Source of the DNA: an archaeon
GTDB lineage: Archaea; B1Sed10-29; WALL01
Direction: 5' to 3'
DNA: 64,000 nucleotides
NCBI GenBank assembly: GCA_042584585.1
Contig: JBHOSQ010000001.1
Coordinates: 58,694-122,693, forward strand
A model generated the notes under the pieces. That model searched no databases. It was not told the DNA's origin and was given only the letters and a program-made list of their open reading frames with translations. Below, one piece after another: positions 1-64,000 of this stretch (within the stretch, counting starts at the first letter, position 1; the number at the start of each line of letters is the position of its first letter). The translations under genes and the position numbers were made by a program.

Positions 1-472
1 GAACCCCGACTTGGAGGACAAGGAAGGCGTCGCGCGTGCGGTGGGGATTGGCGCCATTAAATATTCAATGTTAAAAGTATCGAACACGAAGACGATTGTG
101 TTCGACTGGGAAAAGGCTTTGTCGTTCGAGGGAGAGACCGCGCCGTACATTCAGTACGCGAACGTGCGTTGCCACAGCATTTTGGAAAAGGCGGGGAAGA
201 AAGGAAAAGCCGGCACAGTAAATGCACCTGAGTTGATTTACGAATTGTCGCGGTTTGATGACGTTGTTGCGGAGGCCGCGAAGGAGTATTCCCCTCACGT
301 TCTCGCGCTGTACGCTTATTCGTTGGCGGACGCGTTCAGCGGGTTTTACACGAAGCAGCAGGTAATCGGCAGCGACGACGAGGACGCATTATTGGCCCTC
401 GTGGAAGCGGCGAGCGTTGTTTTGGAGAACACGCTGCGGCTTCTTGGCATCGAGGCGCCGAGAAGAATGTAA
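1..472 (+). CDS. argS: Arginyl-tRNA synthetase, C-terminal part (5' end outside window)
   Basis: VGIGAIKY, FDWEKALSFEGETAPYIQY and the terminal LLGIEAPRRM are typical of the ArgRS DALR anticodon-binding domain. Confidence 0.95.
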   Translation, partial: NPDLEDKEGVARAVGIGAIKYSMLKVSNTKTIVFDWEKALSFEGETAPYIQYANVRCHSILEKAGKKGKAGTVNAPELIYELSRFDDVVAEAAKEYSPHVLALYAYSLADAFSGFYTKQQVIGSDDEDALLALVEAASVVLENTLRLLGIEAPRRM

Positions 473-474
473 AG

Positions 475-528
475 CAGCCCTTTTCCTGTTACAGGGGCAC
501 AAGGCCCCTGAACGGTGGAAAAGCGCTG
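475..528. other. Long imperfect hairpin immediately after the argS stop (possible terminator or stability element)
   Basis: CAGC/GCTG, CTTTTCC/GGAAAAG and CAGGGGC/GCCCCTG pair around an ACAAG loop. Confidence 0.55.
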
Positions 529-531
529 GCG

Positions 532-546
532 GAAAAACCTTTTAAA
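532..546 (+). promoter_or_regulatory. Archaeal BRE + TATA box for tRNA-Arg
   Basis: GAAAAACC-TTTTAAA ends about 25 nt upstream of the tRNA 5' end. Confidence 0.7.
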
Positions 547-571
547 GCGTGCAGTCAAAATAAGTGGTTAC

Positions 572-646
572 GGGCTCGTAGCCTAGTCTGGATAAGGCAC
601 CGGCCTTCTAAGCCGGCGATCGAGGGTTCAAATCCCTCCGGGCCCG
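572..646 (+). tRNA. tRNA-Arg(TCT), CCA not encoded, no intron
   Basis: Full cloverleaf: acceptor GGGCTCG/CGGGCCC, D arm GCCT/AGGC, anticodon arm CCGGC-CT-TCT-AA-GCCGG, T arm GAGGG-TTCAAAT-CCCTC. Confidence 0.97.
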
Positions 647-664
647 CTGAGTTTCTCCCTATTC

Positions 665-691
665 TGGGGGGGCGTCGGTTGACGCCCCCCA
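665..691. repeat. G7/C6 palindrome, copy 1
   Basis: T-GGGGGGG-CGTC-GGTT-GACG-CCCCCC-A followed by a T-rich tract; same architecture as 17229-17255 and 21454-21488. Confidence 0.8.
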
Positions 692-785
692 AATAGAATT
701 TTTGTTTTTAAGGGGCTAGTTTTGCAAAAATGGCGTAACCTTTATAAATGAAAACCCCTTTTTAAAGCTCGGGTATGGTGGGATT

Positions 786-1073
786 ATGTCTCTTGGAAGT
801 TTTGAGACACGCCTAGTGGCGTCAGCGAAGCTAACATCCATGGAAAAATATGGGTGGGCTTACAACGAAGACTTATTAGTCGTAAAGGGAATGCTGGGTG
901 ACGAAGTCGAAATAATCGACGACGGAACCGGCATAATCAAAATACGCGATAGCCTCGCAGAGTATACAGTGCACATACGTGACTACCAAAAAAAGATTGA
1001 GTCCACCTCCATACCCACTGCGCCGGAGCGCGAGGGCAAGTACATTTCGGTGTGGGACGTCGCGAACCACTAA
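786..1073 (+). CDS. Hypothetical protein (95 aa)
   Basis: TTTATAAA at 741-748 and GGTGGG SD upstream; protein-like composition. Confidence 0.7.
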   Translation: MSLGSFETRLVASAKLTSMEKYGWAYNEDLLVVKGMLGDEVEIIDDGTGIIKIRDSLAEYTVHIRDYQKKIESTSIPTAPEREGKYISVWDVANH

Positions 1074-1084
1074 CCCTTGAGTGC

Positions 1085-2737
1085 CTAGTCCATGTCGTCT
1101 ATTCTCTTTAGCTTGAGAGCGGGACGCAACTTCTTCCCAGCCAACAACTTTTCCAATTCTTTTTCAGTGGGTGGGCGAATCTCTTCCCGCAACTTACGCC
1201 CCAATCTCGAGGAAGTGTACAACCCCTTCTTTGCTTTCTTGAAGTAGCCCTTATTCGTGTGGTGTTCGACAAGAATACGCAGAGCCTTAAGAGGGGACAT
1301 ACCTGCTTTGTTTGCCACGTGCATGTACGGAAGCGGCTTCTCGTCCATGAAAGATAATAACAGCTCTGCCTCGTCCTGTGGCAGCCGGCGCGTCTGTAGT
1401 TCTTTCAGCTCTTCCGCAGCCTTGAGGTCTGCCTCCAACTTCTGGGCCAGTTCTTCCGCCAGTTTTTTCTCTGCCGCGAGCTTCTCCCTCGCAGCCGCTT
1501 TCTCTGTTTTAAGCTTCTCCACCTCAGCCTTCTTCGCAGCCCTAATTTGTTCCTTCTTCAACTTCTCTGCCGCTTTAAGCTTCTGCTTTTCAGCTTTCTC
1601 CGCAACCTTAAGCGCTTGCTTCGCCAACCTATCCCCCATCCTGATGGCCTTGGCCTTCCCTTTCACAGCCTTCGCCTCTGCCTTGAGGAGCAACTCTTCC
1701 AGCCTCGCTTCAGACTTGGTTTTTTCCTTGACTCGGTTCTTGTTGTAGTCCACAGCAGCCTTGAATCGCTTTGCATACCTCTCGTCCATGCCCTCAATCA
1801 CTCGCGTGACTACCTGGAGTGACTCACCAACCCGCCTACCCAAAAACGTGACGGGGATGCCATCTTTGCGAGTAACCAACTTCGAATCCCACCCCCCAAC
1901 AGAAAGTTCGTTCGCCAAGACGCGCAAATAATCCTCGAGCCGATCTGCTTTGATTTGCCTCAGCTTCTTCTCGTGCAGTGCGTTGTTTTTCGCGATGACT
2001 TTTGCAAACTCTTTTTTGTAATCGTCGTCCGCCAAGTCAAACACGTCAGAAATGTTTCCCTTAGCCATGTCAAACTCTTCGGAAAGAGGTTGGAGTGGGA
2101 AACCATCCTCGCGCGGAGTCGTGCCCGGATTCCAACCCCCCTTACTGACTTCTTTCTTCAAGTGAACAAGGAACTTGTCCAGCTTCTCGCGAGTCTTGGG
2201 CGTAAGCTCCCGAGCAAGACCCTTTATCTTCTTTAGTTCCCCAGGAGTCGGCAAAACCGCTTGGCGCTTAAGGCCGTGCGCAGTCACGTAATACAGCTTC
2301 CCCGTTTTCCTGACGACCGACTTCTTGGAAATCTTTATGTGGCGAATAACCGTAGAGCTGGCAGTGGCGTACCCCCGCTTGGAAAAATAGTTGCCCGCTT
2401 CCGTGAGGAGGTCCTGCAAATTGTAGCCCTTGCCTTTTTCCATGAACGGCAGGATTTCTTCCGCAGGGCCGCGGGGATACTCCTTGTCACCAAGCTGAGT
2501 GTGAATATCGAGATTGCGCTTGCCTTTTGGCGTAAACGTGTGCACGCCTTTCTCGACGACCAAGTCACCGTTCACCTTCATGTTGTCAATGGCGATATCA
2601 ATCTTTTTGGCGGCCTCGGCGTCACGCTCAGCCACCCACGCCTTAATCTCTTTTCGCTTGAAAGCCGGAGAAATCTTTCCGTACTCGTACACCAGCCGCC
2701 GTGGACTGTGCTTGCCAACCGTTTTTTCGCCTTTCAT
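1085..2737 (-). CDS. K/E-rich ORFan with three winged-helix-like segments, a duplicated GGW module and a coiled coil
   Basis: 550-aa ORF; wHTH wing-like motifs GVHTFTPKGK, LYYVTAHGL and GLYTSSRLGR; ATGA overlap with the upstream gene. Confidence 0.85.
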   Translation of the reverse strand: MKGEKTVGKHSPRRLVYEYGKISPAFKRKEIKAWVAERDAEAAKKIDIAIDNMKVNGDLVVEKGVHTFTPKGKRNLDIHTQLGDKEYPRGPAEEILPFMEKGKGYNLQDLLTEAGNYFSKRGYATASSTVIRHIKISKKSVVRKTGKLYYVTAHGLKRQAVLPTPGELKKIKGLARELTPKTREKLDKFLVHLKKEVSKGGWNPGTTPREDGFPLQPLSEEFDMAKGNISDVFDLADDDYKKEFAKVIAKNNALHEKKLRQIKADRLEDYLRVLANELSVGGWDSKLVTRKDGIPVTFLGRRVGESLQVVTRVIEGMDERYAKRFKAAVDYNKNRVKEKTKSEARLEELLLKAEAKAVKGKAKAIRMGDRLAKQALKVAEKAEKQKLKAAEKLKKEQIRAAKKAEVEKLKTEKAAAREKLAAEKKLAEELAQKLEADLKAAEELKELQTRRLPQDEAELLLSFMDEKPLPYMHVANKAGMSPLKALRILVEHHTNKGYFKKAKKGLYTSSRLGRKLREEIRPPTEKELEKLLAGKKLRPALKLKRIDDMD

Positions 2738-5700
2738 TTCTTCGCCTTCTTTTTTGTTTCTTTCTTAATGGCTTCTTTTGCTAGTCTTACTGCGTCAGCT
2801 TCCCCACAGTGAGCCGTGGCTTTTATGAAGCCAGTCAGTGAGAGTACGGCTTTACTGGGGCTTTGCTTGAGGAAGTAACGGGCCTGAACGTCGATGTTGT
2901 ACTGGACTCCGGGCGACAAGTCCTTCAGCGAAAGGAGTGGGAGGGCCTTCCCGAATTCCGCCCTGTCCGGCTTGTCCTCATCCGCAAAGTCGTCGCGAGG
3001 GGGTCTCTTCTTGTCTTCCTCTTCTTTCTGCCTCGCCTTCATCTCCGCCCAGAGGTCTTCTTCTGTAGGCCCTCCTTCTTCAACCGTGGCCTCGACCAAC
3101 GGCTTTTCTATCACAACCCCTCTTTCGGCAAGTTGGGCTTGCGCGTTAGCCACAACTTTGTCGGCGGCCGCTTTGTTGGAGCTAGTGTAAAACGTGTACA
3201 ATTTGCGCCGCAGCTTGTTCAGCCCGGCAACAGTGGGATTCCCCCCAAGGAACTTCAAAGCCAATTCCTCAACTTCGGGCATCAGCAAAGCCCGGTTGTG
3301 CAGGATCAGCCGTTCATCAACGACAAACCGCATGTTTCCCTTCTTGAATCCAGCTCGGAGCCGCTCAAGGAGTTCTTCCTCGGAAGTGCTGATGAATTCC
3401 TTCCTCGATGCGGCGGGGCGCTCAACCGGCTCGCCCAAAATCTCTTTTATCTCCCACGGCGAGGCAACAGACTTCTGGCACTCAATGCCCCGCTCATTCA
3501 AGTAATAAAAACGCCCTTTCTTCTTGAACAAAGACGTGCGGCCCCCCGCATAGCCGCCAATCAAATTCAGGAATTTCGGGAAACCCTCCTCCTCGTTTTT
3601 GAATTTCTTGGCCTCTTCTGTATAGTGCTTGAGCAAGTTCTCCAAAAGCCATCGGTTTGAATAGCCCTTCCCCTCCGCCATCAACAACGCGACTTTTTCG
3701 GAGAAGGTCTCGGGAACCCGCTTCTTGCCGAGGCGCTCGTGAAGCAGTATCCTGCGCTTGCCTTTTTCAGTGAAGGTATACACGGAACCAACCTTGGACT
3801 TGGACAGCTCTCCTGTTTTTCCAACCATTGTCTGGAGGTTATGAGTGACCGTGCCGTCGCCGAAAGTCGCGTCACGCTGTTTTATCCACCGTATTAACTC
3901 AAACGGCCGGAAAGGCAGTTTGTGGGTGCGGCCGAACTCGTAAATCTTTTGCGGGGTAGGCCACAAGTTGAAATGGAGTGGCGCGCTGACGTCGGTGAGC
4001 CCCTTCATTAGTTTCGCTTCTTTATTGGCTTTTTTCGCTGCCGCGGCCTTCACCTTCTCCACCCGTTGTTTCTCCCGCTCTTCGTCACTCATCTGTTTTT
4101 CCAAGCGCTCCTGTTCCAGGGCCTTCTGTCTCTCCGCCCGGTCCTTCTGCCTCGCCAGCTCCTGTTCCGCCTTCTCCACTTCCTTCTCCGCTTTTTTCCT
4201 TGCCTGTATTTTTTCGTTCGCGTCCGCCGCCAGGTTAAAGCGGTCCCATTGCTCCGGCGACATAGTAGACAAGTAGTCCGTGAGCGTTTTGGTAGCCCTG
4301 CCCTTTTTCCTCGACAAAAACGAAAGCGGAAGACGGTCGGCACGCGGCTTCGAGGCAATCTCCCATCCATCGCCACTCGCCGAGTCCTCTATGTAACCAA
4401 GCACATCCTCCACAAACTCTGCGATTTCCTTTTGCTTCGCCAGAAGCTTCTGCCGCTTCGCCTCTTGCTTGCGGAGGGCGGCTTGCTGCTTCTCAAACTC
4501 CCTCTGCGCCTCGATCTCCTGGCGCTTCTTTTCTTTCTCGGCGAGCTTCCTCGCTTCTTCTGCCAGCTTATACTCCCGTTTTTGCCTGGCGCGCTCCTCC
4601 CTTTCTTTCCTGAGCCGCTCCGTTCTCTCCTGCTTTCTTTGCTGTTTACGCTTCTCCGCCATTAAGCGCCTGGTCTCGGCCCCCCTCCGCTTCTCTTCTT
4701 CGGCCGTCTTCTTGGCCAATTGGCGCTTAACATCGTCCGCTGCCTTTTTCCGCAGCTCTTCTTCCAGCAGCTCTTTCTCCCATTGCTTAATCCTTTTCTG
4801 GTTCTCCAGCCTATGGCGCTCCCGCTGCTTGTCCCAATTGTCTTCTCCCGCCATCCACTCCTCCTCGCCAAACGGGGCTTCATCAAAAATTTCCAGGAGC
4901 TTAGATGACACGTACGGACGCAACTGGTCCCTCTCCCTCATGGTCAGCCCGGAAACCCCTTTCTTGAACGACACGTTGTAATCCGCTTCGGTTGGGTCGA
5001 GGCGCGAAATAAGCTTAATCCGCACATAAGGGTTGAGCAGCGGCAGCACAGCAAGGCCACGCCGCAAACCCCCCAATGCTGCCATTTTTACAAAAGCCCC
5101 TGCGTCAAGATTGAATTTATCGGCAATCGTCCTGTCGTCGCTGCTTACTTTCTCCCGCTTTTGGAGCAGCGGCCGGTCAAGCGGAAAATACCGGTAACGC
5201 TTGACAACCCCGGACTCCGAGTCTTCCTCCAAGCCCCACTGCCTGCGGATTGTCTTGATGTCTTCCTGGAGGCCTTTGTCAAAGTCCTCGAAGCGGGAGT
5301 ACTTCGGGTTGAAAAGTTGGTAAAGCGTGCGGTAGTTGATGCCCGTGTACTCTTCCGCGAGCTTCAGCAAGTAACGGTAGCTGACCCGCTGGGGAGAGTT
5401 GCCGAACACCCTGAGGTGCAAGTTGTGCAAGTCCTCGCCAATGTCCTCAGGGCCCTTGACGCGCTTAATCACGCGAACCGCGTTTTGAATGCTCCTGACC
5501 TCGTACTTGGCCGGCTTGGTCTTGATTAGCTTGTCCGAAAACCCACCCACGCGAAGCGTGTCATGAAGGCCCTTAAGGTCCGGAAGCGCCGCCTCAAGGG
5601 CATTTTTTTTCGAGCCAAAAACCCTGAGCGCGCTCCCCATCCCAAAATCATGGAAATGCTGTTGGGTAATTTCACTTACCTGCAGGCCCTTGTCCCGCAC

Positions 5701-5916
5701 AAGCTTCCCCACAAGCATGCGCACCGCCGTCTTTCTCTGGTCGTCGTGCGTCCAGAAGCCGTCCGGAAGGTCCGCTACCTCCCGCTCAGTTTTCTCCCCG
5801 GCCTTCGTCTTGAGGTAGTCCTTAATCAGTGGCCGCAGCTCGTCTGGGTGGACCTTAGGGAACTTAAAGCCTTCGGGGCGGCCGCGCTTGGGCCCCTCAG
5901 TGGGTTCCTTAGGCAT
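2734..5916 (-). CDS. Large K/E/R-rich mosaic ORFan (DUF4046-like N-terminal unit, coiled coils, tandem wHTH-like segments)
   Basis: 1060-aa ORF; LPDGFW...ITQQHF...GSKKNAL; SVYTFTEKGK and FYYLNERGI; TATA-like CTTTATATA upstream. Confidence 0.85.
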   Translation of the reverse strand: MPKEPTEGPKRGRPEGFKFPKVHPDELRPLIKDYLKTKAGEKTEREVADLPDGFWTHDDQRKTAVRMLVGKLVRDKGLQVSEITQQHFHDFGMGSALRVFGSKKNALEAALPDLKGLHDTLRVGGFSDKLIKTKPAKYEVRSIQNAVRVIKRVKGPEDIGEDLHNLHLRVFGNSPQRVSYRYLLKLAEEYTGINYRTLYQLFNPKYSRFEDFDKGLQEDIKTIRRQWGLEEDSESGVVKRYRYFPLDRPLLQKREKVSSDDRTIADKFNLDAGAFVKMAALGGLRRGLAVLPLLNPYVRIKLISRLDPTEADYNVSFKKGVSGLTMRERDQLRPYVSSKLLEIFDEAPFGEEEWMAGEDNWDKQRERHRLENQKRIKQWEKELLEEELRKKAADDVKRQLAKKTAEEEKRRGAETRRLMAEKRKQQRKQERTERLRKEREERARQKREYKLAEEARKLAEKEKKRQEIEAQREFEKQQAALRKQEAKRQKLLAKQKEIAEFVEDVLGYIEDSASGDGWEIASKPRADRLPLSFLSRKKGRATKTLTDYLSTMSPEQWDRFNLAADANEKIQARKKAEKEVEKAEQELARQKDRAERQKALEQERLEKQMSDEEREKQRVEKVKAAAAKKANKEAKLMKGLTDVSAPLHFNLWPTPQKIYEFGRTHKLPFRPFELIRWIKQRDATFGDGTVTHNLQTMVGKTGELSKSKVGSVYTFTEKGKRRILLHERLGKKRVPETFSEKVALLMAEGKGYSNRWLLENLLKHYTEEAKKFKNEEEGFPKFLNLIGGYAGGRTSLFKKKGRFYYLNERGIECQKSVASPWEIKEILGEPVERPAASRKEFISTSEEELLERLRAGFKKGNMRFVVDERLILHNRALLMPEVEELALKFLGGNPTVAGLNKLRRKLYTFYTSSNKAAADKVVANAQAQLAERGVVIEKPLVEATVEEGGPTEEDLWAEMKARQKEEEDKKRPPRDDFADEDKPDRAEFGKALPLLSLKDLSPGVQYNIDVQARYFLKQSPSKAVLSLTGFIKATAHCGEADAVRLAKEAIKKETKKKAKK

Positions 5917-5971
5917 TAATTAGTTGTAATGTCTAGACGGTATATAAAGATTAGGGTTTTAGTTGTAATGT

Positions 5972-7762
5972 CTAGACAAAATCAGGCTTTTTTCCCGCCA
6001 CTTCTTCCTGGAGCTGGTACTTGGCGCTGCGGGGGTTCACCAGGTAGTTCGCGAGATGGCGCAGCTGGAACCACATGGCTGACTCTTCTTTTGCGTCTTT
6101 GTGCTTCTTCTTTTCTTCGTCAGTCATCTGGCTTTCGTCCCGGCTCCTCCCCAACTCCGCGTGTTTCATCGAGGCCTCGTGCAGGCGCTCTATAAAGTTG
6201 TCATGCGTCAGCGGCCTGATTTTGATCTTGAGCTTGACAAAATCACCAAACAAGCCCTCAATTTTGTCGAACGCGCGTATCTTCTCTTGGTTGTTTGAGT
6301 TAATCCGGGGGTGGTCCATAATCTTGAACAAGCGCAGTGCCTCGTAGCACTCTACATCGGTCACGGGCCGCTTCCCATCCTCCACTTCCTCAACGGCTTC
6401 CTTTTTTCCAGCAATGCCGCGCAGCAAAAACCGCATGCTCCCGAAGCCCTTCACGTCCTTCTTCGGCAATGTCTTGGGGTCAGTGGACTCCATCACGCCA
6501 TGGTAATTGTTTTTCACGAACTCTTTTTCCTTAAGGGAAAGCTCTTGCCTCGCGGCAACTTTTTCGGTGATGTCCAGCAGCTTGTTTAACGGCCCGGAAT
6601 TGACAGTGGGCGTGTCCCCCAGAAGCAGACTACCAGGGTCCTCTTCCGGACTGGCCCAGCGGTGCGGCCTGCCCGGCCGCCTCGTGGAAACTTGCTCGTC
6701 GTCCTTGTCGTCCTTGTCGTCCTTGTCGCCTTCGGACGGGCTGCCGTCCTGCAACCCACCCCCCTCCTCATTCAGCTTGAGCACCATGGGCTCCGAGCGG
6801 GTTACATCCATCGTGATGCCCTCTTCCTTGAGCTCCGCGGCTATTGCGTCCATGATGGCATTGGTGCGCCTTATTGAGTTGCTCCTGAACCCGTCGCCCA
6901 CGCGCTTGGAGACTGTGGCGGTATCGTCCGGGTGCTCTCGGATGTAGTCCGCGCCGATCTTAGTGAGTATTCCGGGCAGTCGCGGGTCCGAAACCCTCTG
7001 CCCAGCATGCCTCCCAAGCTTTTGCTGGCGGAGGTCCTTCATGTTGTCACCGCGAAAAAGCTTCTCCACATATGCAGCAAGCCCCTTGCCCCCCTCAACT
7101 TTTGGCTTTTTGGGCATCCCGACCAATCGCAGCAGTTCCTTGTGGGCGCTGACGTCCCTCATGAGATCCGGGAACGTGAACGACTTCACGCCGCGCACGA
7201 GGTCCATAAGCTCCGGGTGCTTTTGCTTGTGCTCGTCAATCCACTTTTTTATCTCGCTGTCGCGCTTGAGCAATTCAGTGGAGTATCCCCCGCCGGCGCC
7301 GACCTCAATGTCCGCCGTCTTTCCCGGGCCGTGCATGAAGCAGTTCGCGAAGCGCGTCGCGTCGGCCTCCAAGTGGTTTTCCGTAATTGCCTTGTACTCG
7401 TCCTTCAGGGCCTCGAACTTCGTCACGGGCCTGGTCTCCATGGGCTCGATTGGCACGTGCGAGATTATGAGCTTCCGCAGCTGCATGCCGTCCGGCGTCA
7501 AGTGGTAGTAGCCGTCCCACACCGCCCTCTTGACGAAGGGCTTGGGCATGGCGGCCTGGTTTGCCAGGGCCGCGTTTAGCTCGTCGGGAGTGATTTTGAA
7601 GTGCTTCGAGACCGCGGCATAGATGTCGCCGGTGGAGTGCGCCCTTTCTTCCTTCATGAAGTTGACTGCCGCCTCGAAAGGGGTCTTGGGGGTGAACGGG
7701 CTGCCGCGCTCGAACCTCTTCCGGGTGTCGGGCCTCCACGCCTTGTCGAGTTCCTTGACCAT
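5972..7762 (-). CDS. Mosaic ORFan with an N-terminal wHTH-like domain
   Basis: 596-aa ORF; DGYYHLTPDG wing motif; shares a module with 8273-9556. Confidence 0.85.
   Translation of the reverse strand: MVKELDKAWRPDTRKRFERGSPFTPKTPFEAAVNFMKEERAHSTGDIYAAVSKHFKITPDELNAALANQAAMPKPFVKRAVWDGYYHLTPDGMQLRKLIISHVPIEPMETRPVTKFEALKDEYKAITENHLEADATRFANCFMHGPGKTADIEVGAGGGYSTELLKRDSEIKKWIDEHKQKHPELMDLVRGVKSFTFPDLMRDVSAHKELLRLVGMPKKPKVEGGKGLAAYVEKLFRGDNMKDLRQQKLGRHAGQRVSDPRLPGILTKIGADYIREHPDDTATVSKRVGDGFRSNSIRRTNAIMDAIAAELKEEGITMDVTRSEPMVLKLNEEGGGLQDGSPSEGDKDDKDDKDDEQVSTRRPGRPHRWASPEEDPGSLLLGDTPTVNSGPLNKLLDITEKVAARQELSLKEKEFVKNNYHGVMESTDPKTLPKKDVKGFGSMRFLLRGIAGKKEAVEEVEDGKRPVTDVECYEALRLFKIMDHPRINSNNQEKIRAFDKIEGLFGDFVKLKIKIRPLTHDNFIERLHEASMKHAELGRSRDESQMTDEEKKKHKDAKEESAMWFQLRHLANYLVNPRSAKYQLQEEVAGKKPDFV
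6698..6728. repeat. 9-bp in-frame tandem repeat (about 3.4 copies) encoding DKD-DKD-DKD
   Basis: (GTCGTCCTT)3-GTCG on the + strand. Confidence 0.85.
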
Positions 7763-7800
7763 TGAATAAATTAATGGTGCGCGGGTATAAAAGAATTAGT

Positions 7801-8250
7801 CTACCTGTACTCGTTTTTAATCGCCCAGCTGTTGCCCCGCTTTTCCATGTGCTTGGCAACAAGGAACTTGAAGTCTTCGTGAACGTTCTTGAGCCCCGCG
7901 AGGCCGGGATACTTCCCCAACAGGCGCACCATAAATTCATCCGCCTCTTCAGGAGTGTAATTCCGGGTGAACTTGTAGTACCCACGAACATACGCACCCC
8001 TGCCGCCCTTATCGTTACGGGCTTGGCTGATTGCCTTATTCATAATCTCCTCTTTTGACGGCTCCACCATGGCGTCAGGATGGCCAAACTCCACACAAAA
8101 CGCGTTTTTTCCCTTGACCGCAAAAGTAGAAAACATCCGTGCAAACCCCTTATGCTGCTCGGGGTTCATGCTCTTGAACTTGGAGCCATGCACGCTCTTG
8201 GCGACCGTGTAATAATGCTCCCGCGCCTTCAGCTCTTTTTTGCTAACCAC
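7801..8250 (-). CDS. Basic hypothetical protein (149 aa)
   Basis: GTG start with GGTGGG SD; co-oriented within the cluster. Confidence 0.75.
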   Translation of the reverse strand: MVSKKELKAREHYYTVAKSVHGSKFKSMNPEQHKGFARMFSTFAVKGKNAFCVEFGHPDAMVEPSKEEIMNKAISQARNDKGGRGAYVRGYYKFTRNYTPEEADEFMVRLLGKYPGLAGLKNVHEDFKFLVAKHMEKRGNSWAIKNEYR

Positions 8251-8272
8251 TTATCCCACCAATAAGCACTTG

Positions 8273-9556
8273 CTATAACGGCGACTTAGTTTGCGTGTGC
8301 TTTTTCTTGACCCAGTTCACGACAACGCCGCGCAAGTACTCCCGCTGGTCGCCCCCTTCATAAGCGCCTGGGAGCGAGGACCTCCCGGCCTTTACCACCA
8401 ACCCGTTGAGCATGTTTCTCCGCCGCTCAGCGTCCATGGCAAATCCACCTGCAACGTGGGAGGTGCCAGCCACCTTTTCCTCGTAGAGTGCGCGAATTGC
8501 CTCGTTGTACTTTTCGTCCATGTCCCACTGCTGTGGCGCGATCCCGACCCGCATTTTTTCCTGGGGCTTGCTGATTATCTCCACCAATTCAGGGTGCGGC
8601 TTGGCGCCCTTCATTAGTTCGGGATACGCGAACTCGCGTTTCCCCGTCACCAAGTCCACGAGCGGCTGGTGCTGCTTGTGCTTCTCAATCCATTGCCTCA
8701 AGCCCTTCCTCTTCGCGGTGGCGCGGCTCCCCATGCCCGTTGGGGGATACTGCTTGTTCACCGTGCCCTCGACACCGTCATGGAAAAGGTTAATGAATGT
8801 TTGTGCCGACTTCTTCTTGATGCCCTTGTTGCCTGGGACAAGCGTGAAGTACTCCTGCGCCAGCGCCTCGTCGATATTGGTCGGCTCCAGCTTATCGGCG
8901 GTGGCGGGCTTGGCCTCCTTGGGCTTTGCATCCTTGGCCGGAGCTGGCTTCGGGGGCTTCGGCTTTGCGTTCGCCTGCTTTTCTTTCTCGGGAATCGTGG
9001 GCGGGAGTTCGGGCGCGACAACCAAGTCGTCGTACTCCATCATCAAAGCGTTCCACTTTTCCGCGTGCTTGGGGGTCATGCCCTCAAACATTTCCTTGGC
9101 CTGCTTCATAGAAAAGCCCAGAGTCTCGCTAATGTTTTTCGGGAAAGACAGGGGGTCGTCGAAAATGAACTTTCCGCCGTCCTTGGCGACGCGCTCCATT
9201 TCCACAAGAATCTTGTTGACACCGGCCGTGGCCCGATACTGCCTGGACTCGTGCTTATTCATTATGGTCTTGAACTCGTCCGAAAAAAAGTTTGGCACCA
9301 CATGCTTCAGCCTCTCCAGCTCGGCGTAGGTAAGGCCCCTAAGGCCCTTCTTGAACGCCATGCGGTACTCTCCCCGCGCGCTAGTAATGTTTTTTAGGAG
9401 ATTCACCCGCGTCTTGTGCGAAAGCCGCGGCAAAAGCGAGAGGGCTATCTTCTTTTCGGTGGGAGTAATTTTCTTGTTGAAAAATTCTTTGCCGGCAGCG
9501 TTCAGCTTGTTGGCCAAGCGCGTTTCCTCCGCCTTGCTCCTCTCAACGATAGGCAT
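8273..9556 (-). CDS. Mosaic ORFan with a P/K/A-rich linker
   Basis: 427-aa ORF; start overlaps the ATPase stop (TAATG); shares modules with the 1060-aa and 596-aa proteins. Confidence 0.85.
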   Translation of the reverse strand: MPIVERSKAEETRLANKLNAAGKEFFNKKITPTEKKIALSLLPRLSHKTRVNLLKNITSARGEYRMAFKKGLRGLTYAELERLKHVVPNFFSDEFKTIMNKHESRQYRATAGVNKILVEMERVAKDGGKFIFDDPLSFPKNISETLGFSMKQAKEMFEGMTPKHAEKWNALMMEYDDLVVAPELPPTIPEKEKQANAKPKPPKPAPAKDAKPKEAKPATADKLEPTNIDEALAQEYFTLVPGNKGIKKKSAQTFINLFHDGVEGTVNKQYPPTGMGSRATAKRKGLRQWIEKHKQHQPLVDLVTGKREFAYPELMKGAKPHPELVEIISKPQEKMRVGIAPQQWDMDEKYNEAIRALYEEKVAGTSHVAGGFAMDAERRRNMLNGLVVKAGRSSLPGAYEGGDQREYLRGVVVNWVKKKHTQTKSPL

Positions 9557-11922
9557 TACTTTGCCACCCCTCCATCAATCCCGTCGATGTAAACGTCGCG
9601 GGGGCCCTTCGCGGAAGCGAAAGAAGCGTGGTAGACCGGGCGGTACACAAACGAAATGTCGCGAATCTTTACCTCGCCGAAAACAGTGGGGATGTCGGCG
9701 ACGGATTCCTTCGCCACGCGCGGCGTCGGAACAAACCCGCTCGCCTCGCCCATCACAAACCGCGACTCAAGTGTAGTGTACTCAGGAGTGTTAATCGCCT
9801 GCGGCAAGTCAAACTGCTGCTTCAATGTATACGTGCGGGCGCGGCCGTCGTCCACCGCCACAAGCAACCCGTCCTCAGCCAAGTCCTCCGCGTTCGTGCG
9901 CGCGGTCGTCTCGGTAATGTTCGCGACGCTCGCGATTCCCTTCGCGCTCGCCTGCTTGCCCTTCCGCAAAGCAACAATTATCTTGCGCTTGCTCTTGTTC
10001 ATCGCGGCCAAAGCCCCAACCCCCTTGGTCGAAGCCATCCCGCTCTTGCCAACGCTCAACAACTCGCCGTTCATGCCGTCAACAAAACAAACCGAGCGCT
10101 TGAACCCAGTGCCCTGGTAATAATCATAGTCCACCTTGTAAATCGGCCAGTACTCCAGGCGGAAGTCCTTAAGCGCCTCATCCTCGCCGAACAATCCGAA
10201 GAGCTTGGCCTTGCGCTGCTTCAGCGCACGCGCCTTCGCGCGCTCCTCGTCCAACTCGGCCTTGAACACCAACAAGTTCTCGCCGCTCACTGCCTCAGGA
10301 ATCGGCTCATCCTCCTGGACCTCTTCCGCTGCAACCGTCTCCTGCTCCAGGATTTCCTTGAGCACAAGCTGCTCGTTGTCAACGTCCGCCTCCCCAATCG
10401 CCTTCACGACTTTTTTCGCGGATACTTTCGTGCCGTAGCGCTTGTTGATGGTGCGGGCCAACTGGTCAATCTTCGACAAGTTCACGCGGCCGAAGTCCAC
10501 CAACTGCTTCTTCACCATCTTGATTACTAATCCCTCGACCTGCTCTTCCGACAATGTTTCCTCGAAGTCAACGCTTCGGGTCTCACGCCCCTCGTGCTGC
10601 GAGAACCGCGGGCGCAAGTGAGCCGCGAACACGCGGTTCGTGTGGTCGCTCCTGTCGCCAATCAAGCAGTGGCCGATTGGAAGAGTCTTGATGAACCGAG
10701 AAGAATACTCCTTCGGAATGTCGGCGGGCATTCTCTTGAACACGGCTTTGATGTCGTCGTCAAAAGTCAATTTGTGGCACACCAACAAGTCCAGCTGCGA
10801 CAAGACTTTGGTGTCCAACGCGGACGGCTGCTGCGTAGCCATCACCAAAGAACAGCCGGGCCGGCGGCCCTGCTTCACGTATTCAATCATGGCGTCGCTG
10901 GCCGCGGTCTTTTGCGAGCCAGACGGAATGAGCGTGTGTGCCTCGTCAATGAACAGCCACGTCGGCGGAATCCCTGTCTCGAGCACTTCTTCCATGGAAA
11001 CCGCGAGCCGCTTCATCGCGCTCTTGCGCGTGGCGAGCTTGCGCGCGTTAAGGATTTTTCGCGCGAGGAGGCCGATGACGAGCGCGTTCACTTTTTCGTC
11101 GAGGAACGAAACGTCGATGACCGAGACTTTTCCCTCTTGGCACAAGTCAACGAGCGGAGTTCCGTTCGCCGAAAAGATTCCCCACGACTTTGCCGACTCG
11201 AAACGGGATGTGAGGGCCCTTCTGGAATCGCTCTTGAATCCCTTTGCCTTCGAGACCAGTTCGGCATCAGCGTTAAGGCAGTTGATTATTTCTTCAAGCC
11301 CGTAGTCCGGGTTCGGGTTCACGTGCTTGTTTTCGGTTGTCTTGTAGCCGTTGAACACTTTCTCAAGGGCTTTTTCCAGGAGAAGCCCGGTGGGGGAGAA
11401 GCGGTCGATGTCAAAAGTGATGCACCAGTCGTCGACGTTTAGGTCGGCGGGGCGCAGTGCGTAAGTCTTGTCGTAAGTGTCTTTCGGCAGGGTGTTGCGG
11501 ACGCCGTACGGGACGAACACCCTGGTTTCCGCGACGCCGCGGGGCGCGAGGCCCATGCGAATCAATTCGTCGAGCTCGGTTTCTTCCTGGTTCGGGTACT
11601 TCATGGACCAGTAGATGCCGATGGGGTCGATTATGACTACTGCGACGTTCGGGTTTTTGTAAATCAGTTCTTCGGCGATAACGCCGAGTGTGTATGACTT
11701 GCCGGAGCCTTTGGCACCGCACACGAACACGGTGTGGGGCATCAAGGCGTCCAAATAGATGAATTCGCCGTATTTTTCCTGCTCGGCGACTTTGCCCAGT
11801 AACAAGGCGCCTTCGCGGCCGTACTTGCGGTGCAGGGACTGTGAGCGGCCGACGAACACGCTGCGTCCTGCGGCGTCCTCGAGGGCGTCAAGGCCCATAT
11901 TCACGCGTGGCTTGAACTCCAT
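9556..11922 (-). CDS. HerA/FtsK-superfamily (DUF87-type) ATPase with a C-terminal extension containing an HTH-like segment
   Basis: Walker A GAKGSGKS, Walker B LFIDEAH, GRRPG, MATQQPS; start moved to the MEFKP ATG, with TATA about 25 nt upstream. Confidence 0.9.
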   Translation of the reverse strand: MEFKPRVNMGLDALEDAAGRSVFVGRSQSLHRKYGREGALLLGKVAEQEKYGEFIYLDALMPHTVFVCGAKGSGKSYTLGVIAEELIYKNPNVAVVIIDPIGIYWSMKYPNQEETELDELIRMGLAPRGVAETRVFVPYGVRNTLPKDTYDKTYALRPADLNVDDWCITFDIDRFSPTGLLLEKALEKVFNGYKTTENKHVNPNPDYGLEEIINCLNADAELVSKAKGFKSDSRRALTSRFESAKSWGIFSANGTPLVDLCQEGKVSVIDVSFLDEKVNALVIGLLARKILNARKLATRKSAMKRLAVSMEEVLETGIPPTWLFIDEAHTLIPSGSQKTAASDAMIEYVKQGRRPGCSLVMATQQPSALDTKVLSQLDLLVCHKLTFDDDIKAVFKRMPADIPKEYSSRFIKTLPIGHCLIGDRSDHTNRVFAAHLRPRFSQHEGRETRSVDFEETLSEEQVEGLVIKMVKKQLVDFGRVNLSKIDQLARTINKRYGTKVSAKKVVKAIGEADVDNEQLVLKEILEQETVAAEEVQEDEPIPEAVSGENLLVFKAELDEERAKARALKQRKAKLFGLFGEDEALKDFRLEYWPIYKVDYDYYQGTGFKRSVCFVDGMNGELLSVGKSGMASTKGVGALAAMNKSKRKIIVALRKGKQASAKGIASVANITETTARTNAEDLAEDGLLVAVDDGRARTYTLKQQFDLPQAINTPEYTTLESRFVMGEASGFVPTPRVAKESVADIPTVFGEVKIRDISFVYRPVYHASFASAKGPRDVYIDGIDGGVAK

Positions 11923-12026
11923 GTAGTAGCTAGTTACGGCGGGAGGGTATAAATAGGTAATGAAAAATAGGAGTCCGGGGCGCAGACCGACTTCAATCGG
12001 CAAGGGCCCCGAACAGGTACCTGTTG

Positions 12027-12413
12027 TTATTCTGAAGCCTTTTCGGCTTCTGCGGGAGCCTCTTCCTTGGGCTCCTCGACGGGAGCCTTTTTCTTGGGCT
12101 CCTTGGCGGGTGCCTCTGCAGCGGGCTCCGCCTCGGCTACTTCGGTTGACTCAGCAGCCAGTTCCTTTGCCGTCTCTTTGATGGTCTTCGTGGTTGAAGC
12201 CATTTGGCTGATGGCGTCGGCGAGCTGTTGGGGCAGGTTGTTCTCGTCCGGGAAGCCAATGCCACTCTTGTAGCGCTTGTTCCCGTTCGGGAGGAAGTAC
12301 CCCTTGGACAGCGAGATGAACTCGTTGCCCTCAATCTCTTTTCGTGCAACTTCCAGGAAGTTGTTGTTTCCGTATTTTATTTCAGTCGACTTTATAGTTG
12401 TGTATTCAACCAT
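12027..12413 (-). CDS. PC4/whirly-like putative ssDNA-binding protein with an acidic disordered tail
   Basis: FLEVARKEIEGNEFISLSKGYF...RYKSGIGFP resembles the PC4 fold pattern; AGGTG SD. Confidence 0.65.
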   Translation of the reverse strand: MVEYTTIKSTEIKYGNNNFLEVARKEIEGNEFISLSKGYFLPNGNKRYKSGIGFPDENNLPQQLADAISQMASTTKTIKETAKELAAESTEVAEAEPAAEAPAKEPKKKAPVEEPKEEAPAEAEKASE

Positions 12414-12502
12414 TTCTAACACCTGGTGTGGTTGTGCCCATGATTCTAGTGAAAAAGTATAAAAAGATAACCTTATATTCTCGGCAATGAATAACTTCCG
12501 AT

Positions 12503-13519
12503 ATGTCCATTTTCGACAAGAAGGTTGTATTGATTCGGGACGAGCAGCCGTTACTGGAGTACTTCATTCCCGAGAACGTGTCGCGCCGCGACGGCCAGAA
12601 GCAGGAATTGGCTGAGTGCCTTAGGCCTGTGACCGTGAACCGGAAGCCACGGAACGCGTTTTTGTACGGGCCCTGCGGCACGGGAAAGACATTGATGGTT
12701 CAGTGGATGCTCCGGGAACTGGAGGGGCGCACCTCACGCGCGAGGACGGCTTATGTCAATTGCTGGAAGCGGAACACGACGCACGCCGCGCTCACCGAAA
12801 TACTGAGCCAACTCGACATTTATGTTAACTACCGGCAGGCCGCGACTGACCTGCTGAAATTGCTGGAGAAAGAGGCGGCGAAGAAACAGGTCGTTGTTTG
12901 CCTGGACGAAGTCGACTCGATGGAGACGAGTGAGTTGCTGTACGACCTAAGCCGCTCGGGCATCGGAATGGTGATGATATCGAACGACGCGTACGCAATG
13001 ATGGACATTGACCCGAGGATTAAGAGCTCGGTCAACGCGGAAGGCATCGAGTTCCCGGCGTACACGGACGAAGAAGTGCTTGATATTGTGAAGGAGCGCG
13101 CGAAGTACGGAATTGTTCCCGGCGCGGTCAGGGAAAACGACTTGAAGATGATTGCGCGCCTGGCCGACGGCGACGCGCGGATTGCGATTGAAACGCTGAG
13201 GCGCGCGGCGCTTGTGGCAGAGGACAAGGAGCAAACCAAAATCACTTCGAGCGAGGTCAAGAAAGCGTTCGGCAGCACGGGAATGCTGCGGAAGGACGAG
13301 GCCTTGAAAAAGCTGAACGAGCACGAGAAGGTTTTGTATTCGCTGATGGAGAAACAAAAAAACGTGAGCACAAAAGAGTTGTGGGAGAAGTACGTCAAGG
13401 CGGACAAAAAGCCGGCGAGCCAAAGGAGCTACCGGAATTACATGAACCACTTGGCACGGATTGGTTTGATTAGGGCTAGGGGAGAATTGACTGGGAGAGA
13501 ATACGAGCTAGTCGAGTGA
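12503..13519 (+). CDS. cdc6: Orc1/Cdc6-family replication initiator
   Basis: Walker A GPCGTGKT, YVNC, Walker B LDEVD, FPAYT, GDARIAI, C-terminal winged helix. Confidence 0.93.
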   Translation: MSIFDKKVVLIRDEQPLLEYFIPENVSRRDGQKQELAECLRPVTVNRKPRNAFLYGPCGTGKTLMVQWMLRELEGRTSRARTAYVNCWKRNTTHAALTEILSQLDIYVNYRQAATDLLKLLEKEAAKKQVVVCLDEVDSMETSELLYDLSRSGIGMVMISNDAYAMMDIDPRIKSSVNAEGIEFPAYTDEEVLDIVKERAKYGIVPGAVRENDLKMIARLADGDARIAIETLRRAALVAEDKEQTKITSSEVKKAFGSTGMLRKDEALKKLNEHEKVLYSLMEKQKNVSTKELWEKYVKADKKPASQRSYRNYMNHLARIGLIRARGELTGREYELVE

Positions 13520-14242
13520 CGGCACGTGCCCGTCCACGGGCGGCAACTGCTCTTCGACGGGGGGCAATTCCTCGTCGACGGGTGGCAGAATGTTGATGTA
13601 GCTGTTGTGCTTTTCTTCTTTTGTTTCGCTTTGGTGCATCCATCCAGTCATCGCCTGGATTACGCGGGTGCTGTCCCACGCGAACGGTTCGTCCTTGTCG
13701 TTGTCCATGAGCAGGTTAAGGTGCAGGCCCTTCCCCGGGTCATGCTCCTGGACGAAGTTAAAATAAAACACGTAGCTCGCGCCGAACAGGCACACGATGA
13801 CCGCGGAGAACCAGAAAAAGAACCACGACTTTTGGCTGGAGTTCATCACGATGAAGCCAGTTAAGGCGCTGGTGTCCTCCACCGGTGTTGCTGTGGAGAC
13901 GACCGATGCCACCTCTGGGGCTTCGGGAACAGAGACGTCGTGCACCACGACGTATTCGTTGTATCCGTCGGCTGTCGCACGGAACGCATAGTATTCGCCC
14001 GCCTCAGGCGTAAGGAAAAAGTGTGTGCTTCCGTCGTCGCCGGTCACTCCCTTCTTCAGGAAGCCGTTGTGGGTGTGGACCTCGACTAGCGCGCCGGCCA
14101 GCGGTGCGCCGGTGTCGGCGTCAGTGAGTGCGATTACGTAGCCCTGTTCCTCGCCAGCGACTAGTGTGGGCGAGTGCTCGACAGCGATGAGACTCGCCGA
14201 AGCTGCTACTAGCATGAGCACGAAAAGGAACACCTGCTTCAT
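13508..14242 (-). CDS. Surface membrane protein (signal peptide, Ig/carboxypeptidase-regulatory-like domain, TM helix, LPPV-repeat tail)
   Basis: MKQVFLFVLMLVAASA; LTDADTGAPLAGALV; hydrophobic WFFFWFS helix; LPPVDEE/LPPVEEQ/LPPVDGH tail. Confidence 0.8.
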   Translation of the reverse strand: MKQVFLFVLMLVAASASLIAVEHSPTLVAGEEQGYVIALTDADTGAPLAGALVEVHTHNGFLKKGVTGDDGSTHFFLTPEAGEYYAFRATADGYNEYVVVHDVSVPEAPEVASVVSTATPVEDTSALTGFIVMNSSQKSWFFFWFSAVIVCLFGASYVFYFNFVQEHDPGKGLHLNLLMDNDKDEPFAWDSTRVIQAMTGWMHQSETKEEKHNSYINILPPVDEELPPVEEQLPPVDGHVPSLD

Positions 14243-14331
14243 AGTACTCACTGTAGAGTTACAACACACAGTATATAAAAAGTTTTTGCTTAAACGGGCT
14301 GTTTAACGGGGAATTCCGCTCAAAACCAGTT

Positions 14332-15183
14332 CTACGGTACAAAGTGCTCTTTAATCTGGTCGCGGTGGTGGCTTTTTTCGCACGGCTTGCACCTGACCCA
14401 GTCATCGTCGTGGGTTGCATTCATAAACGTCCCGCAGTCCGGGCACGGATAACTGGTCTTCATCCCCCTCTCCAACTCTTTGGGCGCTTTTTTCGTCTTC
14501 CCCTTTTCCTTGAGCTCGGGGAATATCTTTTTGCGGTTTTCCATCATGTGCGAGGCAAGCTTGGGTGGGTCCATCTTGTCCTTTAATTGTTCCCGGGTCA
14601 GGGTCAGCGGGAGTGCCTGTGCCTCTTCGTTGAAGACGCCGTTGCCCTTGATGATGCCCACAGCCATACTCATCATCGGGTCCATCGCCATGTTGGGGTC
14701 GTGTATTGAGCGCGTGAACTCTTCCACTACGGTTCTTACGGCTAGCCCCAAATCAAACGTGAGCGGAAGGCCCCTCTCCACTCTTTTGTTCACGTGGACG
14801 TGGGCAAGTATCTTCGCGGTGCGCCTATCCATCCCCGCTCGGTCCTCGTCCCTTCCGTCTCTGTGGATTGCGGCGGCGAGATAGTGTGTGACGCTCTCAG
14901 GCGTCTTATCATTGAATTCGTGGACTAGTTTGTCGGCAACCGGCTGCAACTCAAAGTCAAGCGGGAGATCGTTATCGATTACGTCTTTCAAGTGCATGTG
15001 GGCGAGCAGTTTCGCCACGTAAGAGTCCACCCTCTCCCCTTTCCTGATTTCCACTGCGAGCTTGTTTTTGAGTATGTCAACTTGCCTCTTGAGCTTGGCG
15101 TCTTCCAGCTTGTTGGCCCGAGCCTCTTCTTTTTCTTTTGCTTGGGCCTCTTCCAGCTCTTCGGCCTCGCTCTTGCGCGCCAT
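14332..15183 (-). CDS. ORFan with an internal duplication and a C-terminal zinc ribbon
   Basis: VAKLLAHMHL..LPLDFEL vs TAKILAHVHV..LPLTFDL; CPDC...CKPC. Confidence 0.8.
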   Translation of the reverse strand: MARKSEAEELEEAQAKEKEEARANKLEDAKLKRQVDILKNKLAVEIRKGERVDSYVAKLLAHMHLKDVIDNDLPLDFELQPVADKLVHEFNDKTPESVTHYLAAAIHRDGRDEDRAGMDRRTAKILAHVHVNKRVERGLPLTFDLGLAVRTVVEEFTRSIHDPNMAMDPMMSMAVGIIKGNGVFNEEAQALPLTLTREQLKDKMDPPKLASHMMENRKKIFPELKEKGKTKKAPKELERGMKTSYPCPDCGTFMNATHDDDWVRCKPCEKSHHRDQIKEHFVP

Positions 15184-15224
15184 GGCAATAATTAGGGATT
15201 CAACAGATAAAAGCGTGTCGGCTC

Positions 15225-15389
15225 CTAAAGGATGTACGACATCAAGGCCTCGGCGACCAAAAAGAACACGGCGATTCCGAGCACGAGCTCGGGCGTAATC
15301 TGAAGCCCGCCGCCGTCAGTATCAAAGTATCGCATGAGCCCCGCGGAACTCATTGGGCCACTGACCGGCTCTCCTTTGTTGACTTTCAT
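15225..15389 (-). CDS. secG: Preprotein translocase subunit Sec61beta (54 aa, absent from the ORF track)
   Basis: Hand translation MKVNKGEPVSGPMSSAGLMRYFDTDGGGLQITPELVLGIAVFFLVAEALMSYIL; SSAGLMRYF signature; AGGTGG SD. Confidence 0.93.
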   Translation of the reverse strand: MKVNKGEPVSGPMSSAGLMRYFDTDGGGLQITPELVLGIAVFFLVAEALMSYIL

Positions 15390-15413
15390 AGGAACCACCT
15401 TTGCACTATTGCA

Positions 15414-17123
15414 CTATTTAAAGATTCTCCTGAGCTGGAAGCCATGCTTCTTCGAAATATAGGCAAACCCGCCGAGAATCAACAGCAGGACTATGCCCGC
15501 GACCACCACAAGGAACACCAACGCCCCCACAATCAGCCACATCGTCGTGTCCATCTCAATGTAAGGCAGCCACCCAACGCCGCCCTTGAACCCCACAAAG
15601 TAAGTCACCGTCCCGTTCACCTCGGTCTTGTAGACCTTGGCGACTCCCTTCAGCTGCTCATCCGGAGAAATCCCCAGCTCCGTCGCCACAGCCTCCTCCA
15701 CAAAAATGTACCTGGCCTCACAATCAGTCACGCCAGCCGCACAAAACGACACGTTGCCGTCAAGCGTCTTGTTCGCCAAAACAAACTGGTCCTCAAGGTC
15801 CTTCGCAGTGTAAATCCCCGCCGACAAGTCAAGCTCCGCCGTCGCCGGCACGCCCTCCTCAGAAGACTCAATCAAGGCAACAAGCGCGTCAAGCCCCTCC
15901 TGCTCTTCCTCGGTCAGCAAGCGGTAAAGCGAGCACTCGTGCGTGCACCCGTGCTCCTCGTCAACGCCCATAACGCCGTCGCACTCCTCCGCGCCGACCA
16001 CAAGGTTGTCCCCGCAAATCGTGGACATGGTCTTGCAGTCCGAAGAGCACGCGAACCCAGTGACCGTCGCGTTGCCGTCACACACCTCGTCCGCGACAAT
16101 CATGTTGTCACCGCACACCGGCAGTTCCTCGGCACAAGTCGACGAGCAAGTGAACCCAGTCGTCACAATCGAGCCGTCACACAATTCGTCGCCGACCAAA
16201 ATGTTGTCGCCGCAAGTGTTCTTGAGGTTGCACGACGAAGTGCACGTCCAGCCCACACTGACGCCGTCTTCGACGTCACACTCCTCACTCCCCTCCATGA
16301 TGCCGTCGCCGCAGTACACCGGCTTGGCTATGCGGGTGTATGCCCCGCCGTCGTAGTCGTAAATGTAGTCAATCGGCAGCGGAATGGTCTCGCTCGTGAC
16401 CATGCGGAAGTTCTTAATCTCCCACGTGTACGGGTAGTCCGCGAACGCGTCCACCGCCATAAGCATCAAAGTCGTCTTGTTCGTGTTGCACTCTCCGCCG
16501 TCCATGTTCAAACGGATTTTTTTCCAGCCGTCGTCCTGGAACGCCTCCGCAGTAACCTCATTCACCTTGACCGCGCTGCCGAAGCTCTGGGCGTCATAAA
16601 CCCAGCCCGCCGCGTTTTCTTCCGACGAGCAGTAAAACCCATACGCGTTCTCGGGGTCGCCCATCCAGTTGCACTCCATGTGCATGTGGCACAGCGAGCG
16701 CTTCTTGTCGTAAAATGATAATGAAGTGACACTAATCGGGATGTCGGTCATGGTCGCCTCGTTGTAGTCGTACGCGAAAGCGAACAGGTTCGGGCCGTCG
16801 TTGTCCGTCTGTTCCCCGCTGCCGAAGTTATGGTTGTAGTCCAGGTCAACCCCCGGCGCGTTCACGCGCACGTCGAACTCAAGGTCGTAGCTCGCGGTCG
16901 TCGGGGTGTCAAACACAGTGGTTAGCTTCCAGAACGCGCGTGACTTGGCCGAAGAGTCCAGGGTCAGGCGCAGCTCGCCGTCATAGTTGAGCGTGGGAGT
17001 GATTTCGTCCGGCCCCGAGCCGAATATGTTGGACGAATATATCCACGTGCCCTCCGTCAAGTCGCTTTCAGCTGCCAAAGCCATGGCAGACAGCAACAAT
17101 ACAGCGAGAAGAATCCTTTTCAT
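15414..17123 (-). CDS. Surface protein with four Myxococcus-type cysteine-rich (DUF4215-like) repeats and a C-terminal TM anchor
   Basis: Signal peptide MKRILLAVLLLSAMALA; CGDGIMEGSEECD, CGDNILVGDELCD, CGDNMIVADEVCD, CGDNLVVGAEECD. Confidence 0.85.
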   Translation of the reverse strand: MKRILLAVLLLSAMALAAESDLTEGTWIYSSNIFGSGPDEITPTLNYDGELRLTLDSSAKSRAFWKLTTVFDTPTTASYDLEFDVRVNAPGVDLDYNHNFGSGEQTDNDGPNLFAFAYDYNEATMTDIPISVTSLSFYDKKRSLCHMHMECNWMGDPENAYGFYCSSEENAAGWVYDAQSFGSAVKVNEVTAEAFQDDGWKKIRLNMDGGECNTNKTTLMLMAVDAFADYPYTWEIKNFRMVTSETIPLPIDYIYDYDGGAYTRIAKPVYCGDGIMEGSEECDVEDGVSVGWTCTSSCNLKNTCGDNILVGDELCDGSIVTTGFTCSSTCAEELPVCGDNMIVADEVCDGNATVTGFACSSDCKTMSTICGDNLVVGAEECDGVMGVDEEHGCTHECSLYRLLTEEEQEGLDALVALIESSEEGVPATAELDLSAGIYTAKDLEDQFVLANKTLDGNVSFCAAGVTDCEARYIFVEEAVATELGISPDEQLKGVAKVYKTEVNGTVTYFVGFKGGVGWLPYIEMDTTMWLIVGALVFLVVVAGIVLLLILGGFAYISKKHGFQLRRIFK

Positions 17124-17228
17124 TACAACACACCCGCGGTTCAATACACTAACTATATATAAATGGCTTGCGGAAAAGTAGTACGAGGGTTCGAAACGAA
17201 CGGCTTGGGCCACGCCATCATCGGCCTA

Positions 17229-17255
17229 TGGGGGGGTGCCAATTGGCACCCCCCA
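17229..17255. repeat. G7/C6 palindrome, copy 2 (between divergent genes)
   Basis: T-GGGGGGG-TGCC-AATT-GGCA-CCCCCC-A; contains a 24-bp perfect palindrome. Confidence 0.85.
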
Positions 17256-17308
17256 AGTCCTTGCCTTTGGCGGCGGTACCCCACACGAGGCATAACAAGG
17301 TGACAAAA

Positions 17309-18592
17309 ATGAGGGCAATATTTCTTTGTGGCGGAATCGGCAAGCGAATGATGCCGATTACCAAGGACAAGGGCCTGCTTAGCTTCTGCGGAAAAGAATT
17401 GGTCCTGCGGCAGCTCGAGCTCGCCGAAAAGCACACCAAGGGAAAGCCCGTGCTCATCTGCTCGCCGCTCAACATCGACGAAATAAAAGAACTGGTCGGG
17501 ACCGGAGCAGAATACGTAATCCAGAAAGAACCCAAGGGAATGGCCGACGCAGTTTTGTCGGCAAAGAAGTTCCTGAAGGGAGAAATAGTCATAATCGCGG
17601 CGAACGACGTTTTCGGCGAACGCGCTTACGAGTCAATCGCAAAGGCCAAGGGCGACGCCGCCCTGCTCGCGGTGAAGGTAAAGAAATACTTCCCCGGCGG
17701 ATACCTCGTGACGAAGGGGAACAAGGTCACGGGCATCATGGAAAAGCCGGGCGAGGGCAGCGAGCCCAGCGACCTGGTCAACGTCGTGTTCCACAAGTAC
17801 AAAAAAGGCGAGGAATTAGTGAAGTGCCTTGAGTTCGCGTCCAGCAGCAAGGACGACGTCTACGAAGTAGCGCTCACGAAAATGTGTGGCGAAAAAGAAG
17901 TCGTTGCAGTGCCGTACACCGGTTACTGGGGCGCGATCAAGTACCCGTTCCACATCCTCGGCGTGATGGGCCACTTTTTGTCCGAGATGAAGCCAATGGT
18001 TTCGCCGAAGGCGGAAATCGCGAAAAGCGCGGTGATAAAAGGCAACTCGATTGTCGAGGCCGGGGCGCGCGTGTTCGAGAACGCAGTGGTCAAGGACTCG
18101 TACATCGGCAGGGACGTGATTGTGGCGAACAACGCGTTGGTGCGCGACAGCCACATCGGAGAAAAAAGCGTGGTCGGTTTTTCCACGGAGGTCGCGAGGA
18201 GCTACGTTGGAAGCAACGTGTGGTTCCACAACAATTACGTGGGCGACTCCGTTGTTATGGATAATACTATGTTCGGGTCCGGGTGCGTGACCGCGAACTT
18301 CCGGTTCGACGAAAAAGAAGTGTACATGGAAATCAATGGCGAAAAAGTGGGCACCGGGTCGAACAAGTTCGGGTGCATTGTCGGCGCCAATTGTAAGACC
18401 GGAATCAACGCCAGCATTTACCCTGGAATCAAAATCGGGGAGCGGTGCTTCCTTGGGCCGGGCGTGGTGCTGCGGGAGAGCGTCGAGCCGAACACGGTGA
18501 TTCTTTTGGCGCAGCAGTGGCAGAAGAGGAAGCAGCGCGACGAGCTCGACCCCAGCATGAAGCTGAAGCTCATGAAGCGGCTAAAAAAATAA
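17309..18592 (+). CDS. Bifunctional sugar-1-phosphate nucleotidylyltransferase/acetyltransferase (archaeal GlmU-like)
   Basis: LCGGIGKRMMPIT..K nucleotidyltransferase motif, QKEPKGMA, hexapeptide repeats, YVGDS, KFGCIVG; AGGTGA SD. Confidence 0.9.
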   Translation: MRAIFLCGGIGKRMMPITKDKGLLSFCGKELVLRQLELAEKHTKGKPVLICSPLNIDEIKELVGTGAEYVIQKEPKGMADAVLSAKKFLKGEIVIIAANDVFGERAYESIAKAKGDAALLAVKVKKYFPGGYLVTKGNKVTGIMEKPGEGSEPSDLVNVVFHKYKKGEELVKCLEFASSSKDDVYEVALTKMCGEKEVVAVPYTGYWGAIKYPFHILGVMGHFLSEMKPMVSPKAEIAKSAVIKGNSIVEAGARVFENAVVKDSYIGRDVIVANNALVRDSHIGEKSVVGFSTEVARSYVGSNVWFHNNYVGDSVVMDNTMFGSGCVTANFRFDEKEVYMEINGEKVGTGSNKFGCIVGANCKTGINASIYPGIKIGERCFLGPGVVLRESVEPNTVILLAQQWQKRKQRDELDPSMKLKLMKRLKK

Positions 18593-18627
18593 ATACTAGG
18601 GATGAGTAGTTAGGGTTAGGTGTGTTC

Positions 18628-21438
18628 ATGGCCAGTCGCAAGAAAAAAGATTTGAAGGAAGAAGAGAAAGGCGTTTCACCCATTGTTGCTGTCGTGTTGC
18701 TTATCGCAATCGCGGTGATTGCGGCCGTGGCGATAGCGTTTTGGAGCGGGGGTTTGGTGACGAGCCAGTCCACTCCGGACAAGCCGAACGTGATTACTGC
18801 GACGATTGCTTCTGCGAGTGAGGGAAAAGTCGTGGTGGCGAACCTTGGGCCTGGCGACTTGGTGATTGACTACTTGAATACTACCTACAACGCCAGTGAG
18901 ACATGTAACTTTAACGGGACTGTAACTATTCCCGAGGGCACGCACAGGATGTGCATAATGCGGCCCAGGGCGGGAATTACTCATTTATACTCTCCCACTA
19001 CGGGGTCGACCCTCGTTGAAATGGCGTCAACCCAAATAGCGACTACTACTTACCAGAGCGCCCTTGCGGGCGCTGGGGGTTTGTGGGATGATTCGCTTAC
19101 TGGCGACTTGACAGGGCTTGGGCACGGCAGCCTGTATTTGCTTGCACCCCCCGGGACAGGCTTGTACACCCATACCACCGCGCTTGACGCGGGGGCGCCG
19201 AGCGACATTAACGTGGTCGAGTGGGACGAGGACCTGCCAGTCGACACGGGCATCGAAGTGCGGCTTTACTATTCCAACACGCCAGACCTCCCAATTGGTG
19301 AACCGGGCTGGGAACTCGAGTGGCTGGAGCCGATTGTGACGAACGGCGAGACTGATGTTGTGTCGGGCTACCAGTACTTTACGTACACGGCCGAGCTTTC
19401 GTCGGACGGCGCGGAAACCCCCACGTTCGACAACTTTAGGATTGGTTACGAGGAGACTGATGGGGAGCAGCCCATTCTGGATGTCACGCTCAACAACCCT
19501 GCTGGGCTGAACACTGTCACGATTACCGAGACGTGTGGCGCCGACCCGGACAACGTAATGGAATTCACTGGGCTTGGCGGCGTAGAGTTTTGGGCGACCA
19601 CTATTGACTACACGCCGGGCTGTACTTATGTTACAGTCGGAACCGACGCGGCCGACGCAGCCATTCCCACTGACTACGAGTGGACGGACGGCATGCACCC
19701 CTTGGCGCCGGGAGATCCGGAGATAACGTACCCCAATGGCATATGCGGAGACGGCGAGGACGAACTAAACTACCCGGATGACTGCTGTGGCGGAATCAGC
19801 GGCATGGTCTCAGAGATAACTGGGTTCTGCCACCTCGACTGTGGCTGCGACCCGGCGTGCATGGACCAACCCGACGAGGGCTTGGTGTGCAACGGCGATC
19901 TAGTGCTGGCCTGTTGTGCTGGCGGCGAACCGGTTGAGGACTGTGTTAACGATTACCAGCCGCCCAGGACTTGCGTGGACGGCGAGTGCATCGAGGGCCC
20001 GGACAACAACGACATGTGCGCTGATGCCACCGCCGCCATTGACGGCGAGAACGCAGTCGACAACACCGAAGCGACCACTGACGGAATCGAAGACGACGGC
20101 CTGTGCCTTTTCTTTGGCAGCAACCAACTCTACAACGACGTCTGGTTTGACTACACTTCCACGTGCACGGGAACCTTGACCGTGGACACATGCACCGAGG
20201 GCTTCGACACCAAACTGGCAATTTACGAGGATTGCAACTGCGACCCGGAGCCAATAACAGTCGTGGCGTGCAACGACGACGACTGTGGCCTGCAGTCAAC
20301 AATCACAGCGCCAGTGACAATGGGCAACTGCTACAAAATCCGCGTCGGCGGCTACAACGAGGAGCAGAGAGGCACTGCCACAATGACCATCGCGTGCGAG
20401 GCTGAGCTGTGCGTCGTTGATGCGTCATGTGACGGGCCGGGCGGCGAGACCGAGGCCAATTGTGCTGAGGACTGCTGCGTTGGACCGGTTTCAGCGCTAA
20501 CCGGGAACTGCCACACTGACTGCGCGGCCATCGCCGAGTGCCAGGATATAGCAGAGACCACTGAAGTGTGCTACAACAACGACGTGGGCATGTGCTGCGA
20601 CGGCGCGACTTCAGTAGACTGCAGCGTTGCATGCATTGACCCTGTTGGCTCACCGGGACAACAGTACGCCGGCACGTGCGCGGCAGCGGCGTGTGACATA
20701 AACGACGTCACTGACACAGAAAACGATGAAGCGCTCTGCATTAATGGTGAGGACGACGACTGTGACAACGAGATTGACTGTAACGACGCGAACTGCGTGG
20801 GTGCTTTCCCAGAAGCCATTTGCGGCGACGGCGAGGACGGCGACTGCGACACAGACATTGACTGCCTCGACGCGGACTGCGAGGGCGGGTCCTGCGGAGA
20901 AAACGGCGAGCTTTGTACCGCTGGCGTTTGCCTGTGCCTGGGCGGAGTCGGGAATGAAGACCCTGAATCGACGTGCACGGGTGGAATCGACGAGGACTGC
21001 GACGGCAACGCGGACTGCGCCGACGATGACTGCAGCGGCGACCCGGCGTGCCAAGTACCGGTCGGGGGCATATGCCTTGACACGCTATGTACTGAGCCAG
21101 ACCCCAATGTTATGCTAGGCAACGGTGGGCTATGCGGTGTCGTTGCCACCGAGTGCATCGCAGCGACCTGCGACGTCAGCGGCTATGAGTTCTGCCCTGA
21201 TGGATGGCACTGCGGGCAGGAGTCAAACTTCAACGGGTGCGATACAGAGGCTGACTTCGGCATATTTGGCGCGGCCGTTATAGATTCGGGTGAGGCACCA
21301 CAAGTGTTACCCAACTGTCTTAGTGCGTGCACATTTGACGGGGCTACTTGCCTTATTGCATGCCTCCCCAACACGGTCTACGGAGCAGAGTGTGTTGATG
21401 CGGGCGGAGGCCTGTACACCTGTAACTGCATCTGCTAG
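18628..21438 (+). CDS. Giant type IV pilin-like protein with a cysteine-rich adhesin-like extension
   Basis: Class III signal KG/VSPIVAVVLLIAIAVIAAVAIAFW; many Cys; CxxGxDxDCDxxxDCxDxxC repeats. Confidence 0.85.
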   Translation: MASRKKKDLKEEEKGVSPIVAVVLLIAIAVIAAVAIAFWSGGLVTSQSTPDKPNVITATIASASEGKVVVANLGPGDLVIDYLNTTYNASETCNFNGTVTIPEGTHRMCIMRPRAGITHLYSPTTGSTLVEMASTQIATTTYQSALAGAGGLWDDSLTGDLTGLGHGSLYLLAPPGTGLYTHTTALDAGAPSDINVVEWDEDLPVDTGIEVRLYYSNTPDLPIGEPGWELEWLEPIVTNGETDVVSGYQYFTYTAELSSDGAETPTFDNFRIGYEETDGEQPILDVTLNNPAGLNTVTITETCGADPDNVMEFTGLGGVEFWATTIDYTPGCTYVTVGTDAADAAIPTDYEWTDGMHPLAPGDPEITYPNGICGDGEDELNYPDDCCGGISGMVSEITGFCHLDCGCDPACMDQPDEGLVCNGDLVLACCAGGEPVEDCVNDYQPPRTCVDGECIEGPDNNDMCADATAAIDGENAVDNTEATTDGIEDDGLCLFFGSNQLYNDVWFDYTSTCTGTLTVDTCTEGFDTKLAIYEDCNCDPEPITVVACNDDDCGLQSTITAPVTMGNCYKIRVGGYNEEQRGTATMTIACEAELCVVDASCDGPGGETEANCAEDCCVGPVSALTGNCHTDCAAIAECQDIAETTEVCYNNDVGMCCDGATSVDCSVACIDPVGSPGQQYAGTCAAAACDINDVTDTENDEALCINGEDDDCDNEIDCNDANCVGAFPEAICGDGEDGDCDTDIDCLDADCEGGSCGENGELCTAGVCLCLGGVGNEDPESTCTGGIDEDCDGNADCADDDCSGDPACQVPVGGICLDTLCTEPDPNVMLGNGGLCGVVATECIAATCDVSGYEFCPDGWHCGQESNFNGCDTEADFGIFGAAVIDSGEAPQVLPNCLSACTFDGATCLIACLPNTVYGAECVDAGGGLYTCNCIC

Positions 21439-21453
21439 CAGCGTAAGCGCAGA

Positions 21454-21488
21454 AACCGGGGGGCCACCAATTGGTGGTCCCCCCAGTT
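21454..21488. repeat. G6/C6 palindrome, copy 3
   Basis: AACC-GGGGGG-CCACC-AATT-GGTGG-T-CCCCCC-AGTT, followed by a T tract, just after the pilin gene. Confidence 0.75.
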
Positions 21489-21554
21489 GCTTTTTCTTTG
21501 CTCCCCAGTTCTGTTTTTCCAAAACATTTAACTAGCAGTACGGCATAAGTGGTG

Positions 21555-22325
21555 ATGATGAAGTTCCACATCCCCCTCAAGAACAACAAGAAGTTAGGGG
21601 GCGTGATGAAGCGCATCCTCATGAGCAAGCGGCTCGCCACGATGTGGAAGTGCTCGAACATCAACTCAATCGACAGGCTGAACTACAACGACCACGGGCC
21701 CGTGCACGTCACGATTGTGGCGAACGCGGCGCTGCAAATGCTTCGGCTTCTCGTTGCCGGGGGCGTAAAGCCCAGCATCGTGAAGAACCACAAAATGAAA
21801 AACGATGACGCTGAAGTCGTCGTTGTGTTGGCGGCGGTGCTGCACGACATCGGGATGACCGTGCACAGGCATGAGCACGAATTGTTCAGCATTATTTTGG
21901 CGGGGCAAATTTTGCCGGAATTGCTGGCTGACTATTCTGTCGAGGAGCAGGTGGTGCTGCAGTCAGAAGTCCTGCACGCATTGCCGCATTATAGTAAAGA
22001 GCTCGCGCCGTTCACTGTGGAGGCGGGAGTGGTCCGGGTGGCGGACGCGACCGACATGAGCAAAGGCCGCTCGCGCATCCCGTTCGAAATGGGGAAGACA
22101 GACATTCACGCGGTGAGTGCGCAGGCCATTGATGACGTTAGTATCAAGGCCGGTGACAAGAAGCCGGTCAGGATTTTGGTGAAGATGAACAACTCGGCGG
22201 GCGTGTTCCAGCTCGACCAGTTGCTGCGGCCGAGGATTGACTCGTCTGGCCTAAGCAAGTATATAGAAGTGGAGGCCGTGGTCAAGCCCAAGGAAAAGCA
22301 TATTCTCAAGAAGTTCACGCTATAA
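21555..22325 (+). CDS. HD-domain metal-dependent phosphohydrolase
   Basis: YNDHGPVH, LHDIGM..HR..H, ADATDMSKGRSR. Confidence 0.9.
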   Translation: MMKFHIPLKNNKKLGGVMKRILMSKRLATMWKCSNINSIDRLNYNDHGPVHVTIVANAALQMLRLLVAGGVKPSIVKNHKMKNDDAEVVVVLAAVLHDIGMTVHRHEHELFSIILAGQILPELLADYSVEEQVVLQSEVLHALPHYSKELAPFTVEAGVVRVADATDMSKGRSRIPFEMGKTDIHAVSAQAIDDVSIKAGDKKPVRILVKMNNSAGVFQLDQLLRPRIDSSGLSKYIEVEAVVKPKEKHILKKFTL

Positions 22326-22346
22326 TTTTAAATACTCTCCGCCCTA

Positions 22347-24350
22347 ATGTTGGGTATGGCGTCCCAGGACCTCCAGAAGAACTTGCCCCACATCATTGCG
22401 GTGGGAATACTCATTTTCGCGCTGCTTATTGTGGCCACGAAGACCGGGCTCGTGGGGTGCTCGTCGCTCGGCAGCGGGTACTGCGACATTTATTACTCTG
22501 TCCTGGGCAAGCCCACGATTCTGATTGTGCGTGGCGACGAGGGAATGGGCGCGCCCGACACGCTGGCACGGATGATTGAGACCCAATACCAATTGCCGGT
22601 GCAAAAGCTTCGGGTCGACCAGATTTCGCGGGGGAACATACAGGACTATTCAATGATTATTGTGGAGCGGTCGCGGGAAATTCCCACGGAAAAGCTCAAA
22701 GTGTTTTATGATTATTTGTTCGAGGACATGGGGAGGCTGGTCTGGGTCGGCGACGCCGGGACAATCGGCAGCAGCTCCGACGAAATATGCCGGCTCATGG
22801 AATACACCGCGGAGTGGAACACAGAAGCGGGCAAAACACGGACCGAGTACGAAGAAAACATTTGCGTCGTCGAGTCCGACCTATCGATTCCGGGCGAGGC
22901 AACGACTTCCGAATCACTGTCAATAAAGCGAGACGCCTTGATGGAAAAGGCGCTCGACCACCTCGAGCTGTTGTGCGGCGACGCGTTCGGCGGAGAGCTC
23001 GGCGTGTACGGCCCGAAGGGATACCCGTGCGAGGGCGGGAGCTACGAAGACGCCTACTTCAAGTGGGCCAACGAAGCGTCGTTCCGCTCGACCGTGAACC
23101 CGTGGTCCCGCGGAGAATACGAAAAAATCACGACCGAAGGAAAAGAAAAGGGGATTGACTTCGCCAAAACCGTGCTCGGCGTCGGGTTTGTTGCTGACGA
23201 CTATGCCGTCGCGGAGTTCGACGCTTATTACGAAGGGATTGACACAGTCAAGGAAAGCTTGGTGGCAGCGCACACCGGGTTCGTCACGTGCCACAACTCA
23301 CTCGGGGGAGCAGGCGGGTGCAGCACAAGCGCGGCAGAAGCCGCGGTTGCCGCCGCATTGTTCGAACTGGACAACGGCAAGTCCGGGGCCAAGACGGACT
23401 TGAGCGGCGTGGTCACGACATTGAATTCATTGGCCCAGCAAAAAGAAACGCAGGGCGGGGACTCAGCAGCAGTCAAGTCGGCGTCCACAAAGATTACTGG
23501 ATACATCGACGCGATTGAGCTTGTGGTTGTTCCGGAGGGAATGCCGACCGCGGCAGAGGCCGCGGCACTGCAGGCCATTGCCACCCAACTAAACAGCGCG
23601 AAAGCGGAGCTGGAGTCATTGCGCGCCGGCGAAACAGACCCCACCGTGAAAGTGAATTACGACTCGCACATCTCGGCGATTAACTTGCGTGTGGCGAGTG
23701 TCAGCGCGAGTGTTGCGTCGCTGCAGGCGGGTGTCACGGAATACAATTCGTGTGAAGGCGTCGTGGTCAGCGGCGTTGCCGAAACCATTTCGGAAGAGAC
23801 CGGCTACCTTGACGAGCTGGAAGTATTGATTGCTTATTCGACGCCATTGATTGACGAGAACGGAGCAGTCGACTTTATCCGCACGGCGCAGGGCGGCGCG
23901 TGGAGCGGGCTTGCGGCGAAGCTTAAGAGTATTCAGTTGGACTGCGGCGACGGGTTTGCCGAAGCGATGGCTTCCGGTGCGGCGGCGATTGAGGCGGCGC
24001 AGGCAGTGGACACTTCCCCCGCCGTTGAAAGCGAGGCATTGGCGACGATGCAGGTCGCGGACATCAAGCACCCGCTTGTCGAGGGCGTGACGCGGGCGAA
24101 GGACTTGAAGAAGGATGGACTGCCGATTCCGTTTGTGCTGGTGGAGACGAACGACGTTGACTCGCACGAGGTCGTGCAGCTTTACGTGGCCCCGGCGTTC
24201 AACGACGTTAACCTGTGGCCGGGCATCACGGTGAAGGACCCGAAGTTCGCGAGCCACATTTTCGGTAGAGGGGTTGTGGTTTACTACGCGTTCCCGCCGG
24301 AGACCGACGAAGTGTTCGTGAAGAACTTAGTAGAGTTCATGTTGTACTAG
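22347..24350 (+). CDS. Membrane-anchored protein with a split class-I-GATase-like (ThuA/DUF4350-like) domain and a long Ala-rich insertion
   Basis: N-terminal TM; YSMIIV...GRLVWVGDAG; C-terminal HPLVEG...GVVVYYAFPPE..FVKN; similar to 25993 and 26882. Confidence 0.75.
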   Translation: MLGMASQDLQKNLPHIIAVGILIFALLIVATKTGLVGCSSLGSGYCDIYYSVLGKPTILIVRGDEGMGAPDTLARMIETQYQLPVQKLRVDQISRGNIQDYSMIIVERSREIPTEKLKVFYDYLFEDMGRLVWVGDAGTIGSSSDEICRLMEYTAEWNTEAGKTRTEYEENICVVESDLSIPGEATTSESLSIKRDALMEKALDHLELLCGDAFGGELGVYGPKGYPCEGGSYEDAYFKWANEASFRSTVNPWSRGEYEKITTEGKEKGIDFAKTVLGVGFVADDYAVAEFDAYYEGIDTVKESLVAAHTGFVTCHNSLGGAGGCSTSAAEAAVAAALFELDNGKSGAKTDLSGVVTTLNSLAQQKETQGGDSAAVKSASTKITGYIDAIELVVVPEGMPTAAEAAALQAIATQLNSAKAELESLRAGETDPTVKVNYDSHISAINLRVASVSASVASLQAGVTEYNSCEGVVVSGVAETISEETGYLDELEVLIAYSTPLIDENGAVDFIRTAQGGAWSGLAAKLKSIQLDCGDGFAEAMASGAAAIEAAQAVDTSPAVESEALATMQVADIKHPLVEGVTRAKDLKKDGLPIPFVLVETNDVDSHEVVQLYVAPAFNDVNLWPGITVKDPKFASHIFGRGVVVYYAFPPETDEVFVKNLVEFMLY

Positions 24351-25818
24351 GCTTTTCGAGAGTTATTCTGTAGAAGTTGTGGTCTTCAGTCCGCGACTTG
24401 CTTTCGTCGCTTTCTTTTTTTAGTGACTCGATTCTTTTGTCCCAGGCCTTGGCGTCAGGGGGGACAAGCATGTCGCGAATGGCTTTTATCTCGTCCATGT
24501 GCACCATCCTCCCGGGGTAGAGCTGCCACTTCGTGTCGGCGGGGGCGAAGACTTCTCCTTTCTCCGCCATTCTTTTGCCGCGGTGCTTTATCCCAAAGAA
24601 CATGGCAAAAGCGCGACCCGGCTTGCTCTCGCCAGCAAACCCGAGCATGGACTCCATAAGCCGCGAAGGGCTTATCTCGAGGACGTCGTTGCCAAGGAAC
24701 TGGCTCTGCTTCTCAACCTTGACGACGTTCAGCCCCACTTTTTTCCCGTGGTCCTGGATGAACCTCGTTATGACGTTCATGGTGGGCTGTCCCTCCACAG
24801 TCCACTCCTCGCCCTTCTTAGTGGGCTGGACGTGGCTGGGCTCTAGGTAGCCATAGTCATTGGAAGTGAGCCTCCCGCCGGGCTTCAGCGCGCGGTACGC
24901 GCCCTCAAGAAAGTCAAACGAGCTGACTGGGACAGAAACGTCTTTTCCCTCGGGGAACAATTCTTCGGCCAAGCCGTAGCGGGCCACTTCTTTTGGTGGC
25001 AGTTCCTGCTCGTCGTCATCGAAGAGCGCCCTCACGTTCTTGAAGCTCTCGGGATCGAGCTGCATGATAGACTCCCAGTCCTTGTTCACCACGGCCTTCG
25101 CGACGTCCGTGGGAATCATTTTTTCCCGCTTGGCTTTTAGCTCGTCGAACGCGTCCTTGGCCCCGCGCTCTTTGGTGTGCTTGAAGATTGCTAGCGCGGC
25201 GAATTCTTTTTCCCCAGCGGCAAGCTTCAAGTCCTCAACGCGTTCCCGCGCGGCACGAAGCTTCTGATTGTCCTTGAAAAAAGTTGTGTCGGGAAGCTTT
25301 TGTTTTAGCTTGAGCTGCTTGACAAAGAATTTTTTGTTCTTCTTCGTTACTGTTATTCCGCCGAGGTCGTCCATAAGCTCGTTCAGAATAATTTGGTCGA
25401 CTTCGTTGTCGAACGGCATGTCAAGCGCGTTTACGTGCTTGTATTCGACGTCCACCCCTTCGAAGGCGTCTTGGAGAAACTGGTTTTTCTTCGCGTTGTC
25501 CAGAAGCTTTGTCGAGAAGTCGCCCATGACGACTTTAAGGCGCTTTGTCAAGCCGGTTCCTTTCTCGCTGTCCAGCTCTTTCAGGCGCTTCACAAAGTTT
25601 TTCATCTGGCCGCCGTCGCCGATACCAATGTTCAGGACCGTTAGCTCTCCCTTCTTGTCTTTGAACTTGCCGTGGAATTCTTCTGCTTCCTTTCGCCCGA
25701 GGTACGGCCACTGGGCGTAAGTCCTGAAGTCGTGCCTGAAAACGCGCTCCCCTTTCTTGGTGTAGTAGGCCTTGTTCATGAGGGAGTGAAACTCGTGGAG
25801 TGCGATGGTCTCAGGCAT
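24337..25818 (-). CDS. SAM-dependent methyltransferase, MidA/NDUFAF7-like, with an insertion
   Basis: DFRTY, LNIGIGDG, IILNELMDDL, GGRLTSNDYG, QSQFL. Confidence 0.75.
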   Translation of the reverse strand: MPETIALHEFHSLMNKAYYTKKGERVFRHDFRTYAQWPYLGRKEAEEFHGKFKDKKGELTVLNIGIGDGGQMKNFVKRLKELDSEKGTGLTKRLKVVMGDFSTKLLDNAKKNQFLQDAFEGVDVEYKHVNALDMPFDNEVDQIILNELMDDLGGITVTKKNKKFFVKQLKLKQKLPDTTFFKDNQKLRAARERVEDLKLAAGEKEFAALAIFKHTKERGAKDAFDELKAKREKMIPTDVAKAVVNKDWESIMQLDPESFKNVRALFDDDEQELPPKEVARYGLAEELFPEGKDVSVPVSSFDFLEGAYRALKPGGRLTSNDYGYLEPSHVQPTKKGEEWTVEGQPTMNVITRFIQDHGKKVGLNVVKVEKQSQFLGNDVLEISPSRLMESMLGFAGESKPGRAFAMFFGIKHRGKRMAEKGEVFAPADTKWQLYPGRMVHMDEIKAIRDMLVPPDAKAWDKRIESLKKESDESKSRTEDHNFYRITLEKPSTT

Positions 25819-25992
25819 TGGTTATTTTAAGTGCCCCAGCATTATTAATTGTTTAAGTCGTCCCCGCCGAGGGACAATTTATGCAAAAAGCTTAAAAGGC
25901 TGGGAGTTAACTAAATAACAGCTGTGCCTGAGGCTGCGAAACCTTTAAAAGGCATGGTTGAATAATGGTGTTCACTACAGGAGGAGCGGCAT

Positions 25993-26868
25993 ATGCCACA
26001 ACAGTATTACGAAGAGGGATTTAAACGACAATTCGAGGCGGCTATACCCGTCTTGATTATACTATTACTGGTTATAGGGGTAATCGCCCTGAACCCCAGT
26101 CTGGTCCGCGGGGTCCCCGTTTTGGGCGACCTTTTCGGCGGCTCTGCAGTCAACGTACTGATTATTGGAGAGTCTGCCAGCGAGGCAAACGACTGGAGGG
26201 CACACCTCTCTGGGAACCTGGCACTACAAGTGTTCGGTAACCCGCTGAACGTTGAAGTCATAACAGACGCGCAGTACAACAAGGTCAGCTCTGCGGACTG
26301 GCTAGACAACCAAGGCTACGACGTCATTGTCCTGACGGCAGGCGACTTGACCCCGTCAATGCAGGTCATCCTAAAGAACTGGGTGACAGGCGGCGGGAAG
26401 CTGCTCGTGCTTGGCACAGGCGGCACACAAGCCAACGGCCGATGGGCAGAGCTCGCAAGCTCAATGCCGGTCAGCTGCCCACAGGGCGACTGCAGCGGCG
26501 TGTACGAACAGGTCTATGCACCAACCATGTACATCTGGCAGGGCATGTTCGACAACGGGCTCGCGAAGAACGTCGACACTGCGACTCCACTGACCCCCGC
26601 CGAGGGCAGCATTAACGTTGCCAACGTGCAGGCCACTGGCTCGCACATCATTTACCTGGGCGGATTCCCGAGCGCTGCCGAAGTCATGGCCGGCGAAGTC
26701 GGTGACATCTACCCCGGCGTTGCCGAGCAAGGCGATGTTGCAGGCGGAATGGTGCTGTGGATGAGCTTCAACCCGACGACTGAAAACATCGACGCGACCG
26801 TTGAGGAAGGCATCGTCATCAACACGATGGCTTACCTGATCGGAAGCCCGGGCTACCAAAGCGCGTGA
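25993..26868 (+). CDS. Membrane-anchored GATase-like fold surface protein
   Basis: N-terminal TM; YDVIVL...NWVTGGGKLLV; GGMVLWMSFNP; GGAGGAG SD. Confidence 0.8.
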   Translation: MPQQYYEEGFKRQFEAAIPVLIILLLVIGVIALNPSLVRGVPVLGDLFGGSAVNVLIIGESASEANDWRAHLSGNLALQVFGNPLNVEVITDAQYNKVSSADWLDNQGYDVIVLTAGDLTPSMQVILKNWVTGGGKLLVLGTGGTQANGRWAELASSMPVSCPQGDCSGVYEQVYAPTMYIWQGMFDNGLAKNVDTATPLTPAEGSINVANVQATGSHIIYLGGFPSAAEVMAGEVGDIYPGVAEQGDVAGGMVLWMSFNPTTENIDATVEEGIVINTMAYLIGSPGYQSA

Positions 26869-26881
26869 GGTGAAAAAGTAA

Positions 26882-27769
26882 ATGGCGTTCTATCCACGTG
26901 GAGGCGGACAAAACCAGTTTGCGGAGATGGCTATACCAATCGTATTGGTCGTCCTCGTGCTGGTGGTAGTCGCTACCCAATTCATGGGTATATGCCCCTC
27001 CTTCCTGAGCTTCCTCTGCGCAGGAGAGAGCGTCCAAACGCTTATCGTCACGAACCCCAGTGACTTCGACGCCGCGAAGGCGTTCGGCACGGACATCAGC
27101 AGCCGAGTCACAAAAATCACTCCCGTGATTGACAACAACGTGCAGCAGCACATCCGCGAAGGCGCGATAACAAGCAACGACTACGACCTCGTGATTCTCT
27201 ACGGTGACAACACCGCATTGACCACCGAGGCAAGAAAAGAAATAACCGCGTACGTCAATTCGGGCGGCGCACTCATACTTGTGCGCGGTGCCGGACTGCA
27301 CCAAATGAACACCGACGGAACAATCAGCGAGTACACCTTCGGGTGGGCCGTGGACGACATGGCAAGCGTGGTTCAGTTCGAGCCGGACTGCCCAACGTTC
27401 ACAAACTGCAACACCGTTGCTGCGGTAACCGCATTGCCGAGCGGCATGAGCAACGTGCAAGTCGTTCCGACACAGTACAAGCACCAAATCATCGAGCGAA
27501 TCGGGTGGACCACGCCAATCGGCGTTGACATCTCGAGATATCCCACATTCAGTGGAGTGACGCTGGTGAACGAGCCGCACGCAAGCAACAAAGTCGCGTG
27601 GTTCGAATGGACCGACTCGACCGGAAAGAGCCAGAGCACGGCGGCATTCATCGCGTACGACGCCGGCGCAACTGGCGGAAGAATTGTTTACCTGGCGTAC
27701 AACCCGATTGAGCTGAACCAGGAAGACTTGTTCCGGAACATAATTACGTGGGCCACGAAATCAACGTGA
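26882..27769 (+). CDS. Membrane-anchored GATase-like fold surface protein (paralog of the previous gene)
   Basis: YDLVIL...AYVNSGGALIL; GGRIVYLAYNP..LFRNIITW; GAGGTGA SD. Confidence 0.8.
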   Translation: MAFYPRGGGQNQFAEMAIPIVLVVLVLVVVATQFMGICPSFLSFLCAGESVQTLIVTNPSDFDAAKAFGTDISSRVTKITPVIDNNVQQHIREGAITSNDYDLVILYGDNTALTTEARKEITAYVNSGGALILVRGAGLHQMNTDGTISEYTFGWAVDDMASVVQFEPDCPTFTNCNTVAAVTALPSGMSNVQVVPTQYKHQIIERIGWTTPIGVDISRYPTFSGVTLVNEPHASNKVAWFEWTDSTGKSQSTAAFIAYDAGATGGRIVYLAYNPIELNQEDLFRNIITWATKST

Positions 27770-27809
27770 GCCCATACCCCTTCTTTTTTTCTACAAAAGT
27801 TAGCGACAG

Positions 27810-29471
27810 CTATTTCTTCGCTGTGAACCGCTCGTGCAAGGCAGCCACGCGGTCCAGCGAATCGCATTCCTCGGGCGCGCGGTCCTCACGAATGCGGACC
27901 AAGCGGGGGAAGCGCAATGCATAGCCGCTCTCGTACGTGGGGGACTTCTGTATTTCCTGGTACCCGGCTTCCACGACAATCGTGGGCTTGAGCTTCACGA
28001 ACTTGCCTTTCTCGAACTCGATTGTGGGCTTTAGCGCGTCGGTGAGGTACTGGAGCTGTTCGTCCTTCATTCCCGTGGCCATTCGCCCGATTGAGAGGAA
28101 CTCGTTCGTGTCCGGGTCGCGGCACGCAAGGAGATAGCTCCCGAGCCAGCTGGCGCGGCGCCCCTCGCCCCACTCGGCAGCCACAAGCACCAAATCAAGG
28201 GTTTCCGTGACGGGCTTGAGCTTGTACATATAGCCCACCCGGCTGCCGGGCTTGTACCCGACCCCGAGGTTTTTGGCCATGACGCCCTCGTGGCCGAGCT
28301 TTAGTGATTCCTTGTAGAAGGCCTCGGCCGCCTTAGGGTCCGTGGTAGTCACGGTTTTGGAGAACTTGACCTCGCTGCTCGGCTTCACTATCTTTTCGAG
28401 TGCCTTGCGGCGCTCCCCCATGTTTTTTGGGAGAAGGTTTTTGCCGTCGAGGTACATGCAGTCGAACAAGTAAGTGACCACAGGGATTTGCTTGACCATT
28501 TCATCGATGCCGTACTTGCGCTTGATGCGGCGCGACAACAACTGGAACGGCTTGGGCCGCTCGTTTTCGTCGACGGCGACGGTCTCGCCCTCGATGATTG
28601 CTTCTTTTGCGGACACGGATTTTTTTATTGCTTCCACGACGTCGGGGAACTGTGTGGTGACGTCGTCGAGCCGGCGGGTAAACACGCGTACCTCGCCGTT
28701 TTTGATGTGCGCTTGCATGCGCATGCCGTCGTACTTGTACTCGAACGCGTGGCACTCGTTGTCCAATGCCTCCTGCACGGAGTGGACTGTCTGCGCGAGC
28801 ATCGGCCGGAGCGGCCGGAACAATCGGATGCGTATTTTTTTGAGGCCGGCGTCGCCTTTGTCCCTGGCGAGCTGGGCGACTTCTGAGTAGTCATTGATTA
28901 GTGAAAAAGCGCGCTCGGTTTCTGCGGGGGAGACGTCGAATGCTTTGGCGATGGCGTCGCGGATGATGCCTTCGCCGACGCCGACGCGCATTTCGCCGAG
29001 GAGTAGGCGGACGAGGTACTTGACTCCGGTGGGGCTCATGGAGTTCAATAGTTCGACGACGTGCCTGTTCTTTTTTTCTTGGGTGCCCTTTCCTTCCCAC
29101 GAAGCCATTTTTTCGAGGAGGGCGTGGATTTCTTTGAGGGACATCTTCTTTTTGGAGAGGGTGGTCTGGGGCTTTTTGTGGAATAGGTTTTCTGCGGCGA
29201 GCCCGGTGTCGCCGAGCTTCGCGATTTTGTCTTCGACTTGTTTGGCTGTGGCGCCGGTTGCCGTTGACACGCACTTGATCATGCTTTTTTGGGCGATGCC
29301 GATTTCGCGGGAGTCCCACGGCGGGAACACGCGGCCTTGGACGAATAGGGCGACGGTGCCGAGGTCGCTGCCGCTGCTTTGGAAGAGCTGGGCCACGATT
29401 TCGGTTAGCTCGAGGCGGGATGGCGTGGCCTCCAGCTTGGAGAGTGTGACTGCCACGGCGGCGAAGTCCAT
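27810..29471 (-). CDS. lig: ATP-dependent DNA ligase
   Basis: EYKYDG adenylation motif, EGVMAK, LRFPR, PMLAQ; alternative GTG start at 29480. Confidence 0.97.
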   Translation of the reverse strand: MDFAAVAVTLSKLEATPSRLELTEIVAQLFQSSGSDLGTVALFVQGRVFPPWDSREIGIAQKSMIKCVSTATGATAKQVEDKIAKLGDTGLAAENLFHKKPQTTLSKKKMSLKEIHALLEKMASWEGKGTQEKKNRHVVELLNSMSPTGVKYLVRLLLGEMRVGVGEGIIRDAIAKAFDVSPAETERAFSLINDYSEVAQLARDKGDAGLKKIRIRLFRPLRPMLAQTVHSVQEALDNECHAFEYKYDGMRMQAHIKNGEVRVFTRRLDDVTTQFPDVVEAIKKSVSAKEAIIEGETVAVDENERPKPFQLLSRRIKRKYGIDEMVKQIPVVTYLFDCMYLDGKNLLPKNMGERRKALEKIVKPSSEVKFSKTVTTTDPKAAEAFYKESLKLGHEGVMAKNLGVGYKPGSRVGYMYKLKPVTETLDLVLVAAEWGEGRRASWLGSYLLACRDPDTNEFLSIGRMATGMKDEQLQYLTDALKPTIEFEKGKFVKLKPTIVVEAGYQEIQKSPTYESGYALRFPRLVRIREDRAPEECDSLDRVAALHERFTAKK

Positions 29472-29545
29472 GCCCTTCACAAAGCAGAGGGGGAATTTAA
29501 GCGTTTACCGAACTGTTAAAAAGTTGGGGGTTGTAAACTACTTTG

Positions 29546-30952
29546 ATGGTGACACCCCTCAGGCGATCCCTATATATTTACGCGTACCGGAAGCATGCGG
29601 CAGTCATCAATCTGAAGTCTGGCCAGGTAATCAAAGGGCTCATTACGCGTGCCGGTCGACTCCGCTACAAAGGCCTGACCGAAGACGGGAAAGAAGTTGA
29701 GTTTGGAGTAGCGGACATTAAGTCTCACAAGCGAATGCCCGAGAAGAGGACGAGTAAAGGCCACAGTGAGTTCATAAGCCATCATGAAGGCCGTGAGGTG
29801 GTCCTCACGCTTCACATCCCTGGAGGGGAGGAAAAAATCACTGGCGTCATTGGGCGGGCTGGCAAGCGCGGAAGAGCCAGGCCTTATACAACCATTGAAT
29901 ACAAGGATTCCAAAAACAAGCAGGTCATACGGCAGTTCCTGTCGAGAGACATAAAAGATATAAAACTCGCCAAAGACCTGCGCGACGCAAAACCTGAGCA
30001 AGCCCTAAACGTTCTCCTGGATTCTCTCCCTTCCTCAAAACAAGCCAAAGCCCGGCGTGAAATAAAAAAACTTGTTTCGCTGTATGCGCCCAAGCCGGAC
30101 GCGGAAGTGGACACCAAACAAAAAGAAACGACTTGGGCCAGGCCTTTCGCGGTTTGGGAGTTCAGGGAAACAATCCAAAAAAAGATTGGGCATGAAGTGG
30201 ACGCGAGATATGTCACCCATCTTCTTAACTCGCTCACTAGGGCAGGGCAGCTACACAAGCGGTCTATTCTCTCGCCACGCCCGCATACCTCTGGCGGCAT
30301 AATCAGTGAAGCTGGCCACAGGATTTTTTATAGCGCAGATCCCCGCGCTATAGAAGCCATGGAAAAGCATTACGATAATCCAGAGGAACAACTCAAATTA
30401 GCACTGCGCCGGACGTTCCAAGCCAGTTTTGGCAAAAGGAATGAAAAGTCTTATTTGAAACCGGAGTGGATTAACAAAACTGTTCTGCAGCGATTGAAGA
30501 AGGGCACCACCCAATTCCATTTAAAGACAGAACTAATTGACGGGTATCGAGCGGACCTATTGAAACATATGGCATCTTTGTTTCAGGAAGGCAAAGCGCA
30601 GCGTGCATCCAAGTATTCCTCTGAGAGTGCGCGATTGAATTTCTTCACCCACCATCGCTTGGTCGGTGCCTTAAGGCCATTGGTTGCGGGGTCTGAAGTG
30701 TGGAAGGGCATGGATTTGCTTTACACGGAGAAAGGAGCGAACCCCAATCCCCAGAGCTTTCCCCAAAATCCTGAAGTAAGCTGGTACTGCCTCAACACTC
30801 CCGACTCAATTGAGTCCATGCAGAAGAAGATGAGAGGTGTTGACAACGAATACAAGCAGCAGAAAAAAGAGGAGAAGCGGCTCGCCGCCAAGGTTCGTGA
30901 GGACGCGAAGGACAGCCGGCGGTACAAAAAAGACCGGCGAATCAAGCTTTGA
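29546..30952 (+). CDS. Basic ORFan with two N-terminal Sm/SH3-like repeats and two wHTH-like segments
   Basis: INLKSGQVIKGLI...DIKS vs LHIPGGEEKITGVI...DIKD; FYSADPRAIEAMEK vs WYCLNTPDSIESMQK. Confidence 0.75.
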   Translation: MVTPLRRSLYIYAYRKHAAVINLKSGQVIKGLITRAGRLRYKGLTEDGKEVEFGVADIKSHKRMPEKRTSKGHSEFISHHEGREVVLTLHIPGGEEKITGVIGRAGKRGRARPYTTIEYKDSKNKQVIRQFLSRDIKDIKLAKDLRDAKPEQALNVLLDSLPSSKQAKARREIKKLVSLYAPKPDAEVDTKQKETTWARPFAVWEFRETIQKKIGHEVDARYVTHLLNSLTRAGQLHKRSILSPRPHTSGGIISEAGHRIFYSADPRAIEAMEKHYDNPEEQLKLALRRTFQASFGKRNEKSYLKPEWINKTVLQRLKKGTTQFHLKTELIDGYRADLLKHMASLFQEGKAQRASKYSSESARLNFFTHHRLVGALRPLVAGSEVWKGMDLLYTEKGANPNPQSFPQNPEVSWYCLNTPDSIESMQKKMRGVDNEYKQQKKEEKRLAAKVREDAKDSRRYKKDRRIKL

Positions 30953-31057
30953 GTGATTGCCCCGGGGTGAACGTTTGGCCAGTGTTTAAGGGGTTTGCCG
31001 GGTTTCAATGTAAATTTTTTATAGCAGGGCGTCTACAATGAATAACGAGGGTGACAG

Positions 31058-31336
31058 ATGACTGAAAACACGGACGGCCAGGTCTTCATTGGCAAGAAAG
31101 GCGTCATGAGCTATGTTTTGGCTGTCGTGACGCAGTTCAACAACGGAGCCAGTGAAGTCACGGTGAAAGCCCGTGGGAAGGCCATCAGCCGGGCCGTGGA
31201 CGTCGCGGAAATCGTGCGCCACAGGTTCTTGTCGGACTCGACAATCAAGGACGTTTCCATAAAGACCGAGGAATTGGTCTCGAGGGAAGGCGACACGGGA
31301 CGGGTTTCGGCAATAGAGATTATCCTCGCCAAGTGA
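31058..31336 (+). CDS. albA: DNA/RNA-binding protein Alba
   Basis: [36 protein letters not shown]. Confidence 0.97.
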
Positions 31337-31351
31337 CAGGGGGCACACCCC

Positions 31352-31846
31352 ATGAAGGGCCCGTTATGCGAAGAGTGCGTAAAAAGTGGGAATCTTTGTG
31401 AAGAGTGCGTCGACAAACAGCAGAAAGGAGAACTAGGCGAACTCGACATTCAACTAGCGCGCCTGTTGCAGAAGCTGGAGGGCCGGGACCTGGTCCGGGG
31501 AGCTAATTTTGAGCGGGTGTTTGACGTCGAAGGGCTTATCTTGATTACTACTAGGGGCAAGGTCGGCCCCTTGGTCGGGAAAGGGGGAAGGGTCATTCGC
31601 TTGCTGAGCAAGGAGTTCAACAAAAAAGTGAGGATAGTCAGCGTCCTTGACGAAAAGACGGCGCTGAGGGACTTGGTTGCACCGGCGCGAATACAGGGCA
31701 TCAACATTGTTTACAAGGCGGACGGCGAGCAAACAAAAGCGATTATCGCGCGCGAGGACAAGTACAAGCTCATCGCCCCATTAGAGACCCTGCAAAAAGC
31801 CGCGAACATGCTAAGCGAAAAAGCCGTCGTGCTCGAAGTGAAGTGA
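31352..31846 (+). CDS. Archaeal NusA-like KH-domain protein with N-terminal CxxC pairs
   Basis: LCEEC..LCEEC; KH motif LVGKGG. Confidence 0.85.
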   Translation: MKGPLCEECVKSGNLCEECVDKQQKGELGELDIQLARLLQKLEGRDLVRGANFERVFDVEGLILITTRGKVGPLVGKGGRVIRLLSKEFNKKVRIVSVLDEKTALRDLVAPARIQGINIVYKADGEQTKAIIAREDKYKLIAPLETLQKAANMLSEKAVVLEVK

Positions 31847-31885
31847 CCCCGCGTTGTTATAAACCCTCAATTACAAAAATATATT

Positions 31886-32608
31886 GTGCGAAAGAAAAGA
31901 GTTGCAAAAGCCAAGAAGGAACCAATCCCAGACAAACAACTGCTTAGTGATGGAAATAGGAGGAAGCACATTCTCAAATTGTACAAAAAAGCAAAGTCTT
32001 TGTTGGAAAACAGCGAGTGCGAAAAAGCATTGGAACATTCCAACCAAATCCTCAGCATAGATGCAAAAAACTTGGGTGGCCTGCATATGAAAGGATTCGC
32101 CCTCTACGGCCTGGGGAGACTTGATGAATCGGTGGCCTGCTTCCAAAAAGCAACTGAAATAAAACCCGACTCGGACACTGCTTGGTTTTGTATTGGGGGC
32201 GCACTAGAAGACAAAGGCCAATTGGAAGAAGCGCTTAAGCACTACAAGAAAGCTGTTAGACTAAATCCCCAAAACGGGCTTAACCACGGAAAGCTTGGGG
32301 CGTTGCTAGCAAAGTTGGGGAAGCATGAGGAAGCGGTGCAATACTATACCTCTGCAACCCGAATAAACCCAAACAACGCAAGTTACTGGGCTAACTTATC
32401 CCAGTCATTAGGCCTGCTAGGCAGATTTGAAGAAGCGCTAACTGCCTGCAACAAGTCACTCGAAATAGCGCCAGAGCACGAGCAATGCCTAAAAAACAAG
32501 AAGGTTATATTAGACAGGATGAAAGCGCAAAAAGGCAAGACCACGAAAATGAAGGGTAAAAAAGCAAAAAAGCTAACTGGGGAAAAGCAGAAGCTCTTAA
32601 ATCCATAA
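31886..32608 (+). CDS. Tetratricopeptide-repeat protein
   Basis: About five 34-aa TPR units (A..Y.KA..LNP); own TATA (GTTATAAA) at about 31856. Confidence 0.88.
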   Translation: MRKKRVAKAKKEPIPDKQLLSDGNRRKHILKLYKKAKSLLENSECEKALEHSNQILSIDAKNLGGLHMKGFALYGLGRLDESVACFQKATEIKPDSDTAWFCIGGALEDKGQLEEALKHYKKAVRLNPQNGLNHGKLGALLAKLGKHEEAVQYYTSATRINPNNASYWANLSQSLGLLGRFEEALTACNKSLEIAPEHEQCLKNKKVILDRMKAQKGKTTKMKGKKAKKLTGEKQKLLNP

Positions 32609-32640
32609 GCCATAAAAAGCCTCTCTGATTCTATTGTGGC

Positions 32641-33924
32641 ATGAAGCGCACGCACTACACCAACGAGCTTGAGGGCCAGGACGGCAAGGAGGTCACGGTC
32701 GCGGGATGGGTGGACCAGCTCCGCATGCTCGGAAAAATCGGATTCATCATGCTCAGGGACCGCTATGGCACCGTGCAAGTTACGCTGCCGAAAAGCAAAG
32801 TAGGCGTGCTCTACGACGAGGCCGAGCAATTCACCAAAGAAAGCGTTATTGCTGTTAAGGGAACTCTGCAAGCAAGCAAGGAAGCGCCGGGCGGCAGGGA
32901 ACTCATACCAAACTCAATCGAACTATTGTCAAAAGCGGCCGCTCCCCTTCCCATGGACGTGTCGGGAAAAATAAGCAGTGAATTGGAGACGCGGCTCGAC
33001 TCAAGGTTCATGGATTTACGGCAACCGGCGGTCGCCGCAGTGTTCGCGGTCCGGGACTCACTGCTGACAGGCATAAGGGACTACCTCGAAAGCGAGGGGT
33101 TTGTTGAGGTGCATACACCAAAGATTGTTGAGGCAGGGGCGGAAGGCGGGGCAACGCTTTTCCAGCTCGACTACTTCGGCAAAAAAGCGTTCTTGAGCCA
33201 AAGCCCGCAACTGTTCAAGCAGGCATTGATGGCCACCGGGCTGGACAGGGTGTACGAAATCGCGCCCGCGTTCCGCGCGGAGCCAAGCGCGACGACGAAG
33301 CACGTCAGCGAATTCATTTCGCTGGACTTTGAGATGGCGTTCATCGAAAGCCAGGAAGACGTGATGCGAATCACGGAAGAAATGGTCGTTGCCGCAATCA
33401 AGCACGTCAAAAAAGAGGCGGCGGAAGAGCTGCAGGTACTGGGCAAGGACGTGACGGTTCCGAAGACGCCGTTCAAACGGGTTAGTTTCGCGGACGCCAA
33501 AAAAATGCTGGCCGAGAAAGGCAAGGAAGTCACGAACGACCTGGACAGCGAGGCCGAAAAGCTGCTGGGCGAAGTGGTGGGCGACGAGTTTTACTTCATC
33601 ACCGAGTTCCCGCACGCCGAAAAGCCTTTTTACATAATGGAAAACGGCGACTTCTCGCACTCGTTCGACCTTGGGTACGCCGGACTGGAGCTCGCGAGCG
33701 GAGGGCAGCGCGAGCACCGGGCTGAAGAGCTTGAGGCGCGCATGAAAAAACTGAAGCTGAAGCCAAAGGACTTTGTCTTTTACCTAAGCGCGTTCAAGTA
33801 CGGCATGCCACCGCACGGCGGAGTGGGAATTGGGGTAGACCGATTCGTGCAGAAGCTATTGGGGTTGAGCAACGTGCGGGAAGCAGTGTTGTTCCCGCGG
33901 GACAAAATTAGGCTGGTACCATGA
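32641..33924 (+). CDS. aspS: Aspartyl-tRNA synthetase (archaeal type)
   Basis: OB fold LRDRYG, QSPQLFKQ, FRAE, ELASGGQR, GMPPHGG, LFPRD. Confidence 0.96.
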   Translation: MKRTHYTNELEGQDGKEVTVAGWVDQLRMLGKIGFIMLRDRYGTVQVTLPKSKVGVLYDEAEQFTKESVIAVKGTLQASKEAPGGRELIPNSIELLSKAAAPLPMDVSGKISSELETRLDSRFMDLRQPAVAAVFAVRDSLLTGIRDYLESEGFVEVHTPKIVEAGAEGGATLFQLDYFGKKAFLSQSPQLFKQALMATGLDRVYEIAPAFRAEPSATTKHVSEFISLDFEMAFIESQEDVMRITEEMVVAAIKHVKKEAAEELQVLGKDVTVPKTPFKRVSFADAKKMLAEKGKEVTNDLDSEAEKLLGEVVGDEFYFITEFPHAEKPFYIMENGDFSHSFDLGYAGLELASGGQREHRAEELEARMKKLKLKPKDFVFYLSAFKYGMPPHGGVGIGVDRFVQKLLGLSNVREAVLFPRDKIRLVP

Positions 33925-35174
33925 CTGACTTCATCAACTTCCTCATTGTTATTACGGCAGGCGTCTTCTTCTCGGGGATACTCAGCAAAATCCAGATTCC
34001 GTACGTCACCGCATTGATCCTTTCGGGAATAGTGATTGGGCCGTACCTCCTGAATTGGTTCACCCCGGACCCAACCATCGAAGCAATTGCCTCGATTGGC
34101 GTGATTTTCCTTATGTTCATGGCCGGGCTGGAAGTAAACGTCAGGCACAAAAAGTATTTGACCAAAGACGCGTTCTTCCTTATCACGCTTAACTCCATAA
34201 TCCCGTTCGCCACCGGGTTCTGCATCGCCACGGCGTTTGGCTACGGATTAATGAGCGCGCTCGTGCTGGGAATTGTTTTCATTTCGTCCAGCGTCGCGAT
34301 TATCATTCCCCAACTAGAAAAAAGCGGGTTGATACACAAGGCGCTTGGACAGAACATACTCACCGCGGCCGTGTTTGAGGACATCGGCTCGCTATTGCTG
34401 CTGTCGATGGCGCTGCAGACACTGATGCCCAAGACACCGCTTCCGATTATTGCTTATTACGTCATTTTGTTGCTGTCGGTAATCGTGATGAAAATTGCGC
34501 TGCCCAAAATCAGCAAGCTTTACCACAAGCTCATCGGCGAACGCGACCAGTTCGAGAGGGAACTATTGTTCTTTTTCATGATTCTGGTCGGCACCGCAAT
34601 TTACTTCGAGGCATTGGGAGTCCACTCCATCGTGGCAGGGTTTATCATCGGCATGCTGCTCGCCGAGACAGTGCGGCACGAGCGATTAATGGTCAAAATC
34701 AGGACGCTGTCGTACGGGATTTTCATTCCAACGTTCTTTGTGCTTATCGGCGCGAAGCTTGACCTCGGCGTCTTGCTGACCGGCGAGAGCTACCTCTTCA
34801 TCACCCTCGTGGTGCTGGGATTGATTGTCTCAAAAGTGGTTAGTGGCTACGTCGCGGGCAGGCTCACCAAGTTCAGCAAGGACGAAAGCCTCTTGATTGG
34901 GTTCGCAACCACGCCGCAGCTGTCAACGACACTTGCCGCGGCCTTCGCCGCATTGGGCTTTGGGCTGCTGGACAACGCCACAATCACCGCGCTGGTCGCA
35001 TTGTCGATTGTCACCACACTCGTGGCGCCGCTCGTGATACGGAAGCTCACCGCGCGCATAAAACAGTCAGAACGTGACCTGGCGGTCAAGCGCGAGATGC
35101 GAAAAATAGCTGAGAAACGCAAGAACGCCAAAAAACGTCGCGTCGTAAAAGCCCGACGAAAGAAAAAAGAATAA
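33921..35174 (+). CDS. Cation:proton antiporter (CPA2/KefB-like)
   Basis: Multiple TM helices; LMFMAGLE, SSVAII, AAVFEDI, FIPTFF. Confidence 0.9.
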   Translation: MTDFINFLIVITAGVFFSGILSKIQIPYVTALILSGIVIGPYLLNWFTPDPTIEAIASIGVIFLMFMAGLEVNVRHKKYLTKDAFFLITLNSIIPFATGFCIATAFGYGLMSALVLGIVFISSSVAIIIPQLEKSGLIHKALGQNILTAAVFEDIGSLLLLSMALQTLMPKTPLPIIAYYVILLLSVIVMKIALPKISKLYHKLIGERDQFERELLFFFMILVGTAIYFEALGVHSIVAGFIIGMLLAETVRHERLMVKIRTLSYGIFIPTFFVLIGAKLDLGVLLTGESYLFITLVVLGLIVSKVVSGYVAGRLTKFSKDESLLIGFATTPQLSTTLAAAFAALGFGLLDNATITALVALSIVTTLVAPLVIRKLTARIKQSERDLAVKREMRKIAEKRKNAKKRRVVKARRKKKE

Positions 35175-35567
35175 GAACACTCCGAGGGCGTAAACCAAAT
35201 TGGCCCTTAGGGTGTGCGTCGCGCCCCTGTGCTTGGGGCGAATCAACACAAAAATCATGAAGATAGCCACGCCAACAACGGACGTGTTAATCGCGCTGTT
35301 CACCGGGTTGCTGAAGTCACGGAAAAACCGGGTGAAGCCAAACATCAATCCCGTGGCCAGCACCGTCACTTGGAGGAGGCCCCCGATTTTTGACTTGGGC
35401 GTGTCCGTGTCGGGCAAAAGCGAGCCCAGGAAACAAATCAAGAAACTGGACACCACGAGGCCTGCGAACTGCTCGGTCGGCATGGCAGAAAACTGGTACC
35501 AAAACAATCCCAGCGAAAACAGCCAGACAATCAATCCCCCGAATAAATGGCCCCTGTAATTCGACAT
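35067..35567 (-). CDS. YdjM-like membrane metal-dependent hydrolase
   Basis: MSNYRGH, GSLLPDTD, KHRGATH, SHLALD. Confidence 0.9.
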   Translation of the reverse strand: MSNYRGHLFGGLIVWLFSLGLFWYQFSAMPTEQFAGLVVSSFLICFLGSLLPDTDTPKSKIGGLLQVTVLATGLMFGFTRFFRDFSNPVNSAINTSVVGVAIFMIFVLIRPKHRGATHTLRANLVYALGVFLFFFLSSGFYDATFFGVLAFLSYFSHLALDRQVTF

Positions 35568-36815
35568 CTAAGCACCGTACTTCTTTTGCCTGCCCATGAA
35601 GTCAAGCAGAATGGGGAACAGGTCCTTGCCAGAGATTTTGAAGAGCGCCCCCTGCGTCGCGCTCAACTCGTCGAAGTGCTTCACGTAGTCCAATCGGACG
35701 TCGGCGCCGGCGATGAGCAGGGGCACGGGGTCTGCCGAGTGGTTGCGGACCGAGCACGGGGTCGAGTGGTCGCTCGTGAACGCGATGATTGTGTTCTCCA
35801 AGTCGATTTTTTCGAGGATGTGCCCGACCATGCCATCGATTTTTTCTAGGAGCTCGATTTTTTTCTCGGGGTCGCCGTCGTGCCCCGCAAGGTCGGTGCA
35901 CTTTATGTGAAGGAAGACGTAGTCATGGCCCTCAAGCGCCGCCAGCGCGGCGTCTGCCTTAGCCATTAAATCAGTGTCGTAGCCGCCCGTCGCGCCGGGT
36001 GGGGTTATAACGTCCATCCCAAGCAATCGGCCGACGCCAATAATCATTCCAGTGGCCGCGATAATCGCCCCCTTGAACCCGTACCTCTCTTCGAACGGCG
36101 GCGGGCGGTTCAGCACCCCGGCTCCGCGGACAAGAATGTAGTTCGCGGGCAGCACCCTGTCGCGGTTCAGTGGGTGGCTGCGGAGGACTTTGTGGGCCTT
36201 GTCGCAAAACTCGTTGAGTGCCTTGGCCGTGCGGATTGCCGCGTCAGTGTGCTCGAGCACAGTGATTTTCGTGGGCGGAATCCCGTCCTCGTGGGGGTCG
36301 TTGTCGATTACTTGGGGCGACAAGCCCTTGCCGCGGAGCACGAGCACTGCGCGGTGCTCGGTCGACTCCTTGAAAATGATTTGCACTCCGGGAACAGAAG
36401 TGATGGCGATTTCGTTGAGTGCGTGGGCCAGCTCGTTTGTGCCGTGCTTGATTCGGCCGGCGCGGCGGTCCACAATAACGTCGTCCCTGAACGTGGCAAA
36501 GTTGCAGCGGAACGCTAGGTCGCCGGGCTGCACGTCCACATTGGCGCCGAGCGCCTCAATGGGGCCGCGGCCGAAGTAGTACTCGTGTGGGTCGTAGCCG
36601 AATAGTTGCAAGTGGCTGGTGTCGCTGCCGGGCCTGACGCCGGGGGCGATTGGGTCCATGAGGCCGACTTCCCCGATTTCGGACAAGTGGTCGAGGTTTG
36701 GGGTGTGTGCCAATTGGTAAGGGGTTTTGTTGCCAAGCGACTTTATGGGCCGGTCGCCGGCGCCGTCCGCCAAAATAAGTAGGCATTTTTTGTTCGTTGG
36801 CGGTGGCAATTGCAT
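35568..36815 (-). CDS. apgM: 2,3-bisphosphoglycerate-independent phosphoglycerate mutase (archaeal type)
   Basis: DGAGDRP, PGSDT, GRGPIEA, DRRAGRI, DLAGHDG, SDHSTP. Confidence 0.96.
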   Translation of the reverse strand: MQLPPPTNKKCLLILADGAGDRPIKSLGNKTPYQLAHTPNLDHLSEIGEVGLMDPIAPGVRPGSDTSHLQLFGYDPHEYYFGRGPIEALGANVDVQPGDLAFRCNFATFRDDVIVDRRAGRIKHGTNELAHALNEIAITSVPGVQIIFKESTEHRAVLVLRGKGLSPQVIDNDPHEDGIPPTKITVLEHTDAAIRTAKALNEFCDKAHKVLRSHPLNRDRVLPANYILVRGAGVLNRPPPFEERYGFKGAIIAATGMIIGVGRLLGMDVITPPGATGGYDTDLMAKADAALAALEGHDYVFLHIKCTDLAGHDGDPEKKIELLEKIDGMVGHILEKIDLENTIIAFTSDHSTPCSVRNHSADPVPLLIAGADVRLDYVKHFDELSATQGALFKISGKDLFPILLDFMGRQKKYGA

Positions 36816-36852
36816 GGCTGAGGATAGGGGAAAGGCGTATTTAATTGTTTAC

Positions 36853-38112
36853 TCAAAACTCCCGGGCGTACGGGACTCCTTGTTCCTCGATGCGGAGGAG
36901 CTGGTTGTACTTCGCGAGGCGCTCTCCGCGGCAAGGTGCGCCTGCCTTAATTTGCTTGGCCTCAATGCCCACCGCGAGGTCGGCGATGAAGTTGTCGGTC
37001 GTGTCGCCCGAGCGGTGGCTCACCATGGTTTTGTAGTTGGAGTGCGACGCAAGGCCCGCGGCCTCGAACGCCTCGGTGAGCGTGCCGATTTGGTTGACCT
37101 TGAGAATCATTGCGTTGGCCGCGCTCATGCGGATGCCTTCCTTCAGGCGCTGCGTGCTCGTCACGAACAAGTCGTCGCCCACTATCTGGGCTTTTTCGCC
37201 GATGCGCTCGGTTAGGTCGGCGAAGGACTTGTAGTCGTCCTCGTGGAACGGGTCCTCGATGGAAACGATTGGGTACTTGTCCACCAGTTGTTCGTAGTAG
37301 TCCATCAGCTTCGTGGGTGAGAGCTGCTTGCCGTCGATGCTGTATTTTTTGGACTTGTAGAACTCGGACGCTGCGACGTCCAATGCAAGGACGATGTTTT
37401 TGGAGTGGCCCGCGCTTTTCGCGGCCTTTAGGACAAAGTCAAGTGCTTCAGTAGTCTTTTTCAGGGGCGGGGAAAAGCCGCCTTCGTCGCCCACGCCGAC
37501 GACGCCGAACTTCTTCTCGAGGAGCTTCTTGAGCTCGTGATAGGTCTCGGTGCCGATGCGCATTGCTTCGGCGAAAGTCTTTGCCTTGGGGGCGAGCATG
37601 AACTCCTGGACGTCAAGCTTGTTGTTGGAGTGCTTGCCGCCGTTGAGGATGTTGAAGAATGGGACTGGAGTTAGGTAAGTGGGCTCGTAATGGGTATAGA
37701 TCTGGCCGATGTGCTCGTAGACCGCTGCCTCTTTGGCTGAGGCGGCTGCCTTGCAGCACGCGATTGAGACGGCGAGCATGGCGTTGGCGCCGAGGTTGCG
37801 CTTGTTTGCCGAGCCGTCAAGGTTTATCATGAGCTTGTCGATGCCGTCCTGGTCACGGACGTCCTTGCCGATGAGCTTGGGAGCGATTAATTGGTGAATG
37901 TTGTCCACAGCCTTGTGGACTCCCTTGCCGTGGTAAGCCTTTCCCTTGTCCCGCAGGGCTAGGGCTTCGTGCCTGCCCGTGCTCGCGCCGGCGGGAACGG
38001 ACGCGCGTCCGAATCCTTTTCCGCAGGAAACGTCGCACTCCACAGTGGGTTTGCCGCGCGAGTCGAATATCTGCCGGGCGCGGACGCTTGTAATATCGTA
38101 TTTCCCAATCAT
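36853..38112 (-). CDS. eno: Enolase
   Basis: DSRGKPTVE, PAGASTG, GDEGGF, KVNQIGT, SHRSG. Confidence 0.97.
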   Translation of the reverse strand: MIGKYDITSVRARQIFDSRGKPTVECDVSCGKGFGRASVPAGASTGRHEALALRDKGKAYHGKGVHKAVDNIHQLIAPKLIGKDVRDQDGIDKLMINLDGSANKRNLGANAMLAVSIACCKAAASAKEAAVYEHIGQIYTHYEPTYLTPVPFFNILNGGKHSNNKLDVQEFMLAPKAKTFAEAMRIGTETYHELKKLLEKKFGVVGVGDEGGFSPPLKKTTEALDFVLKAAKSAGHSKNIVLALDVAASEFYKSKKYSIDGKQLSPTKLMDYYEQLVDKYPIVSIEDPFHEDDYKSFADLTERIGEKAQIVGDDLFVTSTQRLKEGIRMSAANAMILKVNQIGTLTEAFEAAGLASHSNYKTMVSHRSGDTTDNFIADLAVGIEAKQIKAGAPCRGERLAKYNQLLRIEEQGVPYAREF

Positions 38113-38182
38113 AACCCAGTGGCTACTCAAAATAAGTATTTAAATGTAAGGCATATAAAGGGGAACGGAGTAGCGTTACGCC

Positions 38183-38440
38183 ATGTTTGAAGTTGCTTTG
38201 GGGGGCATTGCGTTCACGATAACCTTGGCCCATTTGTTGGTCGCGGTTTGCCTGGCGCTGTTCCTCGTGATGCTGGTAAAAACAGTTCATTTCGTGCTCG
38301 CGAAGCCAATGACCGCCATAATGGCGGCAGTAGTCTTTGTTCTCGCGGCAATGATTGTGCTTGAGCTCCTGGGCGTATTCAGCACCATGGACGCTGGCAT
38401 AGCCAGTACTGGGGCAATGATACTGAACATGGTTCCCTGA
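38183..38440 (+). CDS. Small membrane protein (85 aa)
   Basis: Two to three hydrophobic helices; TATA (ATATAAA) about 25 nt upstream. Confidence 0.65.
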   Translation: MFEVALGGIAFTITLAHLLVAVCLALFLVMLVKTVHFVLAKPMTAIMAAVVFVLAAMIVLELLGVFSTMDAGIASTGAMILNMVP

Positions 38441-38441
38441 C

Positions 38442-39668
38442 TTACCTAACGCGGATGGGATTTTTGAGGCACTCAATTCCAGGCATGGAGCTGCCGCACA
38501 AGTGGGCAAGCAGCGCGCCGCCGCCCGTCGTGATGTGGCCGAACTTGTCCTCGGGGATTCCGAGCTCGTGTATCGCGGCCAAAGTATGGCCGCCGCCGAT
38601 TAGGGAAAACGCTTTCGACTCCGCGATGGCGTTGAACACGATCTCACTGCCCTTGCGGAAGAGCTTGTTCTCGAAGAACCCTGGCGGGCCCTTGATGTTG
38701 ATGGTCTTCGCGCTTTTGATTAGTTCCGCGTAGTGCTCCGCGGTCTTGGTGCCGATGTCGAACACAATGCCGTCGGCAGGCAAGTCCTTGACGTCAATCT
38801 CGACACGCTTCCCGTCTTTCTCGAACGCAATGTCAACCGGCAGCTCAAGCTTGTCCTTGTAGTCCACGTAAATCTGCTTGACCTTGTTGAAGTTTTTCGC
38901 GTCGCCGTCTTCCTCGATGGCGAGCATGGTCTTGACGCCAACATTGTAGCCCGCGGCGGCGAGGAACAGGTTCCCGATGACGCCGCCCGTGAGGACCTTG
39001 TCCACACGGCCTTTCTCGAGCAGGTTCTCGACGGCTTGGATACAGTCGTCCGGCTTCGCGCCGCCGACGATGAAGAGCCTCGGCGGCTCAGCCATCTTGA
39101 TGGCCCGTTCGTTGGCCTTGATTTCTTCTTCCATGACCCTGCCTGCCACGGTCGGAAGGATGTGGCTGAACCCGATGATGGAAGCGTGTGGCCTGTGGGC
39201 CACTGAATAAGCGTCATTGACAAAGATGTCTGCGAGCGGGGCAAGCGTCTTCACAAGAATGCTTTCGGCGTGCTTTGCCGCGCCGTTTTCTTTTTCCTCT
39301 TCGGCGAGGAAGCGGATGTTCTCGAGCATCATTATTTCCGAGTCCCGCATTTCCTGAATGTAGCGGGCGACTCGCTTGCTCAATATTTCGTCGCAGTACC
39401 GGACGGGACGGCCGACGTACTGAGTGAGTGCGTCCGCGTGCGACTCCAGGCGCTGGAAGTCTGTTTTGCCTGCGCGGCCTTGGTGGGCCAGGACAACGAC
39501 TCTGGCGCCGCGCTCACTGAGCTCGCGAATGGTCTTGGCGTGCTCCACAAGCCGCTTCGAGTGGCCGAACTCGTCGGTCTCCCGAAGATATGGCAGGTTC
39601 AGGTCGATGCGGACCAACACGGTCTTTCCTTTGAAGTCGATGCCGTCCATGTACTGAATCGTTTGCAT
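38442..39668 (-). CDS. pgk: Phosphoglycerate kinase
   Basis: RIDLN, AHQGR, LENIRF, GGAK, GGGH, TGGGA. Confidence 0.97.
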   Translation of the reverse strand: MQTIQYMDGIDFKGKTVLVRIDLNLPYLRETDEFGHSKRLVEHAKTIRELSERGARVVVLAHQGRAGKTDFQRLESHADALTQYVGRPVRYCDEILSKRVARYIQEMRDSEIMMLENIRFLAEEEKENGAAKHAESILVKTLAPLADIFVNDAYSVAHRPHASIIGFSHILPTVAGRVMEEEIKANERAIKMAEPPRLFIVGGAKPDDCIQAVENLLEKGRVDKVLTGGVIGNLFLAAAGYNVGVKTMLAIEEDGDAKNFNKVKQIYVDYKDKLELPVDIAFEKDGKRVEIDVKDLPADGIVFDIGTKTAEHYAELIKSAKTINIKGPPGFFENKLFRKGSEIVFNAIAESKAFSLIGGGHTLAAIHELGIPEDKFGHITTGGGALLAHLCGSSMPGIECLKNPIRVR

Positions 39669-39695
39669 AAAAATCACTCTAGGCCTAGGGGCAAA

Positions 39696-40700
39696 TCACT
39701 TGATGCCCAGTGCCGCGTTTGTCTTTTTGATTGACGCCATGGCGTCGCTTTCCAGCCCCGTCATGGCGCGAATCGCGTCAATGTTTTCGGGGACAACGTC
39801 CGACTCCTGGTGCACGGCCTGGATGTAATAAAGCTCGCCGTTTTTGGAGTTGATGGTGTCTTCCCACACGGGGATTTCGTACAAGTCGCCCATGTAGCGC
39901 CCTAGCGAGCGGGCGTATTCCATGACCTCCGCGGTCGAGCGGAACCCGTCCTCGGAAGAAATAAGCTTTACGCGCGGTGTGTTGCGGAGCGCTTCGACGT
40001 AGTCGTCGCGCTTGATGTCGGTCTCGACCATCACGGTGTGCATGTGCATGATGGTTGTGGGGACTGCCACGGCCATTGACACGATGTCAATGTTTGGCAG
40101 CACGGTCTTCAGGTCCGGCCCGTGGTGGGACGGGACTTTTGTGACTGGGACGATGGCGTCGATTGGGCCTTTTTTGGACTCACCGGGGTCGGCTGCGCGG
40201 CGGATTAAGACGACGCGGATGCGGCCGATTTCGCCCAAGTCAGTCAAGGGCTTGATTGTTCTGGCTAAACCTGTAGTGTTACACGAAACGACGCGGACAA
40301 AGTCCTTGTTGATGGCTTCGCTGTAGTTACAGAGTGAGTTGAACGAGCACTGGGCCGTTGTCCCTGCCTCGCCGCCCTCAAAAATGGCTTTGATGCCGGC
40401 TTTTTCGTAAATGGGCTTGTTCTGCACCCCTACCTTGCCGGGAGTGCAGTCCACCATGATGTCACAGGCAGCGATTAAGTCGTCGATTGTGCCGCTGGCC
40501 TTCATGCCCTTCTCGTCGAAGAGCCCCATGTTTTCGGGGATTGAGCCGTATAAGTTGTATCCGTTGTCAAGCGCTATTTGGGCGTTGAAGTCCGGCTTGG
40601 TCTTGGCGACGCCCACCAATTCCATGTCGTCCTGTTTTGTGACAGCATAAGCTACCCTTTTTCCGATTACTCCGTATCCGTTTACACCTACGCGTACCAT
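39696..40700 (-). CDS. gap: Glyceraldehyde-3-phosphate dehydrogenase, archaeal type II
   Basis: NGYGVIGKRVA, VSCNTTGL, PSHHGPD, HQESDVVPENIDAIRAM. Confidence 0.97.
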   Translation of the reverse strand: MVRVGVNGYGVIGKRVAYAVTKQDDMELVGVAKTKPDFNAQIALDNGYNLYGSIPENMGLFDEKGMKASGTIDDLIAACDIMVDCTPGKVGVQNKPIYEKAGIKAIFEGGEAGTTAQCSFNSLCNYSEAINKDFVRVVSCNTTGLARTIKPLTDLGEIGRIRVVLIRRAADPGESKKGPIDAIVPVTKVPSHHGPDLKTVLPNIDIVSMAVAVPTTIMHMHTVMVETDIKRDDYVEALRNTPRVKLISSEDGFRSTAEVMEYARSLGRYMGDLYEIPVWEDTINSKNGELYYIQAVHQESDVVPENIDAIRAMTGLESDAMASIKKTNAALGIK

Positions 40701-40751
40701 AAGATGCCCCCCTAAAAGAGCAGTTACTATAATGGCTCTGGGTATTTAAAA

Positions 40752-41348
40752 CTACTTTAATACATTCCCTGTCTCGAGGTACCAAAGGTAAAGGTCCAGC
40801 TCCGCGAGCGTCAGGTTGGTTGCCTTGGCCAGTTTGGCAAGCTTTCCCTCGATTTCGAGGTATTCCTTCTTGGAGAGGGTTTTGGGCTTCTTGATCAGCT
40901 TGTGGCGGGCCAAAAGGTCCAGTATATGAAAGTCAATGATTGCGTAGTCGTCAAACCCGATGTTGCGGAGAAAATGGCTTGCTTCCTTCATGCCTATTCC
41001 CTTCACGTTCTTGACGAGCCAGTCCCTCTCAAGCACTAGGTCATGGCCACGGGCTGCGACGATGAAGGCGGCACGGCGGTTGTAGAAGCGGTAGCCCACC
41101 GACTTCAGCTCGGCGGCAAGCTTTTTCTCGGGGAACGAGTTGAAGCCCCTGCATTCCTTTTGGCACTTGATGCCAAGCTCGGCAGAAGTGTTCGCGGTTA
41201 GGAGGCAGAAGCAGAGCTCGCTGAAAAAGTCCTTGTTTTTCTTGAACTCGTGGATGCGCTTGTCGACCAAGCGCTTGACCGGCGAGGCCTGGAGTTGTTT
41301 TATTTCTTGACGAAGAGACCGCACCAGCACATCCCCTTGTTTTTCCAT
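40752..41348 (-). CDS. ogg: 8-oxoguanine N-glycosylase/DNA lyase (start uncertain)
   Basis: ELCFCLLTAN, GYRFYN, VKGIGMKEASHFLRN, DLYLWY. Confidence 0.92.
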   Translation of the reverse strand: MEKQGDVLVRSLRQEIKQLQASPVKRLVDKRIHEFKKNKDFFSELCFCLLTANTSAELGIKCQKECRGFNSFPEKKLAAELKSVGYRFYNRRAAFIVAARGHDLVLERDWLVKNVKGIGMKEASHFLRNIGFDDYAIIDFHILDLLARHKLIKKPKTLSKKEYLEIEGKLAKLAKATNLTLAELDLYLWYLETGNVLK

Positions 41349-41551
41349 GTTTCCTGGGCTTGGAAGTCGCATGGGCACAGGAACTCCCATTCCGTGCCGA
41401 GGCGGCACGGGCAATACCGAAGGCCCGTTACCCCCTGCTTTTTCATGATTCCATCGATTACGTTGTCAAGGAATTCGTTGTCTGGGTTGAGCCGGCAGCC
41501 CTGAGCGTCGGCGTAGTCGCGGCACACGCGCACGAACTCGTCGCGGTTCAT
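41300..41551 (-). CDS. Ferredoxin:thioredoxin reductase catalytic subunit
   Basis: YCPCR, LCPC and CWCGLF motifs; start at MNRDEF. Confidence 0.9.
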   Translation of the reverse strand: MNRDEFVRVCRDYADAQGCRLNPDNEFLDNVIDGIMKKQGVTGLRYCPCRLGTEWEFLCPCDFQAQETWKNKGMCWCGLFVKK

Positions 41552-41691
41552 AGCCCCATTACCTTCTTGGCTTCCCCGGCGTCGCTCTCTACGTACTTGT
41601 TTATTTGTTGGCACGTCGGGCACTTCTCGGGCCCGGCCATGCCGAAGTGGATGTCGTTGCACACTGTGCAGCGCCAGAATTTCTTTTCCAT
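41548..41691 (-). CDS. Rubredoxin-like small protein (47 aa, absent from the ORF track)
   Basis: Hand translation MEKKFWRCTVCNDIHFGMAGPEKCPTCQQINKYVESDAGEAKKVMGL; ATGA overlap with the FTR gene. Confidence 0.88.
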   Translation of the reverse strand: MEKKFWRCTVCNDIHFGMAGPEKCPTCQQINKYVESDAGEAKKVMGL

Positions 41692-41703
41692 TTTTGGTGG
41701 CCC

Positions 41704-42129
41704 CTAAATGCGTTTCTCGACTTTGCGCTTCCACTTGGCAAAGTTGACGATTGAATGGACGAGCTCATTCTGCTTGCCCCTCAGCGCCTTTATGTGGCGA
41801 AGGGAGGTGCGCAGGTCCTCAAGCATGTGGTGCACAGTGATGAGGATGAACAGCACGAATGCCGCGGCCACGAGGAATATGAAGCTAAGCACGAAGTTCA
41901 GCCACTGCGTGAGGTCAACGCGGTAGGCCAATAGGTACAGCGCCTCAAAGTAGCCGAACACAAACAATACCACGAAAAAGAGCATTCCGCTCCACGTCTT
42001 CTCGAACTTGCTCTTCAGCGTATAGGCACGGATAACCCACAGGTGGTACGCCGTTGCCAAAAGGAAAAACAATCCTCCGAGCACCATGAGAATGTGCAAG
42101 TTGTGGTTTAGGAGAATCTCTAGAACCAT
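41704..42129 (-). CDS. Three-TM membrane protein with a short coiled-coil tail
   Basis: Start at MVLEILL; three hydrophobic helices. Confidence 0.7.
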   Translation of the reverse strand: MVLEILLNHNLHILMVLGGLFFLLATAYHLWVIRAYTLKSKFEKTWSGMLFFVVLFVFGYFEALYLLAYRVDLTQWLNFVLSFIFLVAAAFVLFILITVHHMLEDLRTSLRHIKALRGKQNELVHSIVNFAKWKRKVEKRI

Positions 42130-42160
42130 AGGCGAGAAAACTGCTTCGGGATATTTAAGG

Positions 42161-42529
42161 CTAAGCCTTCCACAGGCCGTGGATGCTGCAGTACTCGCGG
42201 ACCAAGTTGTAATCGGCCACCGGGAACTCGGCCTCTGGGGCGTCGCCAGGGCTGAGGTAATGCAGGTACACGTCGTCGCCCGCAGTGACTTCAATCCACT
42301 GAATCCAGTGCTCGGCCTCCATCGGATGGGCCACCGAGCCCACGCGGACAAGAATGCCGCCGTCCGTTTTCTCGACCACGGGCACATGCTTTTCCTTGCC
42401 CTCGTCCGCAGCCTTTTCCTCAATGGGCGAAAGCCGGTTGCTGCACGAGGACGTGCACTCTCCCGGGCTGAGGACTTCTATGATGCCTCCACACGGTGTC
42501 TTCAGTATGTCCCCTCTTTTCTTTGCCAT
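42161..42529 (-). CDS. sor: Superoxide reductase (desulfoferrodoxin family)
   Basis: EKHVP, HPMEAEHWIQWIE and YCSIHGLW centre-II ligands. Confidence 0.93.
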   Translation of the reverse strand: MAKKRGDILKTPCGGIIEVLSPGECTSSCSNRLSPIEEKAADEGKEKHVPVVEKTDGGILVRVGSVAHPMEAEHWIQWIEVTAGDDVYLHYLSPGDAPEAEFPVADYNLVREYCSIHGLWKA

Positions 42530-42579
42530 GACAACCACTTTAATATACCTGTGGCTCGTAAGACGGCGCAGGTGTTTTT

Positions 42580-43101
42580 ATGCTTAATCTTTTTGTCTGC
42601 CAAATCTGTGGCGAGCCGCATCTCGCCGACGAAGTGCCCACGGACTGCCAATTTTGTGGTGCCCCGAAAAACTACTTGAAGCCCGCGGAAGAGTTCTCTC
42701 CCGTTTGGGGAATCGAGCTCACGGACCAGGAAAAGCAGGACGTCGAGGCAACACTCGCGCTTGAGGTCAACGCGACCGCGTTTTATTTGGACGCGGCGAA
42801 GGCCAACCAAAAGTACACCAAGTACGAGCGATTGTTCAAGGCATTCGCAAGGGTGGAAAAGGAGCACGCGGATGTCGCCGCCAAAATACTTGGCGTGGAC
42901 GTGCCCGATTTTGTTGGAGAGAAAACGCGGGGCAGCCCGGAAGCCGATTTGGAGCGGACAAAGGAGCTCGAGACCGGTGCCGTGGCCCACTACGCGGAAT
43001 TCATGGCACGTGCCACCAGCGAGAAAATGAAGAACTTCTTCAACGCGTTCAAGCACGCCGAGGAAGGCCACCGGGACTACGCGACGGCAGAGCTGGCGTA
43101 G
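42580..43101 (+). CDS. Reverse-rubrerythrin-like protein (rubredoxin + ferritin-like diiron domain)
   Basis: CQIC...CQFC; E..A..FY, EKEH, E..A..HY, EEGH. Confidence 0.88.
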   Translation: MLNLFVCQICGEPHLADEVPTDCQFCGAPKNYLKPAEEFSPVWGIELTDQEKQDVEATLALEVNATAFYLDAAKANQKYTKYERLFKAFARVEKEHADVAAKILGVDVPDFVGEKTRGSPEADLERTKELETGAVAHYAEFMARATSEKMKNFFNAFKHAEEGHRDYATAELA

Positions 43102-43105
43102 TCTC

Positions 43106-44287
43106 ATGTGGGGCAAGGAATACCTGACAATATTCATAATCCTGGTAACGGAAGTGCTGGGCTTCTCGCTCATACTTCCGTTCCTCCCTTTCTTTGCCCA
43201 GGACCTCGGCGCCAGCCCCATTATGATTGGGCTATTGTTCGCCGTGTTCCCGTTCTTCCAGCTTTTTTCCGCGCCAATAATGGGAAAGCTCAGCGACCAC
43301 TACGGCCGCAAGCCGCTGCTGATAATTTCACAGCTCGCGACGGGAATCAGCTTTCTTGTGCTCGGCTTCTCGGCCGCGCTCTGGATGATTTTCCTCTCCC
43401 GAATAATTGACGGGCTGTTGGGCAGCAACTTCACGATTGCCCAGGCATACCTAAGCGACATCTCCACGAAAAAGGACAGGAGCATCGCGTTCGGCGTCAG
43501 CGGCGCAGCGTTCGGCGTCGGGTTCCTCATCGGGCCCGGCATCGGGGGGTGGCTCGCGCAGTACAGCTACTCGCTCCCGAGCTTCCTCGCCGCCAGCATG
43601 AGCCTCGTCAGCATCGCAATGATTGTGTGGTTCCTGCCCGAGACGGTCAAGCGGAAGCAGGGCCGGATAAAACTCGACGGAATCAGGCTTTCGGAATTCA
43701 GCAAGTACTTCAGGCGCGAAAAGCTGTCCGCGTCGCTTTGGACGTTTTTCACGTTCATCCTCGCCCACGCAATCTTCGTCAGCATGCTCGCGCTCTACGC
43801 CGAGAGGCAGCTCGGGCTCGGGCCCGCCAACGTCGGGCTCGCTCTCACCTACGTCGGGCTCATCAGCATAGTGATACGTGGCGGGCTGCTCCCAAGAATG
43901 GTTAAGTCCTTCGGCGAAAAGCGGCTGCAGTACATAGGCGTGCTGGCCATACTTGCGGGCCTCGGAATCTCCGCGTTCGCGGGCCAATGGCAAGTGTTCT
44001 TGGTCGGGATGACCCTGTTCGCGTTCGGCTCCGGAGTGTCCCGCCCGGTGATGATGGGAGACATCTCGAGAAGGGTGTCGGAAAAAGAGCAGGGCGCAAT
44101 AATGGGCGTGGCGAACTCGCTCGGCAGCTTCACGGGAATAATCGGTCCGCTTATGGGCGGGTTTTTGATCAACTATTTCTTCCCCGGAAGCGTGATGCTC
44201 GCCGGGGCAGTGGTAATGCTGTTCGGGCTGGGCATGATGCTGCGGAACGAAGAGAAGCATCTACGCGAAATAATTCTTGGCCGCTAG
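43106..44287 (+). CDS. MFS transporter, TetA/DHA1-like
   Basis: GKLSDHYGRKP motif A, AQAYLSDI, GFLIGPGIGG. Confidence 0.92.
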   Translation: MWGKEYLTIFIILVTEVLGFSLILPFLPFFAQDLGASPIMIGLLFAVFPFFQLFSAPIMGKLSDHYGRKPLLIISQLATGISFLVLGFSAALWMIFLSRIIDGLLGSNFTIAQAYLSDISTKKDRSIAFGVSGAAFGVGFLIGPGIGGWLAQYSYSLPSFLAASMSLVSIAMIVWFLPETVKRKQGRIKLDGIRLSEFSKYFRREKLSASLWTFFTFILAHAIFVSMLALYAERQLGLGPANVGLALTYVGLISIVIRGGLLPRMVKSFGEKRLQYIGVLAILAGLGISAFAGQWQVFLVGMTLFAFGSGVSRPVMMGDISRRVSEKEQGAIMGVANSLGSFTGIIGPLMGGFLINYFFPGSVMLAGAVVMLFGLGMMLRNEEKHLREIILGR

Positions 44288-44293
44288 TGCACC

Positions 44294-44899
44294 TTATTCC
44301 TTCCCGCGTTGCCCGAGCTTCAGGCCCTCGTCGAACGCCTGCCTGTTCTCGCCAGCCATCCGTGGCAAAGACTTTATTATCGAGTGGAAGCTGGACGGCT
44401 TCAGTGGCAGCAATCCCGCGCCGACCGTGGCGCCAAGCAGCATGGTGTTACCGAGCACAGCGGCGCCGAACTCGTCCTTCGCCAAGTGATGGGTGTTGAA
44501 GACCATCAATTCCTTTGCGAACGGCTTCACCCGCTTCGTTATTTCTGCCATTGGGGGATAAGGCATGTCAAGCAGGTTGGCATAAACCGGCATGTAGGGG
44601 TACTCGTCGATTACGAACACGGTCTTGTCCTTGCTGGCGTAGTGCGTCGCGCGCGCCGCCTCCAAGGGCTCGAAAGCAATAACCAGGTCCGCGGTGCCCT
44701 CGGTGATTGTTGGGGAAATGACGTCTTTGTCCGAGCCGAACCTCACAATCGTGGGGATGGACCCGCCGCGCTGCGCCAACCCGTGGAGCTGGATGCCGCG
44801 GACAAAGTGGCCCTCGAGCTGTGCCGCTTGCGCGATTATCGTGCCTGCGGTCAAAACGCCTTCGCCGCCCACGCCGATGAGCATCACGTTGAAGTTCAT
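44294..44899 (-). CDS. iorB: Indolepyruvate:ferredoxin oxidoreductase subunit beta
   Basis: GVGGEG, HGLAQRGG, FEPLEAAR, NTMLLGA; ATGA overlap with iorA. Confidence 0.92.
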   Translation of the reverse strand: MNFNVMLIGVGGEGVLTAGTIIAQAAQLEGHFVRGIQLHGLAQRGGSIPTIVRFGSDKDVISPTITEGTADLVIAFEPLEAARATHYASKDKTVFVIDEYPYMPVYANLLDMPYPPMAEITKRVKPFAKELMVFNTHHLAKDEFGAAVLGNTMLLGATVGAGLLPLKPSSFHSIIKSLPRMAGENRQAFDEGLKLGQRGKE

Positions 44900-46764
44900 T
44901 TTTTCACCTCCACACCAATTGCCTTGAACGGGCAAATTTGGCTGCACACCGAGCAGCCCCAGCAGTGGTCCGTGTTTATTGTGTATGTCGGCTCGTCGCC
45001 CTTCTTCTCGCGCAGCTCCACAATCGCGGGGCACGCGAAGTGGTCGGTGCAGATGCCGCACTTCTTGCACTTGTCCTGGTTGATTTGAAACGTCGGGAAA
45101 GAAGTGCCCTGCCTGCGGAGCTTGCGCTTCGTTAGCAGCCGGCACTCGCCCCGGCTCACGAGCACGCGAAGTCCTTTGGCCTTCCTTAATTTCCCGAGCT
45201 TGTCCAGCAAGTCGCGCTGGCTGAACGAGTTCGCCACCTCGACCGTCGCGCCCATTGCGTAGGCAACGTCCTCAATCGGGAGTTTCTTCACTACTTCACC
45301 CATTCCCGTTAGGCCTGTTGACGGATTTGGCTGGTGGCCCGTCATCGCGGTGATGCTGTTGTCCATCACGATTACGAGGGGGCTCTTTGAGTCATTGAAC
45401 GCCAGGTTGGCGAGGCCGGGCATCGCGGCGTGGAAAAACGTTGAGTCGCCGACGAACGCGATTACGTCCTGGTCGCTGACGCGGGTTATCCCATGGGCAA
45501 TCCCGAGGCTCGCGCCCATGCTGACCATGAAGTCCTGCATCCTGAACGGCTCGAACAAGCCAAGGACATAGCACCCTACGTCGCCAGCGAACACCACGTT
45601 CTTGCCGAAAATCTTTTCGACCGCGTAAAACGTGGAGCGGTGCGGGCAGCCCGGGCAGAACACCGGCTTGCGCGGGGGCAATCCCTTGATTGCGTTGTCC
45701 GCGTTCTTTTGGTGAGTGGAAAACGACGGCACCTTCTTCCTCAAGGCCTTTCCAATGGCGGGAATAATCAGTTCGGGGGTGTACTCGCCGTAGCGCGGTA
45801 GCAAGTCCTTGCCGTGGACCACGAGCTTGTGGTTGGTGTCCTTCGCCACGAGGTTGACAAAGTCCTCGATTACGGGCTCGAGCTCTTCGACCACGAGAAC
45901 CGCTTTTTTCTTTTTGATGAAGTTCTTGATTGCCGCCTTCGGCAGCGGGTGCACCATCCCGATTTTGAGGATGGGCGCGCTCAGCCCAAGGTCGTGTAGG
46001 GCTTGGCGCACGTAGTCGTAGCTGACGCCCGAGACAATGATTCCGACACGGCCCTTGCCGCGGATTGACTTAACGAATTTCTTGGAGTCTTTTTCGATTT
46101 TGACTAGGCGCTCGTCGGCTGCCTTGTGCCGCTTCTGCAGGTTCGGGCGGAGCAATAGGTAGCGGTTGAAGTCTTTCCTGAACTCGCCGTTTTTGTTGGG
46201 GGGCTTTATTTTGCCCACTTTGACCGTGCCGATGGAGTGGCTGGTTTTGGTGGTGGTGCGGAGGAACACTGGCACGCCGTATTTTTCCGAGAGTGTGAAA
46301 GCGGCTTTTGTGTACTCGAGGCATTCCTGTGGGTTGCTTGGCTCAATCATGGGCATGCGGAACATTTTGGCGTAGTAGCGGGTGTCCTGCTCGCTTTGGG
46401 CGGAGGACCATCCCTGCGGGTCGTCCGCGACCATGACGACGAGCCCGGCCTTGACGCCGGTGTACGCGATTGGCCCCATTGAGTCGGCCGCTACGTTGAG
46501 GCCGAAGTGCTTCATGGCGGTCATGGCCCTGACGCCGCTCCACGCAGCGCCGACCGCGGTCTCGAGCGCTACTTTTTCGTTGGTGGAGTACTCGAAGTAA
46601 ACGCCAGTTTTTTTGGCGATTTTGGACATGGTTATCGGGACTTCGGAACTGGGGGTGCCCGGGTATGCAGCGAACACACCGACTCCTGCCTCAAGGGCTC
46701 CGCGGGCAATCGCTTCGTTGCCGAGAAGAACGGTTTTTGAGTTGGGGCTGGCGAGTACACTCAT
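44896..46764 (-). CDS. iorA: Indolepyruvate:ferredoxin oxidoreductase subunit alpha
   Basis: LGNEAIARGA, YPGTPSSE, CPGCPHR, GDSTFFH, C-terminal ferredoxin domain. Confidence 0.95.
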   Translation of the reverse strand: MSVLASPNSKTVLLGNEAIARGALEAGVGVFAAYPGTPSSEVPITMSKIAKKTGVYFEYSTNEKVALETAVGAAWSGVRAMTAMKHFGLNVAADSMGPIAYTGVKAGLVVMVADDPQGWSSAQSEQDTRYYAKMFRMPMIEPSNPQECLEYTKAAFTLSEKYGVPVFLRTTTKTSHSIGTVKVGKIKPPNKNGEFRKDFNRYLLLRPNLQKRHKAADERLVKIEKDSKKFVKSIRGKGRVGIIVSGVSYDYVRQALHDLGLSAPILKIGMVHPLPKAAIKNFIKKKKAVLVVEELEPVIEDFVNLVAKDTNHKLVVHGKDLLPRYGEYTPELIIPAIGKALRKKVPSFSTHQKNADNAIKGLPPRKPVFCPGCPHRSTFYAVEKIFGKNVVFAGDVGCYVLGLFEPFRMQDFMVSMGASLGIAHGITRVSDQDVIAFVGDSTFFHAAMPGLANLAFNDSKSPLVIVMDNSITAMTGHQPNPSTGLTGMGEVVKKLPIEDVAYAMGATVEVANSFSQRDLLDKLGKLRKAKGLRVLVSRGECRLLTKRKLRRQGTSFPTFQINQDKCKKCGICTDHFACPAIVELREKKGDEPTYTINTDHCWGCSVCSQICPFKAIGVEVKK

Positions 46765-46823
46765 GGCGAAACAAACTCCGCCAAGGTATTTATTTTTATT
46801 GATTGGGTGTATAGGAAAGCAAT

Positions 46824-47738
46824 GTGATAGTCGACGTCATATTCCTCGTCGCCGGGTTGGGCTTGCTCGTCTTCTCGAGCCGCCAGGCCGTGGACTCGGC
46901 GATTAAGCTGGCGACCTCCGCGAAGGTCGCGCCGCTTATCATCGGCATCGTGATTCTCGCGTTCGGCACGTCACTCCCCGAAATAGCGATTTCTGTTGAC
47001 TCCGCAGTTGCGGGCCACGGCGACATCAACGTGGGCAACTCGTTCGGGTCACTGCTGTCACAAATCACTTTGATTCTGGGGCTCGTCGTCCTGGTGGGCG
47101 GCACAATCCACCTCAAAAGAAACAACGTGCTCGTGCTCGGGGGCTGCGCGATAGTGGCAGCCATACTCGCCGTGCTCGTGGTCGAGAAGGGAATGATTAC
47201 GCGCGTGGACGGGCTTTTGCTCTTTGTGGCTTATGCGGTGCTGCTGTTCTTTTCGTACCGCTACCTCAAGCTGGAGAAACAAATACACAAGGTAGACCAC
47301 GAGCAGCTAAAGCACTTGGGCATCATCCTGCTTGGGCTCATTGGCGTTGGAATCGGCGCACACTTCACGATTAATTCGGTGATATCCTTGTCTGCCGCGT
47401 TCGCGCTGCCGGAATACTTAATCAGCTTCTTTGCGGTTGGGCTGGGGACTTCGCTGCCGGAACTTGTTGTGGACTTGGTCGCGGTGAGCAAGAAGCAGTA
47501 CGGCCTTGCGGTTGGAAACTTGTTGGGTAGCAACCTCATGGACGCGACAATCGGGCTGGGGGCTGGGCCGTTGATTGCGCCGCACGTCGTGGGGAGCGGG
47601 ATTGCCACGGCGACTGGGTGGTACGTCATTTTTGCTTCGGCGGTTGTAGTGCTTTTGTTCGCATTGCGGGAAAAGCTGGACCGCAAGGCAGCGATTGTTT
47701 TGTTGGCGCTTTACTTCACGGCGTTCCTTATTTTATGA
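46824..47738 (+). CDS. Sodium:calcium antiporter (CaCA/YrbG family)
   Basis: Two GTSLPE...GN..GS alpha repeats. Confidence 0.92.
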   Translation: MIVDVIFLVAGLGLLVFSSRQAVDSAIKLATSAKVAPLIIGIVILAFGTSLPEIAISVDSAVAGHGDINVGNSFGSLLSQITLILGLVVLVGGTIHLKRNNVLVLGGCAIVAAILAVLVVEKGMITRVDGLLLFVAYAVLLFFSYRYLKLEKQIHKVDHEQLKHLGIILLGLIGVGIGAHFTINSVISLSAAFALPEYLISFFAVGLGTSLPELVVDLVAVSKKQYGLAVGNLLGSNLMDATIGLGAGPLIAPHVVGSGIATATGWYVIFASAVVVLLFALREKLDRKAAIVLLALYFTAFLIL

Positions 47739-48399
47739 GCGCGACGAGGAGCACGAGCACTGGCTGGTGCAGCAAATAAATCAAGAGCGAGTTTTTTCCT
47801 AGGAAAGCGAGTTGTTTTATTCCAATTGCGTTGCCTAGCTCGGGCAGAACAAACGTTCTTTTGTTTGCGTACAGCTTCTGCCCCGCGTAAACGCCGAGCA
47901 TCATCACTCCGAGCCACGGCAACAGGGGGTAGTAGTCGAAGGTGTAGAGCCCGGTTGGTGCGAGGCCGAGCCACAGCAGCCACGGGAAACTGAACGCCAT
48001 TGTTTGTAGCCACGCGCCGGCGGCGATTGCCGCGATTCCGACGGGCAAGGCGTATTTCTTGAGGTAATTGGAAACAATTATCCCGAGGCCGATGAAGTGG
48101 AGCACCCCGAACCAAATCGTGGCTTGGGGAAACGCGACATAAGTAATAATAGTAATTATAATTCCCCACGCGAAGATGGTCGCGCCGCGGTGAAGGGGAT
48201 TGCTTTTGCTGAGCGTCAGGGCGATGCCGGCGAGGAAGATGAATGTTGCACCGATGGCGCGGGGAATCCAGAGCCAAAGCGCGTTGTCCAGGACATTGAT
48301 TCCCGCAAAGTAGTTTAAGTCGAACAAGAAATGGAATAATATCATGGCGACGACTGCGAGTCCGCGCATTGCGTCGATTTCCCAGAAACGGTTTTTCAT
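47728..48399 (-). CDS. DUF1624 / heparan-alpha-glucosaminide N-acetyltransferase-like membrane protein
   Basis: RFWEIDAMRG, FGVLHFIG, DYYPLLPW, LGKNSLLIYLLHQP. Confidence 0.9.
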   Translation of the reverse strand: MKNRFWEIDAMRGLAVVAMILFHFLFDLNYFAGINVLDNALWLWIPRAIGATFIFLAGIALTLSKSNPLHRGATIFAWGIIITIITYVAFPQATIWFGVLHFIGLGIIVSNYLKKYALPVGIAAIAAGAWLQTMAFSFPWLLWLGLAPTGLYTFDYYPLLPWLGVMMLGVYAGQKLYANKRTFVLPELGNAIGIKQLAFLGKNSLLIYLLHQPVLVLLVALIK

Positions 48400-48412
48400 G
48401 GCGGCCGGTTGA

Positions 48413-48610
48413 CTACTGTTTATCTAATTTCTCGATTGCTAACTTCACTAACACCACAGTCACCCCTAAACAAAGCAAGGGGATTCCCACTTTAACAAAC
48501 AGGGGAAGGTCATCACTTATCAGAACCAAATAAATCGGAGTCAATACCAACATAGGAGAAGGTAATATCAATAGAACTACTCCAAGTTTTTTAAAGAGGT
48601 CTTCCATCAC
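48413..48610 (-). CDS. Small two-TM protein (unit 5 of the tRNA-Ser array)
   Basis: 65 aa hydrophobic; AGGTG SD and TTTATTAA TATA; AT-rich. Confidence 0.7.
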   Translation of the reverse strand: MMEDLFKKLGVVLLILPSPMLVLTPIYLVLISDDLPLFVKVGIPLLCLGVTVVLVKLAIEKLDKQ

Positions 48611-48661
48611 CTAAACTATCAAGAACAGAGTTAATAAACTCATTAGAACTGTTTAGAGGGT

Positions 48662-48680
48662 TAGAGCGCTGGGAGGGAAT
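48662..48680 (-). repeat. Degenerate tRNA 3'-end copy R4
   Basis: Minus strand ATTCCCTCCCAGCGCTCTA; shares CAGCGCTC with R2. Confidence 0.55.
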
Positions 48681-48686
48681 CCATCA

Positions 48687-48899
48687 TTATTCAAGGAACA
48701 TGATTTTCATCCATCTGGCTCCGCAAATGATGGCTAATATAGCGTACCAATACCAGTCGATTGTGAGCACGAACGCTAGAAAGTCCGGCCACAACGTTAT
48801 TACTGCCAACGTGGCAAATATTGCCGCAAATTGAGCGAGTTTGATGTCATACCACTTAACTTTTTTCAGGATTTTTTTTGACCATTTTTCAAAACACAT
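48687..48899 (-). CDS. Small two-TM protein (unit 4)
   Basis: 70 aa, KKVKWYDIKL; AGGTGA SD; AT-rich. Confidence 0.75.
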   Translation of the reverse strand: MCFEKWSKKILKKVKWYDIKLAQFAAIFATLAVITLWPDFLAFVLTIDWYWYAILAIICGARWMKIMFLE

Positions 48900-48957
48900 T
48901 CCAAGTCACCTAAGTCCACACTACACGTTCAACAAATAAAAAACTAAGCCAAAAGGT

Positions 48958-48974
48958 TGGAGCGCGGGGGGACT
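48958..48974 (-). repeat. Degenerate tRNA 3'-end copy R3
   Basis: Minus strand AGTCCCCCCGCGCTCCA; shares GCGCTCCA with R2. Confidence 0.6.
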
Positions 48975-49006
48975 AATTTTTATAATTGTTAGTTGTTTAT
49001 GGTAAC

Positions 49007-49375
49007 ATGAAGATTTTGCTCGTAATCGCTTTGTTATTTCTGGGGGGTTGCGTGAGTCCAGAAACAAGTAATGGAGTAGTGCCCAGTGAATGCGCTGAAT
49101 ACGAAGGCGACGTTTGTGGCTTATTTGATTGTATGGTCGAGCAATGCTGGTGTAAAGCGGGCCCGGATACTGTGTACGACACCGATTCAGCCGTACTAAA
49201 CGAAGAAGACGCCATGCGCGCCGTGACAGGCTACGTTTCTGAAGAGTACAACGTTGAACGGGCAGTACAACTAAACAACGCGTTCTACAACGTGTTTACC
49301 AAAGTAAATGGTGACGAAGAAGTGTTTACTGTTTCCTACGACGGCAAAATCCTCAAGACAGTATGCGGCGTTTAA
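49007..49375 (+). CDS. Cys-rich putative lipoprotein (unit 3)
   Basis: MKILLVIALLFLGGC lipobox-like signal; TTTTTATAA TATA about 25 nt upstream. Confidence 0.8.
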   Translation: MKILLVIALLFLGGCVSPETSNGVVPSECAEYEGDVCGLFDCMVEQCWCKAGPDTVYDTDSAVLNEEDAMRAVTGYVSEEYNVERAVQLNNAFYNVFTKVNGDEEVFTVSYDGKILKTVCGV

Positions 49376-49399
49376 TCACGGGAGAAGAACCATACAAAC

Positions 49400-49421
49400 T
49401 GGAGCGCTGCGGGGGAGAGTT
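49400..49421 (-). repeat. tRNA 3'-end copy R2
   Basis: GCGCTGCGGGGGAGAGTT (49404-49421, + strand) is identical to 50045-50062. Confidence 0.85.
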
Positions 49422-49444
49422 ATTAAATCGGTTTAGATAGCCGG

Positions 49445-50005
49445 TTATTTCAACATCCCAAACCGAGTGTTTTTTGCTGTCATTTTGATGAAATTCAATA
49501 GGCTTTTCTGAAACATCTCAGAGCCATGGCGTCTCTGACTTTCAATATACGCTATGCGTATCCTTTTGTAGTAGTCTGGGAATGCTTGGAAGTTTTTCCA
49601 CACTTGCTTGTCCGCCTTAAGCTCTTTGAGGACATCCGAAGCAATGACTAGTTTCTCTTTTGATTGACCGAATCCTTTCGGGAGGGTTTTTAATCCAGCT
49701 GCAGTCATCCTTTTTTTCTTAATCAGCCTGCGGGCGTGTTCTTTGTTCATCTCCGAAAACGCACTACCCGGTCTTCTTGGAGTGAATCTTTGTGCGAATC
49801 TGGTTTCATCCACTTTCTTGACAATGCCATCTATCCAGCCATAACAAATCGCTTCCTCAACAGCATCGATATAAGCAATTCTAGGTTTGCCACTGGCTTT
49901 CCTGTAGTAAATCAGCCAAATCTCATTTTCTTTTTTGTGGTTCTTCGCGAGCCATGAACGCCACGCTTTTCGGTCAACCACATAAAGAGTTTTACCTAAT
50001 TCCAT
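49445..50005 (-). CDS. YdeI/OmpD-associated family protein (unit 2)
   Basis: WRSWLAKNH, AVEEAICYGWIDG, QRFTPRRPGS. Confidence 0.92.
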   Translation of the reverse strand: MELGKTLYVVDRKAWRSWLAKNHKKENEIWLIYYRKASGKPRIAYIDAVEEAICYGWIDGIVKKVDETRFAQRFTPRRPGSAFSEMNKEHARRLIKKKRMTAAGLKTLPKGFGQSKEKLVIASDVLKELKADKQVWKNFQAFPDYYKRIRIAYIESQRRHGSEMFQKSLLNFIKMTAKNTRFGMLK

Positions 50006-50042
50006 GTGTACATAGTTGAAACTGAATTGAACTATAAAAGTA

Positions 50043-50065
50043 TGGCGCTGCGGGGGAGAGTTGAA
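50043..50065 (-). repeat. tRNA 3'-end copy R1 (T loop to CCA)
   Basis: Minus strand TTCAACT-CTCCC-CCGCAGC-G-CCA; 18 of 23 positions match the 3' end of the resident tRNA-Ser. Confidence 0.88.
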
Positions 50066-50081
50066 GCCTTTTTGAAGTAAG

Positions 50082-50480
50082 CTATGGGATAACCCCGTCT
50101 ATTGCACCCTCAGCGCACGTCCACTCATCAAGAACTGCAGTGTTCGTTATGAAACCATCAGCAAAACATCGAACCAAGGGTTTGTCAACACACACTTTTG
50201 CTGCTGCAGCATCGCAGGGGTCACCATAAACCCCAATAAAGAACCAGTATTCGCACGTTTCATCAGTGCGTTTGCCGTGATGTTCCATCAATTTGTACAT
50301 AACACACGCGGCTTCCGCGACTGTACTGGCTTCATATTCAGTGAGTGGAAGATCCACGTCCCAGACCTCAAAATTATCATCGTACCCCCCAATTACCTCA
50401 AACTCCGTTGAAAATGGCTCATCCAAGCACCCAACTAGCAAGGCTAGTAATACAATTGAAAGAAGAGCCCATTGTTTCAT
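50082..50480 (-). CDS. Putative lipoprotein (unit 1)
   Basis: MKQWALLSIVLLALLVGC signal; several Cys; AT-rich. Confidence 0.8.
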   Translation of the reverse strand: MKQWALLSIVLLALLVGCLDEPFSTEFEVIGGYDDNFEVWDVDLPLTEYEASTVAEAACVMYKLMEHHGKRTDETCEYWFFIGVYGDPCDAAAAKVCVDKPLVRCFADGFITNTAVLDEWTCAEGAIDGVIP

Positions 50481-50514
50481 ACTGGCTTCAAATCATCCCA
50501 AGAATAAAAGAGTA

Positions 50515-50600
50515 TGGCGCGAGGGGGGAGACTCGAACTCCCGTGCCCAAATGGACAGTGACTTAGCAGGCCACCGCAATAGCCGCTATGCGACCCCCGC
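50515..50600 (-). tRNA. tRNA-Ser(GCT), CCA encoded
   Basis: Acceptor GCGGGGG/CCCTCGC, anticodon arm GTGGC-CT-GCT-AA-GTCAC, long variable arm TGTCC-ATTT-GGGCA, T arm GGGAG-TTCGAGT-CTCCC, G discriminator. Confidence 0.96.
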
Positions 50601-50677
50601 ACACCAAGTAGGCCAACAAGAAATAATGATAAGCGTGGCCTGCTGAGTGTATTTTGCGTGGCGGGGTTTAAAAGCGT

Positions 50678-52108
50678 TTACTTGCCGAGGTCCACCAAAA
50701 CGTGGTGCAAGTCCTTTTTGTCGATTCTCACACTGAACACACGCCCTTTTTCCCCGAAAGCCCCGCGTATGTCCCTTAACGGCGAGCTGACGAGCCCCCA
50801 TCGCGCTTTAAAGTCCGGCTTCAGCATGCCAACAACTTTTTGCAGCGCGGCCTTCACCAAAACGGGGTGCTCGGAAGCCATGCCCAACATCTTCGGGGAA
50901 AACTCCACGTGCGCCAAGGGGTGGTCCGGGGATACGTGCTGCTTGTTGAGCCACTTGTACAGCGCCGTCTCGTAAAACTTTGACTTTTGCTTGTTGAACT
51001 CGCTCGACTCCCTCTTGAGCGCGGGAATGTACCCCAAGAAAACATTCTTTCCTTCTTCCCCACCCAATACACTGGCGTCACAATAAACATAGTAATGGTT
51101 CTGGGACTGCTTGCGCTTCGCGTCAATCCCCTGCATCTCGTTGGGCTTCTTGTTTTCTACCGGCAGCAAATCCGTAGACACAAAAAGGCCCTCCGCGATT
51201 TTGTTGGCAAGCTCGGGGTCGAACCCCTTGAGCAAGTCCATTGGCTCTGGTTTTGGCTCGGGCTTTGGCCTGGACTTCGCGGATTTTTTCTTCGCAATCA
51301 TCCGCCGGATGAGCGCATTCTTCTTGGCTTGTTCGTGTGGGCTCCTCTTCGTGATTTCTCCGGAAGCCGCAGCCCATACCCCGGACTTACGCCCCTCTTC
51401 CTGCTCTTGTTTTCTCTTCTCTTCCCTGAAGCGCGCTTCCTTTTCTTCTTGGGCCTTTTTCCTTTTTTCCTTGGCCTGCCGCTTGGCTTCCTCTTCCCGT
51501 CTCTTGGCATTGGCAAAATCGCCAATCTCTGACTTCAGCTTTACCAGTTCTGCGTGCTCGAACTCGGCCTGGTCCTCGTCCACGCCTTGTTGTTGACGGG
51601 TCTTCAAGTAAACTGGCTTTCTTCCACGCTCAGCCACTACCGCATAAAGCCGTTCAAGATACTCGGAATCCATCTGGTTGAAGTCCAAAGAGGCCACGTG
51701 TTCCTTCGCGTTCTTCTGCGCCGCCTCCAGCCGCTCTTCTTCCAATGCCTTTTCTTTCTCGGCCTTCGCGAGCCATTCTTTTTCGCGCTCTTGGCGGAGC
51801 CGCTCTTTTTCTGCCTCGGCCTTTTTCCGTTCCTGCTGGTTCCAGTCCCGCATTAAATCCGAGAATACATCCCACTTCGCCTCCAGCAGCGACTGGGATA
51901 CATCGCCATAAGTCTCGCCCATCCACGCGTCGAACTCATGGCGCATCAGTCCCTCGGCAACGCGCTCATCGAGCTCGGGTAGCGAATGCAGCGCCTTGCG
52001 TGCCTGCTGCTTGCGCTCTTCAGGAGAAAACTTGAGCTTGAACCCTTTTTTCTTTTTCTTCTTTTTCTTGAGCTTGGGCGCCTCTGGCACACCTGGCTTT
52101 TCGGCCAT
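50678..52108 (-). CDS. K/E-rich coiled-coil ORFan with an N-terminal poly-Lys stretch
   Basis: Start at MAEKPG (the longer ORF overlaps the SRP RNA); KLKKKKKKKKGF. Confidence 0.8.
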   Translation of the reverse strand: MAEKPGVPEAPKLKKKKKKKKGFKLKFSPEERKQQARKALHSLPELDERVAEGLMRHEFDAWMGETYGDVSQSLLEAKWDVFSDLMRDWNQQERKKAEAEKERLRQEREKEWLAKAEKEKALEEERLEAAQKNAKEHVASLDFNQMDSEYLERLYAVVAERGRKPVYLKTRQQQGVDEDQAEFEHAELVKLKSEIGDFANAKRREEEAKRQAKEKRKKAQEEKEARFREEKRKQEQEEGRKSGVWAAASGEITKRSPHEQAKKNALIRRMIAKKKSAKSRPKPEPKPEPMDLLKGFDPELANKIAEGLFVSTDLLPVENKKPNEMQGIDAKRKQSQNHYYVYCDASVLGGEEGKNVFLGYIPALKRESSEFNKQKSKFYETALYKWLNKQHVSPDHPLAHVEFSPKMLGMASEHPVLVKAALQKVVGMLKPDFKARWGLVSSPLRDIRGAFGEKGRVFSVRIDKKDLHHVLVDLGK

Positions 52109-52146
52109 GAACAAAACTAGGGAGTAATAGAATAAATGGTTTGGGG

Positions 52147-52414
52147 TGACGAGCATCCGCAATCGAACACGAAGCCTTTGCTGACCGAACCCTCACGACA
52201 CCTCAACTCTGCGACCCACAAAGCGCGCAGGTACATGTTACGGCTGCTCGGTTCCCCGCCTCGCCGGGTTAGCATAATACAAACGCCAATGCGGACAGAG
52301 CGTCGACAGTGGCACAAGGAGCCAACGAAAACGCCGAAGCCCTCAAGCGGCATTCACCCCCCCTAAAGCAGGTTTGGAGTACAGGGGACTGCTGACCCCC
52401 CGGCTAGCTCGCCA
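52147..52414 (-). ncRNA. ffs: Signal recognition particle (7S) RNA
   Basis: Helix 1 UGGCGAGC/GCUCGUCA; Alu domain with UGUA and an AGCAG/CUGCU loop-loop pair; helix 8 GGC-GAGG-CGG-GGAA-CCG-AGCA-GCC at 52241-52266; TATA about 23 nt upstream. Confidence 0.93.
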
Positions 52415-52436
52415 ACAAGGATTGGGAGAATCAGGG

Positions 52437-52444
52437 TTTATAAA
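52437..52444 (-). promoter_or_regulatory. TATA box for the SRP RNA, overlapping the thiL stop codon
   Basis: TTTATAAA at the expected distance from the 5' end of helix 1. Confidence 0.65.
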
Positions 52445-53361
52445 GTAAAGTGCTGCCAGCCCCCGTTTCCAAGGGTTTCTTCTGCACCAGTTTTTCGCAC
52501 GAGAGAGACGCCGCTGCCCTCCTCGACGCGGCCGATGACGATGCCGCCTTCCGCGTTGGGGGTTGAGTACACGACTTGGTAGTCCTCGCCGCTGTGGAAA
52601 ATAAGCTTGTCCGCGTCAAGGTTGTGCTCGGCGCAGTACGAATACAAGCGCGGGTTCACCGGAAGCTTGTCCTCGTTGATGACTATCTTTTTGTTGGACT
52701 GCTTCGCCAGCTCGTTCAACTCGAAACCAAGGCCGTCGGATATGTCTATTCCGGCGTTCGCGTTCGGGATTATTCTTTTGCACAACTCAAAATCAATGGA
52801 CGGGGAAAGTTGTGCCGCAACAAACGGCTCTTCTGGCACAAGTTTTTGCTTGAACATTGTGTAGCCCAATGCCGCAGAACCGACTTCGCCGGTCAAGACG
52901 ATGTAGTCACCGGTTTGCATGTTGCTGCGGAGCAGTGGCTTCTCGGTTTTGCCGATGAACGTGTTCGCGATTGTTAACTCCTTTGCCTCGACAGTGTCGC
53001 CGCCGATGAGGAACGCGTCGAGTTCCTTCAGCTTGGAATCCATTGCAGCGTAAAGCGCTTCGACGAACTCGATGCCGTAGTCCGCGGGCACGCCGAGTGA
53101 GGTCAACAAGTATTTGGGCAGCGCGCCTTTTGCCAGTAAGTCGGTTGCCGCGGACACGACGTTCTTCGCGCCGATTACTTCCGGGTTGTTTGACTGGAAG
53201 TGGTTGCCCGCCATGTTCATGTCTACTGTGACGGCCAGTAGGCCGGAAAACTCGAACACTTCCGCGTCCTCTTGCAGCGCCGTTAATTTTTCTGGGGGGC
53301 TGCGGAGTAGGGAGCGCAGCCGCTCAACAATCTCGCGCTCGCCAAGCTCGTCCAGCCGCAT
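52438..53361 (-). CDS. thiL: Thiamine-phosphate kinase
   Basis: LGEREI, EDA, DLLAKGA, IGGDT, IDISDGL, GEDY; start 53361 or 53376. Confidence 0.92.
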   Translation of the reverse strand: MRLDELGEREIVERLRSLLRSPPEKLTALQEDAEVFEFSGLLAVTVDMNMAGNHFQSNNPEVIGAKNVVSAATDLLAKGALPKYLLTSLGVPADYGIEFVEALYAAMDSKLKELDAFLIGGDTVEAKELTIANTFIGKTEKPLLRSNMQTGDYIVLTGEVGSAALGYTMFKQKLVPEEPFVAAQLSPSIDFELCKRIIPNANAGIDISDGLGFELNELAKQSNKKIVINEDKLPVNPRLYSYCAEHNLDADKLIFHSGEDYQVVYSTPNAEGGIVIGRVEEGSGVSLVRKTGAEETLGNGGWQHFTL

Positions 53362-53396
53362 GGGTTTTATTAACATGAAAGGGGAATAAAACGGTT

Positions 53397-53933
53397 GTGG
53401 AAACAGACGAAGTCGACAAGGCACTTGAGCTGCTGAAGGCGAACCCAAACGCGGCGGATTTGATTCCAGAAGTTGGGATGAACATCGGCTACGCCAAGGA
53501 GGACGGCACTGACGCAGCGGCGTTTCCGGGAAGAATCCGGAGGGCGTTCGGCAAGCCAAGTGTTGCTTTTCCCGCGGCCTACGGAGTGGACTCGCACATG
53601 GCCAAGCTGGCGCTGCAGGCCAGAAAGCATGATGCGTCCAAGCGGTGCGCGATGAACATCAAGTATTCCGAGGCCAATGTGAAGGCATTGGAGGGCGCGG
53701 GCGTCAAAGTGGTGTTCGTGGACCGAGCCGAGGAAGCGGCGGACAGCAAGGCACTTGAAGGAAAAAGCGTGGGATTCGTGCTCGACGAGGCAGTCAAAAA
53801 AGCGAGTGAGGTCCCCGGCGCGATTTACGACAAGGGAGACGTCGGAAAGGAGCCAATGATAAGGATTATCGCGGGGTCGCCTGCCGAAGCCGTGCGCATG
53901 GCGCTGGTTTGCGTGGGACCGGCTCGTTTATAA
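53397..53933 (+). CDS. thiN: Stand-alone ThiN-family thiamine-phosphate synthase domain
   Basis: LIPEVGMNI, AAFPGRI, SHMA, AMNIKY, DKGDVGKEPMI. Confidence 0.85.
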   Translation: METDEVDKALELLKANPNAADLIPEVGMNIGYAKEDGTDAAAFPGRIRRAFGKPSVAFPAAYGVDSHMAKLALQARKHDASKRCAMNIKYSEANVKALEGAGVKVVFVDRAEEAADSKALEGKSVGFVLDEAVKKASEVPGAIYDKGDVGKEPMIRIIAGSPAEAVRMALVCVGPARL

Positions 53934-54002
53934 ATAAACCCCGCCGAAACCGGTGCGGCGCGGTATACATATAAATACTCCGAAGTTACAAAGAAGGGGA
54001 AG

Positions 54003-55100
54003 GTGATTTTTTTGGAGAATCTAGTGAAGACAGCAACTTCTTACTCAAACCCGCAGGCTCCTGTTGCCGCCCAGGGCGACGACTTTGAGGGCCCAAAAAT
54101 AGTAGTCATCGGCTGTGGAGGCGCAGGCAACAACTCAGTCAACCGCCTTGCACGCATCGGCATTAGTGGGGCCGAACTGGTGGCGCTGAACACTGACAAG
54201 CAGCACCTGACACTGGTTCACGATTCTGTCAAGAAGCTTTTGATTGGCCAGAGCGTTACGCGTGGCCTCGGAGCAGGCGGCTACCCCGAAGTTGGGGCCA
54301 AGGCAGCTGAAGTGTCCAGGGCAGCGTTGTCACAGGCACTCGAAGACGCAGACCTCGTGTTCCTCACCGCCGGAATGGGTGGCGGAACCGGCACCGGAAG
54401 CGCGCCAATCGTCGCGGACATCGCGAAGGAACAGGGCGCCATCGTTGTTGCGATGGTCACTTTCCCGTTCCTGCTTGAGCGGGCCCGCATCCAGAAGGCC
54501 GAAGAGGGAATCGAGAAGCTGAGGAAAGTCACCGACACAGTAATTATCATTGACAACAACCGATTGGTTGAATTGGTTCCGAACCTGCCGATTGAGCAGG
54601 CCTTTTCCGTTGCGGACGAAGTAATTGCCCGCGCCGTGAAGGGCATCACGGAAACAATCACCGTGCCTTCGCTCATCAACCTTGACTACGCAGACGTCAG
54701 GGCCATCATGAGCACGGGCGGAGTGTCCGTTATCTCGGTCGGAGAGTCCAAGGGCCACAGGCGCGTGGACGAAGTCGTGAGTGACACGCTCAAGAACTCG
54801 CTTCTTGACGTGGACTACCGCGGCGCAAAAGGCGCGCTCATCCACATCAGTGGTGGGCCGGACTTGACGCTTGGCGAGGCCAACGAGATTGGCGAGCGCC
54901 TCACAGAGGCAATTGACCCGAGCGCGAGCGTGATTTGGGGCTCAAGAATCATCCCCGAGTACGAGGGCAAGATTGAGGTCATCGGAATCTTTACCGGTGT
55001 GCAGTCACCCCACATCCGTGGCTCCAGTGGCATGGTCGGAATGGACGAGCAGCCAACTGCCGCCAACAAGAACGACTTGGGCATTGACTCAATAATGTGA
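54003..55100 (+). CDS. ftsZ: Cell division protein FtsZ
   Basis: GCGGAGNN, NTD, GMGGGTGTG tubulin signature, INLDYADV. Confidence 0.98.
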   Translation: MIFLENLVKTATSYSNPQAPVAAQGDDFEGPKIVVIGCGGAGNNSVNRLARIGISGAELVALNTDKQHLTLVHDSVKKLLIGQSVTRGLGAGGYPEVGAKAAEVSRAALSQALEDADLVFLTAGMGGGTGTGSAPIVADIAKEQGAIVVAMVTFPFLLERARIQKAEEGIEKLRKVTDTVIIIDNNRLVELVPNLPIEQAFSVADEVIARAVKGITETITVPSLINLDYADVRAIMSTGGVSVISVGESKGHRRVDEVVSDTLKNSLLDVDYRGAKGALIHISGGPDLTLGEANEIGERLTEAIDPSASVIWGSRIIPEYEGKIEVIGIFTGVQSPHIRGSSGMVGMDEQPTAANKNDLGIDSIM

Positions 55101-55128
55101 AGGGCGAAAAGCCCTTCCACACTTTTTT
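55097..55128 (+). terminator. Hairpin plus T tract after ftsZ
   Basis: GAAGGGC-GAAAA-GCCCTTC followed by TTTTTT. Confidence 0.7.
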
Positions 55129-55139
55129 AGTGGTTAGCT

Positions 55140-55247
55140 ATGGCAAAGAAAAAAGAGAAGAAAGAAGACGAAGAAGACCTGGACATCGACTGGATAGCCA
55201 TGGCCCAAGACTCCATCAAGCCCGAGTACGAAGCGAACGCTAGCTGA
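55140..55247 (+). CDS. Possible 35-aa small protein (absent from the ORF track)
   Basis: MAKKKEKKEDEEDLDIDWIAMAQDSIKPEYEANAS; fills the gap and has coding-like codon use. Confidence 0.4.
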   Translation: MAKKKEKKEDEEDLDIDWIAMAQDSIKPEYEANAS

Positions 55248-56601
55248 TGAACAACGGCAGCATGTTAATGAAGATTAGCGCCAGCACGAAAACCGTGACC
55301 AGTTTCGTTGCCTTGCGCGCCTTTTTCTTGCCGATTTTCGTGGACGCGAGCGACATGAACATCAACCCACCGTCCAGTGGCACTAGGGGCAGCAGGTTCA
55401 TGACGCCAACAATGAAGTTGAAGAACACAACGAGGCCCGTGAGCTGAACCAGGAAAGTGATTAGCTCAAGGTCCCATGGCATTTGCTTGAAGGTGTCCTG
55501 CAAGCCGGTGACGCCAATCATTGACTCGTTACTGAGCTGAACATTGTATGCTCCTGCATCAGTGGCTATTTGGAGCATGTCCCCCGGGCTCGCGGACGCC
55601 GTGATGTTGTGCAGCACCGCAATGTTAGGGACGCTTGTGCCGTTGATTGCAACGATTTTCATTCCCCCGGCGAGGCGGCCGTAGCCATGCGACTCCTCGA
55701 GCACGTCGCCAATCAAGGGGTGGTCGTAGTATGAGTCATACCTGGCGTAGTAGCCCGTGGCGTCAAGCGCGGGCATCATCGCGAACACAAATAGCCCCAG
55801 CACGAAGAAGCTGGTCAAGTAATTGGCTGCGGAGCCAACTGAATAGACGCGGAGCTGCTCGTGTGCAGGCGCCTTTTGTAACTGTTTTTCGTCGGGCTCG
55901 ACGAACGCGCCGAGCGGGATGAACCCGAACATCAATAAGCCCGTAGCCTTGAGGCGCAGGCCCTGTGCCTTCACGAGGATTCCGTGGCTCAACTCGTGGA
56001 CGAATATCAGGATTGGGAACGCGAGCCAGCCAGACCACGGGATTTGGAAGGGCGAGCCCTCGATTGCGACTCCGGGGATGGCTGGTGCGACGGCGGCCTG
56101 CACCGCGGTGCCCATCAAGTAGCCGCGCACGACCTCGAATGCGGATTGTGAAATCAGGAACACGAGCGAAACCGAGAAGCCGAAGCACAGCAATACGATT
56201 TGCAGGATTGCTTGGGAGAGGAAGTCGCCCGCGAAGAGCATGTTGGTGGTGAAGTACTGCTCGCCCGTAATTAGGTATATAATAAAGGCGGAGAGCGAAG
56301 GCGACATCAGGAAAAGTGACGCCGCGGCGGAATACAGCCACTTGTGATTTGATTTTCTGAAGACGTAGAGCGCGCCGACCATGCCGAACGCGAGTATTAT
56401 GCCGAAGTCGCCGTAGGCCTTCCAGAAGCGGTGGTGCTTCTTGGCGATTGCAGCCATCTTTTTGAGCCCGCGGTGGCTCTTCCACATGATGACTGGGCCC
56501 CAAATCTTTAGCTTTGGCGCTATCCGGGATACAATGAGGGAAACGGCAAATGCCTGGAGCAGCCCCCAAAAAAGCAGTTCCCACATGGTGAGTTCAATCA
56601 T
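55240..56601 (-). CDS. Site-2 protease (M50 family) with a PDZ-like domain
   Basis: HELSH, GAFVEPDE, NLLPLVPLDGG. Confidence 0.93.
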   Translation of the reverse strand: MIELTMWELLFWGLLQAFAVSLIVSRIAPKLKIWGPVIMWKSHRGLKKMAAIAKKHHRFWKAYGDFGIILAFGMVGALYVFRKSNHKWLYSAAASLFLMSPSLSAFIIYLITGEQYFTTNMLFAGDFLSQAILQIVLLCFGFSVSLVFLISQSAFEVVRGYLMGTAVQAAVAPAIPGVAIEGSPFQIPWSGWLAFPILIFVHELSHGILVKAQGLRLKATGLLMFGFIPLGAFVEPDEKQLQKAPAHEQLRVYSVGSAANYLTSFFVLGLFVFAMMPALDATGYYARYDSYYDHPLIGDVLEESHGYGRLAGGMKIVAINGTSVPNIAVLHNITASASPGDMLQIATDAGAYNVQLSNESMIGVTGLQDTFKQMPWDLELITFLVQLTGLVVFFNFIVGVMNLLPLVPLDGGLMFMSLASTKIGKKKARKATKLVTVFVLALIFINMLPLFIS

Positions 56602-56655
56602 TGCCGATTCATTATCCCCACAATCTTTAAAAGGGTGAGTGCGTTAGCTAGAGCC

Positions 56656-57798
56656 ATGAAGCTTAAGCATGTACTGCCACAGGCAGTGATAGGCGCGCTG
56701 GCGACCGGGGTTATGCTCCTGGCGCTTACGTCGTACGCGATGATGTCGTTCCAGGGCCAGGTCCCGGACGATACCGGTGCGACAACCCTCATAATTCTGG
56801 GGTTGGCCGCGCTGTCGTTCACTGCAGGGGGGTTCATCGCTGCTTATCTGTCGGCCAAGAAGGCAAAAGACGCCGCTGACCGGGCGCTGACGTCGTCTGC
56901 GCTCACTGGCGTGGTGCTGGCGGTTGGAGTGGGGGTATTGGCGCTGCTTACCGCGCTGATGGAGAGTGGCTCCATGGCCCTAGCACTCTTGAACGTGCTG
57001 GTTCTTTCGGTCGCCATTGGCATGACCGGCGTCACGCTGGCTACGCTTGGGGGACTGGTGTACACGTTTATCGCGAAGGGGGATTCCGTGATTTTGTCTT
57101 CCGCCAAAAAGGGGTGGAAAACATACAAGAAATCGCCTGCACTGCTCGTGCCCCCGTTCGTTTTCACTTTCCTGCTGGTCGGGTCCGCGCAATTGTTGGA
57201 GACTTATCCGGTTGAGGGAGAAATCGGGATCGCGCTGTCTGCCGTGGGAGTGTTGGTCGGCGTGCTGCTGGCGGCCTTCGGCATTACTTCAGTTGTGCTG
57301 GCCATGCAGAAAAAGCACTCACTGAAAAAACTGTTGAAAGAGTCAATCAAGAAAAGCCGGGACGTGTTCTTTGGGCTGTTGGCGGCGACCCTGCCACCGG
57401 TTTTGGCGGCCACGGTGTTCGTTGCGGCGATTATGCTGCTGCCGGAGTACGCGGAGCTGCTCGCATTGTTCATGCCCGTGGTGGCCGCCGTGGTAGTGCT
57501 TTACATGATGGCCGTGTCGATGGTGCCGCAAGCCATTTTGCTGTCGAAAAAGAAGACTTTTGGGAGCCTCAAGGACAGCTATCGCGTCGTTCGAAAGAAC
57601 GCGGCGCTGTTCATCGGGCTCGGCGGCGTAATTGTGCTGGCGACTGCGTTCATGGAACTTGCGCTTGTGCTGGTGGACTTCGCGGTGTTTGCCGTGGGCT
57701 TTGACTCGGCGTGGATAACTTCGTGGGTGAGCGCGTCGCTGAACCTCGTGATTACTGCGTCTTGCTTGACCGGGTTTTACATGGGGGTAAAGAAATGA
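56656..57798 (+). CDS. Multi-pass membrane protein
   Basis: About ten hydrophobic helices; ATGA overlap with the downstream pilin-like gene. Confidence 0.8.
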   Translation: MKLKHVLPQAVIGALATGVMLLALTSYAMMSFQGQVPDDTGATTLIILGLAALSFTAGGFIAAYLSAKKAKDAADRALTSSALTGVVLAVGVGVLALLTALMESGSMALALLNVLVLSVAIGMTGVTLATLGGLVYTFIAKGDSVILSSAKKGWKTYKKSPALLVPPFVFTFLLVGSAQLLETYPVEGEIGIALSAVGVLVGVLLAAFGITSVVLAMQKKHSLKKLLKESIKKSRDVFFGLLAATLPPVLAATVFVAAIMLLPEYAELLALFMPVVAAVVVLYMMAVSMVPQAILLSKKKTFGSLKDSYRVVRKNAALFIGLGGVIVLATAFMELALVLVDFAVFAVGFDSAWITSWVSASLNLVITASCLTGFYMGVKK

Positions 57799-60272
57799 GG
57801 AAAGGGGTTAACCCCGTTGTTGCGGTAGTTTTATTGATTGCGATTGCGGTCATAGCCGCGGTAGCGATTTATTTTTGGGCCGCGGGCCAGGACATCACTT
57901 CGCCGAAGACCGCGACCTTTATCGACATAAGCGTGTCACCGGTCAACGTGACCGACGGGACATTCATAGTCACTAACATGGGGGGAGAATACTTGGAGTT
58001 GGCGTCGCTGGACAGCGTTTCGGGCGTTAGCTGTGACTTCGCGGCGTTGACGGAAATTGCTCCAGGGGATAGTGCTGTGTGCACGACTCCTTCCACGCCT
58101 TATTGCGAGATGACGTTTTTCGGCGAAGGCACTATTGCCGCCGACGTCTTGATGGGTGGCACCGACTGTGTGGTGTCCGGGGTCACTAATGCCCCAGTAG
58201 TCAGCTTCATTAGCGAGGACACTGGCGGGACCACCCCGAACGGCACCACGATTAACTTCACTGCCACGGCCACTGACGCGGACGGTGACCTGGATACTGT
58301 CATGGTTTATACTAACATAACCGGGGCCACGGCTGCCACTGCCATGGCGCCCGCGGGGGGAGACGACTTCACTGTGAGCATTGACGCGAACGTCCCCGGA
58401 ACCATCGCCTACTACGGGTGGGCGAATGACTCAGCCGGGTTCAGCAGCACGAATGGGACTTACGAGTTCGAGGTGGAGGACCCCAACGCGCTGAAGGCCA
58501 ACGCGACCGGGCCCTACGCGGGAGTGCTTACGGAATCACCGAGCCTCGTAAGGGAGTGGGACGTGGGAGCAACCGAGTTCAATGCGGATTATGACGAATA
58601 CTGCGTCCGGTTCCAGCCGCTCGCGGACGCGGACCACGATGTGGTGCGGCTTGGGGCGGAGTTCAACACTTCGACGACGAACGCGACGCTGAAGCTACGG
58701 TCCGGCGACGTGGGCATGCCGCCGGCCGCCATTCTCCAGAGTTGTAGTGTTCCGAGCGGCCAGGAAAACATTGAGTGGAGGTACTGCGACATCACTCCGC
58801 AGACGGTCACGCAAAACATTGGGTACTGGTTCTGTATATGCGCGGACAGTTTCGTTGGGTCGGCGACGGACAGCAGGAACGGCACTTGTGCCGCGCTGCC
58901 GGCGTGGACCGCGGGGCTGGAGGCCCCGAACTTCAGGTCGTACGAGGCCAGCGACGGGAGCGACGGCTACGAGGCAGTCATCGAGTTCCTGGGGAGCGGG
59001 ATTGACGGGACTCCGCCGTATTCTTATGCGTGGGGGTTCGACGACCCGTACTGTGACCCCCAGACGGACTGCGACACCGAGACAGGTGTGTGGCCGACCC
59101 ATCCTTATAGCAAGACTGGTGTTTACACCGCTAACTTGACGGTTACGGACGCTGCGCTGGACAGTGAGTTGGACACGGCACAAGTCACCATATCTGCTGT
59201 GGTGTCTCCGTGGAGTGCTGTGTTCGACAGCGGCCGCGACGAGATTGGCTACGCGGCGATTGACGGCAGCCTCTACGTGGTTGGCTACCAATTCGATGGC
59301 TTCGCGAACGATGTCTTTATCATGAAAGTAAACCGCACCAACGGGGATGAGCTGTGGAACGTGACGCACGACTGCGAGGGGTTCCACGACCAGGGCCTCG
59401 ACTTCACTACACGGAGTGCCGGCGGCTTCGCGGTGGCCGGGACGTGTGGCACTGCGGGCGACCAGGAGGCGTACGCACTGACGCTTGACTCGAGTGGTGC
59501 CCTCGTGAAGAACGTGACGTGGGACGCCACGGGCGGGCAGGACTATTTCCTCGCGGTTCTTGAGGACGGGACGGACCTGGTGTTCGCGGGAGTCAACGAC
59601 ACCACGGTTTACCGCGGCTTGATTGTAAAGTACGACTCGGACCTTGTCGAGGACTGGAACGTGACGTTCAACCAGAGCGGCGACTCCAGCAGGCTGGAAG
59701 ACATAATTGAAGTGAGCGATGGGTATGTCGCGGTCGGCGTTGCCCACGCCGCTTCTGATTTGTTTGTGTGGAAGGTGGACAAGGCCACGGGGGCCACCAC
59801 TTGGAGCAAGGACTACGACCACTTGGGGGCCAACCGGGACGATTACGGGTTGGGCATCATTGAGTTGGACGACGGCGGGTTTGGGGTGACTGGGTACACC
59901 ACCAATGCCGGCGCGGACAACGACGTATGGATAATGCGGCTGGACTCGGGCGGCAACGAGGTCTGGAACGTGACATATGACGGCGGCACGGAGCACGACT
60001 TTGGGTACGGTCTTGTCGAGGTAACTGACGGCATTGTTGTTGGCGGCACGGAACACAACGGCGCGGACTATGACTTCTGGGTGCGCGAGGTGGCCATGGC
60101 GGACGGCGCGACCACATGGACGCAGACGCACGACAACGGCGGCAACGACGACTACGGCTATTCGCTTGAGGAACTTGCCCCGGCTGGGTTTGTCATGACC
60201 GGGAACAGCAACGCGGCCGGTAACTTCAACATTTGGGTGCTGCGGCTGAACCAAACGGGTTACATTGCGTAG
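57795..60272 (+). CDS. Giant type IV pilin-like protein with Ig-like/PKD domains and a C-terminal beta-propeller
   Basis: MRKG/VNPVVAVVLLIAIAVIAAVAIYFW class III signal; YAWGFDD..PTHPYSKTGVYTANLTVTD PKD motif; repeated WNVT.D blades. Confidence 0.87.
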   Translation: MRKGVNPVVAVVLLIAIAVIAAVAIYFWAAGQDITSPKTATFIDISVSPVNVTDGTFIVTNMGGEYLELASLDSVSGVSCDFAALTEIAPGDSAVCTTPSTPYCEMTFFGEGTIAADVLMGGTDCVVSGVTNAPVVSFISEDTGGTTPNGTTINFTATATDADGDLDTVMVYTNITGATAATAMAPAGGDDFTVSIDANVPGTIAYYGWANDSAGFSSTNGTYEFEVEDPNALKANATGPYAGVLTESPSLVREWDVGATEFNADYDEYCVRFQPLADADHDVVRLGAEFNTSTTNATLKLRSGDVGMPPAAILQSCSVPSGQENIEWRYCDITPQTVTQNIGYWFCICADSFVGSATDSRNGTCAALPAWTAGLEAPNFRSYEASDGSDGYEAVIEFLGSGIDGTPPYSYAWGFDDPYCDPQTDCDTETGVWPTHPYSKTGVYTANLTVTDAALDSELDTAQVTISAVVSPWSAVFDSGRDEIGYAAIDGSLYVVGYQFDGFANDVFIMKVNRTNGDELWNVTHDCEGFHDQGLDFTTRSAGGFAVAGTCGTAGDQEAYALTLDSSGALVKNVTWDATGGQDYFLAVLEDGTDLVFAGVNDTTVYRGLIVKYDSDLVEDWNVTFNQSGDSSRLEDIIEVSDGYVAVGVAHAASDLFVWKVDKATGATTWSKDYDHLGANRDDYGLGIIELDDGGFGVTGYTTNAGADNDVWIMRLDSGGNEVWNVTYDGGTEHDFGYGLVEVTDGIVVGGTEHNGADYDFWVREVAMADGATTWTQTHDNGGNDDYGYSLEELAPAGFVMTGNSNAAGNFNIWVLRLNQTGYIA

Positions 60273-60277
60273 GGCCT

Positions 60278-60727
60278 TTAGCGCTTGCGGATTTTGACGA
60301 CGTCGCCTAGGGTGATGGGCCCGCTCTTTTCGTGGGTTACTTCGACGCGCTCGTCAGAAATAGCTTCGATTATTTTTATGCCCAGTGCTTTCTCTAGCTT
60401 TTGGGCGAGTTTTTTGGATGGCGTTAGCTTGCCGGACTCCAAGTGGTTGATTACGGACGTGGACTCATTGATTTTGCGGGCCAGTTCCTCTTGCTTCAGG
60501 CCCTTCTTGCCGCGGGCGTCACGGATTCGCTTGTCGTAGTCAGGGGCGATGTCGAACTGCTCTTCGCGCTTGTAGCGGGAGCGCCGATAAATCTTTTGCG
60601 GGCCCGCCTGGTGATCCCCGAGGAGGGTGCCGTGGGAAGTGCATCGGCTGCACACAGTTACTCTCGAGCCCTCGGCCATGATTACTTTGGGATAAGGAGT
60701 GTCCTCGCCACAAATCTCGCAGTTCAT
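60278..60727 (-). CDS. mbf1: Archaeal multiprotein bridging factor aMBF1
   Basis: CEICG...CSRC zinc ribbon, HTH QEELARKINE, ITLGDVV. Confidence 0.95.
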   Translation of the reverse strand: MNCEICGEDTPYPKVIMAEGSRVTVCSRCTSHGTLLGDHQAGPQKIYRRSRYKREEQFDIAPDYDKRIRDARGKKGLKQEELARKINESTSVINHLESGKLTPSKKLAQKLEKALGIKIIEAISDERVEVTHEKSGPITLGDVVKIRKR

Positions 60728-60763
60728 TGTTTAGTATTGGGGAAAGGAAGTATAAATAGTTGG

Positions 60764-61996
60764 CTACTTTTTCTTGGGCTTCTTGGCAGCCCGCCTTTCC
60801 CACTCTTTCTTGCGTTCGGTGACGTCCCGGAAGACACCTACAACCAGGTTTTTCTTCTTAAGAAACGCGCCCTGGACTTCAAAACTCTTTTTCTTGCCGG
60901 GACTCACTTCCATGACTATCTCCACGAGTGAAGCTGCTCCACCCCCAACAAGCTTCTTGAACGCAGCAGTCGCAATCTCAAGGTAACCAGCAGTCATAAA
61001 ATCACCGAAGTTCTTGCTGGTTATCTCGCTTTCCTTGCGCTCGAAGAGCTCCTCGAACGCATTGTTCACCGACAGAAAGTTCCCCATCGGGTCAAGCGTT
61101 GCTACGGGAAGCGGCGAGTCATCGACCAGCACGCGGTACAGCTCCTTGCGCTCGTCCAGTATAACTGCGGTTGCCGCCAGAAGCAGGAGCACAACACCGA
61201 AAGCCAGCAAAGCCCAAATCGCCCACTCCGGGAACACTTCCACTTCAGTGGCGGCTTCGCCGAGGTGCTCATGCAGGGACTGGTGGTACACGCTGGCTGG
61301 GTCTGTCTTCATCTCGGCCAAGTGCGTGTCTATAACACGGGCTAGTGTGGAATCTCCGGTGCCCTTCGGGAAAATAAACATTAGCTGCACCGGGTTAAGG
61401 ATTATTGTCGTTGCCTCGACGGTGTACTCGGATTCCCTGACCACGCCAAACAACCTGTTCACGACACCCGCGTCCGCGCTGCCGTTCTCAATTGCCACAA
61501 AAACGTCTGCGTAGCCTCCAACTTCCACGTAAGTGGCGTCGATGTCAAAGCTCTCGAGCGTGTTCTTGATGCCGCGCGGGCCAATGTAGTGGATTCCGCC
61601 TTCCATGACCGCCACTCTTTTGTTTTCCAAGTCAATGACGGAAACTATGTCGCTGTCCATAGGCACGTAAACAGTCGCCCAGTTAAGCACCACGGTCTCT
61701 TCGTTGTAGTCGTAAATCTCTGCCCGCGCGTCCGAGTACGCAACGTCCATGAACACGTCCAGCTCACCCGCCTCAATCATCCCAAGGCAGTCGTTCCACA
61801 CGCACTCAACATATTCTATCTCCCAGCCCTCCTGAGCAGCCATATAGTCAACGATGTCCACCCAGAACCCATCCGGATTTCCGTCTTCGTCAACGTATAC
61901 CTTGGGAGGGTTGTCGTACACGCCGACCTTGAGGGTCTCCGCAGCCAGCACGGGGACCATGAGCAAAAGCACTGCAAGCAACACCTGAGCCTTCAT
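60764..61996 (-). CDS. Family-3 solute-binding domain + TM + PAS protein with no output domain
   Basis: Signal peptide, VGVYDNPPK, GFWVDI, TM helix, YRVLVDDSP..VNNAFE..FRDVTERK, then stop. Confidence 0.88.
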   Translation of the reverse strand: MKAQVLLAVLLLMVPVLAAETLKVGVYDNPPKVYVDEDGNPDGFWVDIVDYMAAQEGWEIEYVECVWNDCLGMIEAGELDVFMDVAYSDARAEIYDYNEETVVLNWATVYVPMDSDIVSVIDLENKRVAVMEGGIHYIGPRGIKNTLESFDIDATYVEVGGYADVFVAIENGSADAGVVNRLFGVVRESEYTVEATTIILNPVQLMFIFPKGTGDSTLARVIDTHLAEMKTDPASVYHQSLHEHLGEAATEVEVFPEWAIWALLAFGVVLLLLAATAVILDERKELYRVLVDDSPLPVATLDPMGNFLSVNNAFEELFERKESEITSKNFGDFMTAGYLEIATAAFKKLVGGGAASLVEIVMEVSPGKKKSFEVQGAFLKKKNLVVGVFRDVTERKKEWERRAAKKPKKK

Positions 61997-62658
61997 TGCG
62001 TCACCTCCAGCCCCTTCTCAGTGAGCTTGAAGTCAAACACTCTCTCGGGGACGGGCCTGCCACCCTTCTTCTTGATGATAAACCCCTTCTTTCCCTTGTT
62101 TTCCTCTGTCTTGACCACGAACTGCAGCACCATGTCTGAAGAATGCTCCATCGCAGCTATGTCCTTGGGGTCGTGCATCTCCAGCTCCATCAAAAAGAAA
62201 CCCACAACATCAGCTTTTTTCAAGTCATGGACCACACTGCTGTAAAACTTGTAGACCTGCTGGATTGAGTTGCTCATCAGCGCGGACGACACCACGTCAA
62301 GCACAACCGTAACCTTTTTCCCCTTGTTCTTCTCGACCTGCTTCCGGATGGCGTCCGAAATAGTGTAAAGCTCACCGATGCTGGTTTGCACCATGTTCTC
62401 GCCCTTTACCTCGCCCACCGTGGCAATCCACGTAATTGGCTCGGCCTTCATGCCGTAGTACGTGAGGTCTTTCTTCACGTCCTCTGGCGTGCGCGAAGAA
62501 GTGACTACAATGACTGGCTCGCCGCGGCCCAGCGCAGAATTAATCAAGTGATAACCAAGCACTGCCTTGCCGCAGCCCGCCGTGCCCTCCACCAAAAGAG
62601 TTCCTTTCTCAATCCCCCCGAACTCCTTGTCCAGCGGTGCAATCCCGAACTCAATCAT
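61993..62658 (-). CDS. KaiC/RAD55-like single-domain RecA-superfamily ATPase (degenerate motifs)
   Basis: FGIAPLDKEFGGI, EGTAGCGKA, VVLDVVS, EHSSDMVLQF. Confidence 0.85.
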   Translation of the reverse strand: MIEFGIAPLDKEFGGIEKGTLLVEGTAGCGKAVLGYHLINSALGRGEPVIVVTSSRTPEDVKKDLTYYGMKAEPITWIATVGEVKGENMVQTSIGELYTISDAIRKQVEKNKGKKVTVVLDVVSSALMSNSIQQVYKFYSSVVHDLKKADVVGFFLMELEMHDPKDIAAMEHSSDMVLQFVVKTEENKGKKGFIIKKKGGRPVPERVFDFKLTEKGLEVTQ

Positions 62659-63848
62659 TTTTTCACCCCCGCGTCCTCAATAAACACGGCGACCACGTAC
62701 GGCCTCCCACGCCGCTTCGTTATCTCGCCTTGGGCCCGGAACTTTTTCTTGAGCCCTGACTTGGTCTTCATCTCGCAGTCAGTGCACTGTCCCTTCCCAG
62801 TCGCAATCACTTGGCTAAAGGTTTCTACAGACTTCTTGACTGACGCCGGGGTCAGCAATTCCTTGAACGTTTTGCCCACCATCTCGCTCGGCTTGAAGCC
62901 AGTGGACAACTCGAACGCCTTGTTCACTGACACAAACTTTCCGGCAGTGTCAATCATGCCCATGGGCACCGGCGAAGAATCTGCAATTGCGCGGTACATT
63001 TCCTCGCCTTCCTTGAGAGTGTAGCCAGCCCACACGAAAAACGCGACCAGCAAGACCGCAATGCCGAGAACCCACTTCGTCCACCCTGGCAATACCTCGA
63101 CCAATACTTCTGTGACGCCGAGGTGCTTGTCCATTGTGTGGTAGTAAAAGCCCTCGTTCTCGGCCTTCATCGCCGCGAGCTGCCGGTCAATCGCCTCAAT
63201 CAACACCGCGTTTTTTTCTGCGTTCTTGGGCATGGCGTACTTTACTTCTACCGGAGAAAACATTATTGGCGTGTCTTTACTGCCATACTTTCCTGCGTTC
63301 ACTGTTCCAAACACGCGATTCGTGACGGCGCCGTCCACCTCGCCCGCCTGCAGCGCGACAAAGGCGTCGCCATAACTGCTGTACTCGACGAACTCGATGT
63401 TTACCTCAAAGCTCTCGGCCACGGCCTTGATTCCGTTGGGCCCCACGTAGTTAACGCTGCCCGACAACACGCCGATCCGCTTTCCCTCGAACTCCAGGAG
63501 AGAGTCAAGCTCCGACCCAATTGGAACGTATATCGCGGACCAGCTGACTAACACGTTTTCGCTCGTGAAGTCCCATCGCTCTGCGCGCGCCTCGGTCGCG
63601 GCCACATCAGGCATCAAGTCAAGCTCGCCATTGTCCAGCCTGGTTAGATGCTCTTGCCACGTGCCTTGCACATACTCAATTTCCCAGCCCTCTTCCTCCG
63701 CGATATAATCAGTAATGTCGACCCAGAGACCCTTAGCCTCGCCGTTCTCCGTGTACATCTTTGGGGGATTCTCGTAGCACCCCACGCGCACCGTCTCTGC
63801 TGCCGCAATCGTCAGCAAGAGCATTAAAGCAATCAAAACTCTCCTCAT
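62655..63848 (-). CDS. Family-3 solute-binding domain + TM + PAS protein with no output domain (paralog)
   Basis: VGCYENPPK, GLWVDI, TM helix, YRAIADSSP..VNKAFE; ends right after the PAS domain. Confidence 0.88.
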   Translation of the reverse strand: MRRVLIALMLLLTIAAAETVRVGCYENPPKMYTENGEAKGLWVDITDYIAEEEGWEIEYVQGTWQEHLTRLDNGELDLMPDVAATEARAERWDFTSENVLVSWSAIYVPIGSELDSLLEFEGKRIGVLSGSVNYVGPNGIKAVAESFEVNIEFVEYSSYGDAFVALQAGEVDGAVTNRVFGTVNAGKYGSKDTPIMFSPVEVKYAMPKNAEKNAVLIEAIDRQLAAMKAENEGFYYHTMDKHLGVTEVLVEVLPGWTKWVLGIAVLLVAFFVWAGYTLKEGEEMYRAIADSSPVPMGMIDTAGKFVSVNKAFELSTGFKPSEMVGKTFKELLTPASVKKSVETFSQVIATGKGQCTDCEMKTKSGLKKKFRAQGEITKRRGRPYVVAVFIEDAGVKK

Positions 63849-63946
63849 AAGCCCACCAGGCAAAGCAAATCCGCCAAGTTATAAAAAAGTACCCTCGGCA
63901 ACCCGTAACACCTGGCTTTTAAAAGCCGTTCTTCGTAAGTAATCCA

Positions 63947-64000
63947 GTGAAATACCTCGACCACAAGCTTTTGAAGCCCGGGAAGATGGAGGCGCGGCTC
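63947..64000 (+). CDS. hef: Probable Hef/ERCC4-like DEAH helicase, N-terminus only (truncated by window)
   Basis: GTG start, MKYLDHKLLKPGKMEARL, resembling the H.L.KP..E.R.YQ start of Hef; TTTTAAAA upstream. Confidence 0.65.
   Translation, partial: MKYLDHKLLKPGKMEARL

Follow-up and report, generated by a model that had tools for sequence, protein, structure and literature searches.

How did five genes come to stand one by one behind a single tRNA gene, each parted from the next by what looks like a copy of the end of that tRNA? We addressed this question for a locus of a DPANN archaeon (host genome G000; 1.02 Mb, assembly 84% complete), within a stretch of 64,000 nucleotides that we call the window. 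DPANN archaea have tiny genomes and, to our knowledge, few recognised routes of gene gain. An original prediction, made from the letters of the window, had interpreted the locus as an integron-like, chronologically ordered capture array with tail duplications of the integrase kind. For comparison we used relatives of the same family (G001 to G005), among which G001 and G002 are congeners of the host and G003 belongs to another genus. The tail duplications and the capture array held up, while membership among integrons did not. We consider it quite likely that the block is a tRNA-seeded integration hot spot, formed by serial, target-restoring insertion by classical tyrosine integrases; it is a known kind of gene-capture hot spot in unusually miniature form.

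The array is an AT-rich block of 2.2 kb that extends from tRNA-Ser(GCT) to a conserved HGSNAT-like gene and consists of five single-gene units with the tail copies R1 to R4 between them (Table 1). The start-to-start distances of the repeats along the array are 472, 641, ~444 and 296 bp, and in each interval there is one ORF, and no more, of 65 aa or longer (132, 186, 129, 70 and 65 aa). GC content falls to 0.39-0.48 over positions 48350-50150, compared with 0.50-0.62 in the flanks and 0.50-0.58 per contig. The tRNA, the repeat sequences, the single ORF per interval and the AT-richer block were all found as originally described, far beyond chance. Rfam returned only tRNAs on the island, and TATA-like, T-rich boxes were seen by eye ~26 and ~31 nt upstream of the first two ATGs. 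On the upstream flank, conservation in G002 covers the 3' end of the ORF and the spacer that precedes the tRNA, and on the downstream flank the HGSNAT_cat gene shows 76% nucleotide identity between G000 and G002. There is no repeat between unit 5 and this downstream gene.

Table 1 Features of the tRNA-Ser(GCT) locus, with positions in the window
Feature	Position	Strand	Remark
Upstream flank, 494-aa K/E-rich ORF	50678..52162	-	Without Pfam family
tRNA-Ser(GCT), array seed/attB	50515..50600	-	ARAGORN; Rfam tRNA 48.4 bits
Unit 1, 132-aa lipobox protein	50082..50480	-	
R1, tRNA tail copy: T-loop remnant, T-stem, acceptor, discriminator, CCA	50043..50065	-	
Unit 2, 186-aa protein, Pfam OmdA/YdeI family	49445..50005	-	
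Unit 2 right arm ("type B arm"), contains CCGGCTAT	49422..49446	-	
R2, tRNA tail copy without CCA	49400..49421	-	
Unit 3, 129-aa lipobox protein	48986..49375	+	Opposite strand
R3, acceptor and discriminator copy, native-type trailer, T-stem lost	48955..48974	-	
Unit 4, 70-aa candidate gene, two hydrophobic stretches	48687..48899	-	ORF only
R4, tail copy with native no-CCA trailer	48658..48680	-	
Unit 5, 65-aa ORF, two hydrophobic stretches	48413..48610	-	Without Pfam family
Downstream flank, HGSNAT_cat acyltransferase-like membrane protein	47728..48399	-	Pfam; conserved anchor

The nature of the repeats was examined against the tRNA itself, whose acceptor stem pairs 5' GCGGGGG with 3' CCCTCGC, including a G4-U69 pair, and whose CCA is encoded, as in only 3 of the 39 tRNA genes of G000. 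The 18 identical bp predicted for R1 and R2 were confirmed as an exact 18-mer, present in just these two exact copies in the 1.02-Mb genome; with up to three mismatches the window holds 2 matches against 0.07 expected, a number reached in 0 of 100 shuffles. R3 and R4 were sought in the whole G000 genome, on both strands, with 22-mers from the relatives' tRNA-Ser(GCT) ends. The 22-mer of G002 gave two matches at up to three edits (R3 and the true end of tRNA-Ser(GGA)) and four at up to four edits (R3, R4, tRNA-Ser(GGA) and one other), and by these near-unique matches R3 and R4 are real. All four copies are oriented as tRNA-Ser(GCT). R3 pairs exactly with the 5' acceptor strand as it is today, and both R3 and R4 carry the no-CCA trailer found behind other tRNA-Ser genes of G000.

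Over T-stem, acceptor and discriminator, R1 and R2 agree completely (13 of 13 positions) with the tRNA-Ser(GCT) allele that is live in congener G001, against 10 of 13 for their own tRNA. R3 agrees with the G003 allele at 8/8 positions of acceptor and discriminator, and the best match of R4 is the allele of G002 and G005 (11/13). By these comparisons, we show the repeats to be tRNA tails that correspond to alleles alive in relatives; the idea that they are 3'-end duplications of the tyrosine-integrase kind was borne out by their common orientation and these matches. That their decay increases with distance from the tRNA proved only partly right, as each copy best matches a live allele of a relative, and judged by the alignments R1 to R4 are not simply decayed copies of their own tRNA. 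Repeats between genes might also be explained as a regulatory motif in common use, such as a terminator or promoter, or as similarity by chance, and part of the trailer (AACCCTTTT-like) is indeed common behind G000 genes (15-mer, 21 matches at up to two edits). Against this reading stand the complete match of R1 and R2 to a relative's tRNA end, the near-uniqueness of the matches, the orientation of every copy with the tRNA and the same layout in four relatives, and its probability is minute; we regard it as close to refuted.

The units carry patchily distributed cargo. The unit 1 protein has three homologues in a set of 5.8 billion proteins (94%, 60% and 55% identity), the closest of them encoded on a metagenome contig of 2,953 bp. 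The ydeI gene of unit 2 occurs in 1 of 30 relatives, as a pseudogene in G009, and has one paralogue in the host, 38% identical, on contig C10; neither a tRNA nor an arm lies near the host paralogue or the G009 copy (contig C47), and G009 has an orphan copy of the arm on another contig (C1) with no adjoining ydeI. The start codon of unit 3 is probably the ATG at position 49007, which would make the product 122 aa long, and its protein is found in 0 of 30 relatives and has two metagenome homologues (59% and 53% identity). Because unit 4 has no Pfam family and its homologue search came back empty, we treat it as a candidate gene only. Four of the five products look envelope-like, two with lipobox signal peptides and two as two-helix hydrophobic proteins, in line with the predicted enrichment in envelope proteins; this call was read from the protein sequences, for all four of which Pfam was empty.

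Comparison with relatives showed how the locus changes. In the same family other cargo stands behind the same tRNA, namely toxin-antitoxin pairs, Fic proteins and ATPases. Tail copies were found in G000 and in four of its five fellow family members (G001, G002, G003 and G005, those that the scan covered), and none was convincing in nine more distant relatives. G002 has the same flanks around 4.1 kb of different cargo with four tail copies, the last of which bears the native trailer and is placed ~50 nt ahead of the point where the HGSNAT gene starts. In G003 an orthologous lipoprotein unit sits between the same two repeats, with homology from the tail copy to R1, and an additional unit of 166 bp is placed between the tRNA and the lipoprotein unit. 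The array of G001 comprises five co-oriented tail copies bounding toxin-antitoxin and Fic units. As anticipated, relatives differ by whole units with junctions exactly at the repeats, and on the alignments we show that the locus varies by units bounded at them. The GC dip and the absence of the cargo from most relatives likewise fit the foreign, patchily distributed capture array that had been proposed. The lipoprotein unit is 77% (BLAST) or 83% (alignment) identical between G000 and G003, and conserved core genes are 67-78% identical; a recent horizontal transfer of the unit was considered and dropped, its identity not being clearly above that of core genes. Among 18 metagenome loci matched by the HGSNAT flank protein there was no close relative, the top match having 37% amino-acid identity, and a look for sequencing runs with a 3.5-kb stretch listed none.

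Integrases were then sought in the host and its family. A PF00589 search detected no tyrosine recombinase in the G000 assembly (84% complete), and tblastn with the G001 and G002 integrases gave a best E value of 0.011 over 20 aa. In G001, an integrase ORF (PF00589 and PF02899) begins 41 nt behind tRNA-Ser(GCT); tRNA and integrase are on contig C33 and the array is on C28, with no physical linkage between them. In G002, a ladder behind tRNA-Thr(CGT) has three tail copies, and its distal unit (6.2 kb) opens with a 389-aa integrase 44% identical to that of G001. The relatives' integrases have a SAM-like N-domain and lie at the tRNA-proximal end of the element. Domain matches thus allow us to show integrases within such ladders in relatives, and the suggestion that Int genes would be found elsewhere was right for the ladders of G001 and G002, and in the G000 assembly (84% complete) no such gene was found. 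No match to the G002 integrase protein or PF00589 was found in G003 and G004, and integrases occur in only 3 of 6 family genomes, G000 included. The array in G000 is probably a fossil, given that no integrase was found there. The G002 integrase had no relative among viral contigs, and IMG/VR contains at least 120 stretches with a single match to a 14-mer from the R1/R2 core, which is chance-like.

The arms next to the repeats have counterparts in G001. Arms related to the right arm of unit 2 precede three of the five repeats of the G001 array, and the 8-mer of the unit 2 arm also appears in G001, where it is inverted and stands between tRNA and integrase gene. Its distance from the core is 16-17 nt in either case, for the R2 arm of G000 as for the attL side of G001. 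Of the two inverted arm motifs found around the integrase-bearing element of G001, the ydeI unit has only one.

These observations are consistent with the following process. DNA circles carrying a copy of the tRNA tail (attP) would be inserted successively by a tyrosine integrase, presumably of the type with a SAM-like N-domain and a catalytic domain, with crossover probably within the T-stem/T-loop part of the tRNA. At each insertion, the incoming DNA would supply the tRNA with a new 3' strand of the acceptor and a new trailer, and the previous tail and earlier cargo would be shifted away from it. R1 to R4 would then be displaced tails, and hence the newest unit would adjoin the tRNA. The chronological order that had been claimed is plausible, with the distal copies carrying the native no-CCA trailer and the last copy of G002 lying beside the flank gene. 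As expected of integrative elements, the host locus has an intact tRNA followed by four co-oriented tail copies, and its DNA is foreign and variable among relatives with breakpoints at the repeats; an encoded integrase is present in G001 and G002 and was not found in G000 (84% complete).

How the units became so small is a separate matter. One possibility is that they were born minimal, as one gene with its own promoter and a short recombination end, and were moved singly by a recombinase encoded elsewhere, the tRNA tail acting as the attI of an integron does; we rate this as a serious possibility, though clearly short of even. All five units have one intact ORF, their spacers are very short, and they show none of the debris, such as pieces of an integrase or of other pseudogenes, that a pure erosion model would predict. 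Small tail-bounded units holding a single gene or operon also exist in G001 (a toxin-antitoxin pair, 606 bp), G002 (an isochorismatase, 0.73 kb) and G003, and gene-less units of 77-216 bp lie between tails in G001, G002, G003 and G005. Gene-less units were found behind three other tRNA genes of G000 as well; two of these three sites show exact duplications of 18-20 nt, with an arm identical at 39/39 nt. The gene-less units are composed of multi-copy modules, which implies that at least some units were born small, and the first 85 nt of the 166-bp unit of G003 occur eight more times in that genome. The scarcity of integrases in the family points the same way. Other evidence weighs against minimal birth: the ydeI unit has the arm motif on only one side, integrase-less units of the G002 tRNA-Thr ladder have the same right arm as the integrase-bearing unit, as deletion derivatives would, ladders of this kind in G001 and G002 include integrase-bearing units, none of the gene-bearing units was found to recur in identical form at a second site, and neither an excised product or circle nor an empty site was seen. 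For the gene-bearing units, we put slightly less than even weight on integrase-less leftovers of small elements like that still beside the tRNA in G001, roughly a third on insertion in trans of units that were minimal from birth, and the remainder on a mixture. If cassettes mobilised in trans do exist here, they would be functionally analogous to integrons while using another recombination site.

Known systems offer partial precedents for serial insertion at a tRNA. CIMEs, described for att-site accretion of ICESt1 and ICESt3 in Streptococcus thermophilus, are integrase-less DNA bounded by att sites; they lie in tandem with, or replace, an autonomous element using the same tRNA-type site, and mobilisation by the integrase of a neighbouring or incoming element has been proposed. 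They are bacterial, kilobases long and linked to conjugation, and their mobilisation has been shown experimentally. Like CIMEs, the array units have no integrase and are bounded by tails, and in G001 an integrase element at the same tRNA has an arm 8-mer in common with the R2 arm, in a comparison where the ydeI unit is one-armed and the G001 contigs are unlinked; mobilisation of the array units, unlike that of CIMEs, is putative. The same accretion model has been published for Prochlorococcus islands in the account of Hackl et al. (10.1101/2020.12.28.424599). By layout alone, our locus resembles the tycheposon islands described there in its streamlined genome and tRNA seed, in older elements pushed distally by newcomers, and in degenerated remnants, scattered partial tRNAs and integrases rarer than islands. 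It differs in its archaeal host, its units, which hold a single gene in 0.3-0.65 kb (in relatives, units measure 77 bp to 6.2 kb), the failure to find an integrase in G000, the several acceptor-stem alleles in the ladder and a presumably different integrase family. For archaea, the review PMC8371274 cites She et al. (2001, 2004) on "gene capture" by integrases that target tRNA genes, and Redder et al. (2009) on integrated elements in tandem. The features given there, a tyrosine integrase at a tRNA gene, attL/attR duplication of part of the tRNA, captured genes left after integrase loss and tandem integration at one locus, have known or probable counterparts in our system. The cases in that text come from Sulfolobales, Thermococcales and haloarchaea, and DPANN is not mentioned; the elements measure several to tens of kb, and the ladder here, unlike them, is made of single-gene units.

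In outcome, the locus is also like the integrons and CALINs in the account of Ghaly et al. (2022, PMC9668308), with an ordered array of small genes at one fixed insertion point and, as often there, no integrase nearby. A genuine integron or CALIN would consist of cassettes with folded attC sites handled by an IntI-type integrase, and archaeal integrons and attC clusters without IntI are in print (PMC9668308), so an array of small, mostly single-gene units invites this reading. None of the four junctions folds better than shuffles on the strands tested (71-nt windows; minus strand, z = -0.04, 0.07, -1.10 and 1.21; plus strand, R1 and R2, z = -0.01 and 0.45). What is repeated is the end of the neighbouring tRNA and not an imperfect palindrome, each unit has a putative TATA-like box (by eye), and the relatives' integrases, with their SAM-like N-domain, are tRNA-proximal in the element. 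Unlike integrons, the array shows no attC fold, IntI or attI/Pc, and what recurs in it is the end of the target gene, restored at each insertion. As neither IntI (PF00589 search of the assembly, 84% complete) nor an attC fold (four junctions) was found, we conclude that the array is not an integron, and "integron-like" fails as a statement of membership; an integron here is highly improbable. Hairpin modules were also considered as attC sites and rejected: they contain GCCTAAC, which resembles an inverse core, but their core-like end lacks conservation (by eye), and Rfam found only tRNAs on three other stretches with such modules.

The tails finally record changes in the tRNA. Along the ladder the alleles run alpha-prime, beta, beta, alpha and gamma, that is, three different acceptor alleles, and between congeners the acceptor stems are GCGGGGG, GCTGCGG, GCTGGGG and GCCGGGG. 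The tail alleles cannot all pair with one 5' acceptor strand, and extra steps are therefore needed: a mismatch may have been tolerated and then compensated, or array segments may have been imported. A two-sided ladder was considered as the source of allele switching and rejected, as tRNA 5'-end fragments were absent upstream in G000, G001, G002, G003 and G005 and present only in G004. The array could alternatively have been built or reshuffled by homologous recombination with relatives' DNA, anchored in the tRNA body and flank or in the tails, in which case the order of units would not be a simple chronology. The three alleles in one ladder suit this idea, as do the tRNA allele and first unit that G000 has in common with G003, of another genus, congeners G001 and G002 having other alleles; module exchange by homologous recombination between tandemly integrated archaeal elements is described in the text of PMC8371274. 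However, the G000-G003 unit is not clearly more similar than core genes, tails of ~20 nt are short anchors, and we find this origin unlikely.

Serial integration would give DPANN archaea a concrete route of gene gain, repeated site-specific insertion at a tRNA tail, which adds envelope-like proteins in G000 and toxin-antitoxin, Fic and ATPase genes in relatives. It goes beyond the textbook case in that units are reduced to one gene or none and integrases are found in only about half of the family genomes. A bolder proposal, which we hold tentatively and think doubtful, is that the family runs integron-analogous capture with the tRNA tail as fixed insertion point, where short-armed cassettes of one gene or none would be inserted and shuffled by SAM-domain integrases on rare autonomous elements; each insertion would incidentally overwrite the acceptor 3' strand of an essential, single-copy tRNA and drive the compensated allele turnover between congeners. 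Also beyond the textbook case, the ladder keeps earlier acceptor-stem alleles of an essential tRNA, and these make the rewriting of tRNA ends by mobile elements testable.

Behind the tRNA-Ser(GCT) gene on the minus strand lie five intervals with one ORF apiece by ORF and Pfam reading, followed by a conserved gene for an HGSNAT-like membrane protein. Four copies of the tRNA tail (R1-R4) had been quoted in the original prediction; re-reading of the sequence agreed with them, and the copies separate the five intervals. Start-to-start spacing along the array is 472, 641, about 444 and 296 bp. GC content is 0.39-0.48 inside the block versus 0.50-0.62 in the flanks, and the contigs of the genome under study (G000) range from 0.50 to 0.58. 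Upstream of the tRNA is a lysine/glutamate-rich ORF, with a 399-aa counterpart at the same place in G002, a member of the same genus. An inverted copy of anticodon-arm sequence (13/14 positions) that precedes the tRNA start by about 35-48 nt could be due to chance.

Features of the tRNA-Ser(GCT) array and its surroundings (window positions)
Feature	Position	Strand	Size	Remarks
K/E-rich ORF	50678-52162		494 aa	no Pfam family
Inverted anticodon-arm copy	50635-50648		14 nt	source 50561-50574
tRNA-Ser(GCT)	50515-50600	minus		ARAGORN; Rfam tRNA 48.4 bits
Interval 1 ORF		minus	132 aa	lipobox signal peptide
Interval 2 ORF		minus	186 aa	Pfam OmdA/YdeI
Interval 3 ORF		opposite	129 aa	lipobox
Interval 4 ORF		minus	70 aa	
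Interval 5 ORF		minus	65 aa	
Spacer, 65-aa ORF to HGSNAT start	48400-48412		13 nt	contains TCAACCGGCC
HGSNAT-like gene	47728-48399			conserved, after last interval

The predicted array of tRNA-tail repeats held up against shuffling, genome-wide edit-distance searches and pattern counts. The 18-mer common to R1 and R2 has two matches in the window against 0.07 expected, a number reached in 0 of 100 shuffles, and no further exact copies in the 1.02-Mb assembly. For R3 and R4, the queries were independent 22-mers, cut from the ends of relatives' tRNA-Ser(GCT) genes and run over both strands of the whole genome. With at most 3 edits, the G002 22-mer hit two places, R3 and the true end of tRNA-Ser(GGA), and with at most 4 edits it hit four (R3, R4, tRNA-Ser(GGA) and one other). 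The 22-mer of G003, from another genus of the family, found R3, tRNA-Ser(GGA) and the tRNA-Leu(TAG) end at up to 3 edits. A loose C-run...GCGC pattern has a genome-wide frequency of 0.06 per kb and strand; it matches R1, R2 and R3 on the tRNA's strand, all inside the first 1.6 kb behind the gene.

The 4.4-kb locus served as query against 30 relatives, and the matching loci were read. G002 has the same flanks with 4.1 kb of different cargo in between, comprising an archaeal ATPase with DUF234, a 2-thiouracil-desulfurase-like protein, a membrane protein and a Fic protein. Of its four tail copies, the last, which has a native trailer, is followed after about 50 nt by the HGSNAT start and gives the ancestral junction of tRNA and flank. 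In G003, an orthologous lipoprotein unit (83% mean column identity in the alignment) shows homology that opens at a tail copy and ends directly after R1; an additional gene-less 166-bp unit sits between the tRNA and this unit, and a ParE-type pair lies farther out. The two lipoprotein genes (window 49960-50545 versus 2850-3420 of the fetched G003 stretch L012) are more than 90% identical at the signal-peptide end, in the C-terminal third and in both untranslated ends, and diverge strongly in the middle, a pattern that fits diversifying selection or mosaic recombination of a surface protein. In G001, also of the same genus, contig C28 carries five tail copies, all in the same orientation, with units of about 133, 216, 606 (ParE pair) and 2093 bp (Fic and a second pair), followed by core genes. 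The arm (the sequence next to a tail copy) before its last copy begins with the same 10 nt as TCAACCGGCC; the spacer in our window may be what is left of a deleted fifth junction. G005, a further family member, has one copy 77 nt past the tRNA end, just short of the contig end. No convincing copy was found in the fetched loci, ~5-9 kb downstream of tRNA-Ser(GCT), of nine more distant relatives; three matches with 3-4 mismatches in one of them, G017, were taken as chance.

The repeats had been described as decaying copies of the adjacent tRNA. R3 has lost its T-stem. Each of R1-R4 best matches the allele of a relative in a comparison with the tRNA-Ser(GCT) of five family members over 13 positions (the 3' strands of T-stem and acceptor, plus the discriminator). 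R1 and R2 agree with G001 at 13/13 positions (own tRNA, 10/13), R4 with G002/G005 at 11/13 (own, 9/13), and R3 with G003 at all 8 acceptor and discriminator positions (own, 7/8 at the same positions). The live genes of the family differ by compensated acceptor pairs within tRNA bodies that are 91-96% identical, the 5' acceptor strand being GCGGGGG in G000 and G003, GCTGCGG in G001, GCTGGGG in G002 and G005, and GCCGGGG in G004; the present GCGGGGG is the exact complement of R3. Judged from these matches, R1-R4 are to be read as acceptor-stem alleles and not merely as decay. CCA is encoded by only 3 of the 39 tRNA genes in G000 (Ser-GCT, Leu-TAG and Asn-GTT); the other tRNA-Ser genes continue from the discriminator into a CTCAACCCTTTTT-type trailer, and R3 and R4 have this native type. 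The string GCGCCATACT after the acceptor is common to Ser-GCT, R1 and Asn-GTT, which hints at an origin of these ends from incoming elements.

PF00589 matches were present in 10 of 31 genomes, including three of the five other family members. G001 has, 41 nt past tRNA-Ser(GCT) and on its strand, the start of an ORF that combines Phage_int_SAM and Phage_integrase domains and is cut by the contig end. Behind tRNA-Thr(CGT), G002 has three tail copies (L042, G002:C12:68000-87999, 6873-16500) that bound units of 2.6, 0.73 and 6.2 kb; the 0.73-kb unit is a single isochorismatase gene, and the 6.2-kb unit holds a 389-aa tyrosine integrase at its start and a 982-aa subtilisin-like protein. Two tail copies of this ladder have a conserved arm, GGCTCTAYAGCCGTACGA, in common. 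The G001 and G002 integrases share 44% identity across 226 aa, and that of G005 is 84% identical to the latter. Neither Pfam nor tblastn (best E 0.011) found an integrase in the 84%-complete G000 assembly, and G003 and G004 gave no integrase match. Sequences 84-96% identical to the ~25-nt arm that adjoins R2 on its upstream side stand before 3 of the 5 tail copies in G001 and at one place in G009. The 8-mer CCGGCTAT of the R2 arm, counted 21 times in 2.03 Mb (both strands) of G000, lies 17 nt before the core, the repeated tRNA-tail part, at R2 and, inverted, 16 nt after the core in the tRNA-to-integrase interval of G001. This symmetric layout would be that of integrase-binding sites flanking a crossover; the ydeI unit has the right-hand copy only.

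The locus is best read as a tRNA-seeded island from serial, target-restoring integration. Its layout and model agree with tycheposon islands (10.1101/2020.12.28.424599), and also with the tRNA att sites, post-integration integrase loss and tandem elements in a review on archaeal tyrosine recombinases (PMC8371274), in which the word 'DPANN' does not occur. The array had also been called integron-like. It is not an integron of the kind described for Archaea (PMC9668308): its junctions do not fold, and no IntI was found in the assembly. The freely readable main texts searched held no published description of single-gene tRNA ladders in DPANN archaea.

The cargo is patchily distributed. Among 30 relatives, YdeI was found in G009 alone, where the gene has two in-frame TAG codons, and a paralogue with 38% identity lies on G000's own contig C10. 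No relative among the 30 yielded the 129-aa protein; its homologues are two, both from metagenomes. Three homologues exist for the 132-aa protein, at 94%, 60% and 55% identity. A homologue search with the 70-aa ORF found none, and the 65-aa ORF, searched in Pfam alone, belongs to no family there.

Gene-less inserts were located behind three other G000 tRNAs (L046, G000:C2:114400-119100; L045, G000:C11:12900-15000). Exact tail duplicates of 20 and 18 nt lie 185 nt downstream of tRNA-Arg(TCG) and 156 nt downstream of tRNA-Ser(TGA), respectively, and a 3-mismatch copy lies 72 nt downstream of tRNA-Val(CAC). All three inserts end in one two-hairpin module, which two of the sites share at 39/39 nt. 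It has no match in Rfam, and its copies, scattered through the genome, differ by compensatory changes in the stems. The module also stands before a G001 tail copy, a related one does likewise in G002, and the first 85 nt of the 166-bp G003 unit recur at 8 further places in G003 and once in G002. The gene-less units thus consist of mobile modules, not of debris. In G002, a GCTGAGTTTCAGC-type hairpin (L011, G002:C5:7000-15500, about 2130-2152) stops 1 nt ahead of the first base of tRNA-Ser(GCT), and hairpin modules thus border on the 5' ends of tRNAs and not on tail copies alone. G004, with 967 nt of sequence downstream of its tRNA, was left out of the tail-copy scan. Its tRNA-Ser(GCT) (L019, G004:C16:1-2200, 968-1200, minus) has a 56-nt intron, and a second copy of the first ~15 bases of the tRNA plus 10 nt of leader lies about 75 nt upstream, a 5'-end duplication that mirrors the 3' ladders.
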